Source: Candidatus Latescibacterota bacterium (GTDB lineage: Bacteria; Latescibacterota; UBA2968; UBA8231). Taken from it: a stretch of 64,000 nt of DNA. The notes under the pieces were generated by a model, which saw only the letters and a list, made by a program, of their open reading frames with translations, was not told the origin of the DNA and did no database searches. The stretch's first letter is position 1; each line of letters opens with the position of its first letter. The translations under genes were made by a program, and so were the position numbers. This document shows, one piece after another, positions 1-64,000 of this stretch. The stretch covers positions 1,952,001-2,016,000 of the forward strand of contig CBDETY010000003.1 of assembly GCA_965243025.1 (NCBI GenBank), read 5' to 3'.

Positions 1-946
1 GTCGCTGTTCTTGATGACGAAGTAATGGGCCGCCGTCAGATGGCATTCGAGACGATTCATCCAGGAGGCGTTGGTCGCGGTGAAGACCAAAAAGACCTGA
101 TTTCGCTGACACCATCGCCGGATCTTGTCGGTCGTGTGCGTCGACAGGTTGTCGAGGACGAGGTAGATGCGTTTGGCTTTGCGGTAGCGGCGCCGGATGG
201 CCTTCAGGAAGGTGAGCACCACCGAGGCGTGCTTCTTCGGCTTGTGATGCATCCACAGGTGATCCTCGTGGACGTTGTAGGCGCCGAAGAAGTAGCTGAC
301 GCCGGCGTGCCGGGAGTAGGTGGCCCGGTGCCGCACCGGGTGTTTCTGCGGCGCCCACGAAGAGCCGGCATGGGGCTTGATCTGCACCGACCCCATCTCG
401 TCGAAGCAGACTACGACCGCGTTTTTCGGCGGGCGTCGGTAGAGGCGGTTGATGCGTTTTTTTTCGAGGAGAAATCCGGATCCTTCGACTCCTTCCAGGT
501 GCGAGTCCGCTGGTAGGTGATCTTATGCCGGTCCAGGACCTTGGCGATGGTCACGTGCGAGACCTTGGGGATCATCTGGCGCCCCACCAGACAGTCGGTC
601 AGCTTGCACAACGACCACTGATTGAAGGGTTCGCCGAAAGCCCGAGGGGGCATCTTGGCGATCTCCACCACCACGGACTCGTCTTCGGGCGTCAGCGTCG
701 GGGGCGCCCCGGATGGGCTCGGGTGCGCAGCGAGGCCAGCCCTTCCTCGTTGTATTGCCGCAGCAGTTGGCGCAGGTATTCCTCGTGCAGATGCAGGGTC
801 GACGACAGTTCCTGGACCCGCATCCCCTGGGCACGGAGGGAGATCAACTGCCCTCGGCGCATCTGCACGGCATTGCGCGGCCGCTTCAGCCATCGGCTCA
901 GTTCCCTGGATTCGGCCGCATTCGGTGTTCGAGCATGGAGACACAT
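1..946 (-). pseudogene. IS630 transposase with an extra 1-nt frameshift at ~700 in addition to the slippery A8 site
   Basis: GRP-RR-stop at ~692-706 would read GRPPTLT with one more C in the C-run. The TCG AAA AAA AAC site at 457-464 matches the programmed -1 frameshift known in IS630. Confidence 0.7.
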
Positions 947-1035
947 GGCAGGACCTCCCCGTAAGAATCGACGTATGTCCCCATGATACCAAGGCTTACG
1001 AGAAAGTACAAGCCGGAATCCTTAACGGAGCACTA
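1..1035 (-). mobile_element. IS630-family insertion sequence (runs off window start), transposase frameshifted
   Basis: The HTH ORF starts at 946 (MCLHARTPNAAESRELSRWL...). It continues in another frame (PTLTPEDE...WSLCKL...TWKESKDPDF). After the A8 tract at 457-464 a -1 frame gives the DDE domain (VCFDEMGP...LVLDNLSTH...ASWMNRLE). A likely terminus ...ACGGAGCAC|TA lies at ~1033-1035 (IS630 targets TA). Confidence 0.85.
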
Positions 1036-1176
1036 GCTGACTCGGCTGGTTGGTGCAGGTCTGAAGGGCGTCGCTACGCGGAACTGAGAGGTCTGCCCTG
1101 AAGCAATCCCGCAAGCTGGCCGAATTTTCTGCAAGAACCGACCTGAGGGCACTACTTCGGACGGCAAAGAACTTCG

Positions 1177-1330
1177 CTGACGAGGAAATCCGCATCTGCC
1201 GTGGGTTTCATACAGACAGCACCGAAACGAGCGGTTTTCCGGGATTCCTATTACGATCCGGGTCGAACCGTGTAGGACGTGAGTTCCCCTGAGGTTCGAT
1301 GCGGTGGATTTTGAAGCGCGCAAGGAGAAC
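1177..1330 (+). repeat. Dispersed degenerate repeat, inverted copy of ~31115-31270
   Basis: ACGAGGAAATCCGCATC...TACAGACAGCACCGAAACGAGCGG...CCGGGATTCC...GATCCGGGTCGAACCG...CGTGAGTTCCCCTGAGGTTCGATGCGGT aligns with the reverse complement of 31141-31270 (ACGAAGAAATCCTCATC...TACAGACAGCTCGGAAAGGAGCGG...CCGGGATTCC...GATCCGAGTCGGACCG...CGTGAGTTCCTGAGGGTCGATGCGGT). Confidence 0.8.
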
Positions 1331-1949
1331 CCACTTCCTCTTAGCACGCGGTTGTTAGGCCCTGAGGCTGGCGACGTAGTGGAAGGCGCCAAAGACCCAG
1401 GTTATGCTGACGACGAAGAGGGCGATTCCGGAGGCAAAGTAACGGGGGTCATGGTGCGTCTCCTTTGGTTTGCGATCCTTTCAAATCGCGGGGTTTAAGG
1501 TGACTGGCCCGGGTATCGCAAACGGTGTGCCACTGCTCTGCCAGCTCCGGCGTGAAATAGATACAGGTTATTTAAAAACAGCAGGTCACAGAGAGTTAAC
1601 CGGTGGCTTGCAGGGCGGATATTTCCGCTCGTCCTTTCGGGTATTATCTTTAGGTAACCTGCTGTTTATCAGAAGGTTAGGACCAAACCTGGTGATTCGA
1701 GGGTAACCTGGGAAAATACCGGAGGCTCCGATATTTCGGACTGCTGAATCCGCTATTCCGTAGGCCGGTCGGCCCCGTGTTCGATGTTCAGCTTCATCAT
1801 GCGGACCCCAGAGGTTGTCGGCTTGACGTCGGTTCTTTCGGCGACCCCCTACGCCGGGGATGGCGCCACCCGGCCAACTCGAGCATCGCGAGAATGTGAC
1901 CGCCAGGTCGTGCGGCAGCTTCCCGCCTCCGTCGAGAAAAGAGCGTGCG

Positions 1950-2080
1950 GGCTGTCGGAGAGCTCGAAGCGCCCGATCTTGCGTGCTCCGGTCCCTGTGA
2001 AGGCCCCCTTCCCGTGCCCGAAAAGTTCGCTCTCCATCCGAGTTCTACGCCTGCGCCGCGCAGTTCACTTTGACAGGAGG
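1950..2080 (-). pseudogene. Fragment of a sigma-54-dependent enhancer-binding protein (AAA+ domain)
   Basis: VKVNCAA, then a frameshift/stop, then MESELFGHGKGAFTGTGARKIGRFELSD. This is the canonical ESELFGHxKGAFTGA...GRFELA segment. No Walker A or HTH is seen. Confidence 0.8.
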
Positions 2081-2641
2081 ACCCTCGCGGACCCTCGTTG
2101 GAATCGCCAGTTCCTCCGGTTCAGGCCCGCCATATCCTGGAACCCCTTATTGCGTTCAAGTCCATGATTTCCTATCCTGTTGCCAAGTCACTCCTTCTGC
2201 AGAGATCCGGCTGCCTTCGCCGGGTCCCTGCCGAATAAACCCATACCTCGGTCGAAGGGTAGCTCCCTGAGACTTTGGGCGAATAAGCAGGACTTTCCCG
2301 ATCTCTCTGCGGAAGGGTGACACGGCCCGGCTTTCAGTCGGTGCCGTTCGTCACCTTGTCACCGGGAGAGAACGGTAACTTCATAGAACCTGAAGTCCCC
2401 AACTACTGATCCACAGAACCAGAAGAAGGTCGGGTGGTTATCTACGTTCGTCGGTCACCGCCTTTAGGACCTCCTCTCTATCTATTACTCCATAAGAGAG
2501 TATCCGTTGGACAAACCGCTATTTGAGGGCCCTGCTGGAAAAATTCGCTCCCCTCGGAAAAAGGAAAAACAGACAGCACCTCTATGACATCTCAAACCAA
2601 CTTGGTATTCCATAAAATCCCAAACAAAGGCGAACAGATAT

Positions 2642-3307
2642 TTGGATTGGATTAAGGATCTTCCACTTCTATTTACTCTCAACTACGTATTGGCTCTTTT
2701 ATTCTTTATTCAGACTTTAGCAGTAATTGGAGGGATCCTTTACGCAGCAAGTAAAGGAGTTTTTCGGAGATTGATCTGCTTGATATGGAGACGAGAGCTT
2801 TTACAAGAAAACATTACGGGGTTCTTGGTATGGGGAAGTTCTCTTTTTTCGTATTGGTATTTCCTATTTCTTATGAATATGGTCAACTCGGATATCAACG
2901 TCGGAGAATGCTTTGCAAACTATCCAATTGTCAGTTGGTATGTTATGACGATGTCTGTTACCTTCATGATATATATCCCGGTTGATACAACTCGGCGATT
3001 AAATGAAACCATGAAACGATGTCGCCAGTTGGAAATTTTGAGAAATATAACAGATGTTTTGGATGATTTAATTCCTATAGAGCCCATACTAAAAAAAATA
3101 ATTGGACCATTGAGTATCTCCCCTTTGGGCAAAAGAATTGGACTAGCAGGAAAAATAGTATCGTGGATAGTCAAAAGTCATATTGATCGAAAAGTCGGGG
3201 ATGCGGTTTCATATTTTCTAATCAGATCTTCTTTGGAATTTGGAGGACGAGTTTCTCTCCTGATTGGAGCTATATACTGTGCAACAGGAAAAATCATTCT
3301 TTGGTGA
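2642..3307 (+). CDS. Hypothetical multi-pass membrane protein (AT-rich)
   Basis: 221-aa ORF with 3-4 hydrophobic segments, in a markedly AT-rich patch. No family recognised. Confidence 0.6.
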   Translation: MDWIKDLPLLFTLNYVLALLFFIQTLAVIGGILYAASKGVFRRLICLIWRRELLQENITGFLVWGSSLFSYWYFLFLMNMVNSDINVGECFANYPIVSWYVMTMSVTFMIYIPVDTTRRLNETMKRCRQLEILRNITDVLDDLIPIEPILKKIIGPLSISPLGKRIGLAGKIVSWIVKSHIDRKVGDAVSYFLIRSSLEFGGRVSLLIGAIYCATGKIILW

Positions 3308-3484
3308 GAAGCAAATCTGGCCAGTAGCGGTGCACTGGTACTGGCCAGATTTGTCTGAGAAGGCGAGATCGACCGCGAATGCTCCGACATGGCGCCCCAT
3401 AGCCATGCCTATCCTCACCAGATTAATTTCGGGGAAACCTTGCAACTATGCAGTAAAGTAAATTAAGGAGGGAGGGCAATAACC

Positions 3485-4111
3485 ATGCTGAGAGTCATAG
3501 GAATTAATCCGATGGCAGCCGCTGGTGTTATCGCCATCGACTCGATGCTTTTCGGTGGAACAGTATTTACCGGAGGCGTTGGTTACATAGCTTCGATTCC
3601 GGTTGGTATCGCAACTGCCATTGCGGTTTGCCTCATACAGAACCGTGGATTTCCGCGGGACGATTTGGGGCTCGCAGCCGGGAAAGGAATAATGGTGGGG
3701 TTGCTTACGGCGATCCCAACGCCCTTGCCTTCGGTTTTTGTTTTTGGAGCAGGGACGGCCGGTGCGTTGGTACGCAAAAGGAGGCTTGATCTCCTGGAGG
3801 GCGACTCAGCAAATTCGCAGAAATTTCTGAAATTTAGAACAGTGGTAATTTTAATCATTTTTATAGCCATTTTGGCATCGATGGTCCTTGTAATGGTCGC
3901 ATACATTGGTCGTTCAAACCAGGAAACTGTAAATTTGCCTAGAGTTGACCCGATTTCGTGGACACCTCATTTCCTGAAGAAAGAGAGGAGGATGTCCAAC
4001 CATGCCATGCCGAAATCAAAGGGCTACCCATCCCGTTCCCCGAATCGATTTTGGAAACCTAAGATTACCGCGCCCTGCCGCATTTCACCTTGGCATGAAA
4101 TGATTTGCTGA
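3485..4111 (+). CDS. Hypothetical membrane protein
   Basis: Strong RBS (AAGGAGGGAGG) before the ATG. Gly-rich hydrophobic helices, a GLLTAIPTPLP motif, and another TM segment near the C-terminus. Confidence 0.65.
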   Translation: MLRVIGINPMAAAGVIAIDSMLFGGTVFTGGVGYIASIPVGIATAIAVCLIQNRGFPRDDLGLAAGKGIMVGLLTAIPTPLPSVFVFGAGTAGALVRKRRLDLLEGDSANSQKFLKFRTVVILIIFIAILASMVLVMVAYIGRSNQETVNLPRVDPISWTPHFLKKERRMSNHAMPKSKGYPSRSPNRFWKPKITAPCRISPWHEMIC

Positions 4112-4244
4112 TTCTCAAGCTAAAGGATAGGCGCAACGGATTGCACCTACCCTCCGGTCGGCATCTACCGGCTGCGCCAGTGGTTCAGGACGATCTGAAT
4201 CACTTCCAGCGCGACTTCCAGCAGAATCGCCAACCATCTTGGCA

Positions 4245-4634
4245 TCATGAGCTATCACCCCCTTCCTGTGGTGGGTCCTTCCGGACGAACTTCCCGGTCT
4301 CGTCCCGCACTCTGCGCTGGGCAGCCCGCTGGGCCGCCCGACTTCTCGGGCTGGGTCCTTCCGGGTCTACGCCGTTCTGGATGTCGTTGTCAGGGATACC
4401 GGGGGCGTCCCGTGGATCGGGATCGGTTTCCATCCCGAAGTCTCGACGGACAACAGACAGCTTGTCCTTCACCTTCGCCTTGATCCACTCGGTATGGACC
4501 TTGTTGAGGGCCAGCTTGTAGAGGAACACTCCCGCCTCTCGGGCCGCGACCACGGCGATGACTTTGACAACGGGTTTCAGGGAGTTCAGCAGTTTCCGCT
4601 GTTCGCCGTTGCCGGTGAGGGGATTGGGAATCAT
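4245..4634 (-). CDS. Hypothetical protein (phage/MGE-like)
   Basis: AAGGAG RBS before ATG at 4634 (MIPNPLTGNGEQRKLL...). Ends with a basic RxRDxxGKF motif. Confidence 0.55.
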   Translation of the reverse strand: MIPNPLTGNGEQRKLLNSLKPVVKVIAVVAAREAGVFLYKLALNKVHTEWIKAKVKDKLSVVRRDFGMETDPDPRDAPGIPDNDIQNGVDPEGPSPRSRAAQRAAQRRVRDETGKFVRKDPPQEGGDSS

Positions 4635-4651
4635 GAGGGTTCTCCTTCGCG

Positions 4652-4861
4652 TCAAATGTCCTTCGGACGCCCGGGGGTCTTTCCTCCGGCCTCCCGGGAC
4701 AGCAGTTCGATGAGTTGCCTTGCCCGGCCTACGGGCAGGATGATTTCGTAGGTGCCACCTCCCCGGCGGGCGCCTTGAACGGAGATTCCCGGTATCTGAA
4801 GTCCCGAAAGGAAGGTGCATTCCTCAACGGTCTGGATCTCCACCGTGCGATGTTCGACCAT
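4652..4861 (-). CDS. Small hypothetical protein
   Basis: AAAAAGGA RBS before ATG at 4861 (MVEHRTVEIQ...). Collinear with the next gene. Confidence 0.5.
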   Translation of the reverse strand: MVEHRTVEIQTVEECTFLSGLQIPGISVQGARRGGGTYEIILPVGRARQLIELLSREAGGKTPGRPKDI

Positions 4862-4904
4862 GCGGTTTCCTTTTTTTGAGCGGTTTGATGTTATGGGAGA
4901 GCAC

Positions 4905-4936
4905 AAAAAAGCCCCCGGCCTTCAAAGAGGCGGGGG
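4905..4936 (-). terminator. Intrinsic terminator downstream of the IS1595 transposase
   Basis: Minus strand reads CCCCCGCC-TCTTTGAA-GGCCGGGGG-C-TTTTTT: a GC hairpin plus T6. Confidence 0.7.
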
Positions 4937-4959
4937 AGCGGCGAAGGGCCTGGCTGTTT

Positions 4960-5952
4960 TTATTTTACCAGATCCCGGTACAGCAACCGTTTGCCCACCA
5001 TCCGGGCAACCAGGTCTTCCATCTGCTCAAGGGTGTCCTTGTCGCGGATGTTGTGCCTTCCGACGAACTCGTCGATGTATCGCTGCAGGTGCTTGGGGGA
5101 CATTTTGTGATAGGTCCCCTTGTAGGCTCGCTTGATCATGGACCAGAAGCTTTCGATGCCGTTGGTGTGGGACCCATCGGTTGAGAACTGGCCTTTCGAG
5201 TGAATGACGAACTCGGATTTCCCCGGCCACCTGAAATCCTTCAAGGCACTGGCTCCATCGCTGTACAGGGTGCCGTTTGCTCTCAGGTGCCTCTTGGCAA
5301 ACGCTTGCAGAATGTCCGCCGTTTCGGCAGGGATAACGCTTGCGGCGACCTTGCCGGATTTTCGGTCCTTCATGCCCACGACGATGGTTTTTCCCTCCAT
5401 CCATCGTTCCCGCAGTCTCTTGTCGGCGTGCTTGTTGGCCTCCTTTCCGCCAAAATAGGCCTGGTCGATCTCGCCTCTCCTGCTTCCGAGCTTTTCTTGA
5501 TCCGACCAGGCTTCGCGGATGCGGTGGCCCATGAACCAGGCCGTTGCATGCGTTACCTGGAGGTCCCGGTGCAGCTTCAGGCTGGACACGCCCTTGAGGC
5601 TGGACAGGTGCAGGTAGATGGCGATGACCCATTTCTGCAGGGGGACCTTGGAGTGGGACAGCACCGTTCCGGTGCGCACGCTGAACCGCTTTCGGCAGTC
5701 CCCGCACCAGTAGGGCATGGATTTTCGGTCGGGACATTCCGATATCATGCCGTAACAGCCGCAGTGGGGGCAGTGGATCTGCTTGCTCCACCGGGTTTCC
5801 TCGAACCAGCGTTCCGCGGCCGCGTCGTCGGGGAACCTGGCGAACAGCTCGATCAGGGACAGGCCTTTCCGGTCGTTCCTTCCCGGCCCTTCCGGGACAA
5901 GCCCCCTGCCGGCTTTGGACCAGCGGCCCAGGAATCGTTTAAAAAGTTTCAT
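4960..5952 (-). CDS. IS1595-family (ISXO2-like) transposase
   Basis: Zn ribbon CPHCG...YWCGDCRKRFSVRTGT, HTH (GVSSLKLHRDLQVTHATAWFMGHRIREA), catalytic EIDQAY / YSDG / HTNGIESFWSMIKR, and C-terminal HLQRYIDEF. Confidence 0.92.
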   Translation of the reverse strand: MKLFKRFLGRWSKAGRGLVPEGPGRNDRKGLSLIELFARFPDDAAAERWFEETRWSKQIHCPHCGCYGMISECPDRKSMPYWCGDCRKRFSVRTGTVLSHSKVPLQKWVIAIYLHLSSLKGVSSLKLHRDLQVTHATAWFMGHRIREAWSDQEKLGSRRGEIDQAYFGGKEANKHADKRLRERWMEGKTIVVGMKDRKSGKVAASVIPAETADILQAFAKRHLRANGTLYSDGASALKDFRWPGKSEFVIHSKGQFSTDGSHTNGIESFWSMIKRAYKGTYHKMSPKHLQRYIDEFVGRHNIRDKDTLEQMEDLVARMVGKRLLYRDLVK

Positions 5953-5993
5953 GAGTTCCTTTTCTGAGTGAGATGGAAGAACGGGGTCCCCCC

Positions 5994-6431
5994 CTATACG
6001 ATTCCGAGCTCCTTCATGGATACGCTTTCGCCAGGAGGAGCGACGACGACATGATCGAGCACCTGAATCCCCATCAGGCCGCCGGCCTCGGCAAGACGGT
6101 GGGTGAGATCGATGTCTTCCTTGGAGGGCGCCGGATCCCCGGAGGGGTGATTGTGCGCCAGAATGATGCTGGTGGCTCCCTTCAGGATCGCTGCCTTGAA
6201 CACTTCTCGGGGATGGACAAGGGAAGCGTTCTGACTGCCGATGGAGGTCGTCTCATGTGCGACTACGCGATTGCGGGTGTCGAGGTGGAGGACTATGAAC
6301 ACCTCCCGGTCGGCTGAGGCTATGTCGAGGGTTTCCAGGTAGGCGAGCACCTCGTTGGGACTGGTCAGCGGCTCCGAGCATACGTCCTGCCAGATCTGCC
6401 GCACCTTGCGTTCTACGACTTCGAGTTTCAT
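5994..6431 (-). CDS. radC: RadC-family JAB domain protein (short MGE type)
   Basis: Motifs DREVF...LVHPREVFKAAI...ILAHNHPSGDPAPSKED...VLDHVV. Lacks the N-terminal HhH region. AAAGGA RBS. Confidence 0.92.
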   Translation of the reverse strand: MKLEVVERKVRQIWQDVCSEPLTSPNEVLAYLETLDIASADREVFIVLHLDTRNRVVAHETTSIGSQNASLVHPREVFKAAILKGATSIILAHNHPSGDPAPSKEDIDLTHRLAEAGGLMGIQVLDHVVVAPPGESVSMKELGIV

Positions 6432-6670
6432 GGGGTCCTTTCTTCTGGTGAGATGCCGTCAGTTCATGTTTTCATCCCCCCTTCTTGTTCTGCCACAGGA
6501 GGTTGCGTATAACAGGTGCCGCATTACGTTCCGGTTTTTCAGGACAGGCGATCAGGAAAGACCGCCGGGAGTGACTCAAAGAGGAGGGCAGCCTGGAGTC
6601 TTCGAATTACCCAGGTATGCTATTCAGCAAGGTCCCTGACCGCATCGAATCGGCCAAGGGGGACGCGAGA

Positions 6671-6836
6671 CTACCGTACCGGATCCAGAGCTGATTCCAG
6701 ATCTTTCAATACCTGAAGGAACGCTCTTTGGCTTTTGTCTGTGCATCGCAGCAGCTTGTTTGAGGGGCATCGTGATACACCCGCACCGTCAGCTTTTCCT
6801 GGCGGGGATAGATTTCGAAATCGAAAGAGGGTCCCG
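6671..6836 (-). pseudogene. Frameshifted 3' remnant paralogous to the gene at 7525-7836
   Basis: GPSFDFEIYPRQEKLTVRVYHDAP...CDAQTKAKE / LQVLKDLESALDP versus GPSFEFEIYPRQEKLTMLVYHDTP...CDAQAKAKDGLLQVLKELESALGP. The DNA match spans ~160 bp. Confidence 0.8.
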
Positions 6837-7440
6837 TTCGGGCCGAACCCCACTGCAGACCGCCGCCCAGTGGAATCAGAATCTCGCCGTCATCACAGCC
6901 AAGCTGAACGCCGGAGCGGACCCGAATGCCCGGGACAACAACGGAAACACCGCACTGCATTTCGCTGCCTGGAACGAAAAAACCTCTGTCATTACGGCCT
7001 TCCTGAAGGCCGGAGCCGATCCGAACGCTCGTAATCGATTCGGGGACACACCTTTGATGTGGTGGGCTGCCACGGGAAGGGCCAATCCCGTCGCCATCGC
7101 TGCTCTCCTGGAAGCAGGAGCCGACCCGAACGCACAGAATAAATCAGGCGAAACACCCCTGCGTTGGGCTGCAGCGGTTAACGAGAACCCTGCCGTCATA
7201 GCGGCTTTGCTGAAAGCAGGAGCGGATCCCAACGCACGGGACATGGATGGGAATACGTACCTCCACTCTGCAGCCGCCAAAAACCAGAACCCCGCCGTTA
7301 TCGCGGCCTTGCTGGACGCCGGAGCCGATCCGGCTGCTCGAAACGCGGAAGGTAAAATCCCGTGGGATTACGCCGAGGAAAACGAGGCGCTCCGAAAAAC
7401 CGAGGCTTATTGGCGGCTGAACGACGCGAGGTTCGAATAA
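6760..7440 (+). CDS. Ankyrin-repeat protein (5 repeats plus cap); native start uncertain or lost
   Basis: Five ~34-aa GxTPLHxAA...LLxAGADPNA units from ~6841, then the cap GKIPWDYAEENEALRKTEAYWRLNDARFE. Confidence 0.88.
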   Translation: MRGIVIHPHRQLFLAGIDFEIERGSRSGRTPLQTAAQWNQNLAVITAKLNAGADPNARDNNGNTALHFAAWNEKTSVITAFLKAGADPNARNRFGDTPLMWWAATGRANPVAIAALLEAGADPNAQNKSGETPLRWAAAVNENPAVIAALLKAGADPNARDMDGNTYLHSAAAKNQNPAVIAALLDAGADPAARNAEGKIPWDYAEENEALRKTEAYWRLNDARFE

Positions 7441-7524
7441 CCAGATTCAAACAACCTGGTGGGAGGGGACGAGCCGATGTCCCAGGGCTCAGGTCGTGGA
7501 AGAATCAGCCAGGGGGCTCCGGGA

Positions 7525-7836
7525 CTAAGGTGCTGGACCCAGAGCAGATTCCAGTTCCTTCAATACCTGAAGAAGTCCGTCTTTCGCCTTTGCCTGTGCA
7601 TCGCAGGAGCTGAGTTCCGGGGTATCGTGATACACCAGCATCGTCAACTTTTCCTGGCGGGGATAGATTTCGAATTCGAAAGAGGGTCCCGGCTGAAGCG
7701 GCGGCTGGTAGAGGACCAGGACGATCTCCACCTCGGTAACGTATTTCCCTGCCGGTGGCGCAAAGATGCCGTCGGCAAACCGGTTCGGGTTCACCCTCTC
7801 GGTCTGGCCCGGGAGGGCACGGATTCGTTCGGTCAT
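7525..7836 (-). CDS. Hypothetical protein
   Basis: AAAGGA RBS before ATG at 7836 (MTERIRALPG...). The paralogous remnant at 6671-6836 supports coding status. Confidence 0.6.
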   Translation of the reverse strand: MTERIRALPGQTERVNPNRFADGIFAPPAGKYVTEVEIVLVLYQPPLQPGPSFEFEIYPRQEKLTMLVYHDTPELSSCDAQAKAKDGLLQVLKELESALGPAP

Positions 7837-7863
7837 GCCAAGTCCTTTCTTTGAAGGAGGGAG

Positions 7864-8358
7864 ATGTTGAAGTGGCTGCAGCCTTCTGAAGAACTGACTG
7901 CCATTTTCGGCCACGAGCCGGTGTCCAAGGCTCAGGTCGTCGAAGGATTCTGGGGCTACATCCGGGAGAACGGCTTACAGGACCCGAGGAATCCGCGAAG
8001 GATCAAAGCCGGCGAAAACCTCGGGAGGATTTTCGACGGCCAGGATCAGGTGACCCTGTTCGAGTTGACCAGGATGGTCAACAAACACCTGTTCGTCTGC
8101 TCGGAAGGCGAGGCGGTAACAGACGAGGAGCTGGTGAGGGAGTTCGAGGAAAAGGTGCTGGCGGGGTCCTACGAGACGCTGGGGTGCTCGCCGGAGATGT
8201 CCGACGAGGAACTGAAACAGAAATACCGGGAACTATCTCGTGAATATCACCCGGACAAGCTGTCCGGGGAGGTTCCCGCAGGAATCGTCAAACTGGCGGA
8301 GGAGAAGTTTCAGGAGATTCAAAGCGCCTACGCCCTCGTGGTGACATCCAGGAGCTGA
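7864..8358 (+). CDS. SWIB/MDM2 domain - DnaJ (J-domain) fusion protein
   Basis: N-terminus LQPSEELTAIFG...VVEGFWGYIRENGLQDPRNPRRI...LFELTRMVNKHL is a bacterial SWIB domain. C-terminus YETLG...YRELSREYHPDKL...AEEKFQEIQSAY is a DjlA-type J domain with HPD. GAAGGAGG RBS. Confidence 0.85.
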   Translation: MLKWLQPSEELTAIFGHEPVSKAQVVEGFWGYIRENGLQDPRNPRRIKAGENLGRIFDGQDQVTLFELTRMVNKHLFVCSEGEAVTDEELVREFEEKVLAGSYETLGCSPEMSDEELKQKYRELSREYHPDKLSGEVPAGIVKLAEEKFQEIQSAYALVVTSRS

Positions 8359-8397
8359 CCCGGCATCTTGGGAAACCGTGAAGGAGGAAGTTGGCCC

Positions 8398-8475
8398 ATG
8401 AAAAGGTTCCTATTGGCCGCTCTGATTGCCGTGGCGGCGGCCTTTGTTCTTACGATGCTGCGAGTGATTCCGTAA
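8398..8475 (+). CDS. 25-aa hydrophobic peptide MKRFLLAALIAVAAAFVLTMLRVIP
   Basis: GAAGGAGG RBS, ATG 8398, TAA 8473-8475. Single TM or signal-like sequence. Below the ORF-track cutoff. Confidence 0.45.
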   Translation: MKRFLLAALIAVAAAFVLTMLRVIP

Positions 8476-8490
8476 GAGTGTCCCTGCCTG

Positions 8491-8763
8491 TCATCCTTTC
8501 TTCACCGCCATTTTCCTGATCTCCTCCAGGGCGGTGTCCAGATACGGATCCATGATACCCTCTGATTCTCCGAACAACTCCAGCAGGGCGAAGGTGAGGC
8601 ATATAGCCTGCACTGCCGACACCGGGAGGGCGATCCCTCCCATCTCGGGGTGCCGGAAGAAGAGGGCAATACAGGCTGGATCTACGTCCGCCATCAGGTG
8701 AACCTTCTCGAAGGCCACGTCCTGATATACGGATTCGATTTTGCTTCTGATTTTCTGGTCCAT
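8491..8763 (-). CDS. Hypothetical protein
   Basis: GAAAGGA RBS before ATG 8763 (MDQKIRSKIESVYQD...), 90 aa. Confidence 0.55.
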   Translation of the reverse strand: MDQKIRSKIESVYQDVAFEKVHLMADVDPACIALFFRHPEMGGIALPVSAVQAICLTFALLELFGESEGIMDPYLDTALEEIRKMAVKKG

Positions 8764-8852
8764 TGACTGGTTTCCTTTCCCGGAAAGGGAGATTTGCTGA
8801 TATATGCGGGCTTGTGGAGAACAGGAGAGCAATGGGGTGTGGGCCTGTCCTG

Positions 8853-9062
8853 TCACTCTCCATCCGCCCTTACCCATCCCTCGACCCTCTGAGACAGGGT
8901 CTTGACCTCGGAGAGACGGAAGACGAGTTCGCGAACTTCCCCTCCGTGCTTCTGGCGGTGTGCCGTTGCTTCCCGAAGGGTTTCGAACCGTTCAACCTTC
9001 TTGTCCTTGACTACTGCATATCGGCGGATGATCCACTTGGGTAGATCCACTTCCTCGGACAT
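8853..9062 (-). CDS. Small phage-like hypothetical protein
   Basis: AAAGGAG RBS. 69 aa with a FETLREAxA motif typical of small phage proteins. Confidence 0.55.
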   Translation of the reverse strand: MSEEVDLPKWIIRRYAVVKDKKVERFETLREATAHRQKHGGEVRELVFRLSEVKTLSQRVEGWVRADGE

Positions 9063-9137
9063 GGCATTCTCCTTTGTCGGTGGGTATCATCCGGATGGGG
9101 TTCGTTTAGTCGATGGGTAGCATTGAGCCAAGCTGAA

Positions 9138-9863
9138 ATGCTGATTCGAGAAGGGGTGGGGATTCCGGCCCGGCTGGCCCTGATCTTTGGGGTTCTCGCC
9201 TCTCCGCTTTTCTCCGAGACCTGGATGGGCCTCGAAGTCGAGCCCGAAAACCGATGTTCCCCCTACAACCGTGATCGGGACTACCGGTATTCTCAATCTC
9301 TGGAGCCGGCCATAGCCGCTCGAATGGGAGGCATCCGATGCCGGTACACCGGCAGGACCTACCGAAGCCTCCGGCAGACCGACATCGAGCACGTGGTCGC
9401 TGTGAGCGAGGCGCATGACTCCGGTCTGTGCGCGGCGGATGCGGCCACCAAACGCCGATTCGCCAACGACCTGCTCAACCTCACCCTGTCGGACCCGGCG
9501 GTTAACCGCTACCAGAAGAGCGGGAAGGATGCGGGAGAGTGGATGCCCCGGATCGACCCCCGAGGGTTTGCGGAGACCGTCATCAAGGTGAAGCGGAAGT
9601 ACGGCCTGAGCATTGACCGGAGGGAGCGGAAGGCACTTGAGATGGCCCTGGCCGGCGACACCCTCACTGTCCTGACCGATTCCCTGGAAGTCCAGGTGGA
9701 CCCTCTACGGGAGGAAAGCCCCCTCGATCTGTGGGACGACAACGGAAACGGGTGGATTACGTGTGCGGAGGCCAGAAGGCACGGGATTGCCCCGGTGCCC
9801 CGAAATCATCCGGCCTACATCTACATGCGCGATGGGGATGGAGACGGTTGGGTCTGTGAGTGA
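9138..9863 (+). CDS. Exported DUF1524/HNH-type nuclease with C-terminal excalibur-like Ca-binding domain
   Basis: Signal-like N-terminus. DIEHVVAVSEAHDSG...FANDLLNLTL...VNRYQKSGKDAGEW (DUF1524-like His-Me core). CAEAR...AP...HPAY...RDGDGDGWVCE (excalibur). Alternative TTG start at 9123. Confidence 0.8.
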   Translation: MLIREGVGIPARLALIFGVLASPLFSETWMGLEVEPENRCSPYNRDRDYRYSQSLEPAIAARMGGIRCRYTGRTYRSLRQTDIEHVVAVSEAHDSGLCAADAATKRRFANDLLNLTLSDPAVNRYQKSGKDAGEWMPRIDPRGFAETVIKVKRKYGLSIDRRERKALEMALAGDTLTVLTDSLEVQVDPLREESPLDLWDDNGNGWITCAEARRHGIAPVPRNHPAYIYMRDGDGDGWVCE

Positions 9864-10058
9864 AACAGAAGCCCGCCGGTCCTGGTGAGGTTTGAGAACA
9901 GTGGCAGAGGGAACCGAAAGGCGGGTCTGGACGAAATCGGCAAAATGCGGGAGGGCTCTTTCCGGCTCAAGAGACTACGCTCGGGAGACATAGTTCAATA
10001 GACGGACAAGAGGCTCCAGCCAAGTGCCTCCCAACCTGCTCGATCCCCCCTGCTCAAA

Positions 10059-10211
10059 TTACCCGTCATCGTCGGCAGTTCTCTTTTCCTCTTCGGGATC
10101 TTCCTTCTCGCTGCACGGGATGCATATGTACTCGCCGGGAGCGGGCTTATAGAACAGGTGCCAGGGCCTGATTTCCTGGCCGCATACGCAGCAGACCGGC
10201 TTGAAAACCAT
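10059..10211 (-). CDS. 50-aa CxxC-CxxC zinc-finger microprotein
   Basis: MVFKPVCCVCGQEIRAWHLFYKPAPGEYICIPCSEKEDPEEEKRTADDDG. The ATG directly follows the TAA of the upstream gene. Not in the ORF track. Confidence 0.6.
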   Translation of the reverse strand: MVFKPVCCVCGQEIRPWHLFYKPAPGEYICIPCSEKEDPEEEKRTADDDG

Positions 10212-10433
10212 TTACTCCCTCGTGTCCCCGATTCTGCCCTCCTCGTCCACGAAGATCCGGAAGGGCGAGGCCACCATTTTTCGGGAGGACTTGGTAAGGC
10301 CGTGCACGCACTCGATGCAGACATCGAACTTCCTCCCCTCGGCCATCCTGCTGGCCGTTCCGACCTTGAGCTGACCGCGCAAGTCGTCTTCGGATACGAC
10401 CTCGTTGCAGATATCACAAATGGTGGTTGCCAT
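10212..10433 (-). CDS. Small zinc-finger protein (phage-like)
   Basis: CDIC...DVCIEC motifs and an AAGGA RBS. Confidence 0.65.
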   Translation of the reverse strand: MATTICDICNEVVSEDDLRGQLKVGTASRMAEGRKFDVCIECVHGLTKSSRKMVASPFRIFVDEEGRIGDTRE

Positions 10434-10659
10434 GTTCCTTTTCCTTTCCTGGTGGATTGAATGCCTTGTAGGACAGGATCAAGCCTTTTTCCTGGTGGTG
10501 GATGATCGCTCCCATGAGCCGGAGATACCTTTCCGGCATAGTTCGCTTTCCCTTCTCCCACAGACACACTTCGGCTTCGCTGACTCCGAGGGCGATGCCC
10601 AGCTCCCATTGCTTCATGCCCAGGGCGTCTCTGGCCCTTTTCAGCTGATTTTGGGTCAT
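10414..10659 (-). CDS. XRE/Cro-like helix-turn-helix regulator
   Basis: MTQNQLKRARDALGMKQWELGIALGVSEAEVCLWEKGKR is an HTH_3 pattern. GGAGG RBS. Confidence 0.85.
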   Translation of the reverse strand: MTQNQLKRARDALGMKQWELGIALGVSEAEVCLWEKGKRTMPERYLRLMGAIIHHQEKGLILSYKAFNPPGKEKEHGNHHL

Positions 10660-11078
10660 TTCTAATTCCCTCCATGTTAGGTTGGTTTTCGGCGGAAATA
10701 CTGACAGAAAGGGCACAGAACGGCCTGAGACGGCCTGTCGGGCATGGTCGTTGACTCGACAGTCCGCTATGCTATTTTTTGATTGGAAGGGTGTGTCCGT
10801 CGCCGTTGCGCCGACGAGAACAGCGGGAAAGGAGTTGTTACCTGAAAGGATAACCAGCCAACTACCACAGGCCGAAAGGCAATGGGGAGGTTAAAACCTT
10901 TCCACTATGTTATACCAGTTTTTTTGCAAAAACGCGGATCTGAGTTCCAACTGGGGTTGAGAATCCGAAGGCCGGGGGGCTCGGGAGCAAGCCCAAGGAA
11001 ATCACCAATTATTCACCTTGGCTGTAGAACATAGAATGACTGCATGGTTCATCCTTCCAAGGAGAATGACTTATAGCT

Positions 11079-11790
11079 TGTCCAGTTCCGGAATGGTGGT
11101 TGACACATCAGACCTCCGTTGTCGGGGGTTTCTCAGCGGCTCCCCAGAAGAGAGTCGATGGAGTGTGGCCGCGAGTTCGGTAGCCCTGATGGGGTCGCTC
11201 GTTGTTGTAGAAGTCGAGGAACCGCTGCAGGGACGCGTCCAGTTGCTGCGGGGTGGTGAAATACCTGCGGCGGAAGGCGACGCGCCAATGCTGGTGAAGG
11301 ATCGTGCTCGAAGCCGTTCGTCCAGGGGTGGTGCGGCTTGGTGCGGGTGTGTCTGATCCCGAGATCGTGACACGCCGCATCGAAACTGCCCTTGAATTCA
11401 CTGCCTCGGTCCGTGAGGACCCGCTGGAACGGCCATCCGGCGGCCTCGTAGAACGGCAGCAGGGAGTCGACGAGGAAGCGCACGGCATGGTCGCTGGTGC
11501 AGGCGGGGATGATACGGGCCACGGCGTAGGAACAGGCCGCATCGCACGCCGTAATCTGCCAGACCTTCCCGACGCCCTTGAGGCGGCCGATGTAGAACGT
11601 GTCGAGACAGACGAGCTCTCCCGGCTCGCTGGCCTGCACATGTCGCCTTTGCCTACGAGCTCGCTGCCGGCGGCGGCGCGTACGCTCGGTGAGCAATCCG
11701 CGGCGCTCGGCGCTGTGACGCTCGAGGAGAAGGAGCCGCTCATGCCGCGTACCCAGTCCGACGCGACGCAGGGCCCGGTAGATGGTGCTC
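11079..11790 (-). mobile_element. IS481-family remnant (5'-truncated, frameshifted integrase-core transposase)
   Basis: PGELVCLDTFYIGRLKGVGKVWQ...VLTDRGSEF...IRHTRTKPHHPWTNG, then a shifted frame ...FYNNERPHQG. A terminus ending in ACA (TGT at 11079-11081) follows the stop. Confidence 0.85.
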
Positions 11791-11897
11791 GGGAGACAGG
11801 GGACGCAACTGCTCAGCCAGCTGCAGGGCGTAAAACCCGGGACCACACGTGGGGTACAACAGGGAATGCGGTTCCTCCCTGTTGAGGACTACAGTGA

Positions 11898-13805
11898 ATG
11901 AGCCTGAGAGACATTAAATACCAGACGGATTATCGCTCTGGTTACGAAAACATCGTTGAAGCCTTTTTCCGTCCGTCACTTCGGGAAGCAAAGCGCTATT
12001 GGCGGGCTGTTGGGTATTTTTCCAGTTCCGCCCTAGAGTCTTTCGGTTCTCCATTGGGTGAGTTCGTAAAGAATGGTGGTTCCATCCGCCTTGTCACCTC
12101 CATCGAGCTTTCATTGACGGATCTTGAGGCGATCGAGAACGGCAGGCCAAAGGAGGAAATCTGCGCCAAACGCTTATTACAAACGATTGAGAACGAATTC
12201 GCCGACGGTGTCGGCGATGGCACCGCCCGCCTTGTGCGATTACTCGAACTTGGCAGGCTGGAAATCCAAATTGCAGTTCCTAAAACCGGAACCGGGATCT
12301 ACCATGAAAAGATCGGGCTTTTCATAGACAACGGTGATTTTGTTGCCTTCACCGGTTCTTCAAATGAAAGCCGTAACGCATTCGAAAACAACAGGGAATG
12401 CATTGACGTATACCCCTCATGGGAAAGCAGCAGGCGTGCCCAACGAAAACGGGATCACTTTGAAGCCCTGTGGAGGCGTACGGATATGGGAGTAGACGTT
12501 TTCAGTTTTCCGGAGGCAGCACAAAAAAAGCTGTTTCGCATTGTCGGTGAATTGGAAGGCGGACGGCGCACTCAGGATACCGACGAAAAGGGAAATCTCT
12601 GGTTGCATCAGAGAGCTGCCATTTCCGAGTTCATGGAAAAAAAACATGGTATTCTAGAAATGGCCACCGGAACGGGCAAGACACGCACAGCCCTTTCAAT
12701 TTTGGCCCACTTGGTCAAGTCGAATGCAATCCATACGGCGATTATCGCGGCGGACGGGAATGATCTACTGGACCAGTGGTGGGGCGACCTCGCCAGCGTT
12801 CTCGCTGAGTGCTATCCCCGTTTTCGGCTATTACGTCACCACGGACCGCATTTTGATCGTGATGAATACTTGATCGATCCAGAGAACACTGTCCTATTAT
12901 GCTCCCGACCGGCGCTGCAAGGAGTCCTCAGACGACTCGGTGAGAGATCGAAAGGTGGAGCGATCCTGATCCAAGACGAGGTTCATCGTTTCGGCAGTGC
13001 CACTCATGTAGCGAAACTTGATGGGGCAGCAGATGCCATCCCCTGGCGCTTGGGCCTCAGCGCAACCCCGGATCGCCAATATGACCAAGACGGAAATGCA
13101 TTCATCAAGCGAAATATCGGTCCAGTTATCTTCCGCTACGGTCTTGAGGAAGCAATCGCCGATGGTATCCTGTGTGAATTCGACTATGTCCCGCTTGAAT
13201 GGAATCCTAGCAAGGACGACAGATTGGCCGTTCACGCTCTGATGCGCCGACGGGCGGCGAGTCAAGGTGGGGACAGCCCGATGACCGAAGAGGAATTTCG
13301 ACGCGAGGTAGCACGCGTCTATAAGATTTCAACCCAAAAGGTCCCCCTCTTCCAGCGCTTCGTAACCGAACATCCCTGGACGCTGGAACGTTGCATAGTA
13401 TTCGTCGCCGAGAAAGCCTATGGGGAGTTAGTGAGGGATCACATTCATGCAGTCACGCCTCGATTCCATACCTACTTTGACGTTGATGATTCAGCAGTCC
13501 TTCGAGAGTTCGCGACCGGTGGAATTGAATGCCTAATAACTTGCCACCGCGTTTCAGAGGGAATCGACATCCGTAGCGTAAAAACGGTAGTACTCCTATC
13601 TGCCGATCGAACAAGGTTGGAAACTATTCAGCGGATCGGACGGTGTCTACGCATAGACCACCGTAATCCAAAAAAGAGAGCTCTGGTAGTCGATTTCATT
13701 CGACGGCGCACTACGCCAGATGACGACCCAACGGCAGACGAAGACCGCAAATTGTGGCTGGAAGCCCTTGGGAAGATAAGGAGAGCTTCAAGTTGTCAAG
13801 AGTGA
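11898..13805 (+). CDS. pbeA: PLD nuclease - DEAD/DEAH SF2 helicase, PT-associated (PbeA-like)
   Basis: N-terminal RAVGYFSS and HEK...D...GSSN (PLD). MATGTGKT, QDEVH, GLSATP, EGIDI and QRIGR (SF2). First gene of a 4-gene overlapping operon beside dnd. Confidence 0.8.
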   Translation: MSLRDIKYQTDYRSGYENIVEAFFRPSLREAKRYWRAVGYFSSSALESFGSPLGEFVKNGGSIRLVTSIELSLTDLEAIENGRPKEEICAKRLLQTIENEFADGVGDGTARLVRLLELGRLEIQIAVPKTGTGIYHEKIGLFIDNGDFVAFTGSSNESRNAFENNRECIDVYPSWESSRRAQRKRDHFEALWRRTDMGVDVFSFPEAAQKKLFRIVGELEGGRRTQDTDEKGNLWLHQRAAISEFMEKKHGILEMATGTGKTRTALSILAHLVKSNAIHTAIIAADGNDLLDQWWGDLASVLAECYPRFRLLRHHGPHFDRDEYLIDPENTVLLCSRPALQGVLRRLGERSKGGAILIQDEVHRFGSATHVAKLDGAADAIPWRLGLSATPDRQYDQDGNAFIKRNIGPVIFRYGLEEAIADGILCEFDYVPLEWNPSKDDRLAVHALMRRRAASQGGDSPMTEEEFRREVARVYKISTQKVPLFQRFVTEHPWTLERCIVFVAEKAYGELVRDHIHAVTPRFHTYFDVDDSAVLREFATGGIECLITCHRVSEGIDIRSVKTVVLLSADRTRLETIQRIGRCLRIDHRNPKKRALVVDFIRRRTTPDDDPTADEDRKLWLEALGKIRRASSCQE

Positions 13806-14029
13806 ATGAGAATGTGATTGCGGCACTAAGGCGCGCAGCGAACAATGCCAATCAGCCAAAGGAAGTCGCAGAGCGTTTTGTTTCTTGGCTGGATGCACTG
13901 GCTACGGGTAACGCGGTGATAACCGACAATAATGAGGCGATAAAGCGAATCTCGGATCTACTGGACCTCGTGCGTGTATCCTCGGAACAAACCAAGGCGG
14001 ACGATCTGAAATCGGAGGTTGGAAAATGA
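13802..14029 (+). CDS. pbeB: Small protein associated with the CxC ATPase (PbeB-like)
   Basis: GTG start overlaps the upstream TGA (GTGA), and its stop overlaps the next ATG. 75 aa, A...QP..VA..FVSWLD.L..GN pattern. Named mainly by position. Confidence 0.65.
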   Translation: MNENVIAALRRAANNANQPKEVAERFVSWLDALATGNAVITDNNEAIKRISDLLDLVRVSSEQTKADDLKSEVGK

Positions 14030-16017
14030 GCGATGTTCGGTTACTGGGTTGGAATGCCAAGGGAATGCGGTGCCCCGACCACGAGGTATCGCTGATTCGA
14101 TCAGACGGAAAACACCACCAGGTCAGCTTGATCCAGATGCCGAATGGCACAGGGAAGACAACAACCCTTGAGTTGCTCCGCGCTGCATTGTCAGGCCCTG
14201 AAGCTTGGGCGGATTCAAATAGGATATCCGAATTTGCGCCCCACCGAAAGGAGGTAGGAAATGGTGAGTTCAAAGTCCGTTTATTAGTCGATGGAAGACC
14301 CTTCACAATTGAAATGTTTCTTCACTTCGACATTAGGCGTGTGGATTTTCGGACGACATGGATATCATCGGTACCCCGGTTCCAACGCCCACCCTCTCTG
14401 TTACGCGTTCTGACTCCAGAGTTCGTTCCCTTCTTTGTCTTCAACGGGGAACTGGCACACGACCTCTTAAATCCAAAAAAGACACGCGCGCGCGAAGCAC
14501 TGGAGGTCCAGTTTCAACTGACAAGTCTAAATCACCTCTCAGGGCTATTGGATAAATACTGGGAAGATAAGACCCGCAATTCAACGGCGAGAGGTGCGAA
14601 GGGGTTAACCCAAAGACGAAACAGGCTGAATGATCTGTTAAAACGAAAAACCAAACTAGTCCAGGAACAGGAAAATCGGAAAAGTAAATTGGTCGAACTA
14701 ACCGCTAGGTTCGCAAAACTCGATGAGCAATACAAAATTCGATTTGATCAGGATAATCGAGCACAAAAGGAGCGGCGGCAACTCGAAGAAAATCTAACTC
14801 GGGCGAAAGAGAATTTATCCAAGTTGGTGGCGGTAACTCTTGATCAGATTCGCCATCCTCACTACCTGTCATTCCATTTCACGGCTGGGCTTCAGGCTCT
14901 CCGACAAAATTTCGAAAAGCTAAAATTACCGGAGAATGTAGCTAAGGAATTTTTTGAAGACTTAGCGGGAGCAAATCACTGTGTTTGTGGGGAAGAAATG
15001 ACTGACACACGGAAGATGAGGGTTCTAGAACGGCGGGATTCTTACCTAGGAAAGGAGGATCAAGGCATCCTGAATGGGATAAAGGGGGCAATTAAAGATA
15101 CAGCCGGTGCAGATCCCCGAGTCTATCGGGAGCAACTTAACAGGAAGCTAAATCGCCTTAATGATGGGGTCCGAGAACGTGACCTTATTCAAGGAGAGTT
15201 AGATGTTCTTGAACGAAAAAGGCTGGATGAGGGCGATGATGAGTTAACCGCAATGAAAGCCGAACTCAATGAGTTGGAGGAGGACATTGTAACGATTAAG
15301 AATCGGCTCGCGGAGTTGGACTCGGATGATGACTATGGCCGAGGTGACAAAACTGATTCTTTAAAAGCTCTTAACAAACTGATTATGCGGGCAAGGGATT
15401 TGGTTGACGAGGCGGCGGAAACTCGGGATGTGCGTCTGAAGACGGACCTTTTGAAAAATTTAATTGAAACAGCGGTAACCGAAGCTTCTAGGACCATCGC
15501 CAGCAAACTGGTTCAGTTTACCAATGAACGTCTAGAGACCATCCTTGTACGGGCACCGCTGCGTGTTTCGGATGTAGGAGACAGCGTAGTTCTTGATGGA
15601 CAAAGTCGTGGAAGCCCAGGACAAACCTTAGCCCTCGGTTATGCTTTTCTTCTAGGACTTTTTGACGCGGGGCAAGTGAGCCTGCCCTTTGTTGTCGACA
15701 GTCCCACCGGGGCACTGGATAAAAGTGTTCGACGGGAGATCGCAGAACTCCTCCCTGGGATGTCACAACAATTGGTTGCCTTCACTACCAGTTCGGAGTA
15801 TGACCGGTTCGTACCAGTAATCGATCACGCAGTTGGTGGAGATGTTCAATACCTGACAATGTTCAGGTTGAACAAATCAACTCGTACACTTCTCAAAAAT
15901 GTCGACCCTAGGTCGGTAACCTTGACAGAGAATGGTGCTCTTGTCGGATCCAAACCATTTTTTGAAACTTTTGATAGCGAGACTTACGACGACCCGGTGC
16001 CAGAGAGAGAAGACTAA
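14026..16017 (+). CDS. pbeC: SMC/Rad50-like CxC ABC ATPase (PbeC-like)
   Basis: Walker A MPNGTGKTT, FFVFNGE, long coiled coils with a central HCVCG Zn hook, signature SPGQ, Walker B/D-loop FVVDSPTGALD. Confidence 0.8.
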   Translation: MSDVRLLGWNAKGMRCPDHEVSLIRSDGKHHQVSLIQMPNGTGKTTTLELLRAALSGPEAWADSNRISEFAPHRKEVGNGEFKVRLLVDGRPFTIEMFLHFDIRRVDFRTTWISSVPRFQRPPSLLRVLTPEFVPFFVFNGELAHDLLNPKKTRAREALEVQFQLTSLNHLSGLLDKYWEDKTRNSTARGAKGLTQRRNRLNDLLKRKTKLVQEQENRKSKLVELTARFAKLDEQYKIRFDQDNRAQKERRQLEENLTRAKENLSKLVAVTLDQIRHPHYLSFHFTAGLQALRQNFEKLKLPENVAKEFFEDLAGANHCVCGEEMTDTRKMRVLERRDSYLGKEDQGILNGIKGAIKDTAGADPRVYREQLNRKLNRLNDGVRERDLIQGELDVLERKRLDEGDDELTAMKAELNELEEDIVTIKNRLAELDSDDDYGRGDKTDSLKALNKLIMRARDLVDEAAETRDVRLKTDLLKNLIETAVTEASRTIASKLVQFTNERLETILVRAPLRVSDVGDSVVLDGQSRGSPGQTLALGYAFLLGLFDAGQVSLPFVVDSPTGALDKSVRREIAELLPGMSQQLVAFTTSSEYDRFVPVIDHAVGGDVQYLTMFRLNKSTRTLLKNVDPRSVTLTENGALVGSKPFFETFDSETYDDPVPERED

Positions 16018-16550
16018 TGAGCTTTCGCCTTCGCATTGATGCCGAAAAGTGGTTTTCCGATATCGAATCAGATCTAGAATATAGGTTTGACGCATTTTAC
16101 TTTTGCCTAATGGCAGGATTCTCGGCCGTAAGAAAAGCTCCTATGACCTCGGAGGACAAACCGGCCTTCGTAGACGATTTTCCTGGACCATACAAACTTA
16201 ATCAAAATTTACTCCTTGGTGGGCTGATAAATGCAGAACTGCGGGATCTCCTGGGTCGCAGTGTTGCCATGAGCGATAAACCCGTCGTCGAGCAAACAGT
16301 GTCTAGGCTCCTATCCGTAACTGGATCAAATACTTACCTGAGCACCGGAGTAAATGGTGGCGCGGCGTTAATGAACGAGTATTCTAGTGGTGGCTTCAAC
16401 GTTCTTTCTGAACATCTTGACAAACCACGGCGACTCGAAACGTTCCTCCGTGGCTTCTCCAATCTAATTGAAAAACTGGATGCCCAAAGGATGGAGGTGG
16501 AAACCCTTCTTGAATCCGAACCCTTAAATGAGAATGTAATAACACCTTAA
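16017..16550 (+). CDS. pbeD: PbeD-like protein
   Basis: TAATG overlap with the ATPase stop. 177 aa with FDxFYFCLMAG. Fourth gene of the operon; named by synteny. Confidence 0.6.
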   Translation: MSFRLRIDAEKWFSDIESDLEYRFDAFYFCLMAGFSAVRKAPMTSEDKPAFVDDFPGPYKLNQNLLLGGLINAELRDLLGRSVAMSDKPVVEQTVSRLLSVTGSNTYLSTGVNGGAALMNEYSSGGFNVLSEHLDKPRRLETFLRGFSNLIEKLDAQRMEVETLLESEPLNENVITP

Positions 16551-16621
16551 CACAGCCTCTCCATTCAAAGTTCTAACTGTTCGCCTCCCCCAAAATACAT
16601 AAAGAGGTAAAAAACAAGCCG

Positions 16622-18499
16622 ATGGACCTAGATTCCTACATTCAACCGGTGGATTATCTTGAAGCAAAGCGAAAATTGCTGGGTGAAGTCTTTTTGGTTC
16701 CTGAGCGACAATTTGTCATCCCATTGAACCAAAGGCCTTGGGCTTGGAGGGACAGCAAAGATGTCCAATCGTTTTTGAGCGATTTCTGGAACATACTTTT
16801 TGCCTTTTTTGATCCGGATTCGTCCCCCAAGTGGGAAGCAAGAAAAGGAATCCAGCGACCGCCTCATTTTTTCGGGACGTTTGTTTTTTTCCGGCCTCCG
16901 GCCCACAATAATACCCTTGAGATTTTTGATGGACAGCAAAGAATAACCGCAGTTACCATGCTGTGCAGAATTCTCAGAGAACTCGCCATGGAACAAAGCG
17001 TAAAACCTGGTGGACACCAAACCTTGGCGCTCCAGTTGTATGGTGGCTTCGACAGCTGGCTCCGTGTATCCCCTTCCTCCGCAACGCCCCGACTTAGGCC
17101 GAACATTCTTTTCCAGGGTTTATTTAATGCACTAATTCTCCAGTCTCAAAATGAGACCGAACGAAAAGCGGAGATAATGAAACTCCCAGAAATACAACGC
17201 CACCATACGATTTCCAAAAAACTAATTAGCAGTTTCAGGCACATGCGTGCCTGGATTCGAGAACGAACTGACAGCGAAACTCCCGATGACTTAACAAGCT
17301 TTTTGAGCGCTTCTCATCAAGTATTGCGTTATTTGTTTTCCTGCATCGAAACATTGATTTTTGACGAACAATACTCTTACGAGGTATTTGGATGTCTTAA
17401 TGCCCGGGGAGAAAGGTTAACACACGCCGATAACATAAAGAATGAACTATTCAAAATCGCCAATGCCGAACACCATCGGACAATTTCTGAAACTTGGAAC
17501 CGAATTGGAGAGAATGTTCCGGGGCAAGACATAGGCGAATTTCTACGACGGCGTCATATTGCACTTTTTGATACTTGCAAGAAGCAGGAGATATACAGCA
17601 AAATTAATAGAACGGAATTGTCCCAGATTTCTACGGTTGAGCTAATATCTGACTGGGAACAAGATAGCCGTACTGTACGTCGAATCCTAAATCGAGACGC
17701 AAGTCAAGCAAAGGGGAAAACCTTAGAGAGGTTGAAGTGCATTTTTGATATCCTGAACGTAGGGTTAGCTTACATCCCACTTCTTTCGGCGGCTAGGAAA
17801 TTCCTACCTACTGATAAAGACAACTTCCATAAGTGTGTTTGCTTAGTGGAAAATTTCGTGTTTCGAACCCTAACCATTGGACAAATGGACACTTCTCAAC
17901 TTGAACAAAGGCTTGGAGAAGCAGCGAGGGGTCTGGTTGATGGTTGGTCTGTGGATAAGTTTCGGGAATTTTTGGCTGACCATAACAATGATTCGACCTT
18001 TAAATCAGATTTCGAAAAACACAGTGAACGGCGTTCTGGGGTTCAGTACTATATTTTGAGTGAATTGGAAAAGTTTTCATTGGGGAGCGGAAAAGGTGTT
18101 GTTCCAGGTGATCACGAATCAGCCAAAAACCACATAGAGCACATTCTACCCAAAAGGCTCTCGCAGGATAAAGGAAGGCAAGGTGAATGGGGTTGGGCTA
18201 GGGCTAATATGAACCAACACCGCAATCTAACTAATCGAATCGGAAATCTCCTCATTCTCGAAAGCGACATTAATAAATCGGTTGGAAACCATGTTTTCTC
18301 AGTCAAACAAACGGGAGAATTTAAGAAGAAAAGAAGTGGGGAGATAAAGCAGATTAAGTGCTACCGAGACTCATCCCTACCTTGGGCAAAGAGACTGCAC
18401 AACAGGCAAGCTTGGCGGCAATGGACGGAAACCCAGATTCAGAAAAGACAGGTAATGATGGCTAACGATGCTGTCAAAGTTTGGAACATTCAAGCCTGA
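16622..18499 (+). CDS. DUF262-DUF1524 protein (GmrSD type IV restriction / SspE-like architecture)
   Basis: FVIPLNQRPWAW, IFDGQQRIT and FGCLNARGERLTHADNIKN (DUF262). HIEHILPK...NRIGNLLILESDINKSVGN (DUF1524 HNH). Confidence 0.9.
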   Translation: MDLDSYIQPVDYLEAKRKLLGEVFLVPERQFVIPLNQRPWAWRDSKDVQSFLSDFWNILFAFFDPDSSPKWEARKGIQRPPHFFGTFVFFRPPAHNNTLEIFDGQQRITAVTMLCRILRELAMEQSVKPGGHQTLALQLYGGFDSWLRVSPSSATPRLRPNILFQGLFNALILQSQNETERKAEIMKLPEIQRHHTISKKLISSFRHMRAWIRERTDSETPDDLTSFLSASHQVLRYLFSCIETLIFDEQYSYEVFGCLNARGERLTHADNIKNELFKIANAEHHRTISETWNRIGENVPGQDIGEFLRRRHIALFDTCKKQEIYSKINRTELSQISTVELISDWEQDSRTVRRILNRDASQAKGKTLERLKCIFDILNVGLAYIPLLSAARKFLPTDKDNFHKCVCLVENFVFRTLTIGQMDTSQLEQRLGEAARGLVDGWSVDKFREFLADHNNDSTFKSDFEKHSERRSGVQYYILSELEKFSLGSGKGVVPGDHESAKNHIEHILPKRLSQDKGRQGEWGWARANMNQHRNLTNRIGNLLILESDINKSVGNHVFSVKQTGEFKKKRSGEIKQIKCYRDSSLPWAKRLHNRQAWRQWTETQIQKRQVMMANDAVKVWNIQA

Positions 18500-18612
18500 A
18501 TCGCCATTGTCGAAAATCCCTCCTTTTTCCCGTTTCCGGGGTTTTTTCTAAGGCTTCGGGAGGCTCCTTAGTGCCTGAAAAAAATACAGCCCCATTACTT
18601 TGTTTTCGAAAA

Positions 18613-19782
18613 TTAACGCAACCCACTAATTTGCTTTGCTATTTCTTCCCAATCTACATTCCGGGTCAGATGGCACCACGACAGGCGGACCGCCCCTTCG
18701 ATGGCTGCGTCCGGCAGTTTCATCGCCCGAAGGACATGGCTTGGCTCGTAGGTTTGGGACGTGCAAGCTGATCCATTCGAAATGGCCGCAATGTCTTTCA
18801 GCGCAACCATAAGGGCTTCCGAATCAATTCCCTCCACAGAAAAGTTCAAGACATGGGGCAACGTTTGCCTGGGATCACCATGTAGGCGGATTCCCAGAGG
18901 GTTCAACGCATTTAAAGCTTGCTCCCGGAGCTCAAGACAACGAACTCGCCGGTTTTCGTGATTTTTCAGGGCCATTTCGGCCGCCAGACCAAACCCCACA
19001 ATCAAGGGAACAGGTAATGTGCCCGGTCGTAGCCCCCGTTCCTGACCCCCGCCGTAGGCTAAAGGCGCCATCGGTGGACGCCTGAACCCGCGCCTACGTG
19101 CGATCAACGCACCGATTCCAAGGGGCCCGTAGACTTTGTGCGAACTCACGCTGATGAGGTCGATTCTGGGGTATTGGAGCGGCAGCAGCTCCTTGCCGAA
19201 TCCCTGAGCTGCATCGACATGAAAAAACGCTTCGTAGCCCGAAAGGGAATCTGCGATTGCACCAATCGGCTGTCTCACCCCGGTTTCATTGTTTACCTGC
19301 ATTACCGAGACGAGGAGCGTGTCTGGCCTCAGTGAGGCAACGATTTCCTCGACCGCTACGGCACCCGAGGTCTGCGGCTCGATTAAGGTGACCGAGAATC
19401 CCCGCCTTTCCAGTACTTCAAGTGGCTCGAGAACGGCCTTGTGCTCGATCGCAGTCGAGACGACGTGCCGACGCCCTTCTGCTTCTCCCCAAGCAGCGAG
19501 TCCGAGAATGGCAAGGTTGTTACTTTCTGTGGCGCCGCTCGTGAAGACAACCTCGTCGGACTTACTTCCCACGGACGAGGCGATTTTCTCACGGGCCTGC
19601 TGCACTGCGTGCTTCGCCCGAGTTCCGTATTCGTGGGTTCGACTGCCGGCATTGCCGATCTCCTCCGTCAACCAATAGGAAACAGCCTCGAGAACCGCTG
19701 GTTCAAGTGGGGATGTCGCATTGCAGTCCAGATATACAGGCCCAGCGCGATGTTCGGATCTATATACGAACGTCCGTTTCAT
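18613..19782 (-). CDS. dndA: Cysteine desulfurase DndA (IscS-like)
   Basis: YLDCNATSP, FTSGATESNN, HVDAAQ, SSHKVYGP (PLP lysine) and SNGSACTS (catalytic Cys). Divergent from dndB. Alternative TTG start at 19791. Confidence 0.93.
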   Translation of the reverse strand: MKRTFVYRSEHRAGPVYLDCNATSPLEPAVLEAVSYWLTEEIGNAGSRTHEYGTRAKHAVQQAREKIASSVGSKSDEVVFTSGATESNNLAILGLAAWGEAEGRRHVVSTAIEHKAVLEPLEVLERRGFSVTLIEPQTSGAVAVEEIVASLRPDTLLVSVMQVNNETGVRQPIGAIADSLSGYEAFFHVDAAQGFGKELLPLQYPRIDLISVSSHKVYGPLGIGALIARRRGFRRPPMAPLAYGGGQERGLRPGTLPVPLIVGFGLAAEMALKNHENRRVRCLELREQALNALNPLGIRLHGDPRQTLPHVLNFSVEGIDSEALMVALKDIAAISNGSACTSQTYEPSHVLRAMKLPDAAIEGAVRLSWCHLTRNVDWEEIAKQISGLR

Positions 19783-19784
19783 TA

Positions 19785-19843
19785 TTGACAAACATTCTCG
19801 AAATGGTTAGTATTAGTATACGCACAACCTTGGCGCTTGGGAA
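19785..19843. promoter_or_regulatory. Overlapping sigma70 promoters for dndBCDE (+) and dndA (-)
   Basis: Plus strand: TTGACA (19785-90), 17 nt, TAGTAT (19808-13). Minus strand: TTCCCA (19843-38), 17 nt, TATACT (19820-15). Confidence 0.7.
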
Positions 19844-19849
19844 GAAAAA

Positions 19850-20956
19850 ATGACTACCGGCTTCGAATACGTGTTCCCTGCCATTCGGGGCATCCAGGCC
19901 CAGCGGGAGTACTACGTTTCCATGTGTCCAATGCGTCTGCTCCCCAAGCTTTTTCTTTTTGACGAAGAAGAACTCGTTCCAGAACTTCGAGCCCAGCGCC
20001 ATCTGAACAAAGCTCGTCTCCCGGAGTTGTCCCGGTACATCACTGAAAATGCTGACAATTATGTCTTTTCCGCCATCACCGTCTCCGTCGATGGCGAGGT
20101 CACCTTCGACCAGATCGTCGACGAAGGCGGCAGTAGCCGCATTGGTACACTTCGCATTCCCATGTCCGCTCGATTCATTATCAATGATGGCCAGCACCGC
20201 AGGGCGGCGATCGATTTGGCCCTCCGGAAGAAACCCGAACTAGGAGATGAAAGCATCGCGGTGGTTTTCTTTCTTGATCAAGGCCTTGAACGGTGCCAGC
20301 AGATGTTCGCGGATCTCAACCGCTATGCGATTCGCCCGTCGAGGTCGCTCAGCATCCTTTATGACTACCGTGATCAGACTGCACGGCTGACAAAAGCGTT
20401 GATTGCCGAATCGTCCGTGTTTCGGGACGTCGTTGAGTTCGAGAAAACGAGCCTGTCAAAGCGATCAGGACGTTTGTTCACACTCAGTGCTATCTATCAT
20501 GCGACCCAAACGTTGATCAGCGAAGTGGAAGAAACCGATCCCCAGGAGACAGCCGGCTTGGCCCTGAAGTTCTGGGAGACCGTCGCAGAGAATTTGAGTG
20601 AGTGGGAGGATTTCCGAACCGGTGAACTTGCCGCTGGTGAACTGCGGAAAGATTACATACACACCCACAGTGTGGTTTTGCAAGCCTTGGCGCACACTGG
20701 TAAAACCTTGATCGCACGGCATCCCCATCAGTGGCAAAAGAAACTGGCCAAGATAAACAAAATCGACTGGAGACGGTCCAATAGTAATTTGTGGGAAGGC
20801 CGAGCCATGATTGGTGGTCAAATTTCAAAAGCCTACAAGAATGTCGTTCTGACCGCAAATGCAATCAAGATGCACCTTGATCTTGAACTGACTGAGGACG
20901 AACAACAAGCCGAAATCGCCTTTAATCGGGGAATGAATGGAAAAAAACAAGGGTAG
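19850..20956 (+). CDS. dndB: DNA sulfur modification protein DndB (DGQHR domain regulator)
   Basis: FPAIRGIQAQREYY, RAQRHLN, INDGQHR and QQMFADLNRYA. Confidence 0.95.
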   Translation: MTTGFEYVFPAIRGIQAQREYYVSMCPMRLLPKLFLFDEEELVPELRAQRHLNKARLPELSRYITENADNYVFSAITVSVDGEVTFDQIVDEGGSSRIGTLRIPMSARFIINDGQHRRAAIDLALRKKPELGDESIAVVFFLDQGLERCQQMFADLNRYAIRPSRSLSILYDYRDQTARLTKALIAESSVFRDVVEFEKTSLSKRSGRLFTLSAIYHATQTLISEVEETDPQETAGLALKFWETVAENLSEWEDFRTGELAAGELRKDYIHTHSVVLQALAHTGKTLIARHPHQWQKKLAKINKIDWRRSNSNLWEGRAMIGGQISKAYKNVVLTANAIKMHLDLELTEDEQQAEIAFNRGMNGKKQG

Positions 20957-22466
20957 GAAAAAGCAAGTCTCGGCCTTCGAGCAAGGAGGCTTAAAGGCCT
21001 CAGTTGCTTCCGCCATTCGGAAAGTGGCAGCACTTTACGAGAGTGATGAAACACCGTGGGTAATTGGGTATAGCGGCGGAAAGGATTCAACCGCTGTCCT
21101 CCAACTCGTCTGGCTCTCACTTGTGGAAATACCGCTTGAGAAACGCACCAAGCCCGTCTTTGTGATTAGCACGGACACGCTGGTTGAGAACCCGATTGTC
21201 GCACTCTGGGTCTCAAACTCGCTGGAGCGGATGGATGGCGAAGCGAAAAAACAGAATATCCCATTGACAGCTCACCGCTTGACACCTGCTACTGAGAATA
21301 CGTTCTGGGTCAATCTCATTGGTCGAGGCTACCCTGCACCACGTCCAAAGTTTCGGTGGTGTACCGAGCGCCTCAAAATAATGCCATCGACCGAGTTCAT
21401 TAGTTCGGTTGTGCAAAAACACGGCGAAGCCATTCTGGTCTTGGGAACGCGTAAAGCAGAAAGCCGCGCACGTGCGCGGGTTATGGAACGCTTTGAAAAA
21501 AAGCGCGTGCGCGACGCACTCAGTCCTAACGGAAGCCTCCCAAACTCCTATGTATATACGCCAATTGAGAACTGGACAAATGACGATGTTTGGTTGTTCC
21601 TCATGCAAATCCGGAATCCTTGGGGTTACAATAACAAAGATCTCCTGACGATGTACCAAGGAGCCTCTGCGGATGGTGAGTGCCCGCTGGTTGTCGACAC
21701 GAGCACCCCGAGTTGCGGGGACAGCCGTTTCGGGTGCTGGGTTTGCACCCTTGTGGAAAAGGACAAGTCAATGCAGGCAATGATCCAGAACGACCAAGAA
21801 AAGGAGTGGATGCTGCCGCTACTAGGGCTGCGCAACGAACTTGATCCGCCAAAGTCACGGCAGGCCGACCGCCCACTGCGGGACTTCCGGCGCATGAGCG
21901 GAGCAGTTCAGCTTTTTCATGATCGCCCCATCCCTGGACCCTATAAGCAGCACGTTCGCGAAAATTGGCTGCGGAAAGTTTTGGAGGCGCAGCAGCATGT
22001 CCGCGAGAACGGTCCGGAGGAGGTTCGCGAAATTGAACTGATTACCCTCGACGAGCTTGAAGAAATCCGGCGAATCTGGGTTGTCGATAAGCACGAGTTA
22101 GAAGACAGTCTTCCCTCGGTTTACCGTGAATCGACCGGACAGCCATATCCCGGCAGCCGGATCGATGACAATCCTATCGTTGGGTCCGGTGATATGAATC
22201 TACTTCGCGAGATATGCGAAAAAGACGATCTCCACTACCAACTCACGCGGGAGCTTCTTTCGATCGAAAAAAAACATAAGTCGATGCTACGGCGGGCAGG
22301 GATTTTTGATGTGATTGAGAGTGCCTTTCGCCGACATTTCTACGATGACGAGGACGATGCTCTTGAACGTGCACGCCAAAGGGAGGGAACACTAGAGGCA
22401 GCGCGAACTCGCGTTTTTGCACAAACATCGAGCAACATCCAAGAATCTCTATTTGACGAGCCGTAG
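20937..22466 (+). CDS. dndC: DNA phosphorothioation sulfurtransferase DndC (PAPS reductase family, Fe-S)
   Basis: GYSGGKDS, DTLVENP, RWCTERLKI and ECPLVVD...SCGDSRFGCWVCT. Confidence 0.96.
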   Translation: MEKNKGRKKQVSAFEQGGLKASVASAIRKVAALYESDETPWVIGYSGGKDSTAVLQLVWLSLVEIPLEKRTKPVFVISTDTLVENPIVALWVSNSLERMDGEAKKQNIPLTAHRLTPATENTFWVNLIGRGYPAPRPKFRWCTERLKIMPSTEFISSVVQKHGEAILVLGTRKAESRARARVMERFEKKRVRDALSPNGSLPNSYVYTPIENWTNDDVWLFLMQIRNPWGYNNKDLLTMYQGASADGECPLVVDTSTPSCGDSRFGCWVCTLVEKDKSMQAMIQNDQEKEWMLPLLGLRNELDPPKSRQADRPLRDFRRMSGAVQLFHDRPIPGPYKQHVRENWLRKVLEAQQHVRENGPEEVREIELITLDELEEIRRIWVVDKHELEDSLPSVYRESTGQPYPGSRIDDNPIVGSGDMNLLREICEKDDLHYQLTRELLSIEKKHKSMLRRAGIFDVIESAFRRHFYDDEDDALERARQREGTLEAARTRVFAQTSSNIQESLFDEP

Positions 22467-22480
22467 TCAGAGCCTAATAA

Positions 22481-24472
22481 ATGATATTGGATGAAATCAC
22501 GCTCTATAACTTCGGTCTGTACTCAGATCGGCAGACCATTTCGCTTACTCCGGCTTCAGCTAGCAAACCGGTAGTCCTGCTCGGGGGATTGAACGGTGGC
22601 GGGAAGACGACCTTTCTGGACGCGCTTCACCTCTGTTTGTTTGGGCCCCACGCAAAGATCTCCAATCGTGGGTCGCTTTCCTACGGAGAATACCTGAGCC
22701 GTTCCATCCATCGCGGAGTGAAAACACTCGAGGCCGCGATTGAGATTACGTTTCGTCATACAAGCGAAGGTCAAGAAGACAGCTACAACCTGGAACGATC
22801 CTGGTACGTCTTTAACGGTAATTGTAGAGAGGTTTTCAAAGTTAGGAAGAATGGAGTCGCAGATTCAGCTCTTTCCGAAAATTGGGCAACACAGGTTGAG
22901 GATTTTGTCCCACCGAACATAGCCCACTTGTTCTTATTCGATGGTGAACAAATTGAAGGCTATGCCTCGGACGAAAAATCCTCCGAATTGATTGGTGCAG
23001 CGATACAGAACCTGCTTGGACTGGATATGGTCGATCAATTGGAGAAAGATCTTCTCGTTTTCGAGAGACGGAAACGATCTGATAAGAAAAATGATGTGGC
23101 CCTGGCGGAGATAAAAGGCGCAGAAATTGATTTGCTCGACCTTCGAAGACGAGCAGATGAACTGACCCAAGAGCGTGCTTCTCTGCAAACGCATGGGATC
23201 GACCGCGTGGAACGTGAGCTGGAAAAAGTAGAAGATAAATATCGCAAGCTTGGGGGCGATCTTTTCGATCAGCGTTTGAAATTGGAACGGTGTTTGTGTG
23301 AGGCCGAGACGGCTGTTTTTCAGAGCGAGAATGCGCTACGGGAGGCAGCTGCTGGTTTATTGCCGTTGATGATGGTCGAGGCCCTTATTGAATCCGCTCA
23401 CACAAGAGACCGACATGAGGAAGATTGTCGGCGCGCGCGAGAAGTGGTCGATGTGCTGCAGGCACGTGATCGTGCAGCACTGAAAAAACTTCGGTCTCAA
23501 TCTCTGTCCGAAGACGTTCTTGAAACGATGAGGCAGTTTTTCAAAGCCGACCGTTCAGACCGCAGGGCACTAGGGAAGAAAGAAACCCTCCTTGGTCTTT
23601 CCCCCGAGATACGGACCGATTTTCACAACTTGATGCGCGGAGACCTTGGGAAGGCGTTGGCCAATGCCAGCCAGGAACTTAAGCGGCATAAGGAACACGA
23701 AGCCCGAGCCGAGGCTGCTCGAGCGGAATTCGAGAGCATCCCGAGCGCTGATACGATTAGCGAGGTCGCCAGAGAACGCAACGAGCTGAAAGGGGAGCTT
23801 GGAACGCTCAAGGCACAACATGCTGCTTTGTCCAGAGAGATTGATCGGTTGTACAGAGAAATAGATCGGAAAGGCCAAGCCCTTACCCGCCTGCACGAGG
23901 CAGAAGCCAAAGCGATGAATGATCGAGATGACCGGACCCGCACTCTGCGGCACGCTGCGAAAGTTCGCGGAACACTCAAGGCGTATCGCAAAGCGGTTGT
24001 CGAACGCCATGTACGCCGCATTGAGCAGCTCGTTCTCGAAAGCTACAAGCAACTCCTCCGAAAAGCTACCCTTGTGACCCGACTGTCCATCGACCCTCAA
24101 CAGTTCTCGATCACATTATTCGGCGGCGAAGGACGGATTCTCACCACGGAGCGTCTGTCGGCCGGTGAACGGCAACTTCTTGGTATTGCCCTGCTCTGGG
24201 GGCTTGCAAAAGCATCGGGCCGGCCCTTGCCGACTGCCATTGATACGCCGTTGGGAAGGTTGGACGCTGGGCACAGGATGCATCTCGTCGAGCGCTACCT
24301 GCCCTTCGCCAGTCACCAAGTCTTGCTGCTGTCTACCGACGAGGAAATCGCGGGCGATTACCTCGACCGGCTTAAGCCGTGGATTGGGAAGACCTATTTC
24401 CTTGATTATGACGACCATACGGAAAAAACTCGAATTGTTCCTGGGTATTTCCAAGAAATGGAGGCAGCGTAA
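22481..24472 (+). CDS. dndD: DNA sulfur modification ATPase DndD
   Basis: GLNGGGKTT, LFLFDGEQI, coiled coil, LSAGERQ, IDTPLGRLD and ASHQVLLLSTDEEI. Confidence 0.96.
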   Translation: MILDEITLYNFGLYSDRQTISLTPASASKPVVLLGGLNGGGKTTFLDALHLCLFGPHAKISNRGSLSYGEYLSRSIHRGVKTLEAAIEITFRHTSEGQEDSYNLERSWYVFNGNCREVFKVRKNGVADSALSENWATQVEDFVPPNIAHLFLFDGEQIEGYASDEKSSELIGAAIQNLLGLDMVDQLEKDLLVFERRKRSDKKNDVALAEIKGAEIDLLDLRRRADELTQERASLQTHGIDRVERELEKVEDKYRKLGGDLFDQRLKLERCLCEAETAVFQSENALREAAAGLLPLMMVEALIESAHTRDRHEEDCRRAREVVDVLQARDRAALKKLRSQSLSEDVLETMRQFFKADRSDRRALGKKETLLGLSPEIRTDFHNLMRGDLGKALANASQELKRHKEHEARAEAARAEFESIPSADTISEVARERNELKGELGTLKAQHAALSREIDRLYREIDRKGQALTRLHEAEAKAMNDRDDRTRTLRHAAKVRGTLKAYRKAVVERHVRRIEQLVLESYKQLLRKATLVTRLSIDPQQFSITLFGGEGRILTTERLSAGERQLLGIALLWGLAKASGRPLPTAIDTPLGRLDAGHRMHLVERYLPFASHQVLLLSTDEEIAGDYLDRLKPWIGKTYFLDYDDHTEKTRIVPGYFQEMEAA

Positions 24473-24855
24473 TGGTTGTTGACCACATCAGACTGTCCCA
24501 GCAGGCCAAGGATCAGCTTGTCAAGCTCAAACGGGTCACCGGAATTGAACACTGGAATGTGCTATGCCGCTGGGCATTGTGCGTCTCGTTCGCCGAGCCG
24601 AGTTTCCCTCCTTCCTCAAAGATTCCTGCGGACAGCAATGTAGAGATGAGCTGGAAAGTATTTGGGGGTCGGTACGCCGGTCTCTATATGGCACTTTTGA
24701 AAGAGCGCTGTGTGCGCGACGGTCTTGGCACGGATAGCGATACCCTATCTCAACAATTCCGGCTGCATCTCCACCGTGGCATTTCCTACCTCGCAGGAAA
24801 CAGGAATATACGTAGTATCACGGACCTTATTGCGCTTCCAGTTGCTCAAGAATAG
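24472..24855 (+). CDS. dndE: DNA sulfur modification protein DndE
   Basis: IRLSQQAKDQLVKLKRVTGIEHWNVLCRWALCVS...EMSWKVFGG...FRLHLHRGISYL. TAATG overlap with dndD. Confidence 0.95.
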   Translation: MVVDHIRLSQQAKDQLVKLKRVTGIEHWNVLCRWALCVSFAEPSFPPSSKIPADSNVEMSWKVFGGRYAGLYMALLKERCVRDGLGTDSDTLSQQFRLHLHRGISYLAGNRNIRSITDLIALPVAQE

Positions 24856-25506
24856 ATATCGTCTTCGTTTGCCGCGATACGGGGCTGGCCCTCCTTGGGT
24901 GGGTTCCCGTCCAGCGATGAACTTGCCCCCCAACTACTGTTCTGTAATGCGACAGAACGATTGGTCCGACGCAAATAGGCGCACCTGAAACGCTCGCTCA
25001 ACCTCGCTCAACGAAAATGGATATCTCCGTAAAGTAGGGAAAGGGGGATCTCAGGGGACCCCCAGGAACAAGAAGAAAAGGGCAGCAAATCAACTACTAA
25101 TGGATTTACCTAAATTCTGCTGTCCGGTTGTCCAAAGACTGGGTTCACCTGACGTATTTGCCGGGGCAGCTCGCTGGTTTTTTGATCGCTTGCCCTGCAC
25201 GAATCCTCTGGCGATCAGGATCTCCTCCTCATCGGCGAGGCCCTTGCCGTCGAGGAATTCGGCCAGGAGGTCGTTATCCCTCAGTGGCACAGCGACCCGC
25301 CATTCCTGAAATCTCCCGGATAACACCGCGACTGGCGTCCTTCGAAGCGTAGCCTCCGGCGTCCTCTCGATTTTCCCCAGACAGTCGTTTCCCCCGACTC
25401 GACCTGAACAGATGGCGGAATCGCAGGGACTTCGTTTTCGCCGATTGCTGGGGGACTGCCTTCCCCTGCAAGGCCGACCTTTCCCTACTGCCAGGCCAGC
25501 CTTTTT

Positions 25507-25643
25507 CGGAATACTCTAGAGGCACATGCAACGGGGAAGCCGGCAGGATCCGCTGCCGCTTCCCAGTCCTTCTGTCGGTGACACGCCGACAGAATCACCT
25601 TCCCACTGAAACCGAAAGGACTGCCATGGGAGCGTGAATCACA
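25507..25643 (+). repeat. Copy A of a ~135-nt structured leader element (copy B at 31888-32025)
   Basis: Near-identical to 31888-32025. Hairpins GGGAAG-C-CGGCAG/CTGCCG-CTTCCC and TTCTGTCGG/CCGACAGAA. Patchy homology continues upstream (CGTCCTCTCGATT, TTCCTGAAATCTCCC, GACTGCC). Confidence 0.85.
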
Positions 25644-25802
25644 CTATTTGTTGAGGGCAGGCCCTTGGCCGGGGGGTTCTGGTGGAGCCTGATACAGTTG
25701 CCCGAAAAGTTGCTCGAACCGCTGGACCTGCTGCGGAACCCAGTGGTCCGCCTAACCGAGCGTCAAGGGGGGCAAAAGGGTAAGCTTGATTAAGAAACAT
25801 AG

Positions 25803-28800
25803 TCACGCCATGAGGCCGTCAGCCCCGCGAAACCGCTGAACCGCCATTTCGAACGGCAGGGCATCTTCCCAGATTGCGCGACCGATTCGGAAGCGTGCCT
25901 CGCCCTCCGTGATTTCGAGTTCAATCTCGCCTCGCGGTTTGCGGGCAGTGTCCGCCGCTTCTTGAAGGGACTCGTAGTCCGACACTGCCGTCTGGAGGTG
26001 CGCCCCGATTCCGAATACGACCCGGAGCCCCTCGCGGATCATCTCGCTGGTTGGGGCGTCGTCATTTAGGGGAACCACGCACAGCGCGAAGCGGTCGCCG
26101 AGGGAGCACGCCTGCTTCGCCTGGACGGGCGTCATCTTCACTATGTCTCCTTTCGTGCTTTTGACTTCAATGAACGTGGAGCCGGGGGTGCCCTCCAGTT
26201 CGAGCCAGATCTCCTCATCGTTCTCGACGAAGTCGCTCTCCACCTCGAAGTCGGACCCTATCCCCGTGCGGCGCACGGTCAGTCCACAGCCTTCTAACTC
26301 CTGCTGCAGGAGTTGTTCGACCCGACGGCCGATCTCCTGGTTCCGCCGGACCTTCTGCCGGTCCTTCTTCTGTTCCTCGATCGAGTCTATGATCTCCGGA
26401 TGCTCGCAGATCTCGGTCGCCAATTGGCGGAGGCGGTCGACATCGCCAGCCACCTCCGCTAGGTCATGCATTGACCGGATCAACATCAGCCGTTGGTCTT
26501 CGTCGACGGCCACGGCCCGAAGCGCGAGGTCTGAGGGCCTGATCCCCAAGGCGTCCAGGAGTTCCTTACCCCGGGCACGGGACAGGAGTTCCTGCGTTTC
26601 CGGCGAATCCGCGAGGAGCTCTGCCAGCGATTCAGCGGATGCCGTCTCAGCGCGACCGCTGCTTGCATCGATCGGCACCCACCTCCGGTGGCGGAGCGGC
26701 GTGAGCCAAGCTGCACGGTAGGTCTTGTGGCAGTCGCCGCATTCGCAGTCGACGCCGAATTTATGGAAAGCTCTCTCGTCCGACTCTGCCACGTACTCGA
26801 TTAGGAACCGGACGAATTCCTTGGCACGCCTCCTGCTCTTTCGCGCCGTGTCGATCAATCCGATGTCGGATTCCTGAAGACACGCCACGTCTGATACCTC
26901 GACCTCGAGCGTCGACTTGTGGATGCCCTCAGGCGGCTCGTCGGGCAGGAATGCCTCAACCACTCGCTTTGTCTCGATCAACGGGGAGGCGTTCAAGTAG
27001 CCGCTCGCCACCAGCCTATCCCACACCTCGGGTTCGGTTTGGTCGACGAAGGCTTCCGCAAGTACTTTGCCCTTGGGGAACAGTGAACCGAACCGCCGTG
27101 CGCCTTCGGGCCAGATCGCAAGCGGCGCCAAGGGCTTTTCGGGTGCATCGCGTCCCCGTTCGAGACACAGCACGGCGAGGACGTCATCGCCCTCTCCGGC
27201 CGTCGGCACGGGGTAGCCCTCCAGAAGTTCAAGGTAGTCCGGGTGGACGGCAATCCAGTTAAACAGCCTGACAGCCGCCGGAGCCAGGAGCACCTTGATC
27301 GTTCCGTCCCGGCACTCCTCCTTCACGTGCGCCAGGAGTTTATCGAGCACCTCCCGTTCTTGCCTCGGCTCAAGGAGTTGGGTCAATACGTCCATCTCTG
27401 CCTGCCTGTCAAGCAGTTCGTTGCGAAACTCCAGGCCGAATGCCTCCGCGATGTCCTTGAGCTCGTCGGAGATCCCCTGGTCGCGAAAGAGGCCCTTGCG
27501 GGTTCGCAGGCCACCGGCTTGGGTAGGAAGTAACTTGTGCTTGTCGAGGATTCCTGTTTTTCCTGAGTCACAGACAAGTTCGAAAAAGGACAGGAGCCAG
27601 GACAGGCTTTCCCTGCTCGTCAGTAGCTGTTGCAGACCCTCCACGCTCTCTGCGTCGCTGACCAACTGTGCGACCTTTTCTATTGTTAAGGCCTCGTCCA
27701 TTTCCTCCCGCGGTTTGTCCAAGAGCTTTGCCCAGTTGGTGAGGTTTTTCGACCAGGAGTCCAGTTCCTCGCAGCAGGGAAGCCGCTGCTGGGCCTCGCT
27801 CCACAAGGACATGAGAGTCCAGAGCTCGGTTGAATGGGCTGGGTCTTCGGTCGTCGGCACCCACGACGCTTGCGGCTGTATCCAGTCCCCACCCAGAGTC
27901 GGCATCAGCGGCGTTGCCCGGGCTTTTCGGACCAGTTGAGTTAAGAGGCCGCGAAAAAAAGCATCTCCGTCAACCCAGTCCGGATGATGCGCGGTGTCGA
28001 AACCCAGCACTTGGTGGGCCTTGGTCCACTTCCTCTGGGCACACCAATCCAGGATCTGCTCTTGGTGCCGAACTGATTCCAGTAGCAATTGCTTGTTCTT
28101 ACGCACCCCTTCGGAATCTCCGGTCAAGAAGATACCGTTGCGGTCTTCGTGGGGCTTGAACCGTTTGCTGTTCACCGTAGCCGGAAGCCCCAGACCTTCG
28201 CTGCCTATCAGCGGGAAAACCACGAATAGTTTCGCAGTTGTCTCGTACCCCTGATCGATCTGAAGTCCGGATTCGCTTGGACGGAGCTGGAGTGCTGCGC
28301 AACATTCGCCTTCCCCTTCCGCGACTGCCACGTAGCGGGCCAAGTCCTCACCTGCCTCTGCGTACTGAATCAATAGCTCGCCGTCCGCACTCCGGTTGCC
28401 GCGTGTAAGGCTCCACCTTGCGTCGGAGGTCCCGACATGGATACTCGTAATCTCCGGACAGAAAGCCAGGACTAGCGGTCCGCACCGGCGAAGCTCCTCC
28501 AACCCCGCTTCGGCCAGCCCGCGCCCTGGTGGCGTGAATTGGTAGGCAAACGAGGTGTTCGGGCCCGCCCCCGGCTGCGCAGGTTTGACCGACTGCACGA
28601 ACGAGTCCCATGACCGATTCATTGCACAACCCAACTCTTCAACGGTCCTCCCAGTACGATCCAGCAGGAAGGTAAATGCTTTCAAGTCGTCGAGCCGCCC
28701 CGCAACTCGGATTTTCCGGGACAGGAGGTGCGTGGTCAGGAATCCCGACCCGAACTGACCGATGTATTGGTCGTCCTGAAACTTGGTCGAGCCATGGTAC

Positions 28801-29057
28801 ACGAGATGCGCTATCTCATCGGACGTAAATGGCTTGCCGTCGTGCGCGAACCGGAACTCCTTCGCCGAAACGCGCATCTCGATGCGGACACCTTTGCCCC
28901 TTGCCACATCCCGGGCGTTTTGAAGCAATTCCCAGATCCAGCGTGCGCTCAGAAGAGTTCGGTTGTTCTCGATTCGCTCAAGGTGCTTGAACACGGTTTG
29001 CCCAATGGTTTCCGCAACGACGCGGTCCTTGGCATCGTTCAGTTCTTTTTCGGTCAC
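25803..29057 (-). CDS. Sacsin-like GHKL/HATPase with C-terminal DUF3883 (NO VEIN-type PD-(D/E)XK nuclease)
   Basis: WELLQNARD, FAHDGKPF and GQFGSGFLTTHLLS (GHKL N/G boxes). C-terminal EIGRRVE...GIGSDFEV...FIEVKST. 1084 aa. Confidence 0.85.
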   Translation of the reverse strand: MTEKELNDAKDRVVAETIGQTVFKHLERIENNRTLLSARWIWELLQNARDVARGKGVRIEMRVSAKEFRFAHDGKPFTSDEIAHLVYHGSTKFQDDQYIGQFGSGFLTTHLLSRKIRVAGRLDDLKAFTFLLDRTGRTVEELGCAMNRSWDSFVQSVKPAQPGAGPNTSFAYQFTPPGRGLAEAGLEELRRCGPLVLAFCPEITSIHVGTSDARWSLTRGNRSADGELLIQYAEAGEDLARYVAVAEGEGECCAALQLRPSESGLQIDQGYETTAKLFVVFPLIGSEGLGLPATVNSKRFKPHEDRNGIFLTGDSEGVRKNKQLLLESVRHQEQILDWCAQRKWTKAHQVLGFDTAHHPDWVDGDAFFRGLLTQLVRKARATPLMPTLGGDWIQPQASWVPTTEDPAHSTELWTLMSLWSEAQQRLPCCEELDSWSKNLTNWAKLLDKPREEMDEALTIEKVAQLVSDAESVEGLQQLLTSRESLSWLLSFFELVCDSGKTGILDKHKLLPTQAGGLRTRKGLFRDQGISDELKDIAEAFGLEFRNELLDRQAEMDVLTQLLEPRQEREVLDKLLAHVKEECRDGTIKVLLAPAAVRLFNWIAVHPDYLELLEGYPVPTAGEGDDVLAVLCLERGRDAPEKPLAPLAIWPEGARRFGSLFPKGKVLAEAFVDQTEPEVWDRLVASGYLNASPLIETKRVVEAFLPDEPPEGIHKSTLEVEVSDVACLQESDIGLIDTARKSRRRAKEFVRFLIEYVAESDERAFHKFGVDCECGDCHKTYRAAWLTPLRHRRWVPIDASSGRAETASAESLAELLADSPETQELLSRARGKELLDALGIRPSDLALRAVAVDEDQRLMLIRSMHDLAEVAGDVDRLRQLATEICEHPEIIDSIEEQKKDRQKVRRNQEIGRRVEQLLQQELEGCGLTVRRTGIGSDFEVESDFVENDEEIWLELEGTPGSTFIEVKSTKGDIVKMTPVQAKQACSLGDRFALCVVPLNDDAPTSEMIREGLRVVFGIGAHLQTAVSDYESLQEAADTARKPRGEIELEITEGEARFRIGRAIWEDALPFEMAVQRFRGADGLMA

Positions 29058-29350
29058 CTGCCAGTCTCCAAGAGTAAGGACTCCACCTGCCCTGTTTTAA
29101 GGCTCCTCTGTGCCTCGACCGGTCGGTTCTGGTGGAGCGGCTTGAGTTTCACGAGAACGCTCCCAGGGGGGCTCGACATGTTCCGCAACCAGTAGTGTGA
29201 AGGGCGTCCACAGCGGAAGAGGGAGTTTCGGCCCGGACGAGGTACGGAAATCGTTATCCTTCGAGGGCGTTCCTCCAACCGTCTTCACCCGTTCTGTGCA
29301 TCAATCCTGACCACATGGGCAGTCCCCCTCTGAGAAGTAGCAAGTTTATT

Positions 29351-30388
29351 CTAACTGGCCATATTTTTCCCGTCGGTACTCCACACGTTATCCCGTTCAA
29401 CAACTATAACCATACAAAATTTGGACAAGTCTTTTCCTTTCCAAAAGGATATATCGTATAAGGAATATGAAGACCAGTTGGTTATTACCAGAATACACGG
29501 GTTACTCTGAACGCGAGATGATTTTTTTTCAAGAATTCGAATGACTTCTTTGCTGACATCAGCCAAAGTTTCCCCAGGCTGTTTAGCGACACGTTGGATT
29601 GTCTCTTCTAGATTTTGGTATCCTGCCTTGATGGTCCATTTGCCCAAATCTGGTACAGAGGTTATTTCGATGTCATAAACGGTACCTTTGATAGCTGCTC
29701 TATAATCAGGGAATTCATTCTCCCCATTCGGATATTTTTGTTCTTCTGAAATGGTTATTTTCTTCTTCAGAATCCACAGTGAAACCTTATTCCAAGTAAT
29801 TTCTTCGGAGATCTCATTGCTATTCATCATCTCTGGTGAGAACATGGATATATTTGTTGGAGAATCGCTGGCAAGTATTTCCCACGGTGAATCGGCGGGA
29901 TTGTTCAAAACAATAAACATATCTTTTCTTTCTGCATCTATATCAAGGATTTCCTCGAAAAGTGGTAGAGATTTTTCAGTTCCTTTCTTGTTGCGAACGT
30001 GGAGAACTTTCCGAGCCTTTTTCCTGAATGGTTCCTCTTTTGTGACTATTGGAGAAGGAAGATGTGCTAACTGCTTGGTTACCGTAGTCTCAAGAGATTT
30101 AGAGAAAAGAATGGTTACGGAAGTAACTCCTTCGGCAAAATCGGGATCAGCAGCCTCAACGGTGTTATAATGATCCTGAATTGTTTTTACAATATTTCCC
30201 TCATCATTACCTCGTGAGATCCCTGGTAAATCTCCTAAATGGTACCACAAACGATAATCCCACATCTTTAAAAAGATGCGGTTCATTTCTCCAGGCGATG
30301 CCTCAATAATTATCGGGCATCGCATCAAAAGTGGATGATCCTGCTCGACACGACGCACGGGCAGTCCGTATGGAATTCTCCCATTCAT
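29351..30388 (-). CDS. AT-rich hypothetical protein with possible C-terminal PD-(D/E)XK-like nuclease fold
   Basis: 345-aa ORF, AGGAGG RBS, motif EFPDY...YDIEITSV. Confidence 0.6.
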   Translation of the reverse strand: MNGRIPYGLPVRRVEQDHPLLMRCPIIIEASPGEMNRIFLKMWDYRLWYHLGDLPGISRGNDEGNIVKTIQDHYNTVEAADPDFAEGVTSVTILFSKSLETTVTKQLAHLPSPIVTKEEPFRKKARKVLHVRNKKGTEKSLPLFEEILDIDAERKDMFIVLNNPADSPWEILASDSPTNISMFSPEMMNSNEISEEITWNKVSLWILKKKITISEEQKYPNGENEFPDYRAAIKGTVYDIEITSVPDLGKWTIKAGYQNLEETIQRVAKQPGETLADVSKEVIRILEKKSSRVQSNPCILVITNWSSYSLYDISFWKGKDLSKFCMVIVVERDNVWSTDGKNMAS

Positions 30389-31870
30389 ATAAATAAATCC
30401 TCCTAGTTAGGATCAGAGGGATCGGCGTTGGTGAAGATTTCCCACGCCGGCTGTTCTGGCTTTTACCGAGTCCTTTCGTCCATCCATTTCTCCGGTTTCA
30501 TGGGTTATACAGGGCCAAGTGGGGGAACAAAGGAAGCCGTCGTTCGATTCGATTCAATAAGGTTTTCCACATCGCTTCCGTGATTGAGGGCAAACCAATG
30601 GAGGCCGTTTTTTCGCCCCTGTTGGCCGATGTTCCCTCCCTGGAGGAAATCCAGTATAGTTCAAAAACCCGGCTCGCTGCGCCAAGAACGCCTCTGGATC
30701 GAAGGAGCCGCTCTCCCTCTCCTAGGCTTCCAAGGGCGCCACTCCTGCGATCTCGCGGATCGAGGTGCTCAGGTAGACGGCGGCCAGCAGGTTCGCGGCA
30801 GGTGCCGCATGCGATGTCGTGGTGAACCGGGGCCAAGGCGTAAACCGGATCGCCGTTGTCTGAACCCCGGGAGTTCCGGGCGCTTGCCCGTGAGTCGATT
30901 ACAAGGGCTTCGCCGACGAGGATAGTCCTGCCGAGTCAGCTGCCCCTCCCGCGACTTCCAAACGACCCCCCGATCCAGCGGGTAACCGAGGAATCCTCTA
31001 TAGAAGCATTCCTGTCTCCGGCAGCGCCCGTTGGTCTAAGCAAGCCCCACGTCAGGGATGGTGCTATTCTTCCCCGGCCGGGGTGGGACTTCCTGTTTCT
31101 CAGGTCCCCGAACATTGGCTCTCCTTTGGCACTTGTCAATCAAACCGCATCGACCCTCAGGAACTCACGGCCTGCCCGGTCCGACTCGGATCCGATTGGA
31201 ATCCCGGGGTATCCGCTCCTTTCCGAGCTGTCTGTAACGGAACCCAAGCGGATGAGGATTTCTTCGTTGGGGAACCCCTCGAATCGAGACCCCACCGGAT
31301 CGTATCGGCGGAACCGCTCCTGGAAAGCGGCCAGTTGCGGATTTAAGGTGGAGGCCCTCGCAGTTCGCTCCTCAGCACCCGGTTTTTTCGCACCTCGCCG
31401 CTCAGTTCCTGAAATCTCCCCGAATCCCGATCCGGACTCAGATCCCTCCTCGATCAGGAGCGGTGGCCTTCCGATCCCCGGTACCGATTTCCCGAGGGGT
31501 GTGCAAGGCACCGACAGGATCGCCTCGCGAATCGTCGGCTTCTGCATTCTCCGTAGAAGAATGCCCTCTTCCGCAGGCGCGATCTCAGCAAATACCATGC
31601 CGGGGCACTCGCGCCTCGACCCGCCGATCCTGAAATCTTTCGGATAAACCGGCGATTGCCCGCTTCAGAATCTTTGCCCCTCCGAAGCGCCTCCTTCCGC
31701 GTCCTCTCGATTATCCGCAGACCCCCGGTCTTCTCCGCCTCGTAGCGCGACTCCGTTTCCCAGATCTCCGGAGACTGCCCCTCCCCTGACCTGCCCTCTC
31801 CCCCCCTTGCAGAATGCGCCAAAGTTTCCCGTCGCCATTACGGGGTTTTTTGAATTCCCCGAAAGCCGAC

Positions 31871-32025
31871 TTGATTTTTTAATCCAGCGGAATACACTAT
31901 AGGCACATGCAACGGGAAGCCGGCAGGATCCACCGCCGCTTCCCCAGTCCCTTCTGTCGGTGCCACGCCGACAGAGTCACATCCCACTGAAACCCGAAAG
32001 GACTGCCATGGGAGCGTGAATCACA
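31871..32025 (+). ncRNA. Candidate structured leader RNA (with promoter) upstream of the IS1595 transposase
   Basis: TTGATT-N16-TACACT promoter-like element, then two hairpins and crossing helices covering the SD (GAAAGGA) and a mini-ORF ATG-GGA-GCG-TGA that overlaps the GTG at 32016. Stems are kept in copy A. Confidence 0.5.
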
Positions 32026-33104
32026 TCGTTTTTGGTAAGGGCCGCAGGTCTCCAGTTCGGTATTCCACGGCCCGAAGGTCAGTAAGGATGAGTAATGGTA
32101 AAAGCATCTCGTTAATTGATTTGTTCAGCATGTTTCCAGATGACGCAACCGCAGAAAAATGGTTCGAAGAGAAAAGATGGGGGAAGACCGTAGACGGCCT
32201 TCCCGAATTCATATACTGCCCGCGCTGCGGCCGCTCCGACAGGGTATCGGAATGCCCCGGCCGCAAGCCCATGCCCTACTGGTGCGGCGGCTGTCGAAAG
32301 CGCTTCAGCGTGCGCACGGAAGGGGGAATGTCCCACTCCAAGATCCCCTTGCGAAAATGGGCCATCGGCGTCCACCTGTACGAATCCAGACCGAAGGGAA
32401 TCAGCGCCAGGCAGCTTGCGAGCGACCTCGACCTTGCGTATTCGTCGGCCTTGTTCATGCTGCACCGCCTCCGGGAAGCCTGGCCGGATCCCGAACCGCT
32501 ACGCAGCAGCATGGCCGAGATAGATCAAGCCTGGTTCGCCGGAGACGATAAAAACAGGCACGCCGACAAGAAGTTTCACTGGAAATGGAGGTTTGGCAGT
32601 ACCCCCGTGAGCGGAGTGCGCTGCCGGGAAACCGGCGACGTGGCCTCCAAGGTGGTCCCTGATGAGACACGCGAGACCGTGTTCCCCTTCGCCGAGGAAA
32701 ACGTACGCCCGGAGGGCGCCCTTTTCAGCGACAATGCCCCGACCTTTGGCGATGGTTTCGAATGGCCGGGAAGACACGACACCGTCAACCACAAGGAGGA
32801 ATACGTCAGAGGGGAGGTCCATACGAACGGCATGGAATCGTTCTGGGCCAAGGCGAAGCGAACGATATACGGGACCCACCACCACGTGTCTCCCAAGTAT
32901 CTGCCCCGATACCTCAAGGAGATCACAGGCAAGCACAACATCCGCAACCTGGACCCCGAGGAGCGGATAAGGTATCTGACGGCGCGGATGATGAGGAAAC
33001 GGCTGACCTACCGGGATCTGCTGGCGACGGAGGTTCCTCCGGTTCCCTACACTCATCACCGGTCGAAGGAAAGGGCGAAACTGTTCGGATGGCCAGGAAG
33101 ATGA
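32016..33104 (+). CDS. IS1595-family (ISXO2-like) transposase
   Basis: CPRCG...YWCGGCRKRFSVRT, GISARQLASDL, EIDQAW / FSDN / HTNGMESFWAKAKR and KYLPRYLKE. Alternative ATG start at 32088. Confidence 0.92.
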   Translation: MNHIVFGKGRRSPVRYSTARRSVRMSNGKSISLIDLFSMFPDDATAEKWFEEKRWGKTVDGLPEFIYCPRCGRSDRVSECPGRKPMPYWCGGCRKRFSVRTEGGMSHSKIPLRKWAIGVHLYESRPKGISARQLASDLDLAYSSALFMLHRLREAWPDPEPLRSSMAEIDQAWFAGDDKNRHADKKFHWKWRFGSTPVSGVRCRETGDVASKVVPDETRETVFPFAEENVRPEGALFSDNAPTFGDGFEWPGRHDTVNHKEEYVRGEVHTNGMESFWAKAKRTIYGTHHHVSPKYLPRYLKEITGKHNIRNLDPEERIRYLTARMMRKRLTYRDLLATEVPPVPYTHHRSKERAKLFGWPGR

Positions 33105-33420
33105 CATCCCGCTGCCGGTGCCTGCGGTCTTGCGCATTGCCGGCGGAACGGGAATCGATTCTCATCTGGTCTTTGGATGGAAGGCGATCATTCCGAATGG
33201 TCAGCAAGATGAAAGCCCCGCTGCACGGTGCCTCCGGTCAGTATTCTCCTACGGAGAATACCCCCGTCTTCCGCATCGCCGGCGGAACTGAATCGATGCT
33301 CATCTGGTGGAGGGAAGCGGCGAATCATGCCGAATGGTCGGCAAGGCGACATCCCTGCCGGCTGCCTCCCCTGTTGCGCCTGGAGCTCAGGCTGCACCCG
33401 AGGAATCCTCAGTCATCCTG

Positions 33421-33790
33421 CTTGCCCTCTTGTCGACCAAGCGGGATGACTTCCTCCTCACCTCGGCGACGACGGCTTTGCAGACCCGGGGCATTCGCGC
33501 ATCCTCTCCTCCATCAGAAAGCGGCCTTTCGATCCACGGTGCCGACTTCAGGGGGGAGGTACCTGCGAGTCCGGATAGATGGGCGGATGCAGACTGCCTG
33601 ACTATGAGAACGCCATGATATGCGGTTGCGAATCGTCGACTCAGATCAGGCAAGAGTCCCGGTTCCCTCCTCGATCCGGAATCAGATCCAGCTTGCCCCT
33701 TGCCATCTTATCGACCAAACCGAATGATCCCCTCCTCACCTCGAAGACGACGGCTTTGCGAAACTCAGGGGAATCCGCGCATCCCTCCAC
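33421..33790. repeat. Degenerate direct repeat pair (33421-33510 and 33699-33790)
   Basis: CTTGCCCTCTTGTCGACCAAGCGGGATGACTTCCTCCTCACCTCGGCGACGACGGCTTTGC versus CTTGCCATCTTATCGACCAAACCGAATGATCCCCTCCTCACCTCGAAGACGACGGCTTTGC. Confidence 0.75.
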
Positions 33791-33998
33791 GATTAGGGCG
33801 GTGGCCTTCCCGATCCAGGGTGCCAATCTGGCAGGCTTCTCCGGTCAGCACGCAATCATGTGGAATTGCCAGCCAGTCGACATCCCCCATCTCCCGGCTA
33901 TTACAGTGGGACGAAGGATGTCCGTTTCTCTGCAATTTCTCTACTATATTATACCAGATTTTATTTAAATTCGCGGATGAGATCACTAAAATTCCCTT

Positions 33999-34021
33999 GC
34001 GCAGTTATCTATATAATTCCC
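33999..34021 (-). mobile_element. Probable IS1595-family terminal inverted repeat; right boundary of the island
   Basis: Minus strand GGGAATTATATAGATAACTGCGC fits the ggnnatTAT end consensus I recall for the ISNwi1 group. It sits exactly at an abrupt GC step and at the truncation point of a host gene. Confidence 0.65.
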
Positions 34022-34216
34022 CTCGTAGCAGTCGTCGAGGGCGTCGATGCTCTCGAAGTCGGGAGAGGGCGGCCACAACAGGTTGCCGTCCGGCTTCGTG
34101 TATCTCTCCAGCACCCGGGGCGCCGCCTCCTCGATGGCGTCGAACAGCCGGCGCTGAAGAACCGCCCAGCGCGGCGGGTCGGGCGCGGGCTCGCGGGCCT
34201 CGATTGTGACGGTCAT
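34022..34216 (-). pseudogene. 5' fragment of a host gene interrupted by the island
   Basis: Host-like GC-rich codons (MTVTIEAREPAPDPPRWAVLQRRLFDAIEEAAPRVLERYTKPDG...DDCYE) run straight into AT-rich TIR sequence and stop at 33986. Confidence 0.7.
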
Positions 34217-34468
34217 GCTGCGGCTCCCCGGTTGCGCATAGGGCATGGCCCGGTTGCGCGTTCAACACCCCCCGGGCCGATACGCCGGGGGCATCTCTCC
34301 CTGCGCGACATTTCCGGGCGGCGGTTCAATCGGTCGGTGGACGAATGGCCGGTCGATATTGTACGTGATGCCGGAAGGTCCACTCAGGTATATTCTTCCC
34401 GGAATGAATCATTTCTCTGATCTGGCAACCGGCGGCGCCCGGAAAACGGCGGGTACCCGGGCAACGGC

Positions 34469-35410
34469 ATGAGTCCGCTCCCTCGATTCACCGGACTGGA
34501 GGCAGCCGGCGCGCCGGACGCGGCCTCCGTCGACGCCATCGCCGCGGCGGCCCTCGCCGAGGACCTCGGCTCTTGGGAACCCTCCCCGGAGGCGGACCTG
34601 ACCACGGCCTGGACGGTCGCCCCGCAGGCGCGGGCGCGGGCCCGCATCGTCGCCCGGCAGCGGGGGGTGATCGCCGGCCTGCCGGTCGCCTGCGCGGTCT
34701 TCCGCCGCCTCGACGGCTCGCTGCAGTTCGGCCGCCTCGCCGCCGAGGGCGGCATCGCCGAGGCGGGTGAAACCGTCGCCGAGGTGTCGGGGGCGGCCCG
34801 TTCCCTGCTGGTCGGGGAGCGCACCGCCCTCAACCTGCTGCAGCGCCTCTCGGGAACCGCCACCCTGACCCGCGGCTTCGTCACCGCCATCGCCGGCACC
34901 GGGGTGCGCGTCACCGATACCCGCAAGACCACCCCCGGCCTGAGGCAGCTGGAAAAGTACGCGGTCCGCTGCGGGGGGGGCGTCAACCATCGCCACGGCC
35001 TCTACGACGCCGTCCTGATAAAGGAGAACCATGCGGCCGCCGCCGGGGGCAGCGCCGCGGCGGTGCGGCTGGCCCGGGAAGGGGCGGCAAAGGCTGGTGC
35101 CGAAGGGGCCGCTCCCCCGCACCTCATGGTGGAAGCCCGCGACCTCGACGAGGTGCGCGAGCTCACCGCCCTGGAACGCGGCCTGCGGCCGGACCGGATC
35201 CTGCTCGACAACATGCCCCCCGAGGCAATCCGGGAGGCGGTGGCGCTGATCCGCCCGCTCGATCCGCCCATCGAGATCGAGGCGACCGGCGGCATCGGCC
35301 TCCACAACGTCCGCGACATCGCCCTGACCGGGGTCGACCTGGTCTCGATCGGGGCCCTCACCCACTCGGCTCCCGCCCTCGACCTCAGCCTGCTGTTCGA
35401 ACGCGCCTGA
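34469..35410 (+). CDS. nadC: Nicotinate-nucleotide diphosphorylase (quinolinate phosphoribosyltransferase)
   Basis: ERTALNLLQRLSG, DTRKTTPGLR, NHRHGLYDAVLIKENH, LLDNM, EATGGI and SIGALTHS. Confidence 0.96.
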   Translation: MSPLPRFTGLEAAGAPDAASVDAIAAAALAEDLGSWEPSPEADLTTAWTVAPQARARARIVARQRGVIAGLPVACAVFRRLDGSLQFGRLAAEGGIAEAGETVAEVSGAARSLLVGERTALNLLQRLSGTATLTRGFVTAIAGTGVRVTDTRKTTPGLRQLEKYAVRCGGGVNHRHGLYDAVLIKENHAAAAGGSAAAVRLAREGAAKAGAEGAAPPHLMVEARDLDEVRELTALERGLRPDRILLDNMPPEAIREAVALIRPLDPPIEIEATGGIGLHNVRDIALTGVDLVSIGALTHSAPALDLSLLFERA

Positions 35411-35428
35411 AACCGGCCCGGCCCGGCT

Positions 35429-36172
35429 TCACCCGAACGGCTTCAGCGCCCGGATGGCGAGCACCTGCCCGGCGATCTCGTCCGCCGAGGCGTCGAGCAT
35501 GCGCTCTCCCTTGTCCGCGGTGGCGGGCCGGGGGTCGCCGACCCCGCCGTGGCGGGTGCGCTGGTCGAAGCGGTGGTAGGAGGACATGCCGGGAACCCGC
35601 ATCCCCTCGCGCTCGCCGTCGGGGTCCAGCTGGTCGGTGTGGACCAGGTCTGGCCGGAGCGCCAGGATCATCGACGTCTCCGTCTCCCCGGCGTGCCCGG
35701 ATCCGTGCGGCAGGTCGCGGATCCGGTTGAGGGTGTCGGCGTCGGCCCAGGCCCAGCGCGAATAAAATTCCGCCTCCCCTTCCGGGTAGCGCTCCATCAG
35801 CCGCTGCAGGAGCACCTGGATGTTGGCGCCGTTGCCGCCGTGGCTGTTCTGGATCAGGATCTTGCGGAAGCCGCTGCCGACCATGGAGGCGACGATGTCC
35901 ATCATCAGCAGCAGGTGGGTCTCGCTGACGGCGCTGACCGTGCCCGGGTAGCGGATGTGGTGCTGCGAGTACCCCAGCCACTGCACCGGCAGCACGAGCA
36001 CGTCGTCGGGGATGCGCTCGTGGACCCGCCGCGCCACCTCCTCCCCGATCATGCTGTCGGTCAGCACCGGCAGGTGCAGGCTGTGCTGCTCGCACGAGGC
36101 GACCGGGATGTAGACGACAATGTCGCGCGGCAGCGCGTCGATCCGGGGCGAGGTCATTTCGCCGAGGAGCAT
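35429..36172 (-). CDS. Creatininase / mycofactocin MftE-like amidohydrolase
   Basis: PVASCEQHSLHLP..TD, YSQHH, NSHGGN and HAGETETS. Confidence 0.9.
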   Translation of the reverse strand: MLLGEMTSPRIDALPRDIVVYIPVASCEQHSLHLPVLTDSMIGEEVARRVHERIPDDVLVLPVQWLGYSQHHIRYPGTVSAVSETHLLLMMDIVASMVGSGFRKILIQNSHGGNGANIQVLLQRLMERYPEGEAEFYSRWAWADADTLNRIRDLPHGSGHAGETETSMILALRPDLVHTDQLDPDGEREGMRVPGMSSYHRFDQRTRHGGVGDPRPATADKGERMLDASADEIAGQVLAIRALKPFG

Positions 36173-36186
36173 GGTGCAGGTCCTTT

Positions 36187-37206
36187 CTATTTGAACGCCG
36201 GCTTCACCGGGGCCGAGCCCCGGGCGGCGGAGAGGTTGGCCGCCTCGAGCACCCCGATGACGCGGGCCGCGGACTGGGCGGTTACCGCCAGCTTCGCCCT
36301 CCCCTGCAGGTGGCGGTACACGTTGGCGTAGAACAGCTCGGCGGTCGGCAGCCGCTCCGGCACCGGGACCACGGCGCTCATCTGCCTGCCGTTGACGAGG
36401 GCGCGCAGCAGGAAGCCCTCCTCGACCGCCTCGATGGCGCCGCGGTCGCCGAGGACGCGCCAACGGGGCCGGGGGCTCATCGACAGGTTCGATATGGTCT
36501 GCGTCACCTCGCAGCCCCCCTTGAACTTCAGGGTGTACTCGGAGTGGTCCTCGTTGGTGTACGACCCCCAGGCCGGGTTCTTGACCTGGAAGCCGCTGAC
36601 CCAGTCGATCTCGTCCCCGACCAGCTGCAGGACCCAGTCGGTGAAGTGGGCGCCCCAGTCGTAGATGGCGCCCCCGGAGACCTTCTTGTCCGAGCGCCAC
36701 CAGGCCCCCGACTCCCCGTACCTGTAGAAGCCGCACTCGATCCGGAACGGCTCGCCGATGGCCTTCTCCTTGTGAATCAAATCACGTAGAAGCAGGAAGT
36801 CGGTGTCCCAGCGTCGGTTGTGAAAGGTCGAAAGCATGACCTTGCGGCGCTTCGACAGGGCGATCATCTCCCTGATCTCCCGGCTGGTGATCGCCAGGGG
36901 CTTCTCGCAGACCACGCCCGCCCCGGCGTCGAGGCACTGCAGCACCAGCCTGGCGTGGGTGTTGTGCGGGGTGATCACGGCGACGAGATCGAGCTCGGCG
37001 CGGCGCAGCATGTCCCCGACGCGGCTGTAGACCGTCGCCCCCGGCCAGTCCCGGGCGGCCGCGGCCCGGTATTCGGGATTGAGATCGCAGACCGCGGCCG
37101 CCTCCATCCCCGGGTTCTTCGTCATCGCCTCCAGGTGGAGCCGCCCCATGTTGAATGCCGGACTGTACCCGATCGCACCGCATCGAAACCTCTTCTTCGG
37201 ACTCAC
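36187..37206 (-). CDS. Gfo/Idh/MocA oxidoreductase
   Basis: ITPHNTH, VCEKPLA, FHNRRWD and GGAIYDWGAH. Confidence 0.92.
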   Translation of the reverse strand: MSPKKRFRCGAIGYSPAFNMGRLHLEAMTKNPGMEAAAVCDLNPEYRAAAARDWPGATVYSRVGDMLRRAELDLVAVITPHNTHARLVLQCLDAGAGVVCEKPLAITSREIREMIALSKRRKVMLSTFHNRRWDTDFLLLRDLIHKEKAIGEPFRIECGFYRYGESGAWWRSDKKVSGGAIYDWGAHFTDWVLQLVGDEIDWVSGFQVKNPAWGSYTNEDHSEYTLKFKGGCEVTQTISNLSMSPRPRWRVLGDRGAIEAVEEGFLLRALVNGRQMSAVVPVPERLPTAELFYANVYRHLQGRAKLAVTAQSAARVIGVLEAANLSAARGSAPVKPAFK

Positions 37207-37251
37207 GTTCTTCTCCTCATCCTCCTCGCCGCGGACCCCTGCCGCGGGTTT

Positions 37252-38493
37252 TCAGAAATGGTCGGGGGCCCAGTAGATGACCTGGCCCCGCGGAAAAAGG
37301 GCCGCCAGCAGCCGGGACTGCGCCGGATCGACCGCCTCCCCGCGGGCAGCCGGGGAAGCCTCGATGTCGGACCAGCCGCTCTCCCCCAGCAGCAGGCGCC
37401 ACAGCATCTCGCCGCTCAACGGCAAGGCCGGTCCCGCGGGCGGCCGCGGATCGAGAAGCAGCCGTCCTTGCGAATCGAGCGCCAGGGAGGAGCGCTCCCC
37501 TCCGGCCTCGAAGAGCAGCGCCGCCGGCCCCGGGGAAGCGAACTCCACCCGCTGACGCAGCTCCGGCAGCAGGGCGGAGAGCAATCCGGATAGGTCCAGC
37601 GCCTTCCACATGGTGGTGGCGTTCCCGGTCAGCTCGAGATCCCCGCCGCAGTACTCGCAGAGCAGATCGACGACCGGGTGCCGGTGCGGCAGCTCCCCGA
37701 CGATCTCGCCGGCCCCCTGCGCGGCGCACTCCCGCAGGAAATGCCGCACCAGGGCATCGGTCGCGGTTGCCGCGGCCGCGTCGAGGGCCAGCTCGCACAC
37801 TTCCGCCTGCCCGCCGTCGATCTCGTAGTTGAGGTAGCCGCGCAGGTTCCCCCCGGCGTCGAGGGCGACCGCGGCCGGAAGGATTCCCCGGATCCTCGCC
37901 GGCTGCGAGTCCCAGTAGGGCCGGTCCCTGACCAGGGAGCCGCTGAGGCCGGCGTTGTACCTGTCGTACAGCGCCATCACCGCCTCGAGGTCGCGGGCTT
38001 CGTCGAAGGCTTCGACCCGCCACTCCCCAGCGCCCTCTCCGAGCTCCGGAAGGGTTGCGCGGGCGTCCGGGGCGGCAATGCGGAACCCCGGCATCGGCAC
38101 GCTCCCCCAACCGTGTCGGCGGTAGAATTCCGTGGCCACCTCGGTGAAGAGAACGCTGGTGAGGTAGCCGCGGCCCCGCATCCAGTCGATGGCATCCCTG
38201 AGCAGTGCCGAGGCATGGCCGCGGCGGCGGTGGTCCGGATGGGTCCCGACCCCGCCGATCCCCCCCATCCTCACCGCGGTTTCCCCGACCCGGACGGTGC
38301 GGTCCCAGACTCGCAGGGTGGCGACGATCCCGCCGTCGACGACCACGACCCGGGTCTGCTCGAGCTCGTAGGAGGAATCGCCGCGGATGTAGGCGTTGTA
38401 GCGTTCGTGGCCGCGGGGGCGGAAGACCAGGCACTGGAGCTCGATCATCTCCTCGAGCTCCTGCTCGCGGACGGCGCGGATCTCCACGGTCAT
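37252..38493 (-). CDS. Eis-like tandem GNAT acetyltransferase
   Basis: MGGIGGVGTHPDHRRRGHAS, FYRRHGW, a second GNAT-like region, an SCP2-like tail and C-terminal DHF. ATG overlaps the amidase stop. Confidence 0.85.
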   Translation of the reverse strand: MTVEIRAVREQELEEMIELQCLVFRPRGHERYNAYIRGDSSYELEQTRVVVVDGGIVATLRVWDRTVRVGETAVRMGGIGGVGTHPDHRRRGHASALLRDAIDWMRGRGYLTSVLFTEVATEFYRRHGWGSVPMPGFRIAAPDARATLPELGEGAGEWRVEAFDEARDLEAVMALYDRYNAGLSGSLVRDRPYWDSQPARIRGILPAAVALDAGGNLRGYLNYEIDGGQAEVCELALDAAAATATDALVRHFLRECAAQGAGEIVGELPHRHPVVDLLCEYCGGDLELTGNATTMWKALDLSGLLSALLPELRQRVEFASPGPAALLFEAGGERSSLALDSQGRLLLDPRPPAGPALPLSGEMLWRLLLGESGWSDIEASPAARGEAVDPAQSRLLAALFPRGQVIYWAPDHF

Positions 38494-39896
38494 GCCAGGG
38501 GCGGACGCCGGTGCGCCCATGGGGCGATGCGCTCGAAAGCGGCGGAGGCGCGCAGGACCTCGGCGTCCCGGCGCCAGCGGCCAACGATCTGGAGGCCGGC
38601 CGGCAGACCGTCGACGAACCCGCAGGGAACGGTCGCCGCCGGCTGTCCGGTGATGTTGAACGGGTAGGTGAAGGCCGTCCAGCCGAGATAGGTGGGCGGG
38701 CTGCCGGCGATCTCCCCGGGATGGTCTCTGCCGGCGGGAAAGGCGGTCACCGGAAGGGCCGGAGTCATGACGAAATCGTAGCGCTCCATGAAGCGGCGCC
38801 AGTCGTGGTAGTAGTCGATGCGGCGGGCGTGCGCCGCCCCGACCTCGGGGCCGGAGCAGCGGGCCCCGGCCTCGATCACCGCGGCGAGGCCCGGGTCGAG
38901 GCGGTCCTTCACGGACTCGAAGTCGTCGTGGAACAGCCCGGCGAACGAGGTCGACCACAAGACGTCGACGATCCGCTCCCAGGGGTCGCCGAGGTCGGGG
39001 TGGTCCTCCTCGATGCGGCAGCCGAGCCCGGCGAAGCGCTGCGCCGCTGCCTCGGCGGCGGCGGCCACCTCCGGTTCGACCGCGGCGTACCCGAGATCCG
39101 GCGACCAGGCGATGCGGATGCCGGACCAGTCGACCTCCTCCCCGAGGGCGGCGGAGAAATCGGTGGCGCAGGGAAGGGAGGCGCGGTCGCGGGGGTCCTC
39201 CCCGGCCATGACCGTGAGCATGGCCGCGGCATCGGCGACGCTGCGGGTGATCGGACCCATGTGGGAGAACGGCTCGACGGCGCTGGCCGGGTACTGGGGA
39301 ACCAGGGACCAGGAGGGCTTGAACCCGTAGACCCCGCACATGCAGGCCGGAATCCGTATCGACCCGGCGCCGTCCGACCCCTGGGCCAGCGGCCCGAACC
39401 CGGCGGCGGCAGCGGCCGCGGCGCCCCCGCTCGATCCGCCCGCGGTGCGCCCCCGGCGCCAGGGGTTGTGGGTCGGGCCGGCGACGCGGTTGTCCGTGTC
39501 CCCCTTCCACCCCATCTCCGGGGTGTTGGTCTTGCCCAGCAGCACTCCCCCGGCCGCGTACAGCCTCTCGGCAACCGGGGCGTCGTAGCCGGGGACCCAG
39601 TCCCGGTACAGCTCCGAGCCCCGCGTCGTCCGTATCCCCCGGGTCGGGGTGAGGTCCTTGAGGGTGAAGGGGATGCCTGCCAGCGGCCCGGCATGGCCCC
39701 GGGCGTAGGCGGTCTCGGCGGCGCGGGCCTGGCGCAGGGCGAGCTCGGGGGTGACGGTCACGAAGGCGTTGATGCCGGGGTCGGCGGTCTCGACATGGTC
39801 GAGAATGGCCCGGACCGCCTCGACCGGGGAGAGGCGGCGGGAAGCGTACAGCTCGCGCAGTTCCGCAACCGTCGAGAAACAGAGGTCGGAAGCCAC
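38490..39896 (-). CDS. Amidase signature family protein
   Basis: LKDL, GKTNTPE, GGSSGG and GSDGAGSIRIPA. Confidence 0.93.
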   Translation of the reverse strand: MASDLCFSTVAELRELYASRRLSPVEAVRAILDHVETADPGINAFVTVTPELALRQARAAETAYARGHAGPLAGIPFTLKDLTPTRGIRTTRGSELYRDWVPGYDAPVAERLYAAGGVLLGKTNTPEMGWKGDTDNRVAGPTHNPWRRGRTAGGSSGGAAAAAAAGFGPLAQGSDGAGSIRIPACMCGVYGFKPSWSLVPQYPASAVEPFSHMGPITRSVADAAAMLTVMAGEDPRDRASLPCATDFSAALGEEVDWSGIRIAWSPDLGYAAVEPEVAAAAEAAAQRFAGLGCRIEEDHPDLGDPWERIVDVLWSTSFAGLFHDDFESVKDRLDPGLAAVIEAGARCSGPEVGAAHARRIDYYHDWRRFMERYDFVMTPALPVTAFPAGRDHPGEIAGSPPTYLGWTAFTYPFNITGQPAATVPCGFVDGLPAGLQIVGRWRRDAEVLRASAAFERIAPWAHRRPPLA

Positions 39897-40012
39897 TGGC
39901 TACACCCTTGCCGCGGGGCCGGAACCACCGACCACCGGGGCTACCTCGGCGAACCGCCCGGCTGGCATCGGCCCGGTGCCTTCGCTCTCGTGGTAGAGAT
40001 CGGAAGCCAACG

Positions 40013-40777
40013 CTACTCCCCTGCCCCCGGGCCGGGGTTTCCTGCATCCTGAGCCGCCTCGGCGAAGCGGCGGGCAAGCTTCGGCCCCAGGCCTTCGCTC
40101 TCGTGCTTGAAGAAGACGAAGGCGCGGTCCCAGGACTGCTCCCTCACCCGGTCCGCCCAGGCGCGCAGCTCGTCGTCGCCGTAGCCGCTGCCCCGCAGCC
40201 GCAGGTACCCCCAGGAGGAGGTGGCGGCGAACTTGCGCTCGGTCTCCCCGGCGGTGTCCTCGTCTTCGTGGGCGAAGCACAGGGCGACGTTCTTCGACTG
40301 CAGGCAGGCCTTGACCTCGTCGTCGAACCAGCTCTCGTGGCGGAACTCCATGGCCGCCGGGGCCCCGTCGGGGAGGACCTCGAGGAACGCCTTCAGACGG
40401 TCGATGTCCTTCCTGAGGGTCGGCGGCAGCTGGAACAGGAGGGCGCCGAGGGCCGGGCCGAGATTGGAGGCGATGTCGATGAAATACCCCGTTTCCTCCT
40501 CGACCCCCTTGAGCCGTTTCAGGTGGGTGATCCGGCGCGTCGCCTTCATCGAGAAGCGGAAGTTCCCCGGCACCCGCTCCGCCCACGAGACGACCACGTC
40601 CGGCTTCGGCACCCGGTAGAAGCTGTTGTTGATCTCGACGCTGTTGAACCGCTGCCCGTAGAAATCCAGCATCTCCCTGTCGGGGAACTTCTCCGGGTAG
40701 AACGGCCCCTTCCACTCCTTGTAGTTGTAGCCGCTGGTGCCGATGTAGAGATCCACGCGAAATGTCCCTTCGATCAA
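40013..40777 (-). CDS. DUF72 (YecE-like) protein
   Basis: IGTSGY, FYP, VEINNSFY, LFQLPP, EFRHESW and YLRLR. The start may be the GTG at 40756. Confidence 0.9.
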   Translation of the reverse strand: MIEGTFRVDLYIGTSGYNYKEWKGPFYPEKFPDREMLDFYGQRFNSVEINNSFYRVPKPDVVVSWAERVPGNFRFSMKATRRITHLKRLKGVEEETGYFIDIASNLGPALGALLFQLPPTLRKDIDRLKAFLEVLPDGAPAAMEFRHESWFDDEVKACLQSKNVALCFAHEDEDTAGETERKFAATSSWGYLRLRGSGYGDDELRAWADRVREQSWDRAFVFFKHESEGLGPKLARRFAEAAQDAGNPGPGAGE

Positions 40778-40993
40778 CGGGGTCGGAAATCGGCGGGTAA
40801 GCTACGGAAAACGCCGAAACGGAGCAGCGGGATCTGCCGGAAAGGGACCGGGGTGTCCATTCCATGCGTGCCGGTTGGCACTGCACCGGGGGGTGAGGAG
40901 AGGGAAGCCCGGCCTCGACGGCGATTTGTGCGGGTAGTCTGAAACCGCTTTTTTCGACCACTTCCCGCCCAAGACAAACCCGAAAAAAATCGA

Positions 40994-43900
40994 ATGGAAA
41001 AAACACTCAACGCCCGCGATTACCGGCTGTTCGCCGTCTGTTTCGTCGTCGCCGCGATCAGCCTGGTGACGGCGAGCCACTTCTTCTACGACGCCTTCCC
41101 GGAAGCGACCATCGACTTCCGCATCACCCGCGAGGAGGCGGGGGAACGGGCGCGGACCTTTCTCGACAGCCGCGGCCTCGACCTCGAGGGGTACCGCCAC
41201 ACCGCCATCTTCCTCTACGACGGCACCGCCAAGACCTTCCTCGAGCGCGAGCTGGGGCTCGAAGGGGCCACCGCCCTTATCGGCAACCCGGTGCGCATGT
41301 GGCGCTGGAGCAACCGCTGGGTCCGGGAGCTGGAGAAGGAAGAGTTCCGCGTGCAGTACACGACCGCCGGGGAGCTGGCCGGCTTCTCCCACCTGATCGA
41401 AGAGGAGGCCGAGGGGGCAAGCCTCGACCAGGCCGAAGCCCGCTCCCTGGCCGAGCATTTCCTCACCGGGACGATGGGCCGCGACCTGGCGGGGCTGACC
41501 TTCGTCGAGGCCGAGATCACCGAGCGCCCCAACCGCAGCGACCACACCTTCACCTGGAAGCTGTCCGACTTCGAGGTCTCCGAGGCGACCTACCGCCTGA
41601 CGGTCGGCATCCAGGGAGACCGGGTCGGCCGGTACAGCGAGTACCTAAAGGTTCCCGAAGCCTGGCAGCGGGAGTACGAGGAGCTGCGCTCCTACAACGA
41701 AGCGACCGGCCTGGTCGCCGCGGTTCTCATGATTCTCACCTGGATCGCCATGCTCGTCATCCTGACCCAGAGCATCCGCGCCCGGGACGTGCGCTGGAAG
41801 ACGGTGACGGTCTTCACCGCCATCGCCTTCGCCCTGACCTTCCTCGCCCAGCTCAACACCCTGCCGCTCACCGAATACAACTTCGACACCACCGAGACCT
41901 ACGGCAGCTTCCTCACCGGGCACCTGCTCCTGGCGCTGCTGTCGGCCCTCGGGCAGGCGGTCCTCATCGGCTTTCTCACCGCCGGGGCCGAGCCCATCTA
42001 CCGCCGCTCCTACGGGGACCAGGTCAGTCTCAACCAGCAGTTCCTGCCCGCGGGAATCCGCACCAAGCGCTTCCTGACCGGCACCGTCATCGGCCTGACC
42101 ATGACCGCCCTGTTCGTCGCCTACCAGACCGTCTTCTACGTCGTCGCCGACGACCTGGGGGCCTGGAGCCCGGCGCAGATCCCCTACGACCAGATGGTCA
42201 ACACCTACATCCCGTGGGTCGTCGTCCTGCTGATCGGGTTCATGCCGGCGGTCTCCGAGGAGTTCACCTCGCGCGCCTTCTCGATCCCCTTCCTGCAGCG
42301 GTTCCTGAAGAAGCGCTGGCTCGCCGTGGTGATCTCCGCCCTGGTCTGGGGATTCGCCCACGCCGGGTACCCGCAGCAGCCGTTCTACATCCGCGGCATC
42401 GAGGTCGGCCTCGCCGGGATCGCCGTCGGCTACGTGATGATCCGCTGGGGGCTGCTGCCGGCCCTGGTCTGGCACTACACCATCGACGCCTTCTACACCG
42501 CCATGATCCTGCTGCGGTCGAGCAACAGCTACTTCGTCGTCTCGGCCGGGGTGTCGGTCGGCATCATGCTGCTGCCGTTCGCCGCGGCCCTGGTCCTGTA
42601 CGTGCGGCACCGGTTCTTCGTCGATCCCGAGCCGCTGCTCAACCGCTCGGAAAGCCCCCCTCCCGACGGGGCCCGGGAAGCCCGGCCCGGGGAGGCGGCC
42701 CCGGCGCCCGAAGCCGAACCGCTCTCCGCGCCGGAGCCTGCGTCGGCGTACACCGCCCTGTCGTGGCGCCGGCTTCTGCTCTCGACCGCGGTCGTCGCCG
42801 CCGCGGCCGGAATATTCTTCATCGACTACGACAAGCCGTTGAAGGGGACTGCCTTCACCGTCACCGCGCCGGAGGCGGAGGAGGCCGCGAGAAGCTACCT
42901 CGGAGACCGCGGGATCGATCTCGAGGGGTACCGGGTGGTGGTGACCGGTTCCTCCGCGGCGAGTCGCAACGTCGCCAAGTACCGCCTGGAGCGGGCCGGC
43001 TTCACGGCCATAGACAGCCTCTACAGCCGGCACCTGCCCCTGAACCGCTGGCGGGTGCGGTTCTTCCGGCCCCTCGAAAAGGAGGAGTTCCACGTGTACG
43101 TCGACTGCGGCGACGGTGCGGTCGATTCCTACACCCACCTGGTGGAGGAGGAGGCTCCCGGCGCCGACCTCCCGGAAGAGGAGGCGCGGGCCCTCGCCGA
43201 GGCTCACGTGCGGGAGTTCGGAGTCGATCCGGGCCGGTTCGAGCTGGTGGAGTCCTCCTCGGAGAAGATGAAGGCGAGGCGCGACCACAACTTCGTCTGG
43301 GAGGCGATGGACGGGGACCCGCGCAACCTCGACGAGTCCTTCTACCGGATCGAGGTCGACGTGATCGGCGACGAGGCGAGCCGCCTCCGCCGCTTCGTCA
43401 AGCTGCCCGAGGAATGGCTGCGAGACCGCGAGGAGAGCACCACCCTGAAAGCGGCGATCTCGGCGCTGCAGATCATCGTCGTCGTCGCCGTCGTCCTGCA
43501 CCTGATCTGGCTGCTGGTCCGGCAGATGCGCTCGCAGGCCCTCGGCTGGCGCAAACCGGTGACGCTCGGCCTGATCGCCGGCGCCCTGTTCCTGGTCGGC
43601 TACCTCAACAGCCTGCCGGCCTTCTTCGCCGGGTACAGCACCGCCATGGCAACCTCGATCTTCACCGTCATACAGATCGTCGGCGCGGTGCTGGGACTGA
43701 TCGCCGTCGGCCTCGGGGTGGTGTGCTATCTCGGGCTGGCCGATTCCCTCTACCCGGGATGCCTCGAGCGGCTGCGGGGGCCGGGACGGGCGGAATTCTT
43801 CCGCGACGCCGCCTGGATCGCCCTGCTCGCCTGGGTGGCAGGAAAGGCGGGGGACCGCCTCGCCGTCCTCGCCGCCCGGCAGTTCCCCGGGTTCGCCGAG

Positions 43901-44374
43901 CCCTCCTTCGGCCTCCTGTCGGTGACCGGGATGAACGACGCCGCCCCGGCCGTCAGCGGTCTGATCGCCACGCTGACCAGCGGAGCCCTGCTGCCGATCG
44001 CCTACGGCGTCGCCCTGTTCTACGCCCTGAAGGTCCTGAAGAAACCGGCGTACGTGATCGCCGTCATCGCCGCCCTGCTTCTGATCTTCGAAGGGGGGGC
44101 CTTCAACGCCGGCGAGTTCCTCCTCGGCGCCGGGACGAACGCCATCGAAATAGCGATCGTCGCGGCCGTCATCGCCTTCCTGCTGCGCGGCAACATCCTC
44201 GCCTACATCCTGCTCGGCGTGCTGACCGCCACCCTGGACCCTGCCTTCGATCTCGTGCGCCAGCCCGCCGCCTGGTTCTCGGTGAACGGGTGGATCTGGC
44301 TCGCCGTCGTCGCCGCGGCCATCGGCGCCTTCTGGGTAGAGTCGCGCCGCCACCTGCCGCAGGCGGAGCGCTGA
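40994..44374 (+). CDS. Large CPBP (Abi/CAAX) intramembrane metalloprotease with internal duplication
   Basis: PAVSEEFTSR, WGFAH and VWHY motifs, many TM helices, and two homologous extracytoplasmic modules. Confidence 0.85.
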   Translation: MEKTLNARDYRLFAVCFVVAAISLVTASHFFYDAFPEATIDFRITREEAGERARTFLDSRGLDLEGYRHTAIFLYDGTAKTFLERELGLEGATALIGNPVRMWRWSNRWVRELEKEEFRVQYTTAGELAGFSHLIEEEAEGASLDQAEARSLAEHFLTGTMGRDLAGLTFVEAEITERPNRSDHTFTWKLSDFEVSEATYRLTVGIQGDRVGRYSEYLKVPEAWQREYEELRSYNEATGLVAAVLMILTWIAMLVILTQSIRARDVRWKTVTVFTAIAFALTFLAQLNTLPLTEYNFDTTETYGSFLTGHLLLALLSALGQAVLIGFLTAGAEPIYRRSYGDQVSLNQQFLPAGIRTKRFLTGTVIGLTMTALFVAYQTVFYVVADDLGAWSPAQIPYDQMVNTYIPWVVVLLIGFMPAVSEEFTSRAFSIPFLQRFLKKRWLAVVISALVWGFAHAGYPQQPFYIRGIEVGLAGIAVGYVMIRWGLLPALVWHYTIDAFYTAMILLRSSNSYFVVSAGVSVGIMLLPFAAALVLYVRHRFFVDPEPLLNRSESPPPDGAREARPGEAAPAPEAEPLSAPEPASAYTALSWRRLLLSTAVVAAAAGIFFIDYDKPLKGTAFTVTAPEAEEAARSYLGDRGIDLEGYRVVVTGSSAASRNVAKYRLERAGFTAIDSLYSRHLPLNRWRVRFFRPLEKEEFHVYVDCGDGAVDSYTHLVEEEAPGADLPEEEARALAEAHVREFGVDPGRFELVESSSEKMKARRDHNFVWEAMDGDPRNLDESFYRIEVDVIGDEASRLRRFVKLPEEWLRDREESTTLKAAISALQIIVVVAVVLHLIWLLVRQMRSQALGWRKPVTLGLIAGALFLVGYLNSLPAFFAGYSTAMATSIFTVIQIVGAVLGLIAVGLGVVCYLGLADSLYPGCLERLRGPGRAEFFRDAAWIALLAWVAGKAGDRLAVLAARQFPGFAEPSFGLLSVTGMNDAAPAVSGLIATLTSGALLPIAYGVALFYALKVLKKPAYVIAVIAALLLIFEGGAFNAGEFLLGAGTNAIEIAIVAAVIAFLLRGNILAYILLGVLTATLDPAFDLVRQPAAWFSVNGWIWLAVVAAAIGAFWVESRRHLPQAER

Positions 44375-44399
44375 TCGGTTGCCCCTCATTCGACGAGCG

Positions 44400-45107
44400 A
44401 TGCGCGTTCTGATCACCGGGGCGGCCGGGGCCGTCGGATCGACCCTGGTCGCAGGCCTGAAGGGGCGCCACGAGCTTCGCGGCCTCGACCTGGTCGAGGT
44501 GCCCGGCCTCGAGGCGGAAGACGTCTTGGTCGGGGACCTGTCCGATTTCGAGGTGACCCTCGAGGCGACGCGGGACATCGAGGCCGTCATCCATCTCGGC
44601 GGAAACCCCGGGGGCAGCGCCACCTGGGAGCAGATCCTGCCCAACAACATCGTCGGGACCTACAACATCTTCGAGGCGAGCCGCCGCAACGGCGTGCGCC
44701 GCGTCGCCTTCGCCAGCCGGGCCGGGCTGCTGGGGGCCTACCCCAAGTCGCTGCGGCGAACCGTGGACCTGGTCCCGCTGCCGCAGAACTACTACACGAT
44801 AAGCAAGGCCTTCGGCGAGGAGATCGGTTACATGTACGCGACCCGCTTCGACATGGAGGTGGTGTCGGTGCGCATCGGCAATTTCAACCGGAACCGCGAC
44901 CTTCCCGAACATCCCCACCACCTCAGTCACGGAGACTGCGTGCGGGTGTTCGAGCGCGCCATCATCCACCCCGGGGTCCGCTACGAAGTGGTGTTCGGCG
45001 TCTCCGACAGCAACTGGCCGATGTACGATCTCGACCACGGCCGCAGGGTGCTGGGGTACGAACCGCGGGACCGGGCGGAAGTTCCGCCGGAAGAATGGGG
45101 TACCTGA
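44400..45107 (+). CDS. NAD-dependent epimerase/dehydrogenase (uronate dehydrogenase-like)
   Basis: VLITGAAGAVG, NIVGTYNIFEA, YTISK (YxxxK) and VRIG. Confidence 0.88.
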   Translation: MRVLITGAAGAVGSTLVAGLKGRHELRGLDLVEVPGLEAEDVLVGDLSDFEVTLEATRDIEAVIHLGGNPGGSATWEQILPNNIVGTYNIFEASRRNGVRRVAFASRAGLLGAYPKSLRRTVDLVPLPQNYYTISKAFGEEIGYMYATRFDMEVVSVRIGNFNRNRDLPEHPHHLSHGDCVRVFERAIIHPGVRYEVVFGVSDSNWPMYDLDHGRRVLGYEPRDRAEVPPEEWGT

Positions 45108-45193
45108 TCGGTTTTTCCTGCCCCGGTACGAAAGGGAGGCCGCAATGGCCAAATACTTCCCTTGATTTTCTTAGATGGTTTTTTTTCTGAAAG

Positions 45194-45667
45194 ATGAAAA
45201 AGCGAGTTTACATCGAAACAACGATTCCCAGCTATCTGACGGCCCAGTTGAGTCATGACCTGCTTCAAACCGCGAGGCGACAATTGACTTACTCTTGGTG
45301 GCACAAGGATCGTCACAATTTCGATCTTTGCATTTCACAAATCGTACTGGATGAAGCAGCTTCCGGAGATGCGGATGCAATTTAGAGACGCCTGTCTTTC
45401 CTGCGGGATCTTCCGCTTCTCGACCTGACCGAAGCTGTGAACGTTGTCGCAAAGGCTATAATTGATTCTGCCCTGCTCCCGCGAGTGGCAGCGCGTGATG
45501 CCATCCATATCGCAGTTTCATCGGTCCACAACATCGATATACTTTTAACCTGGAACTGTCGACACATCGCCAATGCTGCTATCATGAAGGAACTCCGTGC
45601 CCTCGTGGCGGATTGCGGTTATGAATTGCCAATACTTTGTACACCCGAAGAATTGCTCGGAGATTGA
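45194..45667 (+). pseudogene. PIN-domain (VapC-like) toxin with an in-frame TAG at 45383-45385
   Basis: VYIETTIPSYL...EAASGD in frame with DAIHIA...LLTWNCRHIAN...ICTPEEL. AT-richer islet. Confidence 0.85.
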
Positions 45668-45672
45668 TTGTC

Positions 45673-45849
45673 ATGGAACCAATGGAGGATCAGGAAACCA
45701 CGGATGAGATCATCCAGGAGACGAGAAGGATCAAGGAAGCTTTGGCAAAACCCCTGGACTTTGACGTGGATCGGATTCTGGATGTTGCGAGGAAACGGCA
45801 GGAAAAATCCGGAAGAAAGGTTCTTTTACCTCCGGTAGAAACCACATGA
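45673..45849 (+). CDS. Small protein accompanying the PIN toxin (putative antitoxin)
   Basis: DEIIQETRRIKEALA...FDVDRI...RQEKSGRK pattern, as commonly seen next to this PIN clade. Confidence 0.6.
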   Translation: MEPMEDQETTDEIIQETRRIKEALAKPLDFDVDRILDVARKRQEKSGRKVLLPPVETT

Positions 45850-45936
45850 TGAAACTTCCGGGGAATTAACTCGCCCGTTCATTCCGTATTCGCAAGAATC
45901 CCCCCGAACGTTCCTTTCCCGACTGAACCCCCCGCC

Positions 45937-46587
45937 TCAGACCCGCTCCGCCCGCGGCTGCGCCTTTCCGTGGGTGTGGTCCCAGAGGTGGCCGCGGCGC
46001 TTCTCCCCTTCCATGGTGGTCTCGAAATAGACGGCCCGCACCGGCTCGTGCACGAGCGGGAAATCGTGGTGGTGCCCCATGCCGGTGGCCACGCAGTCCC
46101 CTGCCGACACCTCGTAGCTCTTCCCTTCCGACACCGCGACCCCTCTCCCGGCGAACAGGATCCAGTACTCGTCGCAGTCGTGGAAGTGGCAGTCGAAGCG
46201 GGTCCGCTTCTCGTATGCCACAGAATCTCCCCGGTCCTCGCGCTCCCCGTCCGCCGCCTCCTCCACCGAGAACAGCCCGGAGCCGCCGACCTCGTCCCCC
46301 CATTCGCCGGCCATGCGGATCAGGGTGGCGTCCTCGGAGACCCCGAGGATGCTGAAGCCGGCCTCCCCTTCCCCTTCGAACAGGTCGATGTTGGCTCCCT
46401 TTTCGGCGGCCTGCTCCCTGCCGCCCACCGAGACCGAGCAGGCGCCCTCGCCGACGATCAGCTTCTCCCTGGGGCCGGCGCGGTCGAAGTCGTACCTGCC
46501 GGCCCCGGCGGGCAGGTCGACGATGTCGAATCGGTGCAGCTCGCACCAGGCCGGGGCCTGGCCGCTGCCTGCGCGAAAAACCGGCAT
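45937..46587 (-). CDS. Cupin-domain protein
   Basis: HFHDCDEYW...G...GHHHD metal-binding cupin motifs. Confidence 0.75.
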   Translation of the reverse strand: MPVFRAGSGQAPAWCELHRFDIVDLPAGAGRYDFDRAGPREKLIVGEGACSVSVGGREQAAEKGANIDLFEGEGEAGFSILGVSEDATLIRMAGEWGDEVGGSGLFSVEEAADGEREDRGDSVAYEKRTRFDCHFHDCDEYWILFAGRGVAVSEGKSYEVSAGDCVATGMGHHHDFPLVHEPVRAVYFETTMEGEKRRGHLWDHTHGKAQPRAERV

Positions 46588-46612
46588 GAGATTTCCTCCC
46601 TCTCCTGGCTAA

Positions 46613-48388
46613 TCAGTCGGTGTAAGGGACCTCGACGACGCGGGCCTCCAGCTCCGCCCGCAGCTCCCGGACCCGCCCGGTCACGTGCTCGACGGCGCTC
46701 TCCACCGGGACGTCGGCGGCCTTCTCCTCGCGCCGCAGCTTGACCTCGACCTGTCCCTTCTTCAGGGACCGGTCCCCTATGGTGATGCGGACCGGCAGTC
46801 CGATCAGGTCGGCGTCGTTGAACTTCACCCCCGGGTTCTCGCCGCGGTCGTCGTAGAGCACCTCGACCCCCGCCTCCCGGAGGCTGTCGTAGAGCGCCTC
46901 GGACGCTTCCTGTACCGCCCCGGCGCTTTTTGCCAGCGAGACGAGGTGCACCTGGAAGGGGGCGATCGATACCGGCAGGGCAAGGCCGTTGTCGTCGTGG
47001 TACTCCTGGGCGACGCAGGCCAGCAGGCGCCCGACGCCGATGCCGTACGAGCCCATGAGAACCGGCCGCGGCTTGCCTTCGGCGTCGAGGAAGGAGCAGT
47101 TCATCGACTCGGAGTAGCGGGTGCCGAGCTGGAAGATGTTGCCGACCTCGACCCCCCGGCTGACCTGCAGCGGTCCGCCGCACTGACTGCAGACCGCCCC
47201 CTCTCCCACCGCGGCGATGTCGGCGACCGCTTCGGCTTCCCAGTCGCGGCCGTAGTTGACGTTGCGCAGGTGGTACCCCTCCTCGTTCGCCCCCGACACG
47301 AGGTTGGCGGCCCCGGGGATCGAGTCGTCGGCGACCACCAGGGCGTCTTCGACCCCCATCGGCGACGCGTACCCCGGAACGGCGCCGCTCGCCAGGATCT
47401 CCTCGTCGTGGGCGGGTCGCAGGGACAGGGCCCCGGCGGCGTTGGCCAGCTTGGTCTCGTTGACCTCCATGTCGCCGCGGATCACCGCCAGGATCAGCCG
47501 CTCCTCCTGCTCCTCATCCGATTCGCCGCGGAACCTGCCCATCACGAACAGGGCCTTGGCCGTCCTGCTCTCGGGGATCTCGAGGAGCCGCGCCAGCGCC
47601 TCGATGGTCGGTGTATCAGGCGTGGCCACCCGTTCTGTCGACTGCGCCTCCTCCGGCTCTGCCGCGGCCTTGGCGAACTGGGCGACCTGGCCGTTGGCGG
47701 AGTACCCGCACCCGGGGCAGTGGACGATGCTGTCCTCGCCGACCGCGGTGAGGTAGATGTACTCGTGGGAGAGCTTGCCCCCCATCATGCCGACGTCGGC
47801 CTTGACGGCGATGGTCGGGATGCCGCAGCGGTTGAAGATGTTGAAGTAGGCCTGGAAATGGTCGCGGTACTGCTTCTCCAGCCCGGCCTCGTCGGCGTCG
47901 AGGGAGTAGCTGTCCTTCATGGTGAACTCCCGCACCCGCAGCAGCCCGGAGCGGGGCCGCGGGTCGTCCCGCCACTTCGTCTGCAGGTGGTAGAGGAGCT
48001 GCGGCAGCTGCCGGTAGGACTTGATCTCCCTGCGCACGAGGTCGGCGACCACCTCCTCGTGGGTCATGGCGAGCACCATGTCGCGGTCCGAGCGGTCGCT
48101 GAAGCGCCCCATCTCCGCGTCGATGTCGTACCAGCGGCCGGTCTCCTTCCAGATGTCGGCCGGGTGCACGACGGGCATGGTGATCTCCTGGCCGCCGATG
48201 GCGTCGATCTCCTCGCGTATGATCGCCTCGATCTTGTCGAAGGCGCGGCGCGCCAGCGGCAGGTAGCTGAAGATCCCGCTCGCCAGCTGCCGGACGTACC
48301 CGGCCCGCAGCAGCAGCACGTGGCTGGCGACCTCGGCGTCGGCCGGGGCCTCGCGCAGCGTCTGGCTGAACAGGGCGCTCATTCTCAT
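46613..48388 (-). CDS. proS: Proline--tRNA ligase (bacterial type with INS editing domain)
   Basis: MRMSALFSQTLREAP, THEE, RPRSGLLRVREFTMKDSYS, GVEVGNIFQLGTRYS, MGSYGIGVGR and KFNDADLIG. Confidence 0.97.
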   Translation of the reverse strand: MRMSALFSQTLREAPADAEVASHVLLLRAGYVRQLASGIFSYLPLARRAFDKIEAIIREEIDAIGGQEITMPVVHPADIWKETGRWYDIDAEMGRFSDRSDRDMVLAMTHEEVVADLVRREIKSYRQLPQLLYHLQTKWRDDPRPRSGLLRVREFTMKDSYSLDADEAGLEKQYRDHFQAYFNIFNRCGIPTIAVKADVGMMGGKLSHEYIYLTAVGEDSIVHCPGCGYSANGQVAQFAKAAAEPEEAQSTERVATPDTPTIEALARLLEIPESRTAKALFVMGRFRGESDEEQEERLILAVIRGDMEVNETKLANAAGALSLRPAHDEEILASGAVPGYASPMGVEDALVVADDSIPGAANLVSGANEEGYHLRNVNYGRDWEAEAVADIAAVGEGAVCSQCGGPLQVSRGVEVGNIFQLGTRYSESMNCSFLDAEGKPRPVLMGSYGIGVGRLLACVAQEYHDDNGLALPVSIAPFQVHLVSLAKSAGAVQEASEALYDSLREAGVEVLYDDRGENPGVKFNDADLIGLPVRITIGDRSLKKGQVEVKLRREEKAADVPVESAVEHVTGRVRELRAELEARVVEVPYTD

Positions 48389-48390
48389 CG

Positions 48391-49080
48391 TCAGTTCTTC
48401 CTTTCCTTGCGGACCAGGGCCAGCAGCGACTTGTACATCGCGTACACGGATACGGCGACCCAGGTGAAGGCGATCGGGTAGGCCAGCGGCGGCGCGCCCC
48501 AGTAGGCGGCGAGTATGCCGGCGTCGGTCTGCTCGGTGTACATCCACAGGTCGGTGCGGAAGTCGTGGAGGCTGTAGATGCAGAGCATGACCCCGAGCCA
48601 GACGGCGCCCGCGGTCCCGGCGCGCTGGCTCTTGATCGCCAGGAGGACGAACACCATGCCGCCGAAGATCCCGAAGTAGAAGTCGCCGGCCCCGGCCGGG
48701 GTGTACCAGATCGTCATCCCCATGGTGGCGGCGCCGATGAAGAGCAGGGCCAGCCTCTGCACCTGCGGGAAGCAGCCGGCGTAGATCAGCAGCGCACCGA
48801 CCAGGGCGGAGCCGACGTACCCTGCAGAGCTGATGATCGGGAAGATACCCCCCCGGGTCAGGGTGTGGCCCGACTCGTCCCAGGCGGTGCGGATCTCGAC
48901 GACCTCGCCGCCGGTCAGCAGCGCGGCGCCGGCATGGCAGACCTCGTGCACCATGACCACGAAGACGCGGAACGGCTTTATCAGGCCGGTTTCCCAGAAG
49001 GCGAGCACCACCAGGGTCGAAAACAGGTGGTAGCGGAAGCGCCAGAAGACCACGGCGGCGCGGGAGATTCTCTTCTTCAC
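48391..49080 (-). CDS. Peptidase M50B-like membrane metalloprotease
   Basis: VHEVCH (HExxH), SAGYVG, TDA and multiple TM helices. GTG start is approximate. Confidence 0.85.
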   Translation of the reverse strand: MKKRISRAAVVFWRFRYHLFSTLVVLAFWETGLIKPFRVFVVMVHEVCHAGAALLTGGEVVEIRTAWDESGHTLTRGGIFPIISSAGYVGSALVGALLIYAGCFPQVQRLALLFIGAATMGMTIWYTPAGAGDFYFGIFGGMVFVLLAIKSQRAGTAGAVWLGVMLCIYSLHDFRTDLWMYTEQTDAGILAAYWGAPPLAYPIAFTWVAVSVYAMYKSLLALVRKERKN

Positions 49081-49178
49081 CGGCACGGCCTGCAAGCCCT
49101 CCCTGCGGCTGCCCGGCCTTCGCTCGGCCGTCCCTCGGATTTCGCGAAAGTCATGCCGACAAGACCGTGTACCGATAC

Positions 49179-51110
49179 CTACCCGGCCAGCTCCTCGGAC
49201 CTGGAGGCGATGCGCCCGCCGATCAGGGCCGCCGCCTCGGAGACCGCCATCGAATCGAGCTGCTCGCCGGAGCGGAGCCGGATCGATACTTCCCCGTTTT
49301 CTACCTCGCGGTCCCCGGCGATCAGCATGTAGGGGACCTTCTGCGTCTGCGCGGCGCGGATGCGGTAGCCGAGGGTGTTGTCCCCCTCGACCTCGGCGCG
49401 CACCCCGGCTGCCGCCAGGGTTGCCCCCACTCCCGCGGCGTAGTCGGCGTGGCCCTCCCCGATCGGCAGCACCACCGCCTGCACCGGGGCGAGCCAGGGC
49501 GGGAAGGCCCCGGCGTAATGCTCGATCAGGAAGCCGATGGTGCGCTCGTGGGTCCCCAGCGGGGCGCGGTGGATGCAGATCGGCGTCTCCTGGCCCCCCT
49601 CGGCGTTGGTGTAGACGAGGCCGTAGCGGGCCGGCACCGCGAAGTCGACCTGGTTGGTGGCGATCGAGAACTCGCGGCCGATGGCGCTCCAGACCTCGAC
49701 GTCGATCTTGGGGCCGTAGAAGGCCGCCTCCCCGGCGACCTCGACGTGGTTGATGCCGCCGTTGGCGAGGGCGCGGCGCACGCGCTCCTCGGTCTCGACC
49801 CAGAGCTCCGGCTCGTCGACGTACTTCTTCCCGAGGTCCTGCGATTCGTGGGTGCTGAAACGCATCACGTACTTGTCGATGCCGAACAGCTCGAAGTAGC
49901 CGAGGTACATGCGGCAGACGGCGAGGAACTCCTCCTCGAACTGGCCGAGGGTGCAGTAGATGTGGGCGTCGTTCATCTGCATCGAGCGCACCCGCATCAG
50001 CCCGAACAGCTCCCCGGACTGCTCGTAGCGGTAGCAGGTCCCGTACTCGGCGAGCCGCAGCGGCAGGTCGCGGTAGCTGCGCGGGACCGAGGCGAACACC
50101 TTGTGGTGGTGGGGGCAGTTCATCGGCTTGAGGTAGTATTTCACCCCCTCCATCTCCATCGGCGGGAACATCGACTCGGCGTAGTAGGGCAGGTGGCCGC
50201 TGCGCACGAACATCGAGTCCTTGCAGATGTGGGGGGTGCGCACCTGCAGGTACCCCGCCTCGCGCTCCGTCTCCCTGGCCAGCCGTTCCAGCTCCTCGAT
50301 CAGGACCGTCCCCTTCGGCTGCCACAGCGGCAGGCCGGGGCCGACCTCGTCGTCGAAGAAGAAGAGCTCGAGGTCCTGCCCGAGGCGGCGGTGGTCCCGC
50401 TTCTTCGCCTCCTCGAGCATGGTCAGGTGCCCGTCGAGGGCCTCGCGGGTCGCGAACGCGGTGCCGTAGATCCGCTGCAGCATCTTGTTGTTCTCGTCGC
50501 CGCGCCAGTAGGCGCCGGCCAGCGACAGCAGCTTGAAGTGCCTGGCCTGGCCGGTGCTGAGCATGTGCGGCCCGCGGCAGAGATCGGTGAAGTCGCCGTC
50601 GCGGTAGAAGGACAGCGTCTCCCCCTCCTCGAGGTCGGCGATGATCTCGAGCTTGTAGGGATCCTCCCCGACGAAGGCGACCGCCTCCTCCCGCGGCAGG
50701 GAGAAGCGCTCGAAGCGGTGGTTCTGCTTTACGATCCGCTTCATCTCCTTCTCGATGCGCTGAAGGTCGTCCGGGGTGAACGAGGCCTCGCAGTCGAAGT
50801 CGTAGTAGAAGCCGTCGGCGATGGCCGGGCCGATGGCCAGCCGCACCCCGGGGAAGAGCCGGCGCACCGCCTGCGCCATCACGTGGGCGACGCTGTGGCG
50901 GTAGATCCAGGCCGCTTCCTCCGAGTCCCAGGGAATCAGCTCGACCTCGGCGTCTTCCGGGAGCTCGGTGTGGAAGTCGATCCGCTCCTCGCCGGCGCGG
51001 GCCCCGATGTATTCCCTGAGCAGCTTCTTGTCGAGGGACAGGAGGATCTCCTTGAGGGCCCCTCCTCCCTCGTGCTCCAGCAGGTTTCCGTGTCTGTCGG
51101 TGATTTTCAT
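49179..51110 (-). CDS. thrS: Threonine--tRNA ligase
   Basis: HSVAHVMAQA, GFYYDF, DLCRGPH, RDHRRLG, KPMNCPHH, YRYEQSG and IHRAPLGTHER. Confidence 0.97.
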   Translation of the reverse strand: MKITDRHGNLLEHEGGGALKEILLSLDKKLLREYIGARAGEERIDFHTELPEDAEVELIPWDSEEAAWIYRHSVAHVMAQAVRRLFPGVRLAIGPAIADGFYYDFDCEASFTPDDLQRIEKEMKRIVKQNHRFERFSLPREEAVAFVGEDPYKLEIIADLEEGETLSFYRDGDFTDLCRGPHMLSTGQARHFKLLSLAGAYWRGDENNKMLQRIYGTAFATREALDGHLTMLEEAKKRDHRRLGQDLELFFFDDEVGPGLPLWQPKGTVLIEELERLARETEREAGYLQVRTPHICKDSMFVRSGHLPYYAESMFPPMEMEGVKYYLKPMNCPHHHKVFASVPRSYRDLPLRLAEYGTCYRYEQSGELFGLMRVRSMQMNDAHIYCTLGQFEEEFLAVCRMYLGYFELFGIDKYVMRFSTHESQDLGKKYVDEPELWVETEERVRRALANGGINHVEVAGEAAFYGPKIDVEVWSAIGREFSIATNQVDFAVPARYGLVYTNAEGGQETPICIHRAPLGTHERTIGFLIEHYAGAFPPWLAPVQAVVLPIGEGHADYAAGVGATLAAAGVRAEVEGDNTLGYRIRAAQTQKVPYMLIAGDREVENGEVSIRLRSGEQLDSMAVSEAAALIGGRIASRSEELAG

Positions 51111-51125
51111 TGCAGTTCCGCCGAT

Positions 51126-51157
51126 AAAGAAAAACCCGCCGTCGTCAGACAGCGGGT
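51126..51157 (-). terminator. Intrinsic terminator in the thrS leader (attenuator candidate)
   Basis: ACCCGCTGTC-TGAC-GACGGCGGGT-TTTTCTTT, ending ~16 nt before the thrS ATG. Confidence 0.75.
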
Positions 51158-51417
51158 GTGTTTTCAGGTTCGAACTCCACCGCGGCGCGATTCCGGCGCC
51201 GCCCGAACGGCCTCCGCGGCCGCCCTCCACGACATCTAAACGATCTGAACGGCAATCTCCGCAGCGCCCGGCGTTCCGGGCGCGGCCGGGCCCGGCCCCG
51301 CGGTGGAAGGGGTGGATGCCGGCGTTCGCGGTTCAGGCCTCGGGACCCGCGAACCATATGCTGCAACCGATTTCGACATCCGCTTCGTCTTTCGTTTTCG
51401 GTGGTCAGAACCAACCC

Positions 51418-51446
51418 AACCTACCGGCAGCCCCATGCATTGTCAA
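51418..51446 (-). promoter_or_regulatory. Sigma70 promoter for thrS
   Basis: TTGACA, 17 nt, TAGGTT on the minus strand. Confidence 0.6.
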
Positions 51447-51481
51447 ACCGTGCCGGGGGCTGCCCGAACCGTCGGTACCCC

Positions 51482-53278
51482 CTACCAGCCGAAGGCGTAG
51501 CCGATGCTTCCCTTGGCCGAAGCGGCCCCTGAAATCACCCCGGATTCACCGTCGCGGCGGATCGCCAGAACCTTGCCGTTCGACCAGCCGTCACGCGGCG
51601 ACACCCGGTGCCCGCGCCGCTCCAGCTCTTCCAGCACCGCGGCCGGAATCCGGTCCTCGGCGGCAACTTCCCCCGGAAACGCAGCGCGCGGGTAAAACGA
51701 GGAGGGGAAGTGCAGCGAGTGCACGCTCGGGGCGTCGATGGCCTCCTGCAGGTTCATCCCGAAGTCGACGTGGTTGAGGAAGAACTGCAGGGTCCACTGG
51801 TCCTGCGAGTCGCCGCCAGGGGTGCCGAAGACCATGAGGGGATCGCCGTCCCGCATCACCAGGGTCGGGGTCAGGGTGGCGCGCGGCCGCTTGTGTCCCG
51901 CCAGGGCGTTGGGGCGCTCCGGGTTGAGGTAGAACATCTGGCCGCGGGTGCCCAGCGGAAATCCCAGCCCCTCGATCACCGGCGAGGTCCCCAGCCAGCC
52001 GCCGCTCGGAGTCGCCGCCACCATGTTCCCCTCGGCGTCGACGGCGTCGAGGTGGGTGGTGTCCCCGAGGTGGGCGTGGCCCAGCCCGAGGTCCTTGACC
52101 TCGCGCGCGGCCACCTCGAGAGCGCGGCGATTGTCCTCTGCCACGTCGCCCAGCGCGTATTCCGGGACCCCGCCTCCGGCCTCTCCGGGCCGCATCTCAA
52201 GGGACGCGGCCTCCCCGATCAGCTCCCGGCGCTGCGCCGCGTACTCCTTCGACAGCAGGGTGTCGAACGGAACGTCATCATGCAGCGGGTCGCCGTACCA
52301 GGCTTCGCGGTCGGCGAACGCGAGCTTCGAACACTCGATCACCGCGTGCAGGTAGTCGGCGGAGTTGTGCTCCATCCCGGCCAGGTCGAACCCCTCGAGC
52401 AGGGTGAGCTGCTGCAGGAAGACCGGCCCCTGCGTCCAGGAGGAGCACTTGTGGACCTCGAGGCCGCGGTAGTCGACGCCGACCGGCTCGTCGAGGCGCG
52501 GCTCCCAGGCCGCCATGTCGTCGAGGGTCAGGAGCCCGGCGTGCTCGCTGCCGCTGGCGTCGGCGACCGGGTCCTGAATGAAGGAGACGATGGTCTCGGC
52601 GATCTCGCCGCGGTAGAACACGCCGGCCGCGGCCTCGATGCCGGCCACCCGGCCCCTGGCGCTCCCCTCCCGGTCGGCGCGGCTCATCTTCTTGAGGGCC
52701 TCGGCCCAGTCCGGGTTGCGCAGCAGCTGACCCGCTTCAGGCGGCGACCCTCCCGGCAGGTAGACCCGGCCCGTGGTCGGGTACTGGTCCCGGTACTTGG
52801 GGGCGTTGTTGCGCAGCGACGCGGCCAACTCCGGGTACACGGGGAAGCCGTTCTCCGCCAGGTCGATGGCCGGCGCGAGGACCTGCGCGAACCCGAGCCT
52901 GCCGAAGCGGGCCACGGCCAGCGCCCAGGAGCCGACCACCGCGGGCACGCAGGCCGGCAGGTACCCGTCCCCGGGCACCAGGTCGATGCCGTGCTCGCGG
53001 CACCATTCGACGGTGAACGCCCGCGGCGACCAGCCCATGCCGCTGAGCTCGAACATCCGCTTCTCCTCCGCCGAGTAGATCAGCGTCGGCACCTCGCCGC
53101 CGATGCCGTTGCTCTGCGGCTCGAGCAGGTTGAGGCAGAAGCACATCGCCGCGGCCGCGTCGACGGCGTTCCCCCCCTGCTCCATGATGCGGAACCCCGC
53201 GGCGGTGGCGAGGTAGTGGCCCGAGGTGACCACCCCCCTTCTTCCCATCACTACCGGACGCGTGGTGAATCCTGCCAT
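51482..53278 (-). CDS. ggt: Gamma-glutamyltransferase family protein
   Basis: GGNAVDAA, LAFADR, DTTHL (catalytic Thr), LGTRG and GTPGGD. Confidence 0.92.
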   Translation of the reverse strand: MAGFTTRPVVMGRRGVVTSGHYLATAAGFRIMEQGGNAVDAAAAMCFCLNLLEPQSNGIGGEVPTLIYSAEEKRMFELSGMGWSPRAFTVEWCREHGIDLVPGDGYLPACVPAVVGSWALAVARFGRLGFAQVLAPAIDLAENGFPVYPELAASLRNNAPKYRDQYPTTGRVYLPGGSPPEAGQLLRNPDWAEALKKMSRADREGSARGRVAGIEAAAGVFYRGEIAETIVSFIQDPVADASGSEHAGLLTLDDMAAWEPRLDEPVGVDYRGLEVHKCSSWTQGPVFLQQLTLLEGFDLAGMEHNSADYLHAVIECSKLAFADREAWYGDPLHDDVPFDTLLSKEYAAQRRELIGEAASLEMRPGEAGGGVPEYALGDVAEDNRRALEVAAREVKDLGLGHAHLGDTTHLDAVDAEGNMVAATPSGGWLGTSPVIEGLGFPLGTRGQMFYLNPERPNALAGHKRPRATLTPTLVMRDGDPLMVFGTPGGDSQDQWTLQFFLNHVDFGMNLQEAIDAPSVHSLHFPSSFYPRAAFPGEVAAEDRIPAAVLEELERRGHRVSPRDGWSNGKVLAIRRDGESGVISGAASAKGSIGYAFGW

Positions 53279-53429
53279 CGGTCACTCTCCTGTGTTCTTT
53301 ATTGTTCGATTGGCCGGTTGATTTCAGCGCCCCGACTCAGTCGGTACCGCGCAACCGGGTGTACTGCCTTTTCCGGACAAGCCCCGGCCTGGCGTTCCAG
53401 ACAAGCAACCGGATCGTCTCCGTGTTATC

Positions 53430-53701
53430 CATCAGTTACCAGTTGCCTCGGCGTGGAGCCCTGAGTTGGAGCGCAGTCTCCCGTACCGACCCGTCCCGGA
53501 GATACTCCTCCTGCGAGACTACCATTCCTCATCATGCGCCAGATCCCGGAAGTGGGCCAGGGCCGCCCGGCGAAAAGCGGCGTCCTCGGGCTTCTCTTCA
53601 CCTCCGTACACCTCGTCGAGGTTGGCGACAATTGCTGCTGCCGATCTCTCCTGGATACAGTCTCCCTCCGCCTCCCGGGAAGAAAGTCCCCTGCGCGTCA
53701 T
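53430..53701 (-). pseudogene. Decayed type II TA remnant (MazE/ChpI-like antitoxin tail plus MVVSQ stub of a PemK/MazF toxin)
   Basis: ...IVANLDEVYG...EEW stop overlaps ATG GTA GTC TCG CAG. The toxin frame stops after ~29 codons. Confidence 0.45.
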
Positions 53702-54762
53702 TCTGTCTTCCGGATTCCTTCCTCCCGCTGAGCCAGTGGATCGACCGGTACTCCTTCCGAACGGGAACTCTCCTCCCGAGCCTGCAGACCGTCGAAGGCT
53801 CCCAGGACCCCGCGGCCGTTGCGAACCGTGTTGGTCGCCAGCTCGACCGCGGCTGCCACCGCGTCAGCGAGGCTCTCGCCGCGGCTCAGCCCGTGGACCA
53901 GGCGCCCGTTCAGGGTATCCCCCGCCCCGACCGAGTTCCTCCCTTCCACAGGCACCGCGGGCACCGTTCCCGATTCCCCGGCGCGGCTGACGAACAGCGC
54001 CCCGAGGCTCCCCCTCTTGACGACCACCCACTGCGGCCCCGCTTCCAGGGCCCCCTCGGCCAGCGCCTCCGGAGAGCCGGCCGGCAGCCAGTGGCCCAGC
54101 TCCTCTTCGGTGGCGGCGAGGCCGTCGATCAGCCCCCACAGGCCGAGCATCTGCTCCGCCGATACCCTTCCCGCGAACCAGGGGCTCGGATCGAACACCA
54201 CCCTGGCGCCGCGCGCCCTCGCACCCGAGAAAAGCTCCTTCAGACCGTCGACGTCCCCGCCCTCGACCCCTCCGTACCCCGACGCCAGCAGCCAGTCCGG
54301 CGTTTCGCCGGCGGAAAGCAGCCACTCGACCTTCTCCCCCGGGAAATAGGCGGAGCGCCTGCGGCCGGCCGCGTCGAGCTGCACGACGTGGACCGCGGTA
54401 GCTTTCGGGGGCGGGTCCGCGGTGACGAGGCTTACCCCTGCCCCGGTGAGCCAGGAAGCCGCCAGGGAGCCGGGCCCGTCGGCGCCGATGTTGCTGTTGA
54501 GGCTGACGCTGTTTCCGAGGCGCCCGAGGACCCAGGCAGGGGCGGCGCCGCAGCCTCCGAGGGTGATTTCGATCGGATCGTCGAGCAGCAGGGTGTTGGC
54601 CCCCCAGGTGTCGCCGGTTTCCTGCGGCAGGCCCGCCGGGGTGCGTACCAGCACGTCGAGGGCGCTGTTGCCGACGACGTGAACACTTGCCCGCGGCCGC
54701 TCCTCCGCCCCGGGCGTCGACCGCTCAGCCACCCCCCTCGCCCCGGGCACCGGGGAATTCAA
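53698..54762 (-). CDS. PfkB-family carbohydrate kinase
   Basis: GG...A, VFDP, VVKRGSLGA and SVGAGD anion hole. Confidence 0.88.
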   Translation of the reverse strand: MNSPVPGARGVAERSTPGAEERPRASVHVVGNSALDVLVRTPAGLPQETGDTWGANTLLLDDPIEITLGGCGAAPAWVLGRLGNSVSLNSNIGADGPGSLAASWLTGAGVSLVTADPPPKATAVHVVQLDAAGRRRSAYFPGEKVEWLLSAGETPDWLLASGYGGVEGGDVDGLKELFSGARARGARVVFDPSPWFAGRVSAEQMLGLWGLIDGLAATEEELGHWLPAGSPEALAEGALEAGPQWVVVKRGSLGALFVSRAGESGTVPAVPVEGRNSVGAGDTLNGRLVHGLSRGESLADAVAAAVELATNTVRNGRGVLGAFDGLQAREESSRSEGVPVDPLAQREEGIRKTE

Positions 54763-55249
54763 GCTCCTCCTGCAGGCGGGACCCGGCAGGAGCCTCGCTG
54801 GCCGTCACCCGGTCCCCGACCCGGATCAGCCCCCCTTCGACCACCTGGCCGAAGACGCCGCCCCGCATCTGCACGGAGAGCATCTTCCGCAGTCCGGCGC
54901 GGGCCTCGTTCATGCGCTCGCACGGGACGGTCTCCCCCAGGATCAGCAGCTCCACCCCGCCGACGCGGAGCCGCCGTCCGAGAGTGCCGGCGAGATCCCC
55001 GCCGATCAGCAGGTTGGCGCGCCGGGTCTCCGGCGGCAACTGCCCGCCGAAAGGGGCGGCCGCCGCCTTCCAGGACTGCTCCGACAGCAGCGTCACCTCG
55101 CGATGGGGTTTGCGCGGGTGGTCGCCTGCCAATCCCTGGCCTGCCACGGCCTCGACTTCGGACAGCGGGGTGGCCGGCGCCCGCTGTTCCGGAAAGACGA
55201 AGATCGCCAGCACCTCCCCCACGAACTCTTCGCAACGCTCATCAGACAT
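54725..55249 (-). CDS. MOSC domain protein
   Basis: GLAGD, REVTLL, RRANLL, PCERM and RGGVFGQVVEGGLIRVGD. Confidence 0.88.
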   Translation of the reverse strand: MSDERCEEFVGEVLAIFVFPEQRAPATPLSEVEAVAGQGLAGDHPRKPHREVTLLSEQSWKAAAAPFGGQLPPETRRANLLIGGDLAGTLGRRLRVGGVELLILGETVPCERMNEARAGLRKMLSVQMRGGVFGQVVEGGLIRVGDRVTASEAPAGSRLQEELEFPGARGEGGG

Positions 55250-55261
55250 CCGGGCGGTCTC

Positions 55262-56899
55262 CTATTTCTCCGGGCACTCCAGCTCGCGGCTCAGGAGGCG
55301 GGCGTTGATGCTGTAGTCGACCGGGATCTCGACGACGTGGACCCCGGGGTGGTAGAGACAGTGGCGCAGCACCGGCTCCAGCTCCTGCGTGTTCCGGATG
55401 CGGTGGCCGTGCGCCCCGTAGCTCTCGGCGTAGCGGACGAAATCCGGGTTGCCGTAGTCGAGCCCGAAATCCGGCAGCCCCATGTCCTGCTGCTTCCACT
55501 TGATCATGCCGTAGCCGTCGTCCTTGAGGACGAGGACGACGAGGTTCAGGCCGATCCGGACCGCGGTCTCGAGCTCCTGGGAGTTCATCATGAAGCCGCC
55601 GTCGCCGCAGACCGCCATCACCTTCTCGTCGGGGTCGCAGATCTTGGCCGCCATCGCCGAGGGCAGGCCGGCCCCCATGGTCGCCAGCGAGTTGTCGAGG
55701 AGCACGGTGTTGGGGGCGTGCGCCTGGTAGTTGAGGGCGAACCAGATCTTGTACACGCCGTTGTCGAGGGCGAGGATGCCGGTGTCCGGCATCACCGCGC
55801 GCACCGCCGAGACCAGGCGCGGCGGCAGCACCGGGAAGGAGTCGTCGTCCTCCCCATCCCGCAGCCGCGCCTCGGCGTACTTCTTGACCCTGGCGAAGTA
55901 GTCGAAATCCCAGGTATCCTGGCGCTCGAGCCGCTGCATGATCTGCCACAGGCTGTTGCCGATGTCCCCGATCACCTCGTGGCCGGGGAAGTAGACGGGG
56001 TCGAAGGAGGCGGAGGAAAAGTTGATGTGGATGACCTCGAAGCCTCCGTGCCGCATGAAGAACGGGGGCTTCTCGACGACGTCGTGGCCGGCGTTGATGA
56101 TCAGGTCGGCGTGCTCGATGGCGCAGTGCAGGTAGTCGTTGGCCGACAGCGCCGCGTTGCCGAGATACAGGGGATGGCGCTCGTCGACCACCCCCTTTCC
56201 CATCTGGGTGCTGAAGAACGGCATGCCGGTCTTGTCGATGAACTGCGACAGCATGCGCGAGGTGCGCTTGCGGTTGGTGCCGGCGCCGGTGACCAGCAGC
56301 GGGCGCTTCGCCGCGGCGATCATCTCGACGGCCCGGGCGACCGCCTTTTCCTCGGCGATCGGCCGCCGCGGCCGCTCCTGGGGATACAGCGGCACGTCGA
56401 CCTCCTCGTCGGCGATGTCCTCGGGCAGCTCGAGATGAACGGCGCCGGGGCGTTCTTCCTCGGCGACCCGGAAGGCCTTGCGCACCGTGGAGGGTATCAA
56501 GGGGCTGCTGACGATCTGGTGGGTGTACTTGGTAAGCGGCCGCATCATCTCGACGACGTCGACGATCTGGAACTGCCCCTGCTTGCTCGTCTTTATCGGC
56601 TTCTGGCCGGTGATCATCATCATCGGCATCGCCCCGAGCTGGGCGTAGGCCGCGGCGGTGACGAGGTTGGTCGCTCCCGGCCCCAGGGTCGACAGGCAGA
56701 CCCCGGTCTTGCCGGTCAGCCGGCCACGGGTCGCCGCCATGAAGCCGGCCCCCTGCTCGTGGCGCGTCAGGATGAGCTGGATGCTGCTCGATTTCCGCAG
56801 GGAATCGAGCAGATCGAGGTTCTCCTCACCCGGTATGCCGAACACGAACTGGACGCCCTCGGCCTCGAGGGCCTTCACGAACAGGTCCGAAGCTTTCAT
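55262..56899 (-). CDS. Acetolactate synthase large subunit / ThDP-dependent enzyme
   Basis: FGIPGEEN, TRHEQGAGFMA, TLGPGATN and GDGGFMMN. Confidence 0.92.
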   Translation of the reverse strand: MKASDLFVKALEAEGVQFVFGIPGEENLDLLDSLRKSSSIQLILTRHEQGAGFMAATRGRLTGKTGVCLSTLGPGATNLVTAAAYAQLGAMPMMMITGQKPIKTSKQGQFQIVDVVEMMRPLTKYTHQIVSSPLIPSTVRKAFRVAEEERPGAVHLELPEDIADEEVDVPLYPQERPRRPIAEEKAVARAVEMIAAAKRPLLVTGAGTNRKRTSRMLSQFIDKTGMPFFSTQMGKGVVDERHPLYLGNAALSANDYLHCAIEHADLIINAGHDVVEKPPFFMRHGGFEVIHINFSSASFDPVYFPGHEVIGDIGNSLWQIMQRLERQDTWDFDYFARVKKYAEARLRDGEDDDSFPVLPPRLVSAVRAVMPDTGILALDNGVYKIWFALNYQAHAPNTVLLDNSLATMGAGLPSAMAAKICDPDEKVMAVCGDGGFMMNSQELETAVRIGLNLVVLVLKDDGYGMIKWKQQDMGLPDFGLDYGNPDFVRYAESYGAHGHRIRNTQELEPVLRHCLYHPGVHVVEIPVDYSINARLLSRELECPEK

Positions 56900-56917
56900 C
56901 GTTTGCTGCTTTCTCCT

Positions 56918-57973
56918 TCAGGTGCCCGGCTCGAGGTCGACCCCGAGCTCGTCCGCGCAGGCGGCGATCTGCCGCCACGTCTCCTCGTCCACGGCGATCT
57001 CCTCGCCGCGGCGGCCGCTCTGCCGGCGCTCGACCTCCCCCGGGATCAGCACCTCTCCGAAGCCGGCCATCGGCGGGGCCGACTTCAGGTAGCGGACGAA
57101 GCCGTCGACTTCGGCGGCGAAATCCCCGAACGGGAGGAACTGGGCCACGTCGAGGGCGAGCAGGAAGCAGCCGTTGCCCAGCCGCGCCCGCGGGTGCCCG
57201 GTGGTGCCGGCGCCGCTGAGGGCGCCCCCGAGCAGGTCGACGATCACCCCGAGCCCGTACCCCTTGTGGCCCGCCGACCCCCCGAAGGGGAGAATGGTTC
57301 CGCGCGGCTCGGTGTAGAGGTCCGCCGGGTCGTTGGTCGGCTGTCCGTTGCGGTCGAGCATCCACCCGTCCGGGACCGGCTCGCCGCTGTTGAGCCTGAC
57401 CCGGACCTTGCCCTCGGCCACGGCGCTGGTGGTCATGTCGAGAACGATCGGGGCCTGCGCATCCCCGGTGGGGATGCCGACGGCAACGGGGTTCGTCGCC
57501 AGGCGGCCTTCGGCGCCCCCCCACGGGGCGATGATGGCCCCGCGGCCATGGGCGTTGGCCATCAGCAGGCCGATCTGCTCCTCCCGCGCCATCTCCTCGA
57601 CGTAGGCCCCGAGCCGCCCGATGTGGTAGCTGCGGCGGACGGTCACCGCCGCCAGCCCGCACTGCCGGGCTTTCGCAATGCACACCTCGGCGGCGCGGCC
57701 GGCGACGACCTGGCCGAACCCCCAGTTGCCGTCGAGGGTTGCCGAGGCCGGGGTTTCCGCCGCGGTCTCGACCGCGGCCCCGGGCACCACCTCTCCGTCC
57801 TCGATCCCCTTCAGGTACTGCGGCACCCTGATGACGCCGTGGGAATCGTGGCCGAGCCGGTTCGCCTCGACCAGGCGCCCGGCGACGGCGGCGGCCTCCG
57901 GAGCGGGGACCTGCGCGGCGAGGAACAGGTTCCGGCAGGTCTCGACAAGGCGATCGGGGTGCAGAATCGGCAT
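56918..57973 (-). CDS. Ldh_2 family oxidoreductase (malate/L-lactate dehydrogenase type 2, YbiC-like)
   Basis: GHDSHG, LDGNWGFGQ, HIGRLG, TNP, LDMTTS, HKGYGL and PGE. Confidence 0.92.
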   Translation of the reverse strand: MPILHPDRLVETCRNLFLAAQVPAPEAAAVAGRLVEANRLGHDSHGVIRVPQYLKGIEDGEVVPGAAVETAAETPASATLDGNWGFGQVVAGRAAEVCIAKARQCGLAAVTVRRSYHIGRLGAYVEEMAREEQIGLLMANAHGRGAIIAPWGGAEGRLATNPVAVGIPTGDAQAPIVLDMTTSAVAEGKVRVRLNSGEPVPDGWMLDRNGQPTNDPADLYTEPRGTILPFGGSAGHKGYGLGVIVDLLGGALSGAGTTGHPRARLGNGCFLLALDVAQFLPFGDFAAEVDGFVRYLKSAPPMAGFGEVLIPGEVERRQSGRRGEEIAVDEETWRQIAACADELGVDLEPGT

Positions 57974-58117
57974 GCGGGCGCGCTGGTGCTGGACGGACTC
58001 GGTTTCCCCGGGATTCCGAGGAGGTGTAACTGACTGTAAAAAGATTACTTAAGGAAGGTGAAACAGGGGGGCTTCCGGGTCAACCTCGGCGGCGCCTGCG
58101 ACCTGTCCGATGAGCCT

Positions 58118-59683
58118 CTACCAGATCAACAGCGTCTTGAGAAACCGGTCCGCCTGCCGCTCGTCGAGGCGGGCCTTTTTTCGCGCCTTCTTCACCAGGT
58201 CCTTGGTGGTGCTGACCTTCTCCCCGCGATACAGCTTGCTCCCCTCCGCGAGGATCTCCCCGAGCAGGCGCGCCGCCGCGGCCGGCTCGATCTCCGAAGC
58301 CGCGGCCGCGGCCTCCACCGCGGGGCGCAGCCGACCGCCCGGCTCTTCGATCTCCCGCCTGGCCCGGGCCGTCAACAGGCCGAGGAACATCCTCACCTTT
58401 GCCCGCTCGATGCGGATCGAGCGCGCCGGGTCGATGACGAACATGTCGGTGCGGCCGACGATGTCCTGCTGAACGAGCCTGGACAGGTGGCGCAGGATCT
58501 GGGTCACCACGGTGTCGGCGTCCGCGGCCGACATCCCCTCGGCGCGCTCTACCTCCCCTACCCAGGGGGGGATCTCGATCCCGGGCCCGCGCGCCAGGAC
58601 GCTGCGGTTTCTCGCCCCGAGGCGGCGCAGCGACTCCACCGATCCCGGGGGAACTGGGGGCTGCGCTCCTGCCTCCGGAGGTTCCCCGTTCTGCATGGCC
58701 GCTTCCCCGGCAGCCTTCCGGAGCCGGGCGCGCGTCGCCTGTGCGGCGGCCCGGGCTTCCCGGGCGGCTTCGGCGGCTGTCTCGGCCGCCGCGGCCAGGC
58801 TGTCCCGGCGCGCCTGCAGGCGGGCGATGCCGTCCCCGACCCGGGCCGACACCAGGCCGGACGGCGGCTCCGATACCGGGCGTTCCAGCGGCGACTCCGG
58901 CTCTTTGGGAGGCGGCGGGGGAGGCTTCAGGCCGGGGGGCTCCCCGGACAGGACGACCTGGTGGCGCCACCAGATCCACTTGGACACCTCCTTGCCGGAG
59001 GCTTCGAGGGCGATCTTCCCGTGCAGGGACTCGCGCGGACGGTCGCTGTCGGTCACCAGGAACATCGCGTCCAGCACCATCTCGGGGAACGGGTGGAGCC
59101 CGAGCCAGGACCACGGAATGGCCAGCTCGTAGGTGTAAACTCCCGGGCGCGCCCGGGAAGCGGCCCGGACGGGGATCCCGGCCGCCGGCTCGGTGCGCTG
59201 CCTTCCCCCCCAGGCGAAGGCCTTCCCCTCCCCCGGCAGGGGCGAGACCCAGATGTTCAACCCGGTGTCCTCCCCGGGGCCGCGCACGAAGACCTTGAGG
59301 TGATCGTAGAAGAACATGGCGTTCTTCTCGCTGCCGCTGGCGCGCACCTTGCGTCTTTCGGGAGGGACCTGGGCGGCGTCGAGGTGGTCGTCGGTGACGG
59401 CGACGGCGACGTAGAGGTTGGCGGCGTCCCAGCAGGTGCAGACGTCCGCCTCCTGCTCCGGCCAGCCTGAAAACACGCCGCGGTGCCCGACGCGGTCGGC
59501 AGCCGGGTCCAGGGCGATGCAGCCGGCGGGGCCCCATTCGTTGAGATCGCCGTCGACGGCGACGCTCCAGTCGACGGCGGCGACTGTCCGGGCGGCGTCC
59601 CCGGCAGCCGCCGGGATCTCCTCCCCGGCGCCGCGGACCAGGGCCGGGAGCAGGCAGAGGAACAGGGCGGGGGCCCGGGGCAC
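58118..59683 (-). CDS. Exported protein with CBM9/DOMON-like sugar-binding domain and helical C-terminus
   Basis: Signal-like N-terminus, VDGDLNEW, WDAANLYVAVAVTDD, YTYELAIPW and a Pro-rich linker. GTG overlaps the upstream TAG. Confidence 0.7.
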   Translation of the reverse strand: MPRAPALFLCLLPALVRGAGEEIPAAAGDAARTVAAVDWSVAVDGDLNEWGPAGCIALDPAADRVGHRGVFSGWPEQEADVCTCWDAANLYVAVAVTDDHLDAAQVPPERRKVRASGSEKNAMFFYDHLKVFVRGPGEDTGLNIWVSPLPGEGKAFAWGGRQRTEPAAGIPVRAASRARPGVYTYELAIPWSWLGLHPFPEMVLDAMFLVTDSDRPRESLHGKIALEASGKEVSKWIWWRHQVVLSGEPPGLKPPPPPPKEPESPLERPVSEPPSGLVSARVGDGIARLQARRDSLAAAAETAAEAAREARAAAQATRARLRKAAGEAAMQNGEPPEAGAQPPVPPGSVESLRRLGARNRSVLARGPGIEIPPWVGEVERAEGMSAADADTVVTQILRHLSRLVQQDIVGRTDMFVIDPARSIRIERAKVRMFLGLLTARARREIEEPGGRLRPAVEAAAAASEIEPAAAARLLGEILAEGSKLYRGEKVSTTKDLVKKARKKARLDERQADRFLKTLLIW

Positions 59684-60216
59684 TACCCGGTGCCGCCTTC
59701 CCGCATCCGCGATACCGCCCACTCCGCCTCGGCGTCCTCGACGGCGACGGCGTGGACTCCCCTGGAGAACTGCGACTGCAGGTAGTCGTACTGCTCCTGC
59801 ATCGCCGCGTCCGGGTACTCCCACCCGTGCAGGAAATGCACCCCATGGACGCCGGCCTGCAGCAGCTCCTTGGTGCACCCGAAGCAGGGTCGCATCGTCG
59901 AGTAGAGGACCGCCCCTTCGGTGGCGATGCCGAATCTCGCCGCGGCGAGCAGGGCGTTCTGCTCGGCGTGGACGCAGATGCACAGGTCGTAGCGGCTGCC
60001 GGACTGGTAGCGCTCGCGGTCGGCGCAGCGCTCGCAGCCGCCGTCGGTGCAGTTCGTCATGCTCGCCGGGGTGCCGTTGTACCCGGTCGAAATGATGCGG
60101 TCGTCGAGCACGAGAATCGCCCCGACGCGGTTGCCGAGGCAGTCGGCGCGGGAGCGCACCGACATGGCGATCCCCATGTAGTACTGGTCCCACCCGGGGC
60201 GTGAGTTCGGCTGCAT
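59683..60216 (-). CDS. dCMP deaminase (ComEB-like)
   Basis: RPGWDQYYM, VGA, TGYNG, HAEQNA and PCFGC. Confidence 0.92.
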   Translation of the reverse strand: MQPNSRPGWDQYYMGIAMSVRSRADCLGNRVGAILVLDDRIISTGYNGTPASMTNCTDGGCERCADRERYQSGSRYDLCICVHAEQNALLAAARFGIATEGAVLYSTMRPCFGCTKELLQAGVHGVHFLHGWEYPDAAMQEQYDYLQSQFSRGVHAVAVEDAEAEWAVSRMREGGTG

Positions 60217-60454
60217 TCGCCGGCCTTTCGATGCTGGTTCGTCCACCGTACCTTGAGGCCGCCCGGAACCGCCCGTTGCAACACCTGACGGGCTGTCAAG
60301 GGCCGTTTTGAAGATATGCGGTTGCCGGCGGGGGGCCTACCCTGCTCCCCGGCTGGGCGGGGGCGAGCCCGGAGGACTGAAACTCAGATCTGCAACGCCG
60401 CCGGATTCACGCTCAGGAACGCGCGCCCCGGGCAACCAGGACTGGAGATCGTAA

Positions 60455-61432
60455 ATGAACGTTCCCCCCACGGACGGGGTCACCGTCGACCCGGAGGCGC
60501 TGCGAACGCTGGTCGGCGGCATCTTCGGCGCCGTGCCGGTCCCGGAAGAGCACGCGGAGCTGTTCGCCCGGCTGCTCGTCGACACCGACCTGCGCGGGGT
60601 GGTCAGCCACGGGGTCCTCCAGGTCGAGCGCTACGTGCGCGGGTTTCAGGAGGGGACCATCAACCCGTTCCCGGAAATCGAGGTGCTGCGCGAAGGGCCG
60701 GCTGCGGCGGCCCTGTCCGGCGGCGGAGGCCTCGGCATCGCCGTTGCCGCCGAGGCGATGCGCATGGCGATCGCCAAGGCACGCGCCTGCGGGGCCGGGG
60801 TGGTCACCACCACCTTCCACGACCACATCGGGAGCGCCGGCAAGTACGTGCGCATGGCCCTGCGCGAGCACCTCGTCGGCATCGCCTTCTCCGGGCGCAG
60901 CAGCTCCCCCTCCTACCCGGCGGAGGCGAGCCCCCAGGGGACCATCCAGGGCAGCCCTCCCCTGGCCTTCGGGACGCCTGCCGACGCCGACCACCCCGAT
61001 TTCCTGCTCGACTTCTCCAGCGGCCTGCGCTGGCACGAGGAGATTTTCGCCCTCTACCCGGAGCTCTACTTTCGCGGGATCGGGCTGTCCCACGTGGCCA
61101 ACATCTTCAGCGGCACCCTCGGGGGACAGATGCTGCCCCGCTTCGACCGCCGCAACCTCGAGTTCACCGGAGCGAACCAGTCGGGGTTCTTCACCGCCAT
61201 CGACATCGGGCATTTCGTCCCGGTGGAGGCCTTCGAGAAGGACGTCGGACAGCTTATGGGAGCGGTTTCGCGGATGACGCCGTTTCCCGGGTACGACCAC
61301 GCCGACCTCCCGGGAGGGCCGGAATGGAGGCGGGAAAAGGCCTACTCGGCCGGGGTCCCGATCAGCAGACAGGCCGCCGACGCCCTTGAAACCCTGGCCG
61401 GGGAGTGCGGCCTGACCGTGCCCTGGCAGTAG
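60455..61432 (+). CDS. Ldh_2 family oxidoreductase (shortened variant)
   Basis: DLRGVVSHG, HIGSAG, LLDF and LPGGPE. Confidence 0.85.
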   Translation: MNVPPTDGVTVDPEALRTLVGGIFGAVPVPEEHAELFARLLVDTDLRGVVSHGVLQVERYVRGFQEGTINPFPEIEVLREGPAAAALSGGGGLGIAVAAEAMRMAIAKARACGAGVVTTTFHDHIGSAGKYVRMALREHLVGIAFSGRSSSPSYPAEASPQGTIQGSPPLAFGTPADADHPDFLLDFSSGLRWHEEIFALYPELYFRGIGLSHVANIFSGTLGGQMLPRFDRRNLEFTGANQSGFFTAIDIGHFVPVEAFEKDVGQLMGAVSRMTPFPGYDHADLPGGPEWRREKAYSAGVPISRQAADALETLAGECGLTVPWQ

Positions 61433-61571
61433 CCCCAGGGAAAACCACGATCGGCCACAAGGTGCCCCTGCCCATCATCATGTTCCGGTTCTGCCGCCGA
61501 TGCTCCCCTCGGCGGCCCAGTCCCGGCAACCTGTTTCAGGGGTCAGGTCACCAGCGCGAAGGAGGATACCC

Positions 61572-61706
61572 GTGAGCGGCAAAGAGAGATGGATCATGGC
61601 GGCCTTCGTCGCCGTCGGCGCCTTCTACCTGTTCGAGTGGAACGCCCTGTACCTGTACGCGGTGGCGGCCCTGATCTACGCCTTCACCCGCGCCAGGGGA
61701 CGGTAG
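61572..61706 (+). CDS. 44-aa membrane protein
   Basis: AAGGAGG RBS, GTG start, two short hydrophobic segments and host-like codon usage. Confidence 0.6.
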   Translation: MSGKERWIMAAFVAVGAFYLFEWNALYLYAVAALIYAFTRARGR

Positions 61707-61724
61707 TTTCCGGCGGCGGCGCGG

Positions 61725-62495
61725 TTACTGGTAGGACTCGGCGCGGTCGCCGCCGTTGACGTTGAAGTTCTGGCCGGTGACGTAGCTCGCCCCGTCCGAA
61801 CAGAGGAACAGGACCACCTCGGCGACCTCTCCGGCGCTGCCTGCCCGGCCCATCGGGATCGAGCGCAGGAACTGCTCCCTGACCTCGGGGTCCCGCCTCG
61901 CCAGGGCTCCCCGCCCCATGCCGGCGTCGATCATGCCGGGCGAGATCGAGTTGATGCGGATGCCGTTGAGCGCCTCCTCCTTGGACAGCACCTTCGTCAG
62001 GGCGACGAGCCCGGCCTTCGAGGTGCCGTAGGCGGCGCTCCCCCCGGGCAGGGTGTTGACGACGTTGGAGGAGATGTTGACGATGCAGCCCCCGCCCCCG
62101 GTCCGCATCTCCAGGATTCCGGCGCGGCACATGTAGAAGGCGCTGTGGAGGTTGGCATCGACAGCCCGATGCCACTGATCGAGCGAGATGTCGACCGCTT
62201 TGCCGCCGCCGACGGCGACCCCGGCGTTGTTGACGAGGATCTGCATCCCCCCCATGGCCGCGGCCACCTCCTGAACGAGACGGTTGCAGGCGTCCGGATC
62301 GACCAGGTCGGCCTGAAACAGCCGCGCCTCGCTTCCGGCCGCGGTCAGGCTCCCGGCGAGCTGTCGCGCCGGCTCCTCCCCGGTGTTGTAATGGACCGCT
62401 ATCCCGGCTCCGGCGCGGGCGAGCACGCGGCAGATCGCGCTGCCGATGCCGCCCGACGCCCCGGTGACCAGGGCGGTTTTTCCGTCGAGTCCCAT
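61725..62495 (-). CDS. SDR family oxidoreductase (FabG-like)
   Basis: TGASGGIG, VNNAG, NISS, YGTSK and NVNGG. Confidence 0.93.
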   Translation of the reverse strand: MGLDGKTALVTGASGGIGSAICRVLARAGAGIAVHYNTGEEPARQLAGSLTAAGSEARLFQADLVDPDACNRLVQEVAAAMGGMQILVNNAGVAVGGGKAVDISLDQWHRAVDANLHSAFYMCRAGILEMRTGGGGCIVNISSNVVNTLPGGSAAYGTSKAGLVALTKVLSKEEALNGIRINSISPGMIDAGMGRGALARRDPEVREQFLRSIPMGRAGSAGEVAEVVLFLCSDGASYVTGQNFNVNGGDRAESYQ

Positions 62496-62589
62496 ACAGT
62501 TGCCTTCCTGTGCGGTTGTTCGTGTCTTGTGGTGAACTTCCGCAGGGGAGGACGCCGAATCAAACTTCCCCCTCACGGGAAGCGACCGC

Positions 62590-63786
62590 ATGAAAACCGC
62601 CGCCCTTCTCCTGGTCCGGGGCGCCATCGCCGCGCTCGGAATCCTGCTGCTGGTCCTGCTGATCCCGGCCGCCCGCGACGCCTGTTGGGGACTGCTCTTC
62701 CTCGGCGACTTCGTCGCCGGAGAGCGGACCACCCTGTTCGACCGCCTCACCCCCGAACCCAGGATCAGCAGCAGCGAACTTGCCGCCGGCGAAGGCCGGC
62801 GCGTCCCCTTCGACTTCTACAGCCCGCGGCCGGTTGCCGACCTGGTCGCCGACGGGGAGCGTCTGCCGGCGTTCCTGGTGACCACCGGCCTCGCCCACGA
62901 GGGCTACCGCGACGCCCGGGTGGTCGCCATGGCCAGGCGGCTCGCCCGCGCCGGGTTCGCGGTGATGGCCCCCGACCTGCTGCAGATGAAGAACTACCGG
63001 CTCGGGTTCGAGGACATCGATGCGGTCGCGGCCAGCCTCGAGTTCCTGCTCGAATCCGCCCTCGTCGACGGCGAACGGGTCGGCGTGATCGCCCCGAGCT
63101 TCAGCGCCGGTCCGGTGCTGATGGCCCTGGGACGGCCGAACCTGCGCGGCAAGGTCCGCTTCGGCCTGATCTTCGGGAGCTACTACGACATGCGCCGCAC
63201 CCTGCGCTTCGCCCTGACCGGCTCCTACGACGCCCCCGGACTTCCCGCGGTGCGCGCCGCCCCGCGCAGCAAGCGCAACCGCTGGCGGCTCCTGCGCGGC
63301 AACCTCGACCTCGTGCCCGGCTCCCCGAACCGCGCCGACTTCGCCGCCTTCGTGGCCGCCCGCGCGCGCACCCCCTCCCACGACGACCCGGAACTGCGCG
63401 CCGGCTTCTCGGCGGAGGAACGCCTGATGCTGGAGTTCACCGCCAACACCGACCCGGCCCGCTTCGACTCGCTGTTCCCGCGCTTGCCGGAAGCCTTCCG
63501 AAGCTGGATCGACACCTTCTCCCTGCACCATCACACCGCAGGGGTAAGGACGCAGCTTCTGATCGCCCACAGCAGCGCCGACAAGGTCATCCCCTACCCG
63601 GAAAGCCTGGCGCTGGCCGCCGACCTGCCGAACGCGCCCCCGCCCGACGTATCGATCCTCGATCTCTTCACCCACGTCGACCTGGAGATCGACCGGACCT
63701 CGCTGCAGGCCCTCGCCGCCGACGTCATCCCGGGTCTGTTCGAGATCTGGGGGATCGGGACCGCACTCATGCGCCAGCGCAGGTAG
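62590..63786 (+). CDS. Membrane-anchored alpha/beta hydrolase-fold protein
   Basis: N-terminal TM, LARAGFAVMAPD, nucleophile-elbow-like APSFSAG, HSSADKVIP and FTH. Confidence 0.7.
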   Translation: MKTAALLLVRGAIAALGILLLVLLIPAARDACWGLLFLGDFVAGERTTLFDRLTPEPRISSSELAAGEGRRVPFDFYSPRPVADLVADGERLPAFLVTTGLAHEGYRDARVVAMARRLARAGFAVMAPDLLQMKNYRLGFEDIDAVAASLEFLLESALVDGERVGVIAPSFSAGPVLMALGRPNLRGKVRFGLIFGSYYDMRRTLRFALTGSYDAPGLPAVRAAPRSKRNRWRLLRGNLDLVPGSPNRADFAAFVAARARTPSHDDPELRAGFSAEERLMLEFTANTDPARFDSLFPRLPEAFRSWIDTFSLHHHTAGVRTQLLIAHSSADKVIPYPESLALAADLPNAPPPDVSILDLFTHVDLEIDRTSLQALAADVIPGLFEIWGIGTALMRQRR

Positions 63787-63796
63787 GAGGTTGTAT

Positions 63797-64000
63797 ATGA
63801 CTATGCCACAAACGGATACGCCCAGGTGGCCCACCCGTTTCCGGACCGGACCCGCCCTGCTCTGCGGGCTCTTCTTCGCCGCCGTCGCGCTGCTGCTGCG
63901 GCCGGCCCCGGGCGAGGCCTCGGGCGCCCACGAAACCAGCGGCTGGCGGCCGACCGCGGTGCCGCTGTGGAACTACAGCACCGACGACGGGACCGGGTAC
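63797..64000 (+). CDS. Exported protein, possibly Omp85/BamA-TamA family (runs off window end)
   Basis: AGGAGG RBS, signal peptide and PLWNYSTDDGTGY, resembling the first beta-strands of Omp85-like barrels. Confidence 0.5.
   Translation, partial: MTMPQTDTPRWPTRFRTGPALLCGLFFAAVALLLRPAPGEASGAHETSGWRPTAVPLWNYSTDDGTGY

Follow-up and report, generated by a model that had tools for sequence, protein, structure and literature searches.

A DndI-like DUF262-DUF1524 gene between pbeABCD-like genes and a complete dndABCDE module in a Candidatus Latescibacterota genome

Here we describe a locus of a Candidatus Latescibacterota bacterium in which a complete set of dnd genes for phosphorothioate (PT) modification of DNA stands beside four pbeABCD-like genes and a gene for a 625-aa DUF262-DUF1524 protein (Table 1). 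We consider the chance slightly better than even that this protein acts as a nicking effector of the DndI type, gated by PT, and is carried by a pbe rather than a dndFGH operon. DndI, once called ORF5 in the dnd cluster of Salmonella, combines DUF262 and DUF1524 domains and acts as a PT-sensing ATPase and nickase; it works with DndBCDE, and its gene shares a transcript with dndFGH (Tang et al. 2024, PMC11662687).

The original prediction for this DNA had placed ten ORFs in the order pbeABCD-like, DUF262-DUF1524, dndA and dndBCDE, and all ten were confirmed at their coordinates; reading of the DNA likewise bore out the 71-bp gap before the DUF262-DUF1524 gene and the convergence of dndA on that gene. 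The absence of dndFGH from the locus held as well, as no match to DndF, DndG or DndH was found in the 60 ORFs that measure 250 aa or more and the scanned smaller ORFs of at least 140 aa of the 64-kb stretch that was analysed (hereafter the window), which forms part of a contig of ~6.8 Mb. There was no match to SspB or SspC in any scanned ORF of the window, and matches to SspA and SspD were cross-hits of DndA and DndC. One claim was overtaken by the literature: the original prediction knew of no description of this pairing, but a Dnd-coupled effector of DUF262-DUF1524 architecture is published as DndI (PMC11662687), and PADLOC already has Orf5 models, which match the window protein at 152 bits. 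We found no printed account of a DndI-type protein together with PbeABCD, and such loci may be listed in Table S4 of PMC11662687, Data S1 of PMC10853773 or Data 3-4 of PMC6459918.

Table 1. Features of the locus, numbered from the first base of the window.
Feature	Position	Strand	Description
pbeA	11898..13805	+	635 aa; PLD/HKD-like nuclease domain fused to SF2 helicase
pbeB	13802..14029	+	75 aa from GTG 13802; longest ORF, from GTG 13754, 91 aa
pbeC	14026..16017	+	663 aa; coiled-coil ABC ATPase, CxC type
pbeD-position gene	16017..16550	+	177 aa; placed by position, no family match
Spacer between pbeD-position gene and DUF262-DUF1524 gene	16551..16621		71 bp
DUF262-DUF1524 gene (DndI-like)	16622..18499	+	625 aa; DUF262 NTPase, helical middle domain and DUF1524 HNH
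Hairpin with T-run, weak terminator candidate	18528..18547	+	Pattern scan; 3' of the DUF262-DUF1524 stop codon
dndA	18613..19791	-	392 aa, TTG start; cysteine desulfurase
Divergent dndA/dndB intergenic region	19785..19843		One promoter-like site per strand
dndB	19850..20956	+	368 aa; TIGR03233, Pfam DndB
dndC	20937..22466	+	509 aa; TIGR03183
dndD	22481..24472	+	663 aa; TIGR03185
dndE	24472..24855	+	127 aa; TIGR03184, Pfam DndE

The Dnd proteins were judged against the curated equivalog cut-offs of NCBIfam, which all five exceed: DndA with 511 bits (TIGR03235, cut-off 480), DndB with 518.9 (cut-off 328; Pfam DndB 452 bits), DndC with 679.3 (cut-off 290.4), DndD with 586.4 (cut-off 245.85) and DndE with 128.9 (cut-off 71.85; Pfam DndE 149 bits). 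As judged from sequence, this is a complete DndABCDE PT-modification module. The catalytic motifs of these families are present: SSHK at residue 216 and GSAC at residue 340 of DndA, for the PLP-binding lysine and the active-site cysteine, SGGKDS at residue 46 of DndC as the PP-loop, GLNGGGKT at residue 36 of DndD as Walker A, and DGQHR at residue 113 of DndB. The presence of dndA means that IscS would not be needed, unlike in the DndI system of Salmonella. A blastn search with the window dndC that was aimed at the E. coli dnd locus gave no match.

Of the four genes upstream, pbeA encodes a protein that matches the PADLOC PbeA model PDLC02703 with 754.4 bits across residues 3-605. Pfam recognizes PLDc_2, ResIII and Helicase_C in PbeA, which also contains H136-E-K138 followed by GSSN, GTGKT at residue 258 and DEVH at residue 360; its match to TIGR04095 (dnd_restrict_1) is 149 bits, under the cut-off of 600. 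These features fit the fusion of an HKD/PLD nuclease with an SF2 helicase that belongs to the PbeABCD or CxC ABC-ATPase system. For PbeB, the overlap of its start with the end of pbeA (GTGA) argues for the 75-aa form that begins at GTG 13802; this protein passes the Pfam Sp-CxC threshold marginally (28.5 bits, cut-off 27.5) and had no PADLOC or NCBIfam match. The best PADLOC matches of PbeC are PbeC models, although the highest of these is weak at 87.9 bits (DndD models, 52 bits), and its translation of 663 residues contains a Walker A sequence, NGTGKT, and a mid-protein C319-V-C321. No Pfam domain was found in PbeC at default settings, AAA_23 reaching E 0.0013.

The 177-aa protein at the pbeD position is less readily placed. 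It has homologues in 63 clusters, yet no match in Pfam (even at E<=10), PADLOC or NCBIfam; the nearest ESM Atlas clusters carry PF27807 (DNA_S_mod_dnd_assoc_4) on 13-15% of their members, which serves as a lead only. Its AF2 model (pLDDT 82.5) found no fold in the PDB at E<=0.001 with Foldseek. PbeD has been described as a DndE homologue (clade 2, with two RHH repeats; PMC10853773). No likeness to DndE was detected in the window protein with Pfam DndE at E<=10 or a PDB profile search, and hhalign against a shallow DndE alignment of two sequences gave a probability of 0.2%. In this respect the window appears to differ from the DndCDEA-PbeABCD locus of Haloterrigena jeotgali (PMC6459918), since reinterpreted as a CxC ABC-ATPase system (PMC10853773), with which it shares the four-gene order, the HKD-helicase, the small protein and the CxC ATPase beside dnd; it differs further in its bacterial host, in the presence of dndB and in the extra DUF262-DUF1524 gene downstream. 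We regard pbeABCD as a candidate effector module, which as a Pbe system would be expected to halt viral DNA replication in a PT-dependent manner.

In the 625-aa protein Pfam finds GmrSD_N with 78.7 bits and GmrSD_C with 72.3; DGQQR occupies residues 103-107 and EHILP residues 506-510, and no NCBIfam model matched the protein. In PADLOC it scored 204.7 bits on HEC-06, 152.4 on Orf5, 45.6 on SspE and 19.9 on mREase_IV. A single-sequence phmmer search of the PDB returned only SspE, at E 0.01, and did not find DndI (9jfl), so a profile was needed, which was built from 31 family members. With this profile the best solved match is DndI (9jfl, 118.4 bits, E 2.9e-33, residues 18-465), followed by an 818-aa SspE-like DUF262 chain (83 bits), SspE (68 bits) and BrxU (25 bits). 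The AF2 model (pLDDT 90.4, pTM 0.82) gave the same order with Foldseek: 9jfl_A at E 8.6e-16 with a TMq of 0.46 and 16% identity in the alignment, SspE at E 3.4e-14 with a TM of 0.40, and BrxU at E 2e-4 with a TM of 0.33. By profile and by fold, DndI is thus the nearest solved relative, SspE the next and BrxU the farthest.

Nearest does not here mean close. At 16% identity the relation to Salmonella DndI is distant and not one of close kinship or orthology. Of the representatives of 50%-identity clusters, 3,606 match the family profile at E<=1e-30, and none of the best 150 falls below 263 bits, against 118 for DndI. The residues essential to DndI are nevertheless kept, R87 of its DGQQR aligning with R107 and N541 with N551. 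The residue that senses PT differs: Y25 of DndI and Y30 of SspE both align with Asn36 of the window protein, while P34 and Q37 on either side match P23 and Q26 of DndI. Of the 49 family sequences readable at this position, 45 have Asn. The missing tyrosine, the higher score on HEC-06 models than on Orf5 models and the distance to DndI all count against the reading that we favour.

The asparagine marks a lineage. In a tree of 175 unnamed representatives the sequences with NQRP[WF] form a clade of 67 rows with an SH-like support of 91, which widens to 70 rows with a support of 99. The window protein belongs to this discrete clade, in which P-x-N-QRPW replaces the P-x-Y/F-QR of the superfamily; Tyr25 of DndI falls on the Y/F position. 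To see where such genes lie, genome contigs were scanned with a DGQQR pattern, which gave at least 540 matches; 38 loci were listed, two of which hold clade members with NQRPW, one in Agrobacterium sp. (L001, 55% identity) and one in an Acidimicrobiaceae MAG (L002, 33% identity). In all three readable contexts among the matches listed, the window included, dndC and dndD lie within 10 kb of the clade gene, and these contexts span three phyla; in L002 dndD, a dndE-like gene, dndC, a methyltransferase-like gene and the clade gene are packed on one strand. The other 36 listed loci, remote DUF262 relatives that share no more than 31% identity in their best aligned stretch and show Y/F-type or other non-NQRPW motifs where readable, had no tblastn match to the Dnd or Pbe proteins of the window. 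Among the 17 records from a tblastn search of plasmids, none exceeded 25% identity and none was a clade member. The window protein would probably still pass the screen for DndI proteins used in PMC11662687 (HMM E<1e-4, within 15 ORFs of dndC).

The original prediction had left the choice between an effector that reads PT and a type IV enzyme. The first gains from the profile and the fold, nearest to DndI, and from the dnd neighbours of three out of three clade members among the matches listed; the second loses, with BrxU farthest. The main alternative is that the protein is a stand-alone, PT-independent GmrSD-like nuclease, similar to HEC-06 or to type IV enzymes, which simply came to lie in a defence island and serves there as a second line against phages whose DNA escapes or mimics PT. 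We give this something short of one chance in three. Three HEC-06 models are its top PADLOC matches (189-205 bits over the full model length), and all eight clade members among the 28 representatives that were typed with PADLOC also score best on HEC-06 (197-231 bits). Both proteins are single-gene, GmrSD-like and carry DGQQR and the EHxxP of an HNH domain. HEC-06 alone protects E. coli K-12 deltaRM, in a study that leaves dnd genes unmentioned and describes GmrSD-like genes as often embedded in other systems for complementary defence (10.1101/2024.01.29.577857). The Asn in place of the PT-sensing tyrosine would suit such an enzyme, as would other defence genes nearby (TmtA, 558 bits).

Other observations speak against this alternative. 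Proteins of ~555-562 aa outside the clade reach 393-631 bits on the HEC-06 models, against ~200-230 for the clade, which makes the clade an outlier of HEC-06, and the window protein is ~60 aa longer than HEC-06. Moreover, the HEC-06 models and the Dnd-derived Orf5 models overlap heavily, one protein (P0250) scoring 647 bits on Orf5 and 600 on HEC-06, so that the name of the model does not decide whether PT is needed. HEC-06 was embedded in Hma and works in E. coli without dnd, whereas the window protein sits between pbe and dnd, and the association with dnd in three of three readable clade contexts from three phyla, against none of the 36 remote relatives among the matches listed, counts against an enzyme indifferent to PT. 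As for type IV enzymes proper, BrxU (PDB 7P9K), the GmrSD-family representative compared, has the same two Pfam domains but is the farthest of the solved relatives, in line with the low mREase_IV score, and no linked modification module would be expected for an enzyme of this type.

SspE (SspABCD-SspE, PDB 6JIV/7DRS) has the same DUF262 and DUF1524 domains and is the second-best solved match (68-83 bits). It is, at 770-820 aa, longer than the window protein, its Tyr30 is not kept there, the window has no sspB, sspC or sspD, and SspE reads the single-strand CpsCA marks of Ssp rather than Dnd marks. The comparison with DndI of Salmonella enterica serovar Cerro 87 (IscS-DndBCDE-DndI) is closer. 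In both proteins DUF262 with DGQQR stands at the N terminus and the DUF1524 HNH domain at the C terminus, and both genes neighbour the dnd genes for modification and probably share a transcript with a second restriction module, dndFGH in Salmonella and pbeABCD in the window; the proteins differ in length (596 aa in DndI, 625 aa in the window).

How firmly the DUF262-DUF1524 gene is tied to pbe is a separate matter. The upstream genes are tightly joined, by GTGA between pbeA and pbeB, ATGA between pbeB and pbeC and TAATG between pbeC and the pbeD-position gene, as is dndD to dndE (TAATG). The 71-bp spacer that follows held no promoter-like or terminator-like site in a pattern scan and folds weakly (-5.0 kcal/mol, z -0.5); AGAGG at 16603-16607 lies 14 nt upstream of the ATG. 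GC falls steadily from pbeC (0.481) through the pbeD-position gene (0.461) to the DUF262-DUF1524 gene (0.442). The shared strand, the terminator-free gap and the continuous fall in GC hint at a single operon, and we think it likely that the gene is co-transcribed with pbe. In the scans, neither terminator nor promoter counts exceed those of shuffled sequence (nine promoter-like sites in the scanned region, shuffle mean 9.1), and hairpin energies are ordinary. The region around the hairpin downstream of the gene (18500-18560) has a z of -0.30, its folding energy being equalled or bettered by 74 of 200 shuffles, and the two sites in the dndA/dndB gap are TTGACA-17-TAGTAT at 19785-19813 on the plus strand (10/12) and a site at 19843-19815 on the minus strand (9/12).

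The same arrangement invites the idea of a true fifth Pbe subunit, a 'PbeE' physically dependent on PbeABCD, which we think improbable. Beyond the strand, the spacer and the GC that is continuous with pbeC and pbeD, two clade members (P0006, 61% identity, and P0011, 56%) match PbeD homologues (P0362 and P0365) in the exact size of their longest contig, 16,074 and 16,862 bases, where ~0.09 such coincidences would be expected by chance; in controls, DndI-like proteins set against ProRS gave none in 54x120 pairs and PbeD against ProRS one in 62x120. This match of contig sizes is indirect, and the sequenced neighbourhoods speak otherwise: the clade genes of L001 and L002 lie beside dnd, and tblastn (E<=1e-5) found no pbeB, pbeC or pbeD in either, weak C-terminal PbeA matches in L001 falling on an SF2 helicase. 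The association of the clade is thus with dnd and not with pbe, and the earlier description of a fifth Pbe effector overstated the link. Pbe has, besides, been described as a conserved four-gene cassette (PMC6459918), and DndI works with DndBCDE alone (PMC11662687).

A decaying or inactive passenger gene is very unlikely. Its GC is the lowest in the cluster and its product has no NCBIfam match, yet the ORF is full length, the model confident, and the motif residues of both the NTPase and the HNH domain are intact: in the alignment of the 31 family sequences D103, G104, Q105, Q106, E506, H507, N542 and N551 are invariant and R107 is kept in at least 90%.

Under the DndI-type reading, the locus would be a PT defence island that a high-GC bacterium acquired horizontally, in which dndA and dndBCDE would write PT onto host DNA and two candidate effector modules, pbeABCD and then the 625-aa protein, would lie upstream on the plus strand. 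This protein would work like DndI and SspE: its DUF262 NTPase domain (DGQQR) would read the PT status of the DNA that it holds, and hydrolysis of NTP would then gate the HNH domain (EH...N...N), which would nick invader DNA that bears no mark and leave PT-marked host DNA intact. Both PT dependence and nicking by this protein are inferred, and PT could act either by releasing the enzyme, as in DndI, or by activating it, as in SspE. The whole would be a pbe counterpart of dndFGHI, with one modification module and two effectors. As DndI is toxic without PT (PMC11662687), a protein of this kind that is co-transcribed with a restriction module would explain the tight linkage of the clade to dnd, an adjacency seen in three readable genomic contexts.

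A bolder proposal, which we put forward tentatively and at clearly less than even odds, is that the proteins with P-x-N-QRPW make up a Dnd-obligate family of their own, nucleases that read PT by sensing sulfur through another pocket, formed of Asn36 and the Pro-Trp after QR, rather than by the tyrosine of DndI and SspE, and that the gene in this locus is transcribed with pbeABCD. If true, one PT mark would feed two mechanistically different effectors, a replication-halting machine of CxC ATPase and HKD-helicase and a nicking enzyme.

It has been argued that DndFGH frequently occurs uncoupled from the genes for modification and that other neighbouring nucleases restrict (PMC10853773). Which nucleases serve PT marks is under debate, and the window, L001 and L002 add a compact and easily tested candidate: a DndI-like clade of ~620-aa proteins that follows dnd genes across three phyla in the readable contexts and is without the tyrosine, which to date is the one residue with a demonstrated part in PT sensing by DndI as well as SspE. 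A sulfur-sensing nuclease of the DndI type is already described, and the DndI-like protein of the window lies in an unstudied side branch. If the clade depends on PT, DUF262 domains do not need that tyrosine to read PT, and a DndI-type partner can accompany Pbe systems as it does DndFGH; otherwise the protein is a further example of a HEC-06-like nuclease within a defence island. Elsewhere in the window, two IS1595 regions form diverged inverted arms that are 72-79% complementary by a repeat finder, with no mutual similarity by blastn.

The original prediction had taken the pairing of a Dnd module with a protein of SspE/GmrSD architecture for one not known to be described, but such a Dnd-coupled protein has already been published as DndI (PMC11662687). 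ORF5, an unexplained gene of the dpt/dnd cluster of Salmonella Cerro 87 (PMC2978375), was renamed dndI by Tang et al. (2024; PMC11662687), and the 'Orf5' models of PADLOC presumably derive from it, judging by their name. DndI is reported to be a DUF262 + DUF1524 protein whose gene is co-transcribed with dndFGH; it has ATPase (D83GQQR87) and nickase (HNH, N541) activities, senses phosphorothioate (PT) with a patch of hydrophobic residues, one of them Y25, which corresponds to Y30 of SspE, is toxic without PT, and makes up a defence system with IscS-DndBCDE alone (PMC11662687). The dndBCD genes occur with dndI and without dndFGH in 61 genomes, and all of them are present in 72 (PMC11662687). Given these published properties, a Dnd-coupled protein of this architecture is therefore not new, and the combinations of Dnd with Pbe (PMC6459918; PMC10853773) and of Dnd with DndI (PMC11662687) are both known. 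No description of a DndI-type protein together with PbeABCD was found in the full-text literature, the supplementary tables of which may list such loci. The only paper listed with both terms in a full-text search from 2024 on was PMC11662687, where Pbe appears once, in the introduction; the main text of PMC10853773 has no GmrSD, DUF262, DUF1524 or DndI, PMC6459918 has no orf5, DUF262, DUF1524 or GmrSD, and PMC12914056 records a DUF262 gene near one dndC. What distinguishes the present locus from these known kinds is that its DndI-type effector belongs to a clade not studied before, has a changed sensing motif and accompanies a pbe instead of a dndFGH module.

The ORFs found in the window agree exactly with the predicted map (see table). 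Translational coupling of the pbe operon, which had been claimed, is visible in the DNA junctions (PbeA/B GTGA, PbeB/C ATGA, PbeC/D TAATG), as is the 71-bp spacer ahead of the DUF262-DUF1524 gene, hereafter the fifth gene; the DndD/E junction likewise reads TAATG. The dndA/dndBCDE module proved complete, all five genes scoring above their NCBIfam equivalog cut-offs (bits/cut-off: DndA 511/480, DndB 518.9/328, DndC 679.3/290.4, DndD 586.4/245.85, DndE 128.9/71.85) and their products carrying the expected motifs. The predicted absence of dndFGH also holds for the window, where no match to DndF, DndG or DndH turned up among all 60 ORFs that are 250 aa or longer, or in a smaller scanned set of ORFs with a minimum of 140 aa. 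PbeA matches its PADLOC model at 754 bits and contains PLDc_2, ResIII and Helicase_C domains, the small PbeB barely passes the Pfam Sp-CxC cut-off (28.5 against 27.5 bits), and PbeC, which matches the PADLOC PbeC models weakly (87.9 bits), has a Walker A motif and a mid-protein C319-V-C321.

Features of the window and of two loci with relatives of the fifth gene
Locus	Feature	Position	Strand	Remark
Window	IS1595-family transposase gene	4960-5952	-	DDE_Tnp_IS1595
Window	RadC-like JAB protein	5994-6431	-
Window	ankyrin-repeat protein	6760-7440	+	five ~100-nt DNA repeats
Window	SWIB/MDM2 + DnaJ protein	7864-8358	+	164 aa
Window	DUF1524/GmrSD_C protein	9123-9863	+	246 aa; TTG start
Window	integrase-core (rve) fragment	11133-11846	-	GC 0.66
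Window	pbeA ORF	11898-13805	+	635 aa
Window	pbeB small ORF	13802-14029	+	75 aa; GTG start set by GTGA junction with PbeA
Window	pbeC ORF	14026-16017	+	663 aa
Window	pbeD-position ORF	16017-16550	+	177 aa
Window	fifth gene (DUF262-DUF1524)	16622-18499	+	625 aa
Window	5-bp hairpin + T-run	18528-18547		3' of fifth gene
Window	dndA ORF	18613-19791	-	from ORF map
Window	dndB-E	19850-24855	+	four ORFs, from ORF map
Window	TmtA (Tiamat) ORF	25803-29057	-	1084 aa
Window	IS1595-family transposase gene	32016-33104	+	DDE_Tnp_IS1595
L001	dndB, dndC, dndD, dndE	2-4914		tblastn with window proteins
L001	SF2 helicase without PLD domain	5009-7381		after dndE; PADLOC/Pfam
L001	clade member	9992-11854		after helicase, 411-aa protein and opposite-strand DUF2958 gene
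L002	dndD	4461-6485	same for all five
L002	DndE-domain protein	6422-7339	same	305 aa
L002	dndC	7336-8439	same	367 aa only
L002	methyltransferase-like gene	8411-9883	same	490 aa; between dndC and DndI-like gene
L002	clade member	9887-11917	same	closely packed

The SspE/GmrSD architecture predicted for the fifth gene is borne out by Pfam domains GmrSD_N and GmrSD_C; the product has no NCBIfam match. In a run of the PADLOC HMMs its best model was HEC-06 (204.7 bits, full length), followed by 'Orf5' (152.4), SspE (45.6) and mREase_IV (19.9). Searched against the PDB as a single sequence it matched SspE alone (E 0.01). The protein database held 55 related clusters at E<=1e-5, nearly all of ~620 aa and the nearest 64% identical, and a family profile of 31 of these placed DndI first (9jfl; 118.4 bits, E 2.9e-33, residues 18-465), ahead of an 818-aa SspE-like chain (83 bits), SspE (68 bits) and BrxU (25 bits). 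Foldseek with a confident AF2 model (pLDDT 90.4, pTM 0.82) returned the same order of solved relatives, DndI (9jfl_A; E 8.6e-16, TMq 0.46), SspE (3.4e-14, 0.40) and BrxU (2e-4, 0.33). Across the alignment of 31 family sequences, D103, G104, Q105, Q106, E506, H507, N542 and N551 never vary, and R107 is kept in at least 90% of them; the DndI residues aligned with R107 and N551 cannot be mutated without loss of defence. Among solved proteins DndI is the closest to the fifth-gene product, yet it is not near kin. Two results count against orthology: the two proteins are 16% identical in the Foldseek alignment, and a library of 1.84 billion proteins yielded 3,606 representatives at E<=1e-30, the best 150 of which all score at least 263 bits, well above the 118 bits of DndI.

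The sensing motif itself differs, reading P23-T-Y25-Q-R in DndI, P-P-Y30-Q-R in SspE and P34-L-N36-Q-R-P-W in the fifth-gene product. Asparagine stands at the N36 position in 45 of 49 related cluster sequences with a readable N-terminus, and lower-scoring representatives return to P-x-[YF]-QR-x-[YF]-x-W. A FastTree phylogeny of 175 full-length rows (fragments below 540 aa left out) drew some warnings of long branches. In it a clade with SH-like support of 91 unites 67 rows, namely those with NQRP[WF], the fifth-gene product among them, and a single row with SQRPW; widened by two rows with QQRPW and another with NQRGW, it comprises 70 rows with support of 99. PADLOC typing of 28 sampled proteins gave 197-231 bits for HEC-06 and at most 185 for Orf5 in all eight clade members of the sample, against 393-631 for HEC-06 and up to 647 for Orf5 in the ~555-562-aa proteins outside it; one tree row (P0222) had no PADLOC match at E<=1e-50. 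One relative (P0250) scored 647.5 bits on Orf5 (PDLC02686-02702) and 600.5 on HEC-06 (PDLC04154-57). Because the same proteins score nearly equally on both, the two models describe largely the same proteins, and either label therefore says little about Dnd linkage; the clade is, by these scores, an outlier of both.

A PT-independent nuclease resembling HEC-06 is a possible, if doubtful, reading of the fifth gene, sustained by the missing sensing tyrosine, by the affinity of the product to HEC-06 and by the report that HEC-06 alone defends E. coli K-12 deltaRM (10.1101/2024.01.29.577857). We somewhat favour a mechanism of the DndI/SspE type, PT-gated nicking of unmarked DNA, against which the missing tyrosine and the HEC-06 affinity weigh most. 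According to this model, the DUF262 NTPase would sense the PT state of the DNA that it binds, and this reading would control nicking by the HNH domain, with DNA that lacks the mark as the target. The analysis establishes the domains, motifs and fold, the order of kinship, clade membership and linkage to dnd; we infer the nicking, its dependence on PT and the sense in which PT acts, as well as the transcript. The locus would then be the pbe analogue of dndFGHI, differing from the DndI system in that the fifth gene is attached to the pbe module whereas dndI is attached to the dndFGH module. A transcript shared with pbeABCD is plausible, the 71-bp spacer showing a weak fold and no promoter-like or terminator-like site; the hairpin and T-run 3' of the fifth gene are no more stable than shuffled sequence.

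Genomic context links the clade to dnd. Among the 38 loci listed of 540 pattern matches in a genome scan, the only clade members were those of an Agrobacterium sp. (L001; 55% identity) and an Acidimicrobiaceae MAG (L002; 33%), both with the NQRPW motif. Both lie next to dnd genes, which makes three of three clade members counting the window and two of two setting it aside for ascertainment; dndBCD has been reported in 568 of 31,478 genomes (PMC11662687). The other 36 loci gave no tblastn match at E<=1e-5 to any Dnd or Pbe protein of the window; their proteins are at most 31% identical over the best aligned segment and carry Y/F-type or other non-NQRPW motifs where readable. A true fifth Pbe subunit is quite unlikely, because pbeB, pbeC and pbeD are absent from both L001 and L002 by tblastn at E<=1e-5 and by PADLOC/Pfam, the latter applied to 5 of the 36 ORFs with 70 aa or more within 4500-13999 of L001 and to 10 of the 76 with 100 aa or more in L002. 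An indirect hint that pbe is tied to the clade elsewhere too comes from clade clusters P0006 and P0011, whose longest contigs exactly equal in size those of the PbeD-homologue clusters P0362 and P0365; ~0.09 such coincidences are expected by chance, and ProRS-cluster controls gave 0 and 1. In L001 the 411-aa protein weakly matches PADLOC PDC-M38A, and the DndI-like gene is flanked by DUF2958 and DUF1612/HTH_13 genes, these neighbours lying in 5009-9485 and 12220-13323.

PbeD has been described as a DndE cognate (PMC10853773), but no likeness to DndE was detectable in the pbeD-position protein by Pfam (no match even at E<=10), by hhalign (probability 0.2%, with a shallow DndE alignment) or by Foldseek (no PDB fold at E<=0.001 with a good model, pLDDT 82.5). 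A profile search of the PDB likewise gave no match, and the one lead, from the Atlas, was to PF27807 'dnd_assoc_4'.

GC content is 45-60% over window positions 1-34,000 and ~70% beyond; by gene it is 0.518 (pbeA), 0.481 (pbeC), 0.461 (pbeD), 0.442 (fifth gene), 0.561 (dndA) and ~0.52 (dndB-E), against 0.688 for the housekeeping proS. ProRS shares ~70% identity with proteins whose names come from MAGs of Latescibacterota and Gemmatimonadota, whereas the named relatives of the fifth-gene product, among the matches listed, are alphaproteobacterial; this disparity and the GC contrast argue that the Pbe/fifth-gene/Dnd cluster is a foreign island. The GC step near 34000 marks its boundary; a patch at 2001-4000 is low in GC (0.468), and the window has no tRNA genes. 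On either side of the cluster lies a transposase gene of the IS1595 family; the two genes are diverged and inverted relative to each other, an arrangement that resembles a composite transposon. By a repeat finder their arms (5418-5774 and 32215-32571) are only 72-79% complementary, and blastn between the two regions found no similarity. The pair encloses ~26 kb, the whole Pbe/DndI-like/Dnd/Tiamat cluster.

A second defence system, Tiamat, adjoins dndE, its TmtA matching PADLOC over the whole length (558.3 bits) with no Pfam match. A set of direct repeats brackets this module (25287-25643 and 31390-32025; 76-94% identical, ~6.38 kb apart). The copy just 3' of dndE repeats the stretch that runs up to the right-hand IS1595 gene, which points to a leftover IS end and to an island built up in steps. 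The rve fragment directly 5' of pbeA is host-like in GC. Further upstream, the DUF1524/GmrSD_C protein (30.2 bits) ends in an Excalibur calcium-binding domain; with no DUF262 part, it resembles a stand-alone nuclease of the HNH type. The ankyrin-repeat gene, a match to PADLOC candidate PDC-M72A (130.6 bits), is flanked by direct repeats (6657-6836 and 7511-7691; 81-88% identical), and the RadC-like gene lies near that for the SWIB/MDM2-DnaJ protein, an uncommon domain combination.

Follow-up and report, generated by a model that had tools for sequence, protein, structure and literature searches.

Two copies of a conserved block, one of them ahead of a transposase gene

The window, that is, the whole 64-kb stretch of DNA that was analysed, carries two plus-strand copies of a block that is a duplicated, strand-asymmetrically structured, non-coding element. 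The analysis shows the duplication, the capacity to fold with its strand bias, the non-coding character, the link to one transposase subfamily and the conservation of 32008-32087 in two distant homologues. On our best reading, a multi-copy IS1595-family transposase gene has a non-coding 5′ region of which this block is the best-conserved part. Its action as RNA, its action in cis and its mechanism are what we infer beyond that, and we give an even chance to the proposal that the block serves the transposase mRNA as a structured 5′ leader acting in cis, copy A being a truncated remnant.

Copy A spans positions 25507-25658 and copy B positions 31888-32042, sharing 88.5% identity over 157 columns (blastn, E 4e-42). 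A 30-nt stretch on the 3′ side occurs exactly twice in the window, compared to none expected from 100 shuffles. A covariance model built from the two copies and applied, unfiltered, to the plus and minus strands of the window matched at 195.6 bits (copy B) and 190.2 bits, with the next best match at 13.1 bits; no third copy was found in the window. The duplication recognised by an earlier, sequence-only reading is thus borne out by all three approaches. The block of ~150 bases can fold into three RNA hairpins. As delineated by blastn, the covariance model and the fold z-scores, copy B consists of a 5′ single-stranded part, the hairpins P1 to P3 and a U-rich tail. By the same means, copy A is a solo copy, which has no spacer, hairpin P4 or transposase behind it. 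Its neighbours are dndE (24472-24855) on one side and, on the other, the TmtA (Tiamat) gene (25803-29057, minus strand, 1084 aa), whose 3′ end faces it; no gene follows the copy. The position ahead of an IS1595 transposase, once attributed to the block as such, therefore holds for copy B but not for copy A.

The copies show 12 differences, comprising seven substitutions and five single-base indels, nine of which lie at unpaired positions although ~60% of the bases are paired. With at most three of the 12 in stems, the binomial probability is ~0.015, for a structure that was itself predicted from the same two sequences. Of the others, one replaces the U-A pair that ends P2 by U.G, a register shift takes up one in the upper part of P1, and the internal loop of P3 is changed by one or two. 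RNAalifold gave 34 pairs, three of which have one-sided compatible changes and 0 of 34 two-sided changes, which for two sequences amounts to no test; the difference pattern is compatible with the structure and is not a test of covariation. The indels between the copies (+1, -2 and -1) break every reading frame, so that the block is not protein-coding. Both the open frame 31875-33104 and a 27-codon ORF from ATG 31907 were rejected as coding, since the indels shift their frames.

Predicted fold of the block

The plus strand of both copies folds better than dinucleotide shuffles, with z-scores of -3.12 for copy B and -3.88 for copy A, compared to -1.01 and -1.99, respectively, for the minus strand. 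P1 occupies 31914-31944 in copy B and 25534-25564 in copy A, according to the MFE and centroid folds and the RNAalifold pairs. P2 (31952-31976 in copy B, 25570-25594 in copy A), also found in the folds and by RNAalifold, has 11 bp including a conserved U.G pair, whereas P3 (31977-32019 and 25595-25637, from the folds) has a large loop that carries a GAAA mini-hairpin. The stems of the three plus-strand hairpins are 7+5, 11 and 4+5 bp long, and their loops are variable. P2 and P3 contain U.G pairs, each of which would read as an A.C mismatch on the minus strand; together with the strand bias of the z-scores, their conservation favours an RNA over a DNA-level element. The block further contains three near-palindromes and a 9-bp palindrome, GTGAATCAC.

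In addition, sequence complementarity and loop shuffles point to a candidate pseudoknot on the plus strand, in which the 5′ arm CAGTCC (31945-31950) would pair with the 3′ arm GGACTG (32000-32005) inside the P3 loop. The match comprises 6 bp in copy B, with a duplex energy of -8.0 kcal/mol, and 7 bp in copy A; complementarity of at least 6 bp arose in 90 of 20000 loop shuffles. The CC-GAAA-GG mini-hairpin and the CAGTCC/GGACTG helix share the same two G, so that full pairing of both is impossible and the two compete. The helices named in the sequence-only reading are present in both copies and in the MFE folds, but its tetraloop and GGACTG pairings are mutually exclusive in full. In RNAalifold, a second way of closing the structure also came up, a CAUGC/GCGUG helix in competition with the outer stem of P3, so that alternative states are possible in prediction. 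A long-range helix between GGAAUAC (31889-31895) and GUAUUCC (32060-32066) was discarded as not significant alone, being reached by 280 of 5000 shuffles.

A search with the 4227 covariance models of Rfam 15 gave no match at the gathering score in the whole window, and no family matches either copy. When both blocks were searched at E up to 10, no relevant match appeared, known ribozyme and riboswitch classes included. The sole listings were eukaryotic lncRNA models, which lie on the minus strand upstream of the block and score far below threshold. The repeats downstream of the transposase gave nothing relevant at E up to 1.

The duplicated unit and the flanking repeats

To judge from the alignments, a pair of upstream blocks, U_A (25282-25401) and U_B (31606-31742), both on the plus strand, forms a much more diverged part of the leader's duplicated unit. 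The U blocks share 94 of 119 aligned bases (z 14.9; 66% identity by blastn), compared to 140 of 150 aligned bases for the leader (z 40). The stretch between U block and leader retains weak homology (z 4.2), and none was detected before or after the duplicated unit (z -0.9 after 25658). Such uneven conservation within one unit suggests either constraint on the leader or homogenisation among copies.

A stretch of ~55 nt just upstream of copy B is absent from copy A and includes a terminator-like hairpin followed by T6 (31827-31852, plus strand). The promoter reported upstream of copy B, TTGATT-N16-TACACT (31871-31898, plus strand), does exist as a motif, with TTGATT at 31871-31876 and TACACT at 31893-31898, but it is weak, matching the consensus at 8 of 12 positions; a scan of 24800-33400 with a threshold of 9/12 called no promoter-like site. 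TTGATT falls within the B-specific stretch, which places the -35 element outside the conserved unit, and the -10-like hexamer TACACT lies inside the conserved block. In both copies, a U-rich tract follows P3, beginning 9 nt past the stem; no terminator was predicted behind the block by the scan.

Downstream of the transposase gene lies the R-block (33421-33543, plus strand), which is related to the U blocks and repeated at 33699-33824. It is also kept behind a 56%-identical homologue, as seen in the C-terminal read-through peptide of P0132. Altogether, five related repeats of ~120-140 nt occur in the same, plus-strand orientation (25282-25401, 31388-31500, 31606-31742, 33421-33543 and 33699-33824). 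They share the core GCGGCCTT-TCGATCC or a variant of it, flank the transposase and lie upstream of both leaders; they may represent element ends, a preferred target or decayed copies. Two tandem units of ~110 nt, 78% identical, stand behind the transposase stop (33127-33235 and 33266-33369, plus strand). The second is accompanied by an extra perfect 9-bp hairpin (33241-33261), GTATTCTCC-TAC-GGAGAATAC, an arm of which resembles the first bases of the leader (CGGAATAC). Comparison of 31880-31935 with 33105-34060 detected no terminal inverted repeats, scoring 10.5 against a shuffle maximum of 15.5, with repeats shorter than 10 bp being below detection, and a separate search gave no convincing candidate.

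The transposase start and the region between block and gene

Copy B lies on the same strand as the transposase, and its end is 45 nt upstream of the ATG. The gene (32088-33104, plus strand) encodes a 338-aa IS1595-family DDE transposase, whose catalytic domain matches PF12762 (DDE_Tnp_IS1595) with E 9.4e-29 and 100.8 bits against a cut-off of 27. The zinc ribbon PF12760 stays below its cut-off (17.4 versus 25.4 bits), and an N-terminal CxxC...CxxC motif, CPRCG...CGGC, is seen in P0002, the recorded protein that is 100% identical to the transposase. P0002 starts at ATG 32088. Among 16 relatives of the subfamily, 11 have a Met at the corresponding position, as the first residue in nine, where the sequence begins M-x-N/K-G/D..., and internally in P0013 and P0021; the remaining five were called from later methionines. 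GTG 32016 is merely the first start codon of the open frame.

These starts bear on the upstream ORF that had been proposed to end on an overlapping transposase GTG. The overlap has to be abandoned, because the gene starts at ATG 32088 and the region upstream is not kept in frame. The mini-ORF itself, ATG GGA GCG TGA (32008-32019, plus strand), is located in the 3′ strand of P3, 69 nt from the true start. P0021 is the only homologue in which it can be read; there, the ATG is kept and the stop is replaced by a Trp codon. Given this replacement and the distance to the real start, translational coupling is not supported either, and the mini-ORF is probably incidental, a part of P3.

The likely Shine-Dalgarno sequence of the transposase, judged from its sequence and position, is GAAGG (32074-32078, plus strand), located 9 nt before the ATG, and AAGGT is kept here in P0013 and P0021. 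The GGACTG arm overlaps the Shine-Dalgarno-like GAAAGGA, the motif formerly suggested to be masked by a helix. Just upstream of GAAGG, the folds place a fourth plus-strand hairpin in the spacer, P4 (32039-32073), formed by GGGCCG (32039-32044) and CGGCCC (32068-32073). In P0021, one G-C pair of P4 would become A-U if a Ser codon is TCN, a putative compensatory pair deduced from the peptide. Folding of either 31903-32120 or 31888-32120 keeps P1 to P3 and adds P4 beside the Shine-Dalgarno sequence, and the start codon is paired in the predicted folds (unpaired probability 0.00-0.01).

Two distant homologues extend the comparison beyond the window. P0021 (375 aa, 50% identical to the transposase) has the N-terminus MGAWITIF..., which corresponds to the mini-ORF read through, and P0013 (354 aa, 56% identical) starts with MVSSTVFHGSKVIG. 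Their N-terminal extensions back-translate onto window positions 32008-32100 and 32046-32100, respectively. Among the fully determined bases, 47 of 56 match for P0021 and 27 of 32 for P0013, and gaps in these alignments break the frame. By the same measure, the coding region matches at 72% (P0021) and 74% (P0013); as the aligner is biased toward matches, we limit the claim to the upstream region being at least as conserved as codon positions 1-2. Back-translation thus shows that 32008-32087, made up of the 63-nt spacer and the final 18 nt of the block, is conserved non-coding sequence of the subfamily, a segment that does not cover P1 to P3. This conservation upstream of P0013 and P0021 backs the link between the block and the subfamily.

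Distribution of the transposase and of the leader

The 90%-identity cluster of the transposase has six members, four of them on one contig of 6,776,184 nt, which also holds paralogues of 81%, 61% and 56% identity. At least four copies of at least 90% identity on one contig indicate that the gene is multi-copy. The subfamily (P0002-P0030) has a strongly conserved C-terminal tail, ...LLATEVPPxPYTHHRSKER... or ...THHRWKEGEPFRK..., and many of its members are truncated or frameshifted. The window holds a second IS1595-like gene (4960-5952, minus strand), which encodes 330 aa with 50% identity to the first transposase. It is located directly behind a RadC-like JAB gene (5994-6431, minus strand) and ahead of a terminator-like hairpin, an arrangement more suggestive of an operon gene than of a free IS. 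Neither a leader nor inverted repeats were found at this gene.

The covariance model found the leader motif at none of five plasmid IS1595 loci collected by tblastn, which encode proteins with at most 38% identity to the transposase. Along with the second gene in the window, these loci suggest that only a narrow subfamily has the leader. One 18-mer of the block occurs at 18 loci in genome contigs, approximately the chance number; none is block-like outside the 18-mer, and the covariance model scores them at no more than 19 bits, compared to 190 for true copies. A blastn search of copy B against plasmids and phages gave no match. At the protein level, searching the frame-0 peptide of the leader against longer proteins found no spurious ORF translating a homologous leader, and residues 1-42 of P0021 matched only P0021. 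A phmmer search with a minus-strand 49-aa ORF returned 17 matches, all to multi-stretch parts of long proteins, which were judged spurious.

Genomic surroundings

Positions 1-34000 of the window have a G+C content of 44-62%, compared to 53-74%, mostly 65-74%, for the rest. The low-G+C part is a defence island, in which 11898-29057 encodes PbeA, a PbeC-like protein, a GmrSD/HEC-06-type protein, DndA (divergent), DndB-C-D-E and TmtA. At ~33950-34010 the G+C content jumps from 58% (33001-34000) to 71% (34001-35000), and an A+T-rich patch at the right border of the island adjoins nadC (34469-35410). The nearest nadC cluster occurs most often in Planctomycetota, a possible hint at the host phylum. 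The window has no tRNA or tmRNA gene, and an attachment site of that type was rejected. Within the island, an ankyrin-repeat protein (6760-7440, plus strand) and a protein with SWIB/MDM2 and DnaJ domains (7864-8358, plus strand) carry eukaryote-like domains, and a segment is partly duplicated (6657-6836 and 7511-7691).

The regions that surround the block, 24856-25802 (0.95 kb) and 30389-32087 (1.7 kb), contain no recognisable or recorded gene. All nine ORFs in these two regions are absent from the protein collection, five candidate flank ORFs have no Pfam match, and the ORFs there are rich in proline, serine and arginine. A 345-aa ORF next to TmtA (29351-30388, minus strand) has no Pfam or PADLOC match and is a singleton cluster in the protein collection.

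A proposed structured leader of the transposase mRNA and its alternatives

We propose that RNA of the transposase strand would fold into P1 to P3, perhaps joined by the pseudoknot of 6-7 bp, and that these hairpins would be followed by the 63-nt spacer with P4 next to the Shine-Dalgarno sequence (32074-32078) and the ATG (32088). Copy B would be the intact unit, and copy A a remnant that retained the upstream block and the leader and lost the spacer and the gene. The leader would set the amount of transposase by limiting translation initiation or the lifetime of the mRNA, and might also act on transcripts that read in from outside. Several observations point to such a leader: the block has the same strand as the gene and the appropriate position, folding is stronger on the plus strand, the differences between copies avoid stems, and the leader is the best conserved part of the duplicated unit. 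Moreover, the transposase is multi-copy, sequence upstream of P0021 and P0013 is conserved, and in the predictions the start codon is paired and P4 adjoins the Shine-Dalgarno sequence. Other observations speak against it. None of the 34 pairs covaries on both sides in the two sequences, and the conservation seen in homologues is limited to the spacer and the final 18 nt of the block, without P1 to P3. Copy A has an intact fold and no gene, which a trans-acting or DNA-level role would explain as well as a recent truncation would. In the scan, no promoter came up to the threshold and no terminator was called behind the block; terminal inverted repeats were not found, and the motif is restricted to a narrow subfamily. 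Simple masking of a ribosome-binding site would not need ~140 nt so tightly conserved.

Among the rival explanations, a DNA-level element is unlikely. Here, the palindromes would bind the transposase or a host or regulatory protein, as subterminal sites, an operator or a recombination site, and the fold would be a by-product. The three near-palindromes and the 9-bp palindrome, the location in a non-coding transposase flank, the persistence of copy A without a gene and the minus strand of copy A, which folds somewhat better than shuffles, are what such an element would show; the strand bias, which is clear, and the conservation of U.G pairs nevertheless favour RNA, no inverted copy of the block stands on the other side of the gene, and long stems with variable loops are unlike typical short operators. 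A little more unlikely still, in our view, is a stand-alone or trans-acting small RNA that partners the transposase as scaffold or guide or regulates other copies, with copy A as a working solo gene. It would account for the three hairpins and pseudoknot arms retained in solo copy A, for leader conservation far beyond that of the flanks, with a 3′ part at least as conserved as codon positions 1-2, and for the -10-like hexamer in the block and the U-rich tract past P3 in both copies. Functional RNAs are encoded in the non-coding ends of IS110/IS1111 and IS605-type elements. However, IS1595 enzymes are DDE transposases that are not known to require RNA, and the U tract starts 9 nt past the stem, where no terminator was called. 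A very long shot is that the RNA of the block works with the DDE (IS1595-type) transposase as scaffold, guide or copy-number sensor and that copy A is a solo RNA gene. If true, this would represent a new kind of RNA-dependent transposition, beyond DEDD (IS110) enzymes and TnpB/IscB.

That the block is functionless, being left over from a segmental duplication or gene conversion and able to fold by chance only, appears quite improbable. There are two copies only, double-sided covariation is absent and the neighbouring non-coding DNA is full of decaying repeats, all as expected of a relic; yet conservation is uneven within one duplicated unit, part of the region is kept upstream of homologues with 50-56% identity, differences are depleted in stems and the pseudoknot complementarity is rare in shuffles. 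Very improbable, finally, is a leader that senses a ligand or signal, as a riboswitch or thermosensor does, or a ribozyme that cleaves itself and thereby processes read-through transcripts. The compact multi-hairpin fold with its pseudoknot candidate would suit either, and the CAUGC/GCGUG helix set against outer P3 makes two states conceivable in prediction, but none of the 4227 Rfam models gives a match, even when E values up to 10 are allowed, and a terminator-type expression platform was not found by the scan.

Comparison with known transposon systems

The proposed leader can be set beside three groups of elements. As in the IS1595 family (ISfinder; PF12762, PF12760), the catalytic domain matches and the gene is multi-copy. 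It differs from that family in that no terminal inverted repeats were detected and that direct repeats (the U and R blocks) occur in its long non-coding flanks. The conserved C-terminal tail (...THHRSKER...) is a further difference, as are the five plasmid IS1595 loci, none of which has the leader. The accessible portion of the literature on IS1595 elements and structured or non-coding RNA describes no such leader. That a leader can hold down transposase expression is an established concept, and the same portion describes no case among IS1595-type elements; if covariation confirms the fold, the block would define a new RNA family that marks one IS1595 subfamily and gives a handle on the control of that subfamily.

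The bridge RNA or seekRNA of IS110/IS1111 elements resembles the block in its RNA-like structure, its length of ~150-180 nt and its place upstream of the transposase, in non-coding flanking sequence, and in being better conserved than neutral DNA. Those systems use DEDD recombinases, whereas the enzyme here is a DDE transposase of the IS1595 family, and no target- or donor-binding loops were identified in the block. Since the neighbouring enzyme is DDE and not DEDD (RuvC-like), membership of the block in the IS110/IS1111 system is not supported.

The transposase mRNAs of IS10, IS50 and IS200 have structured 5′ leaders, which act by fold-back inhibition or by stem-loops that occlude the ribosome-binding site. 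Similar to these leaders, the block belongs to a sense-strand non-coding region between the element end and the transposase start, the predicted structure takes in the start codon, and the presumed role is to keep transposase synthesis low. It differs from them in belonging to the IS1595 family and in sharing no sequence or Rfam relation, and occlusion is here a prediction. In addition, its domain of ~140 nt, with three hairpins and a pseudoknot candidate, far exceeds theirs in length and is under tighter conservation. Its length, its tight conservation and its survival as a solo copy make this leader unusual.
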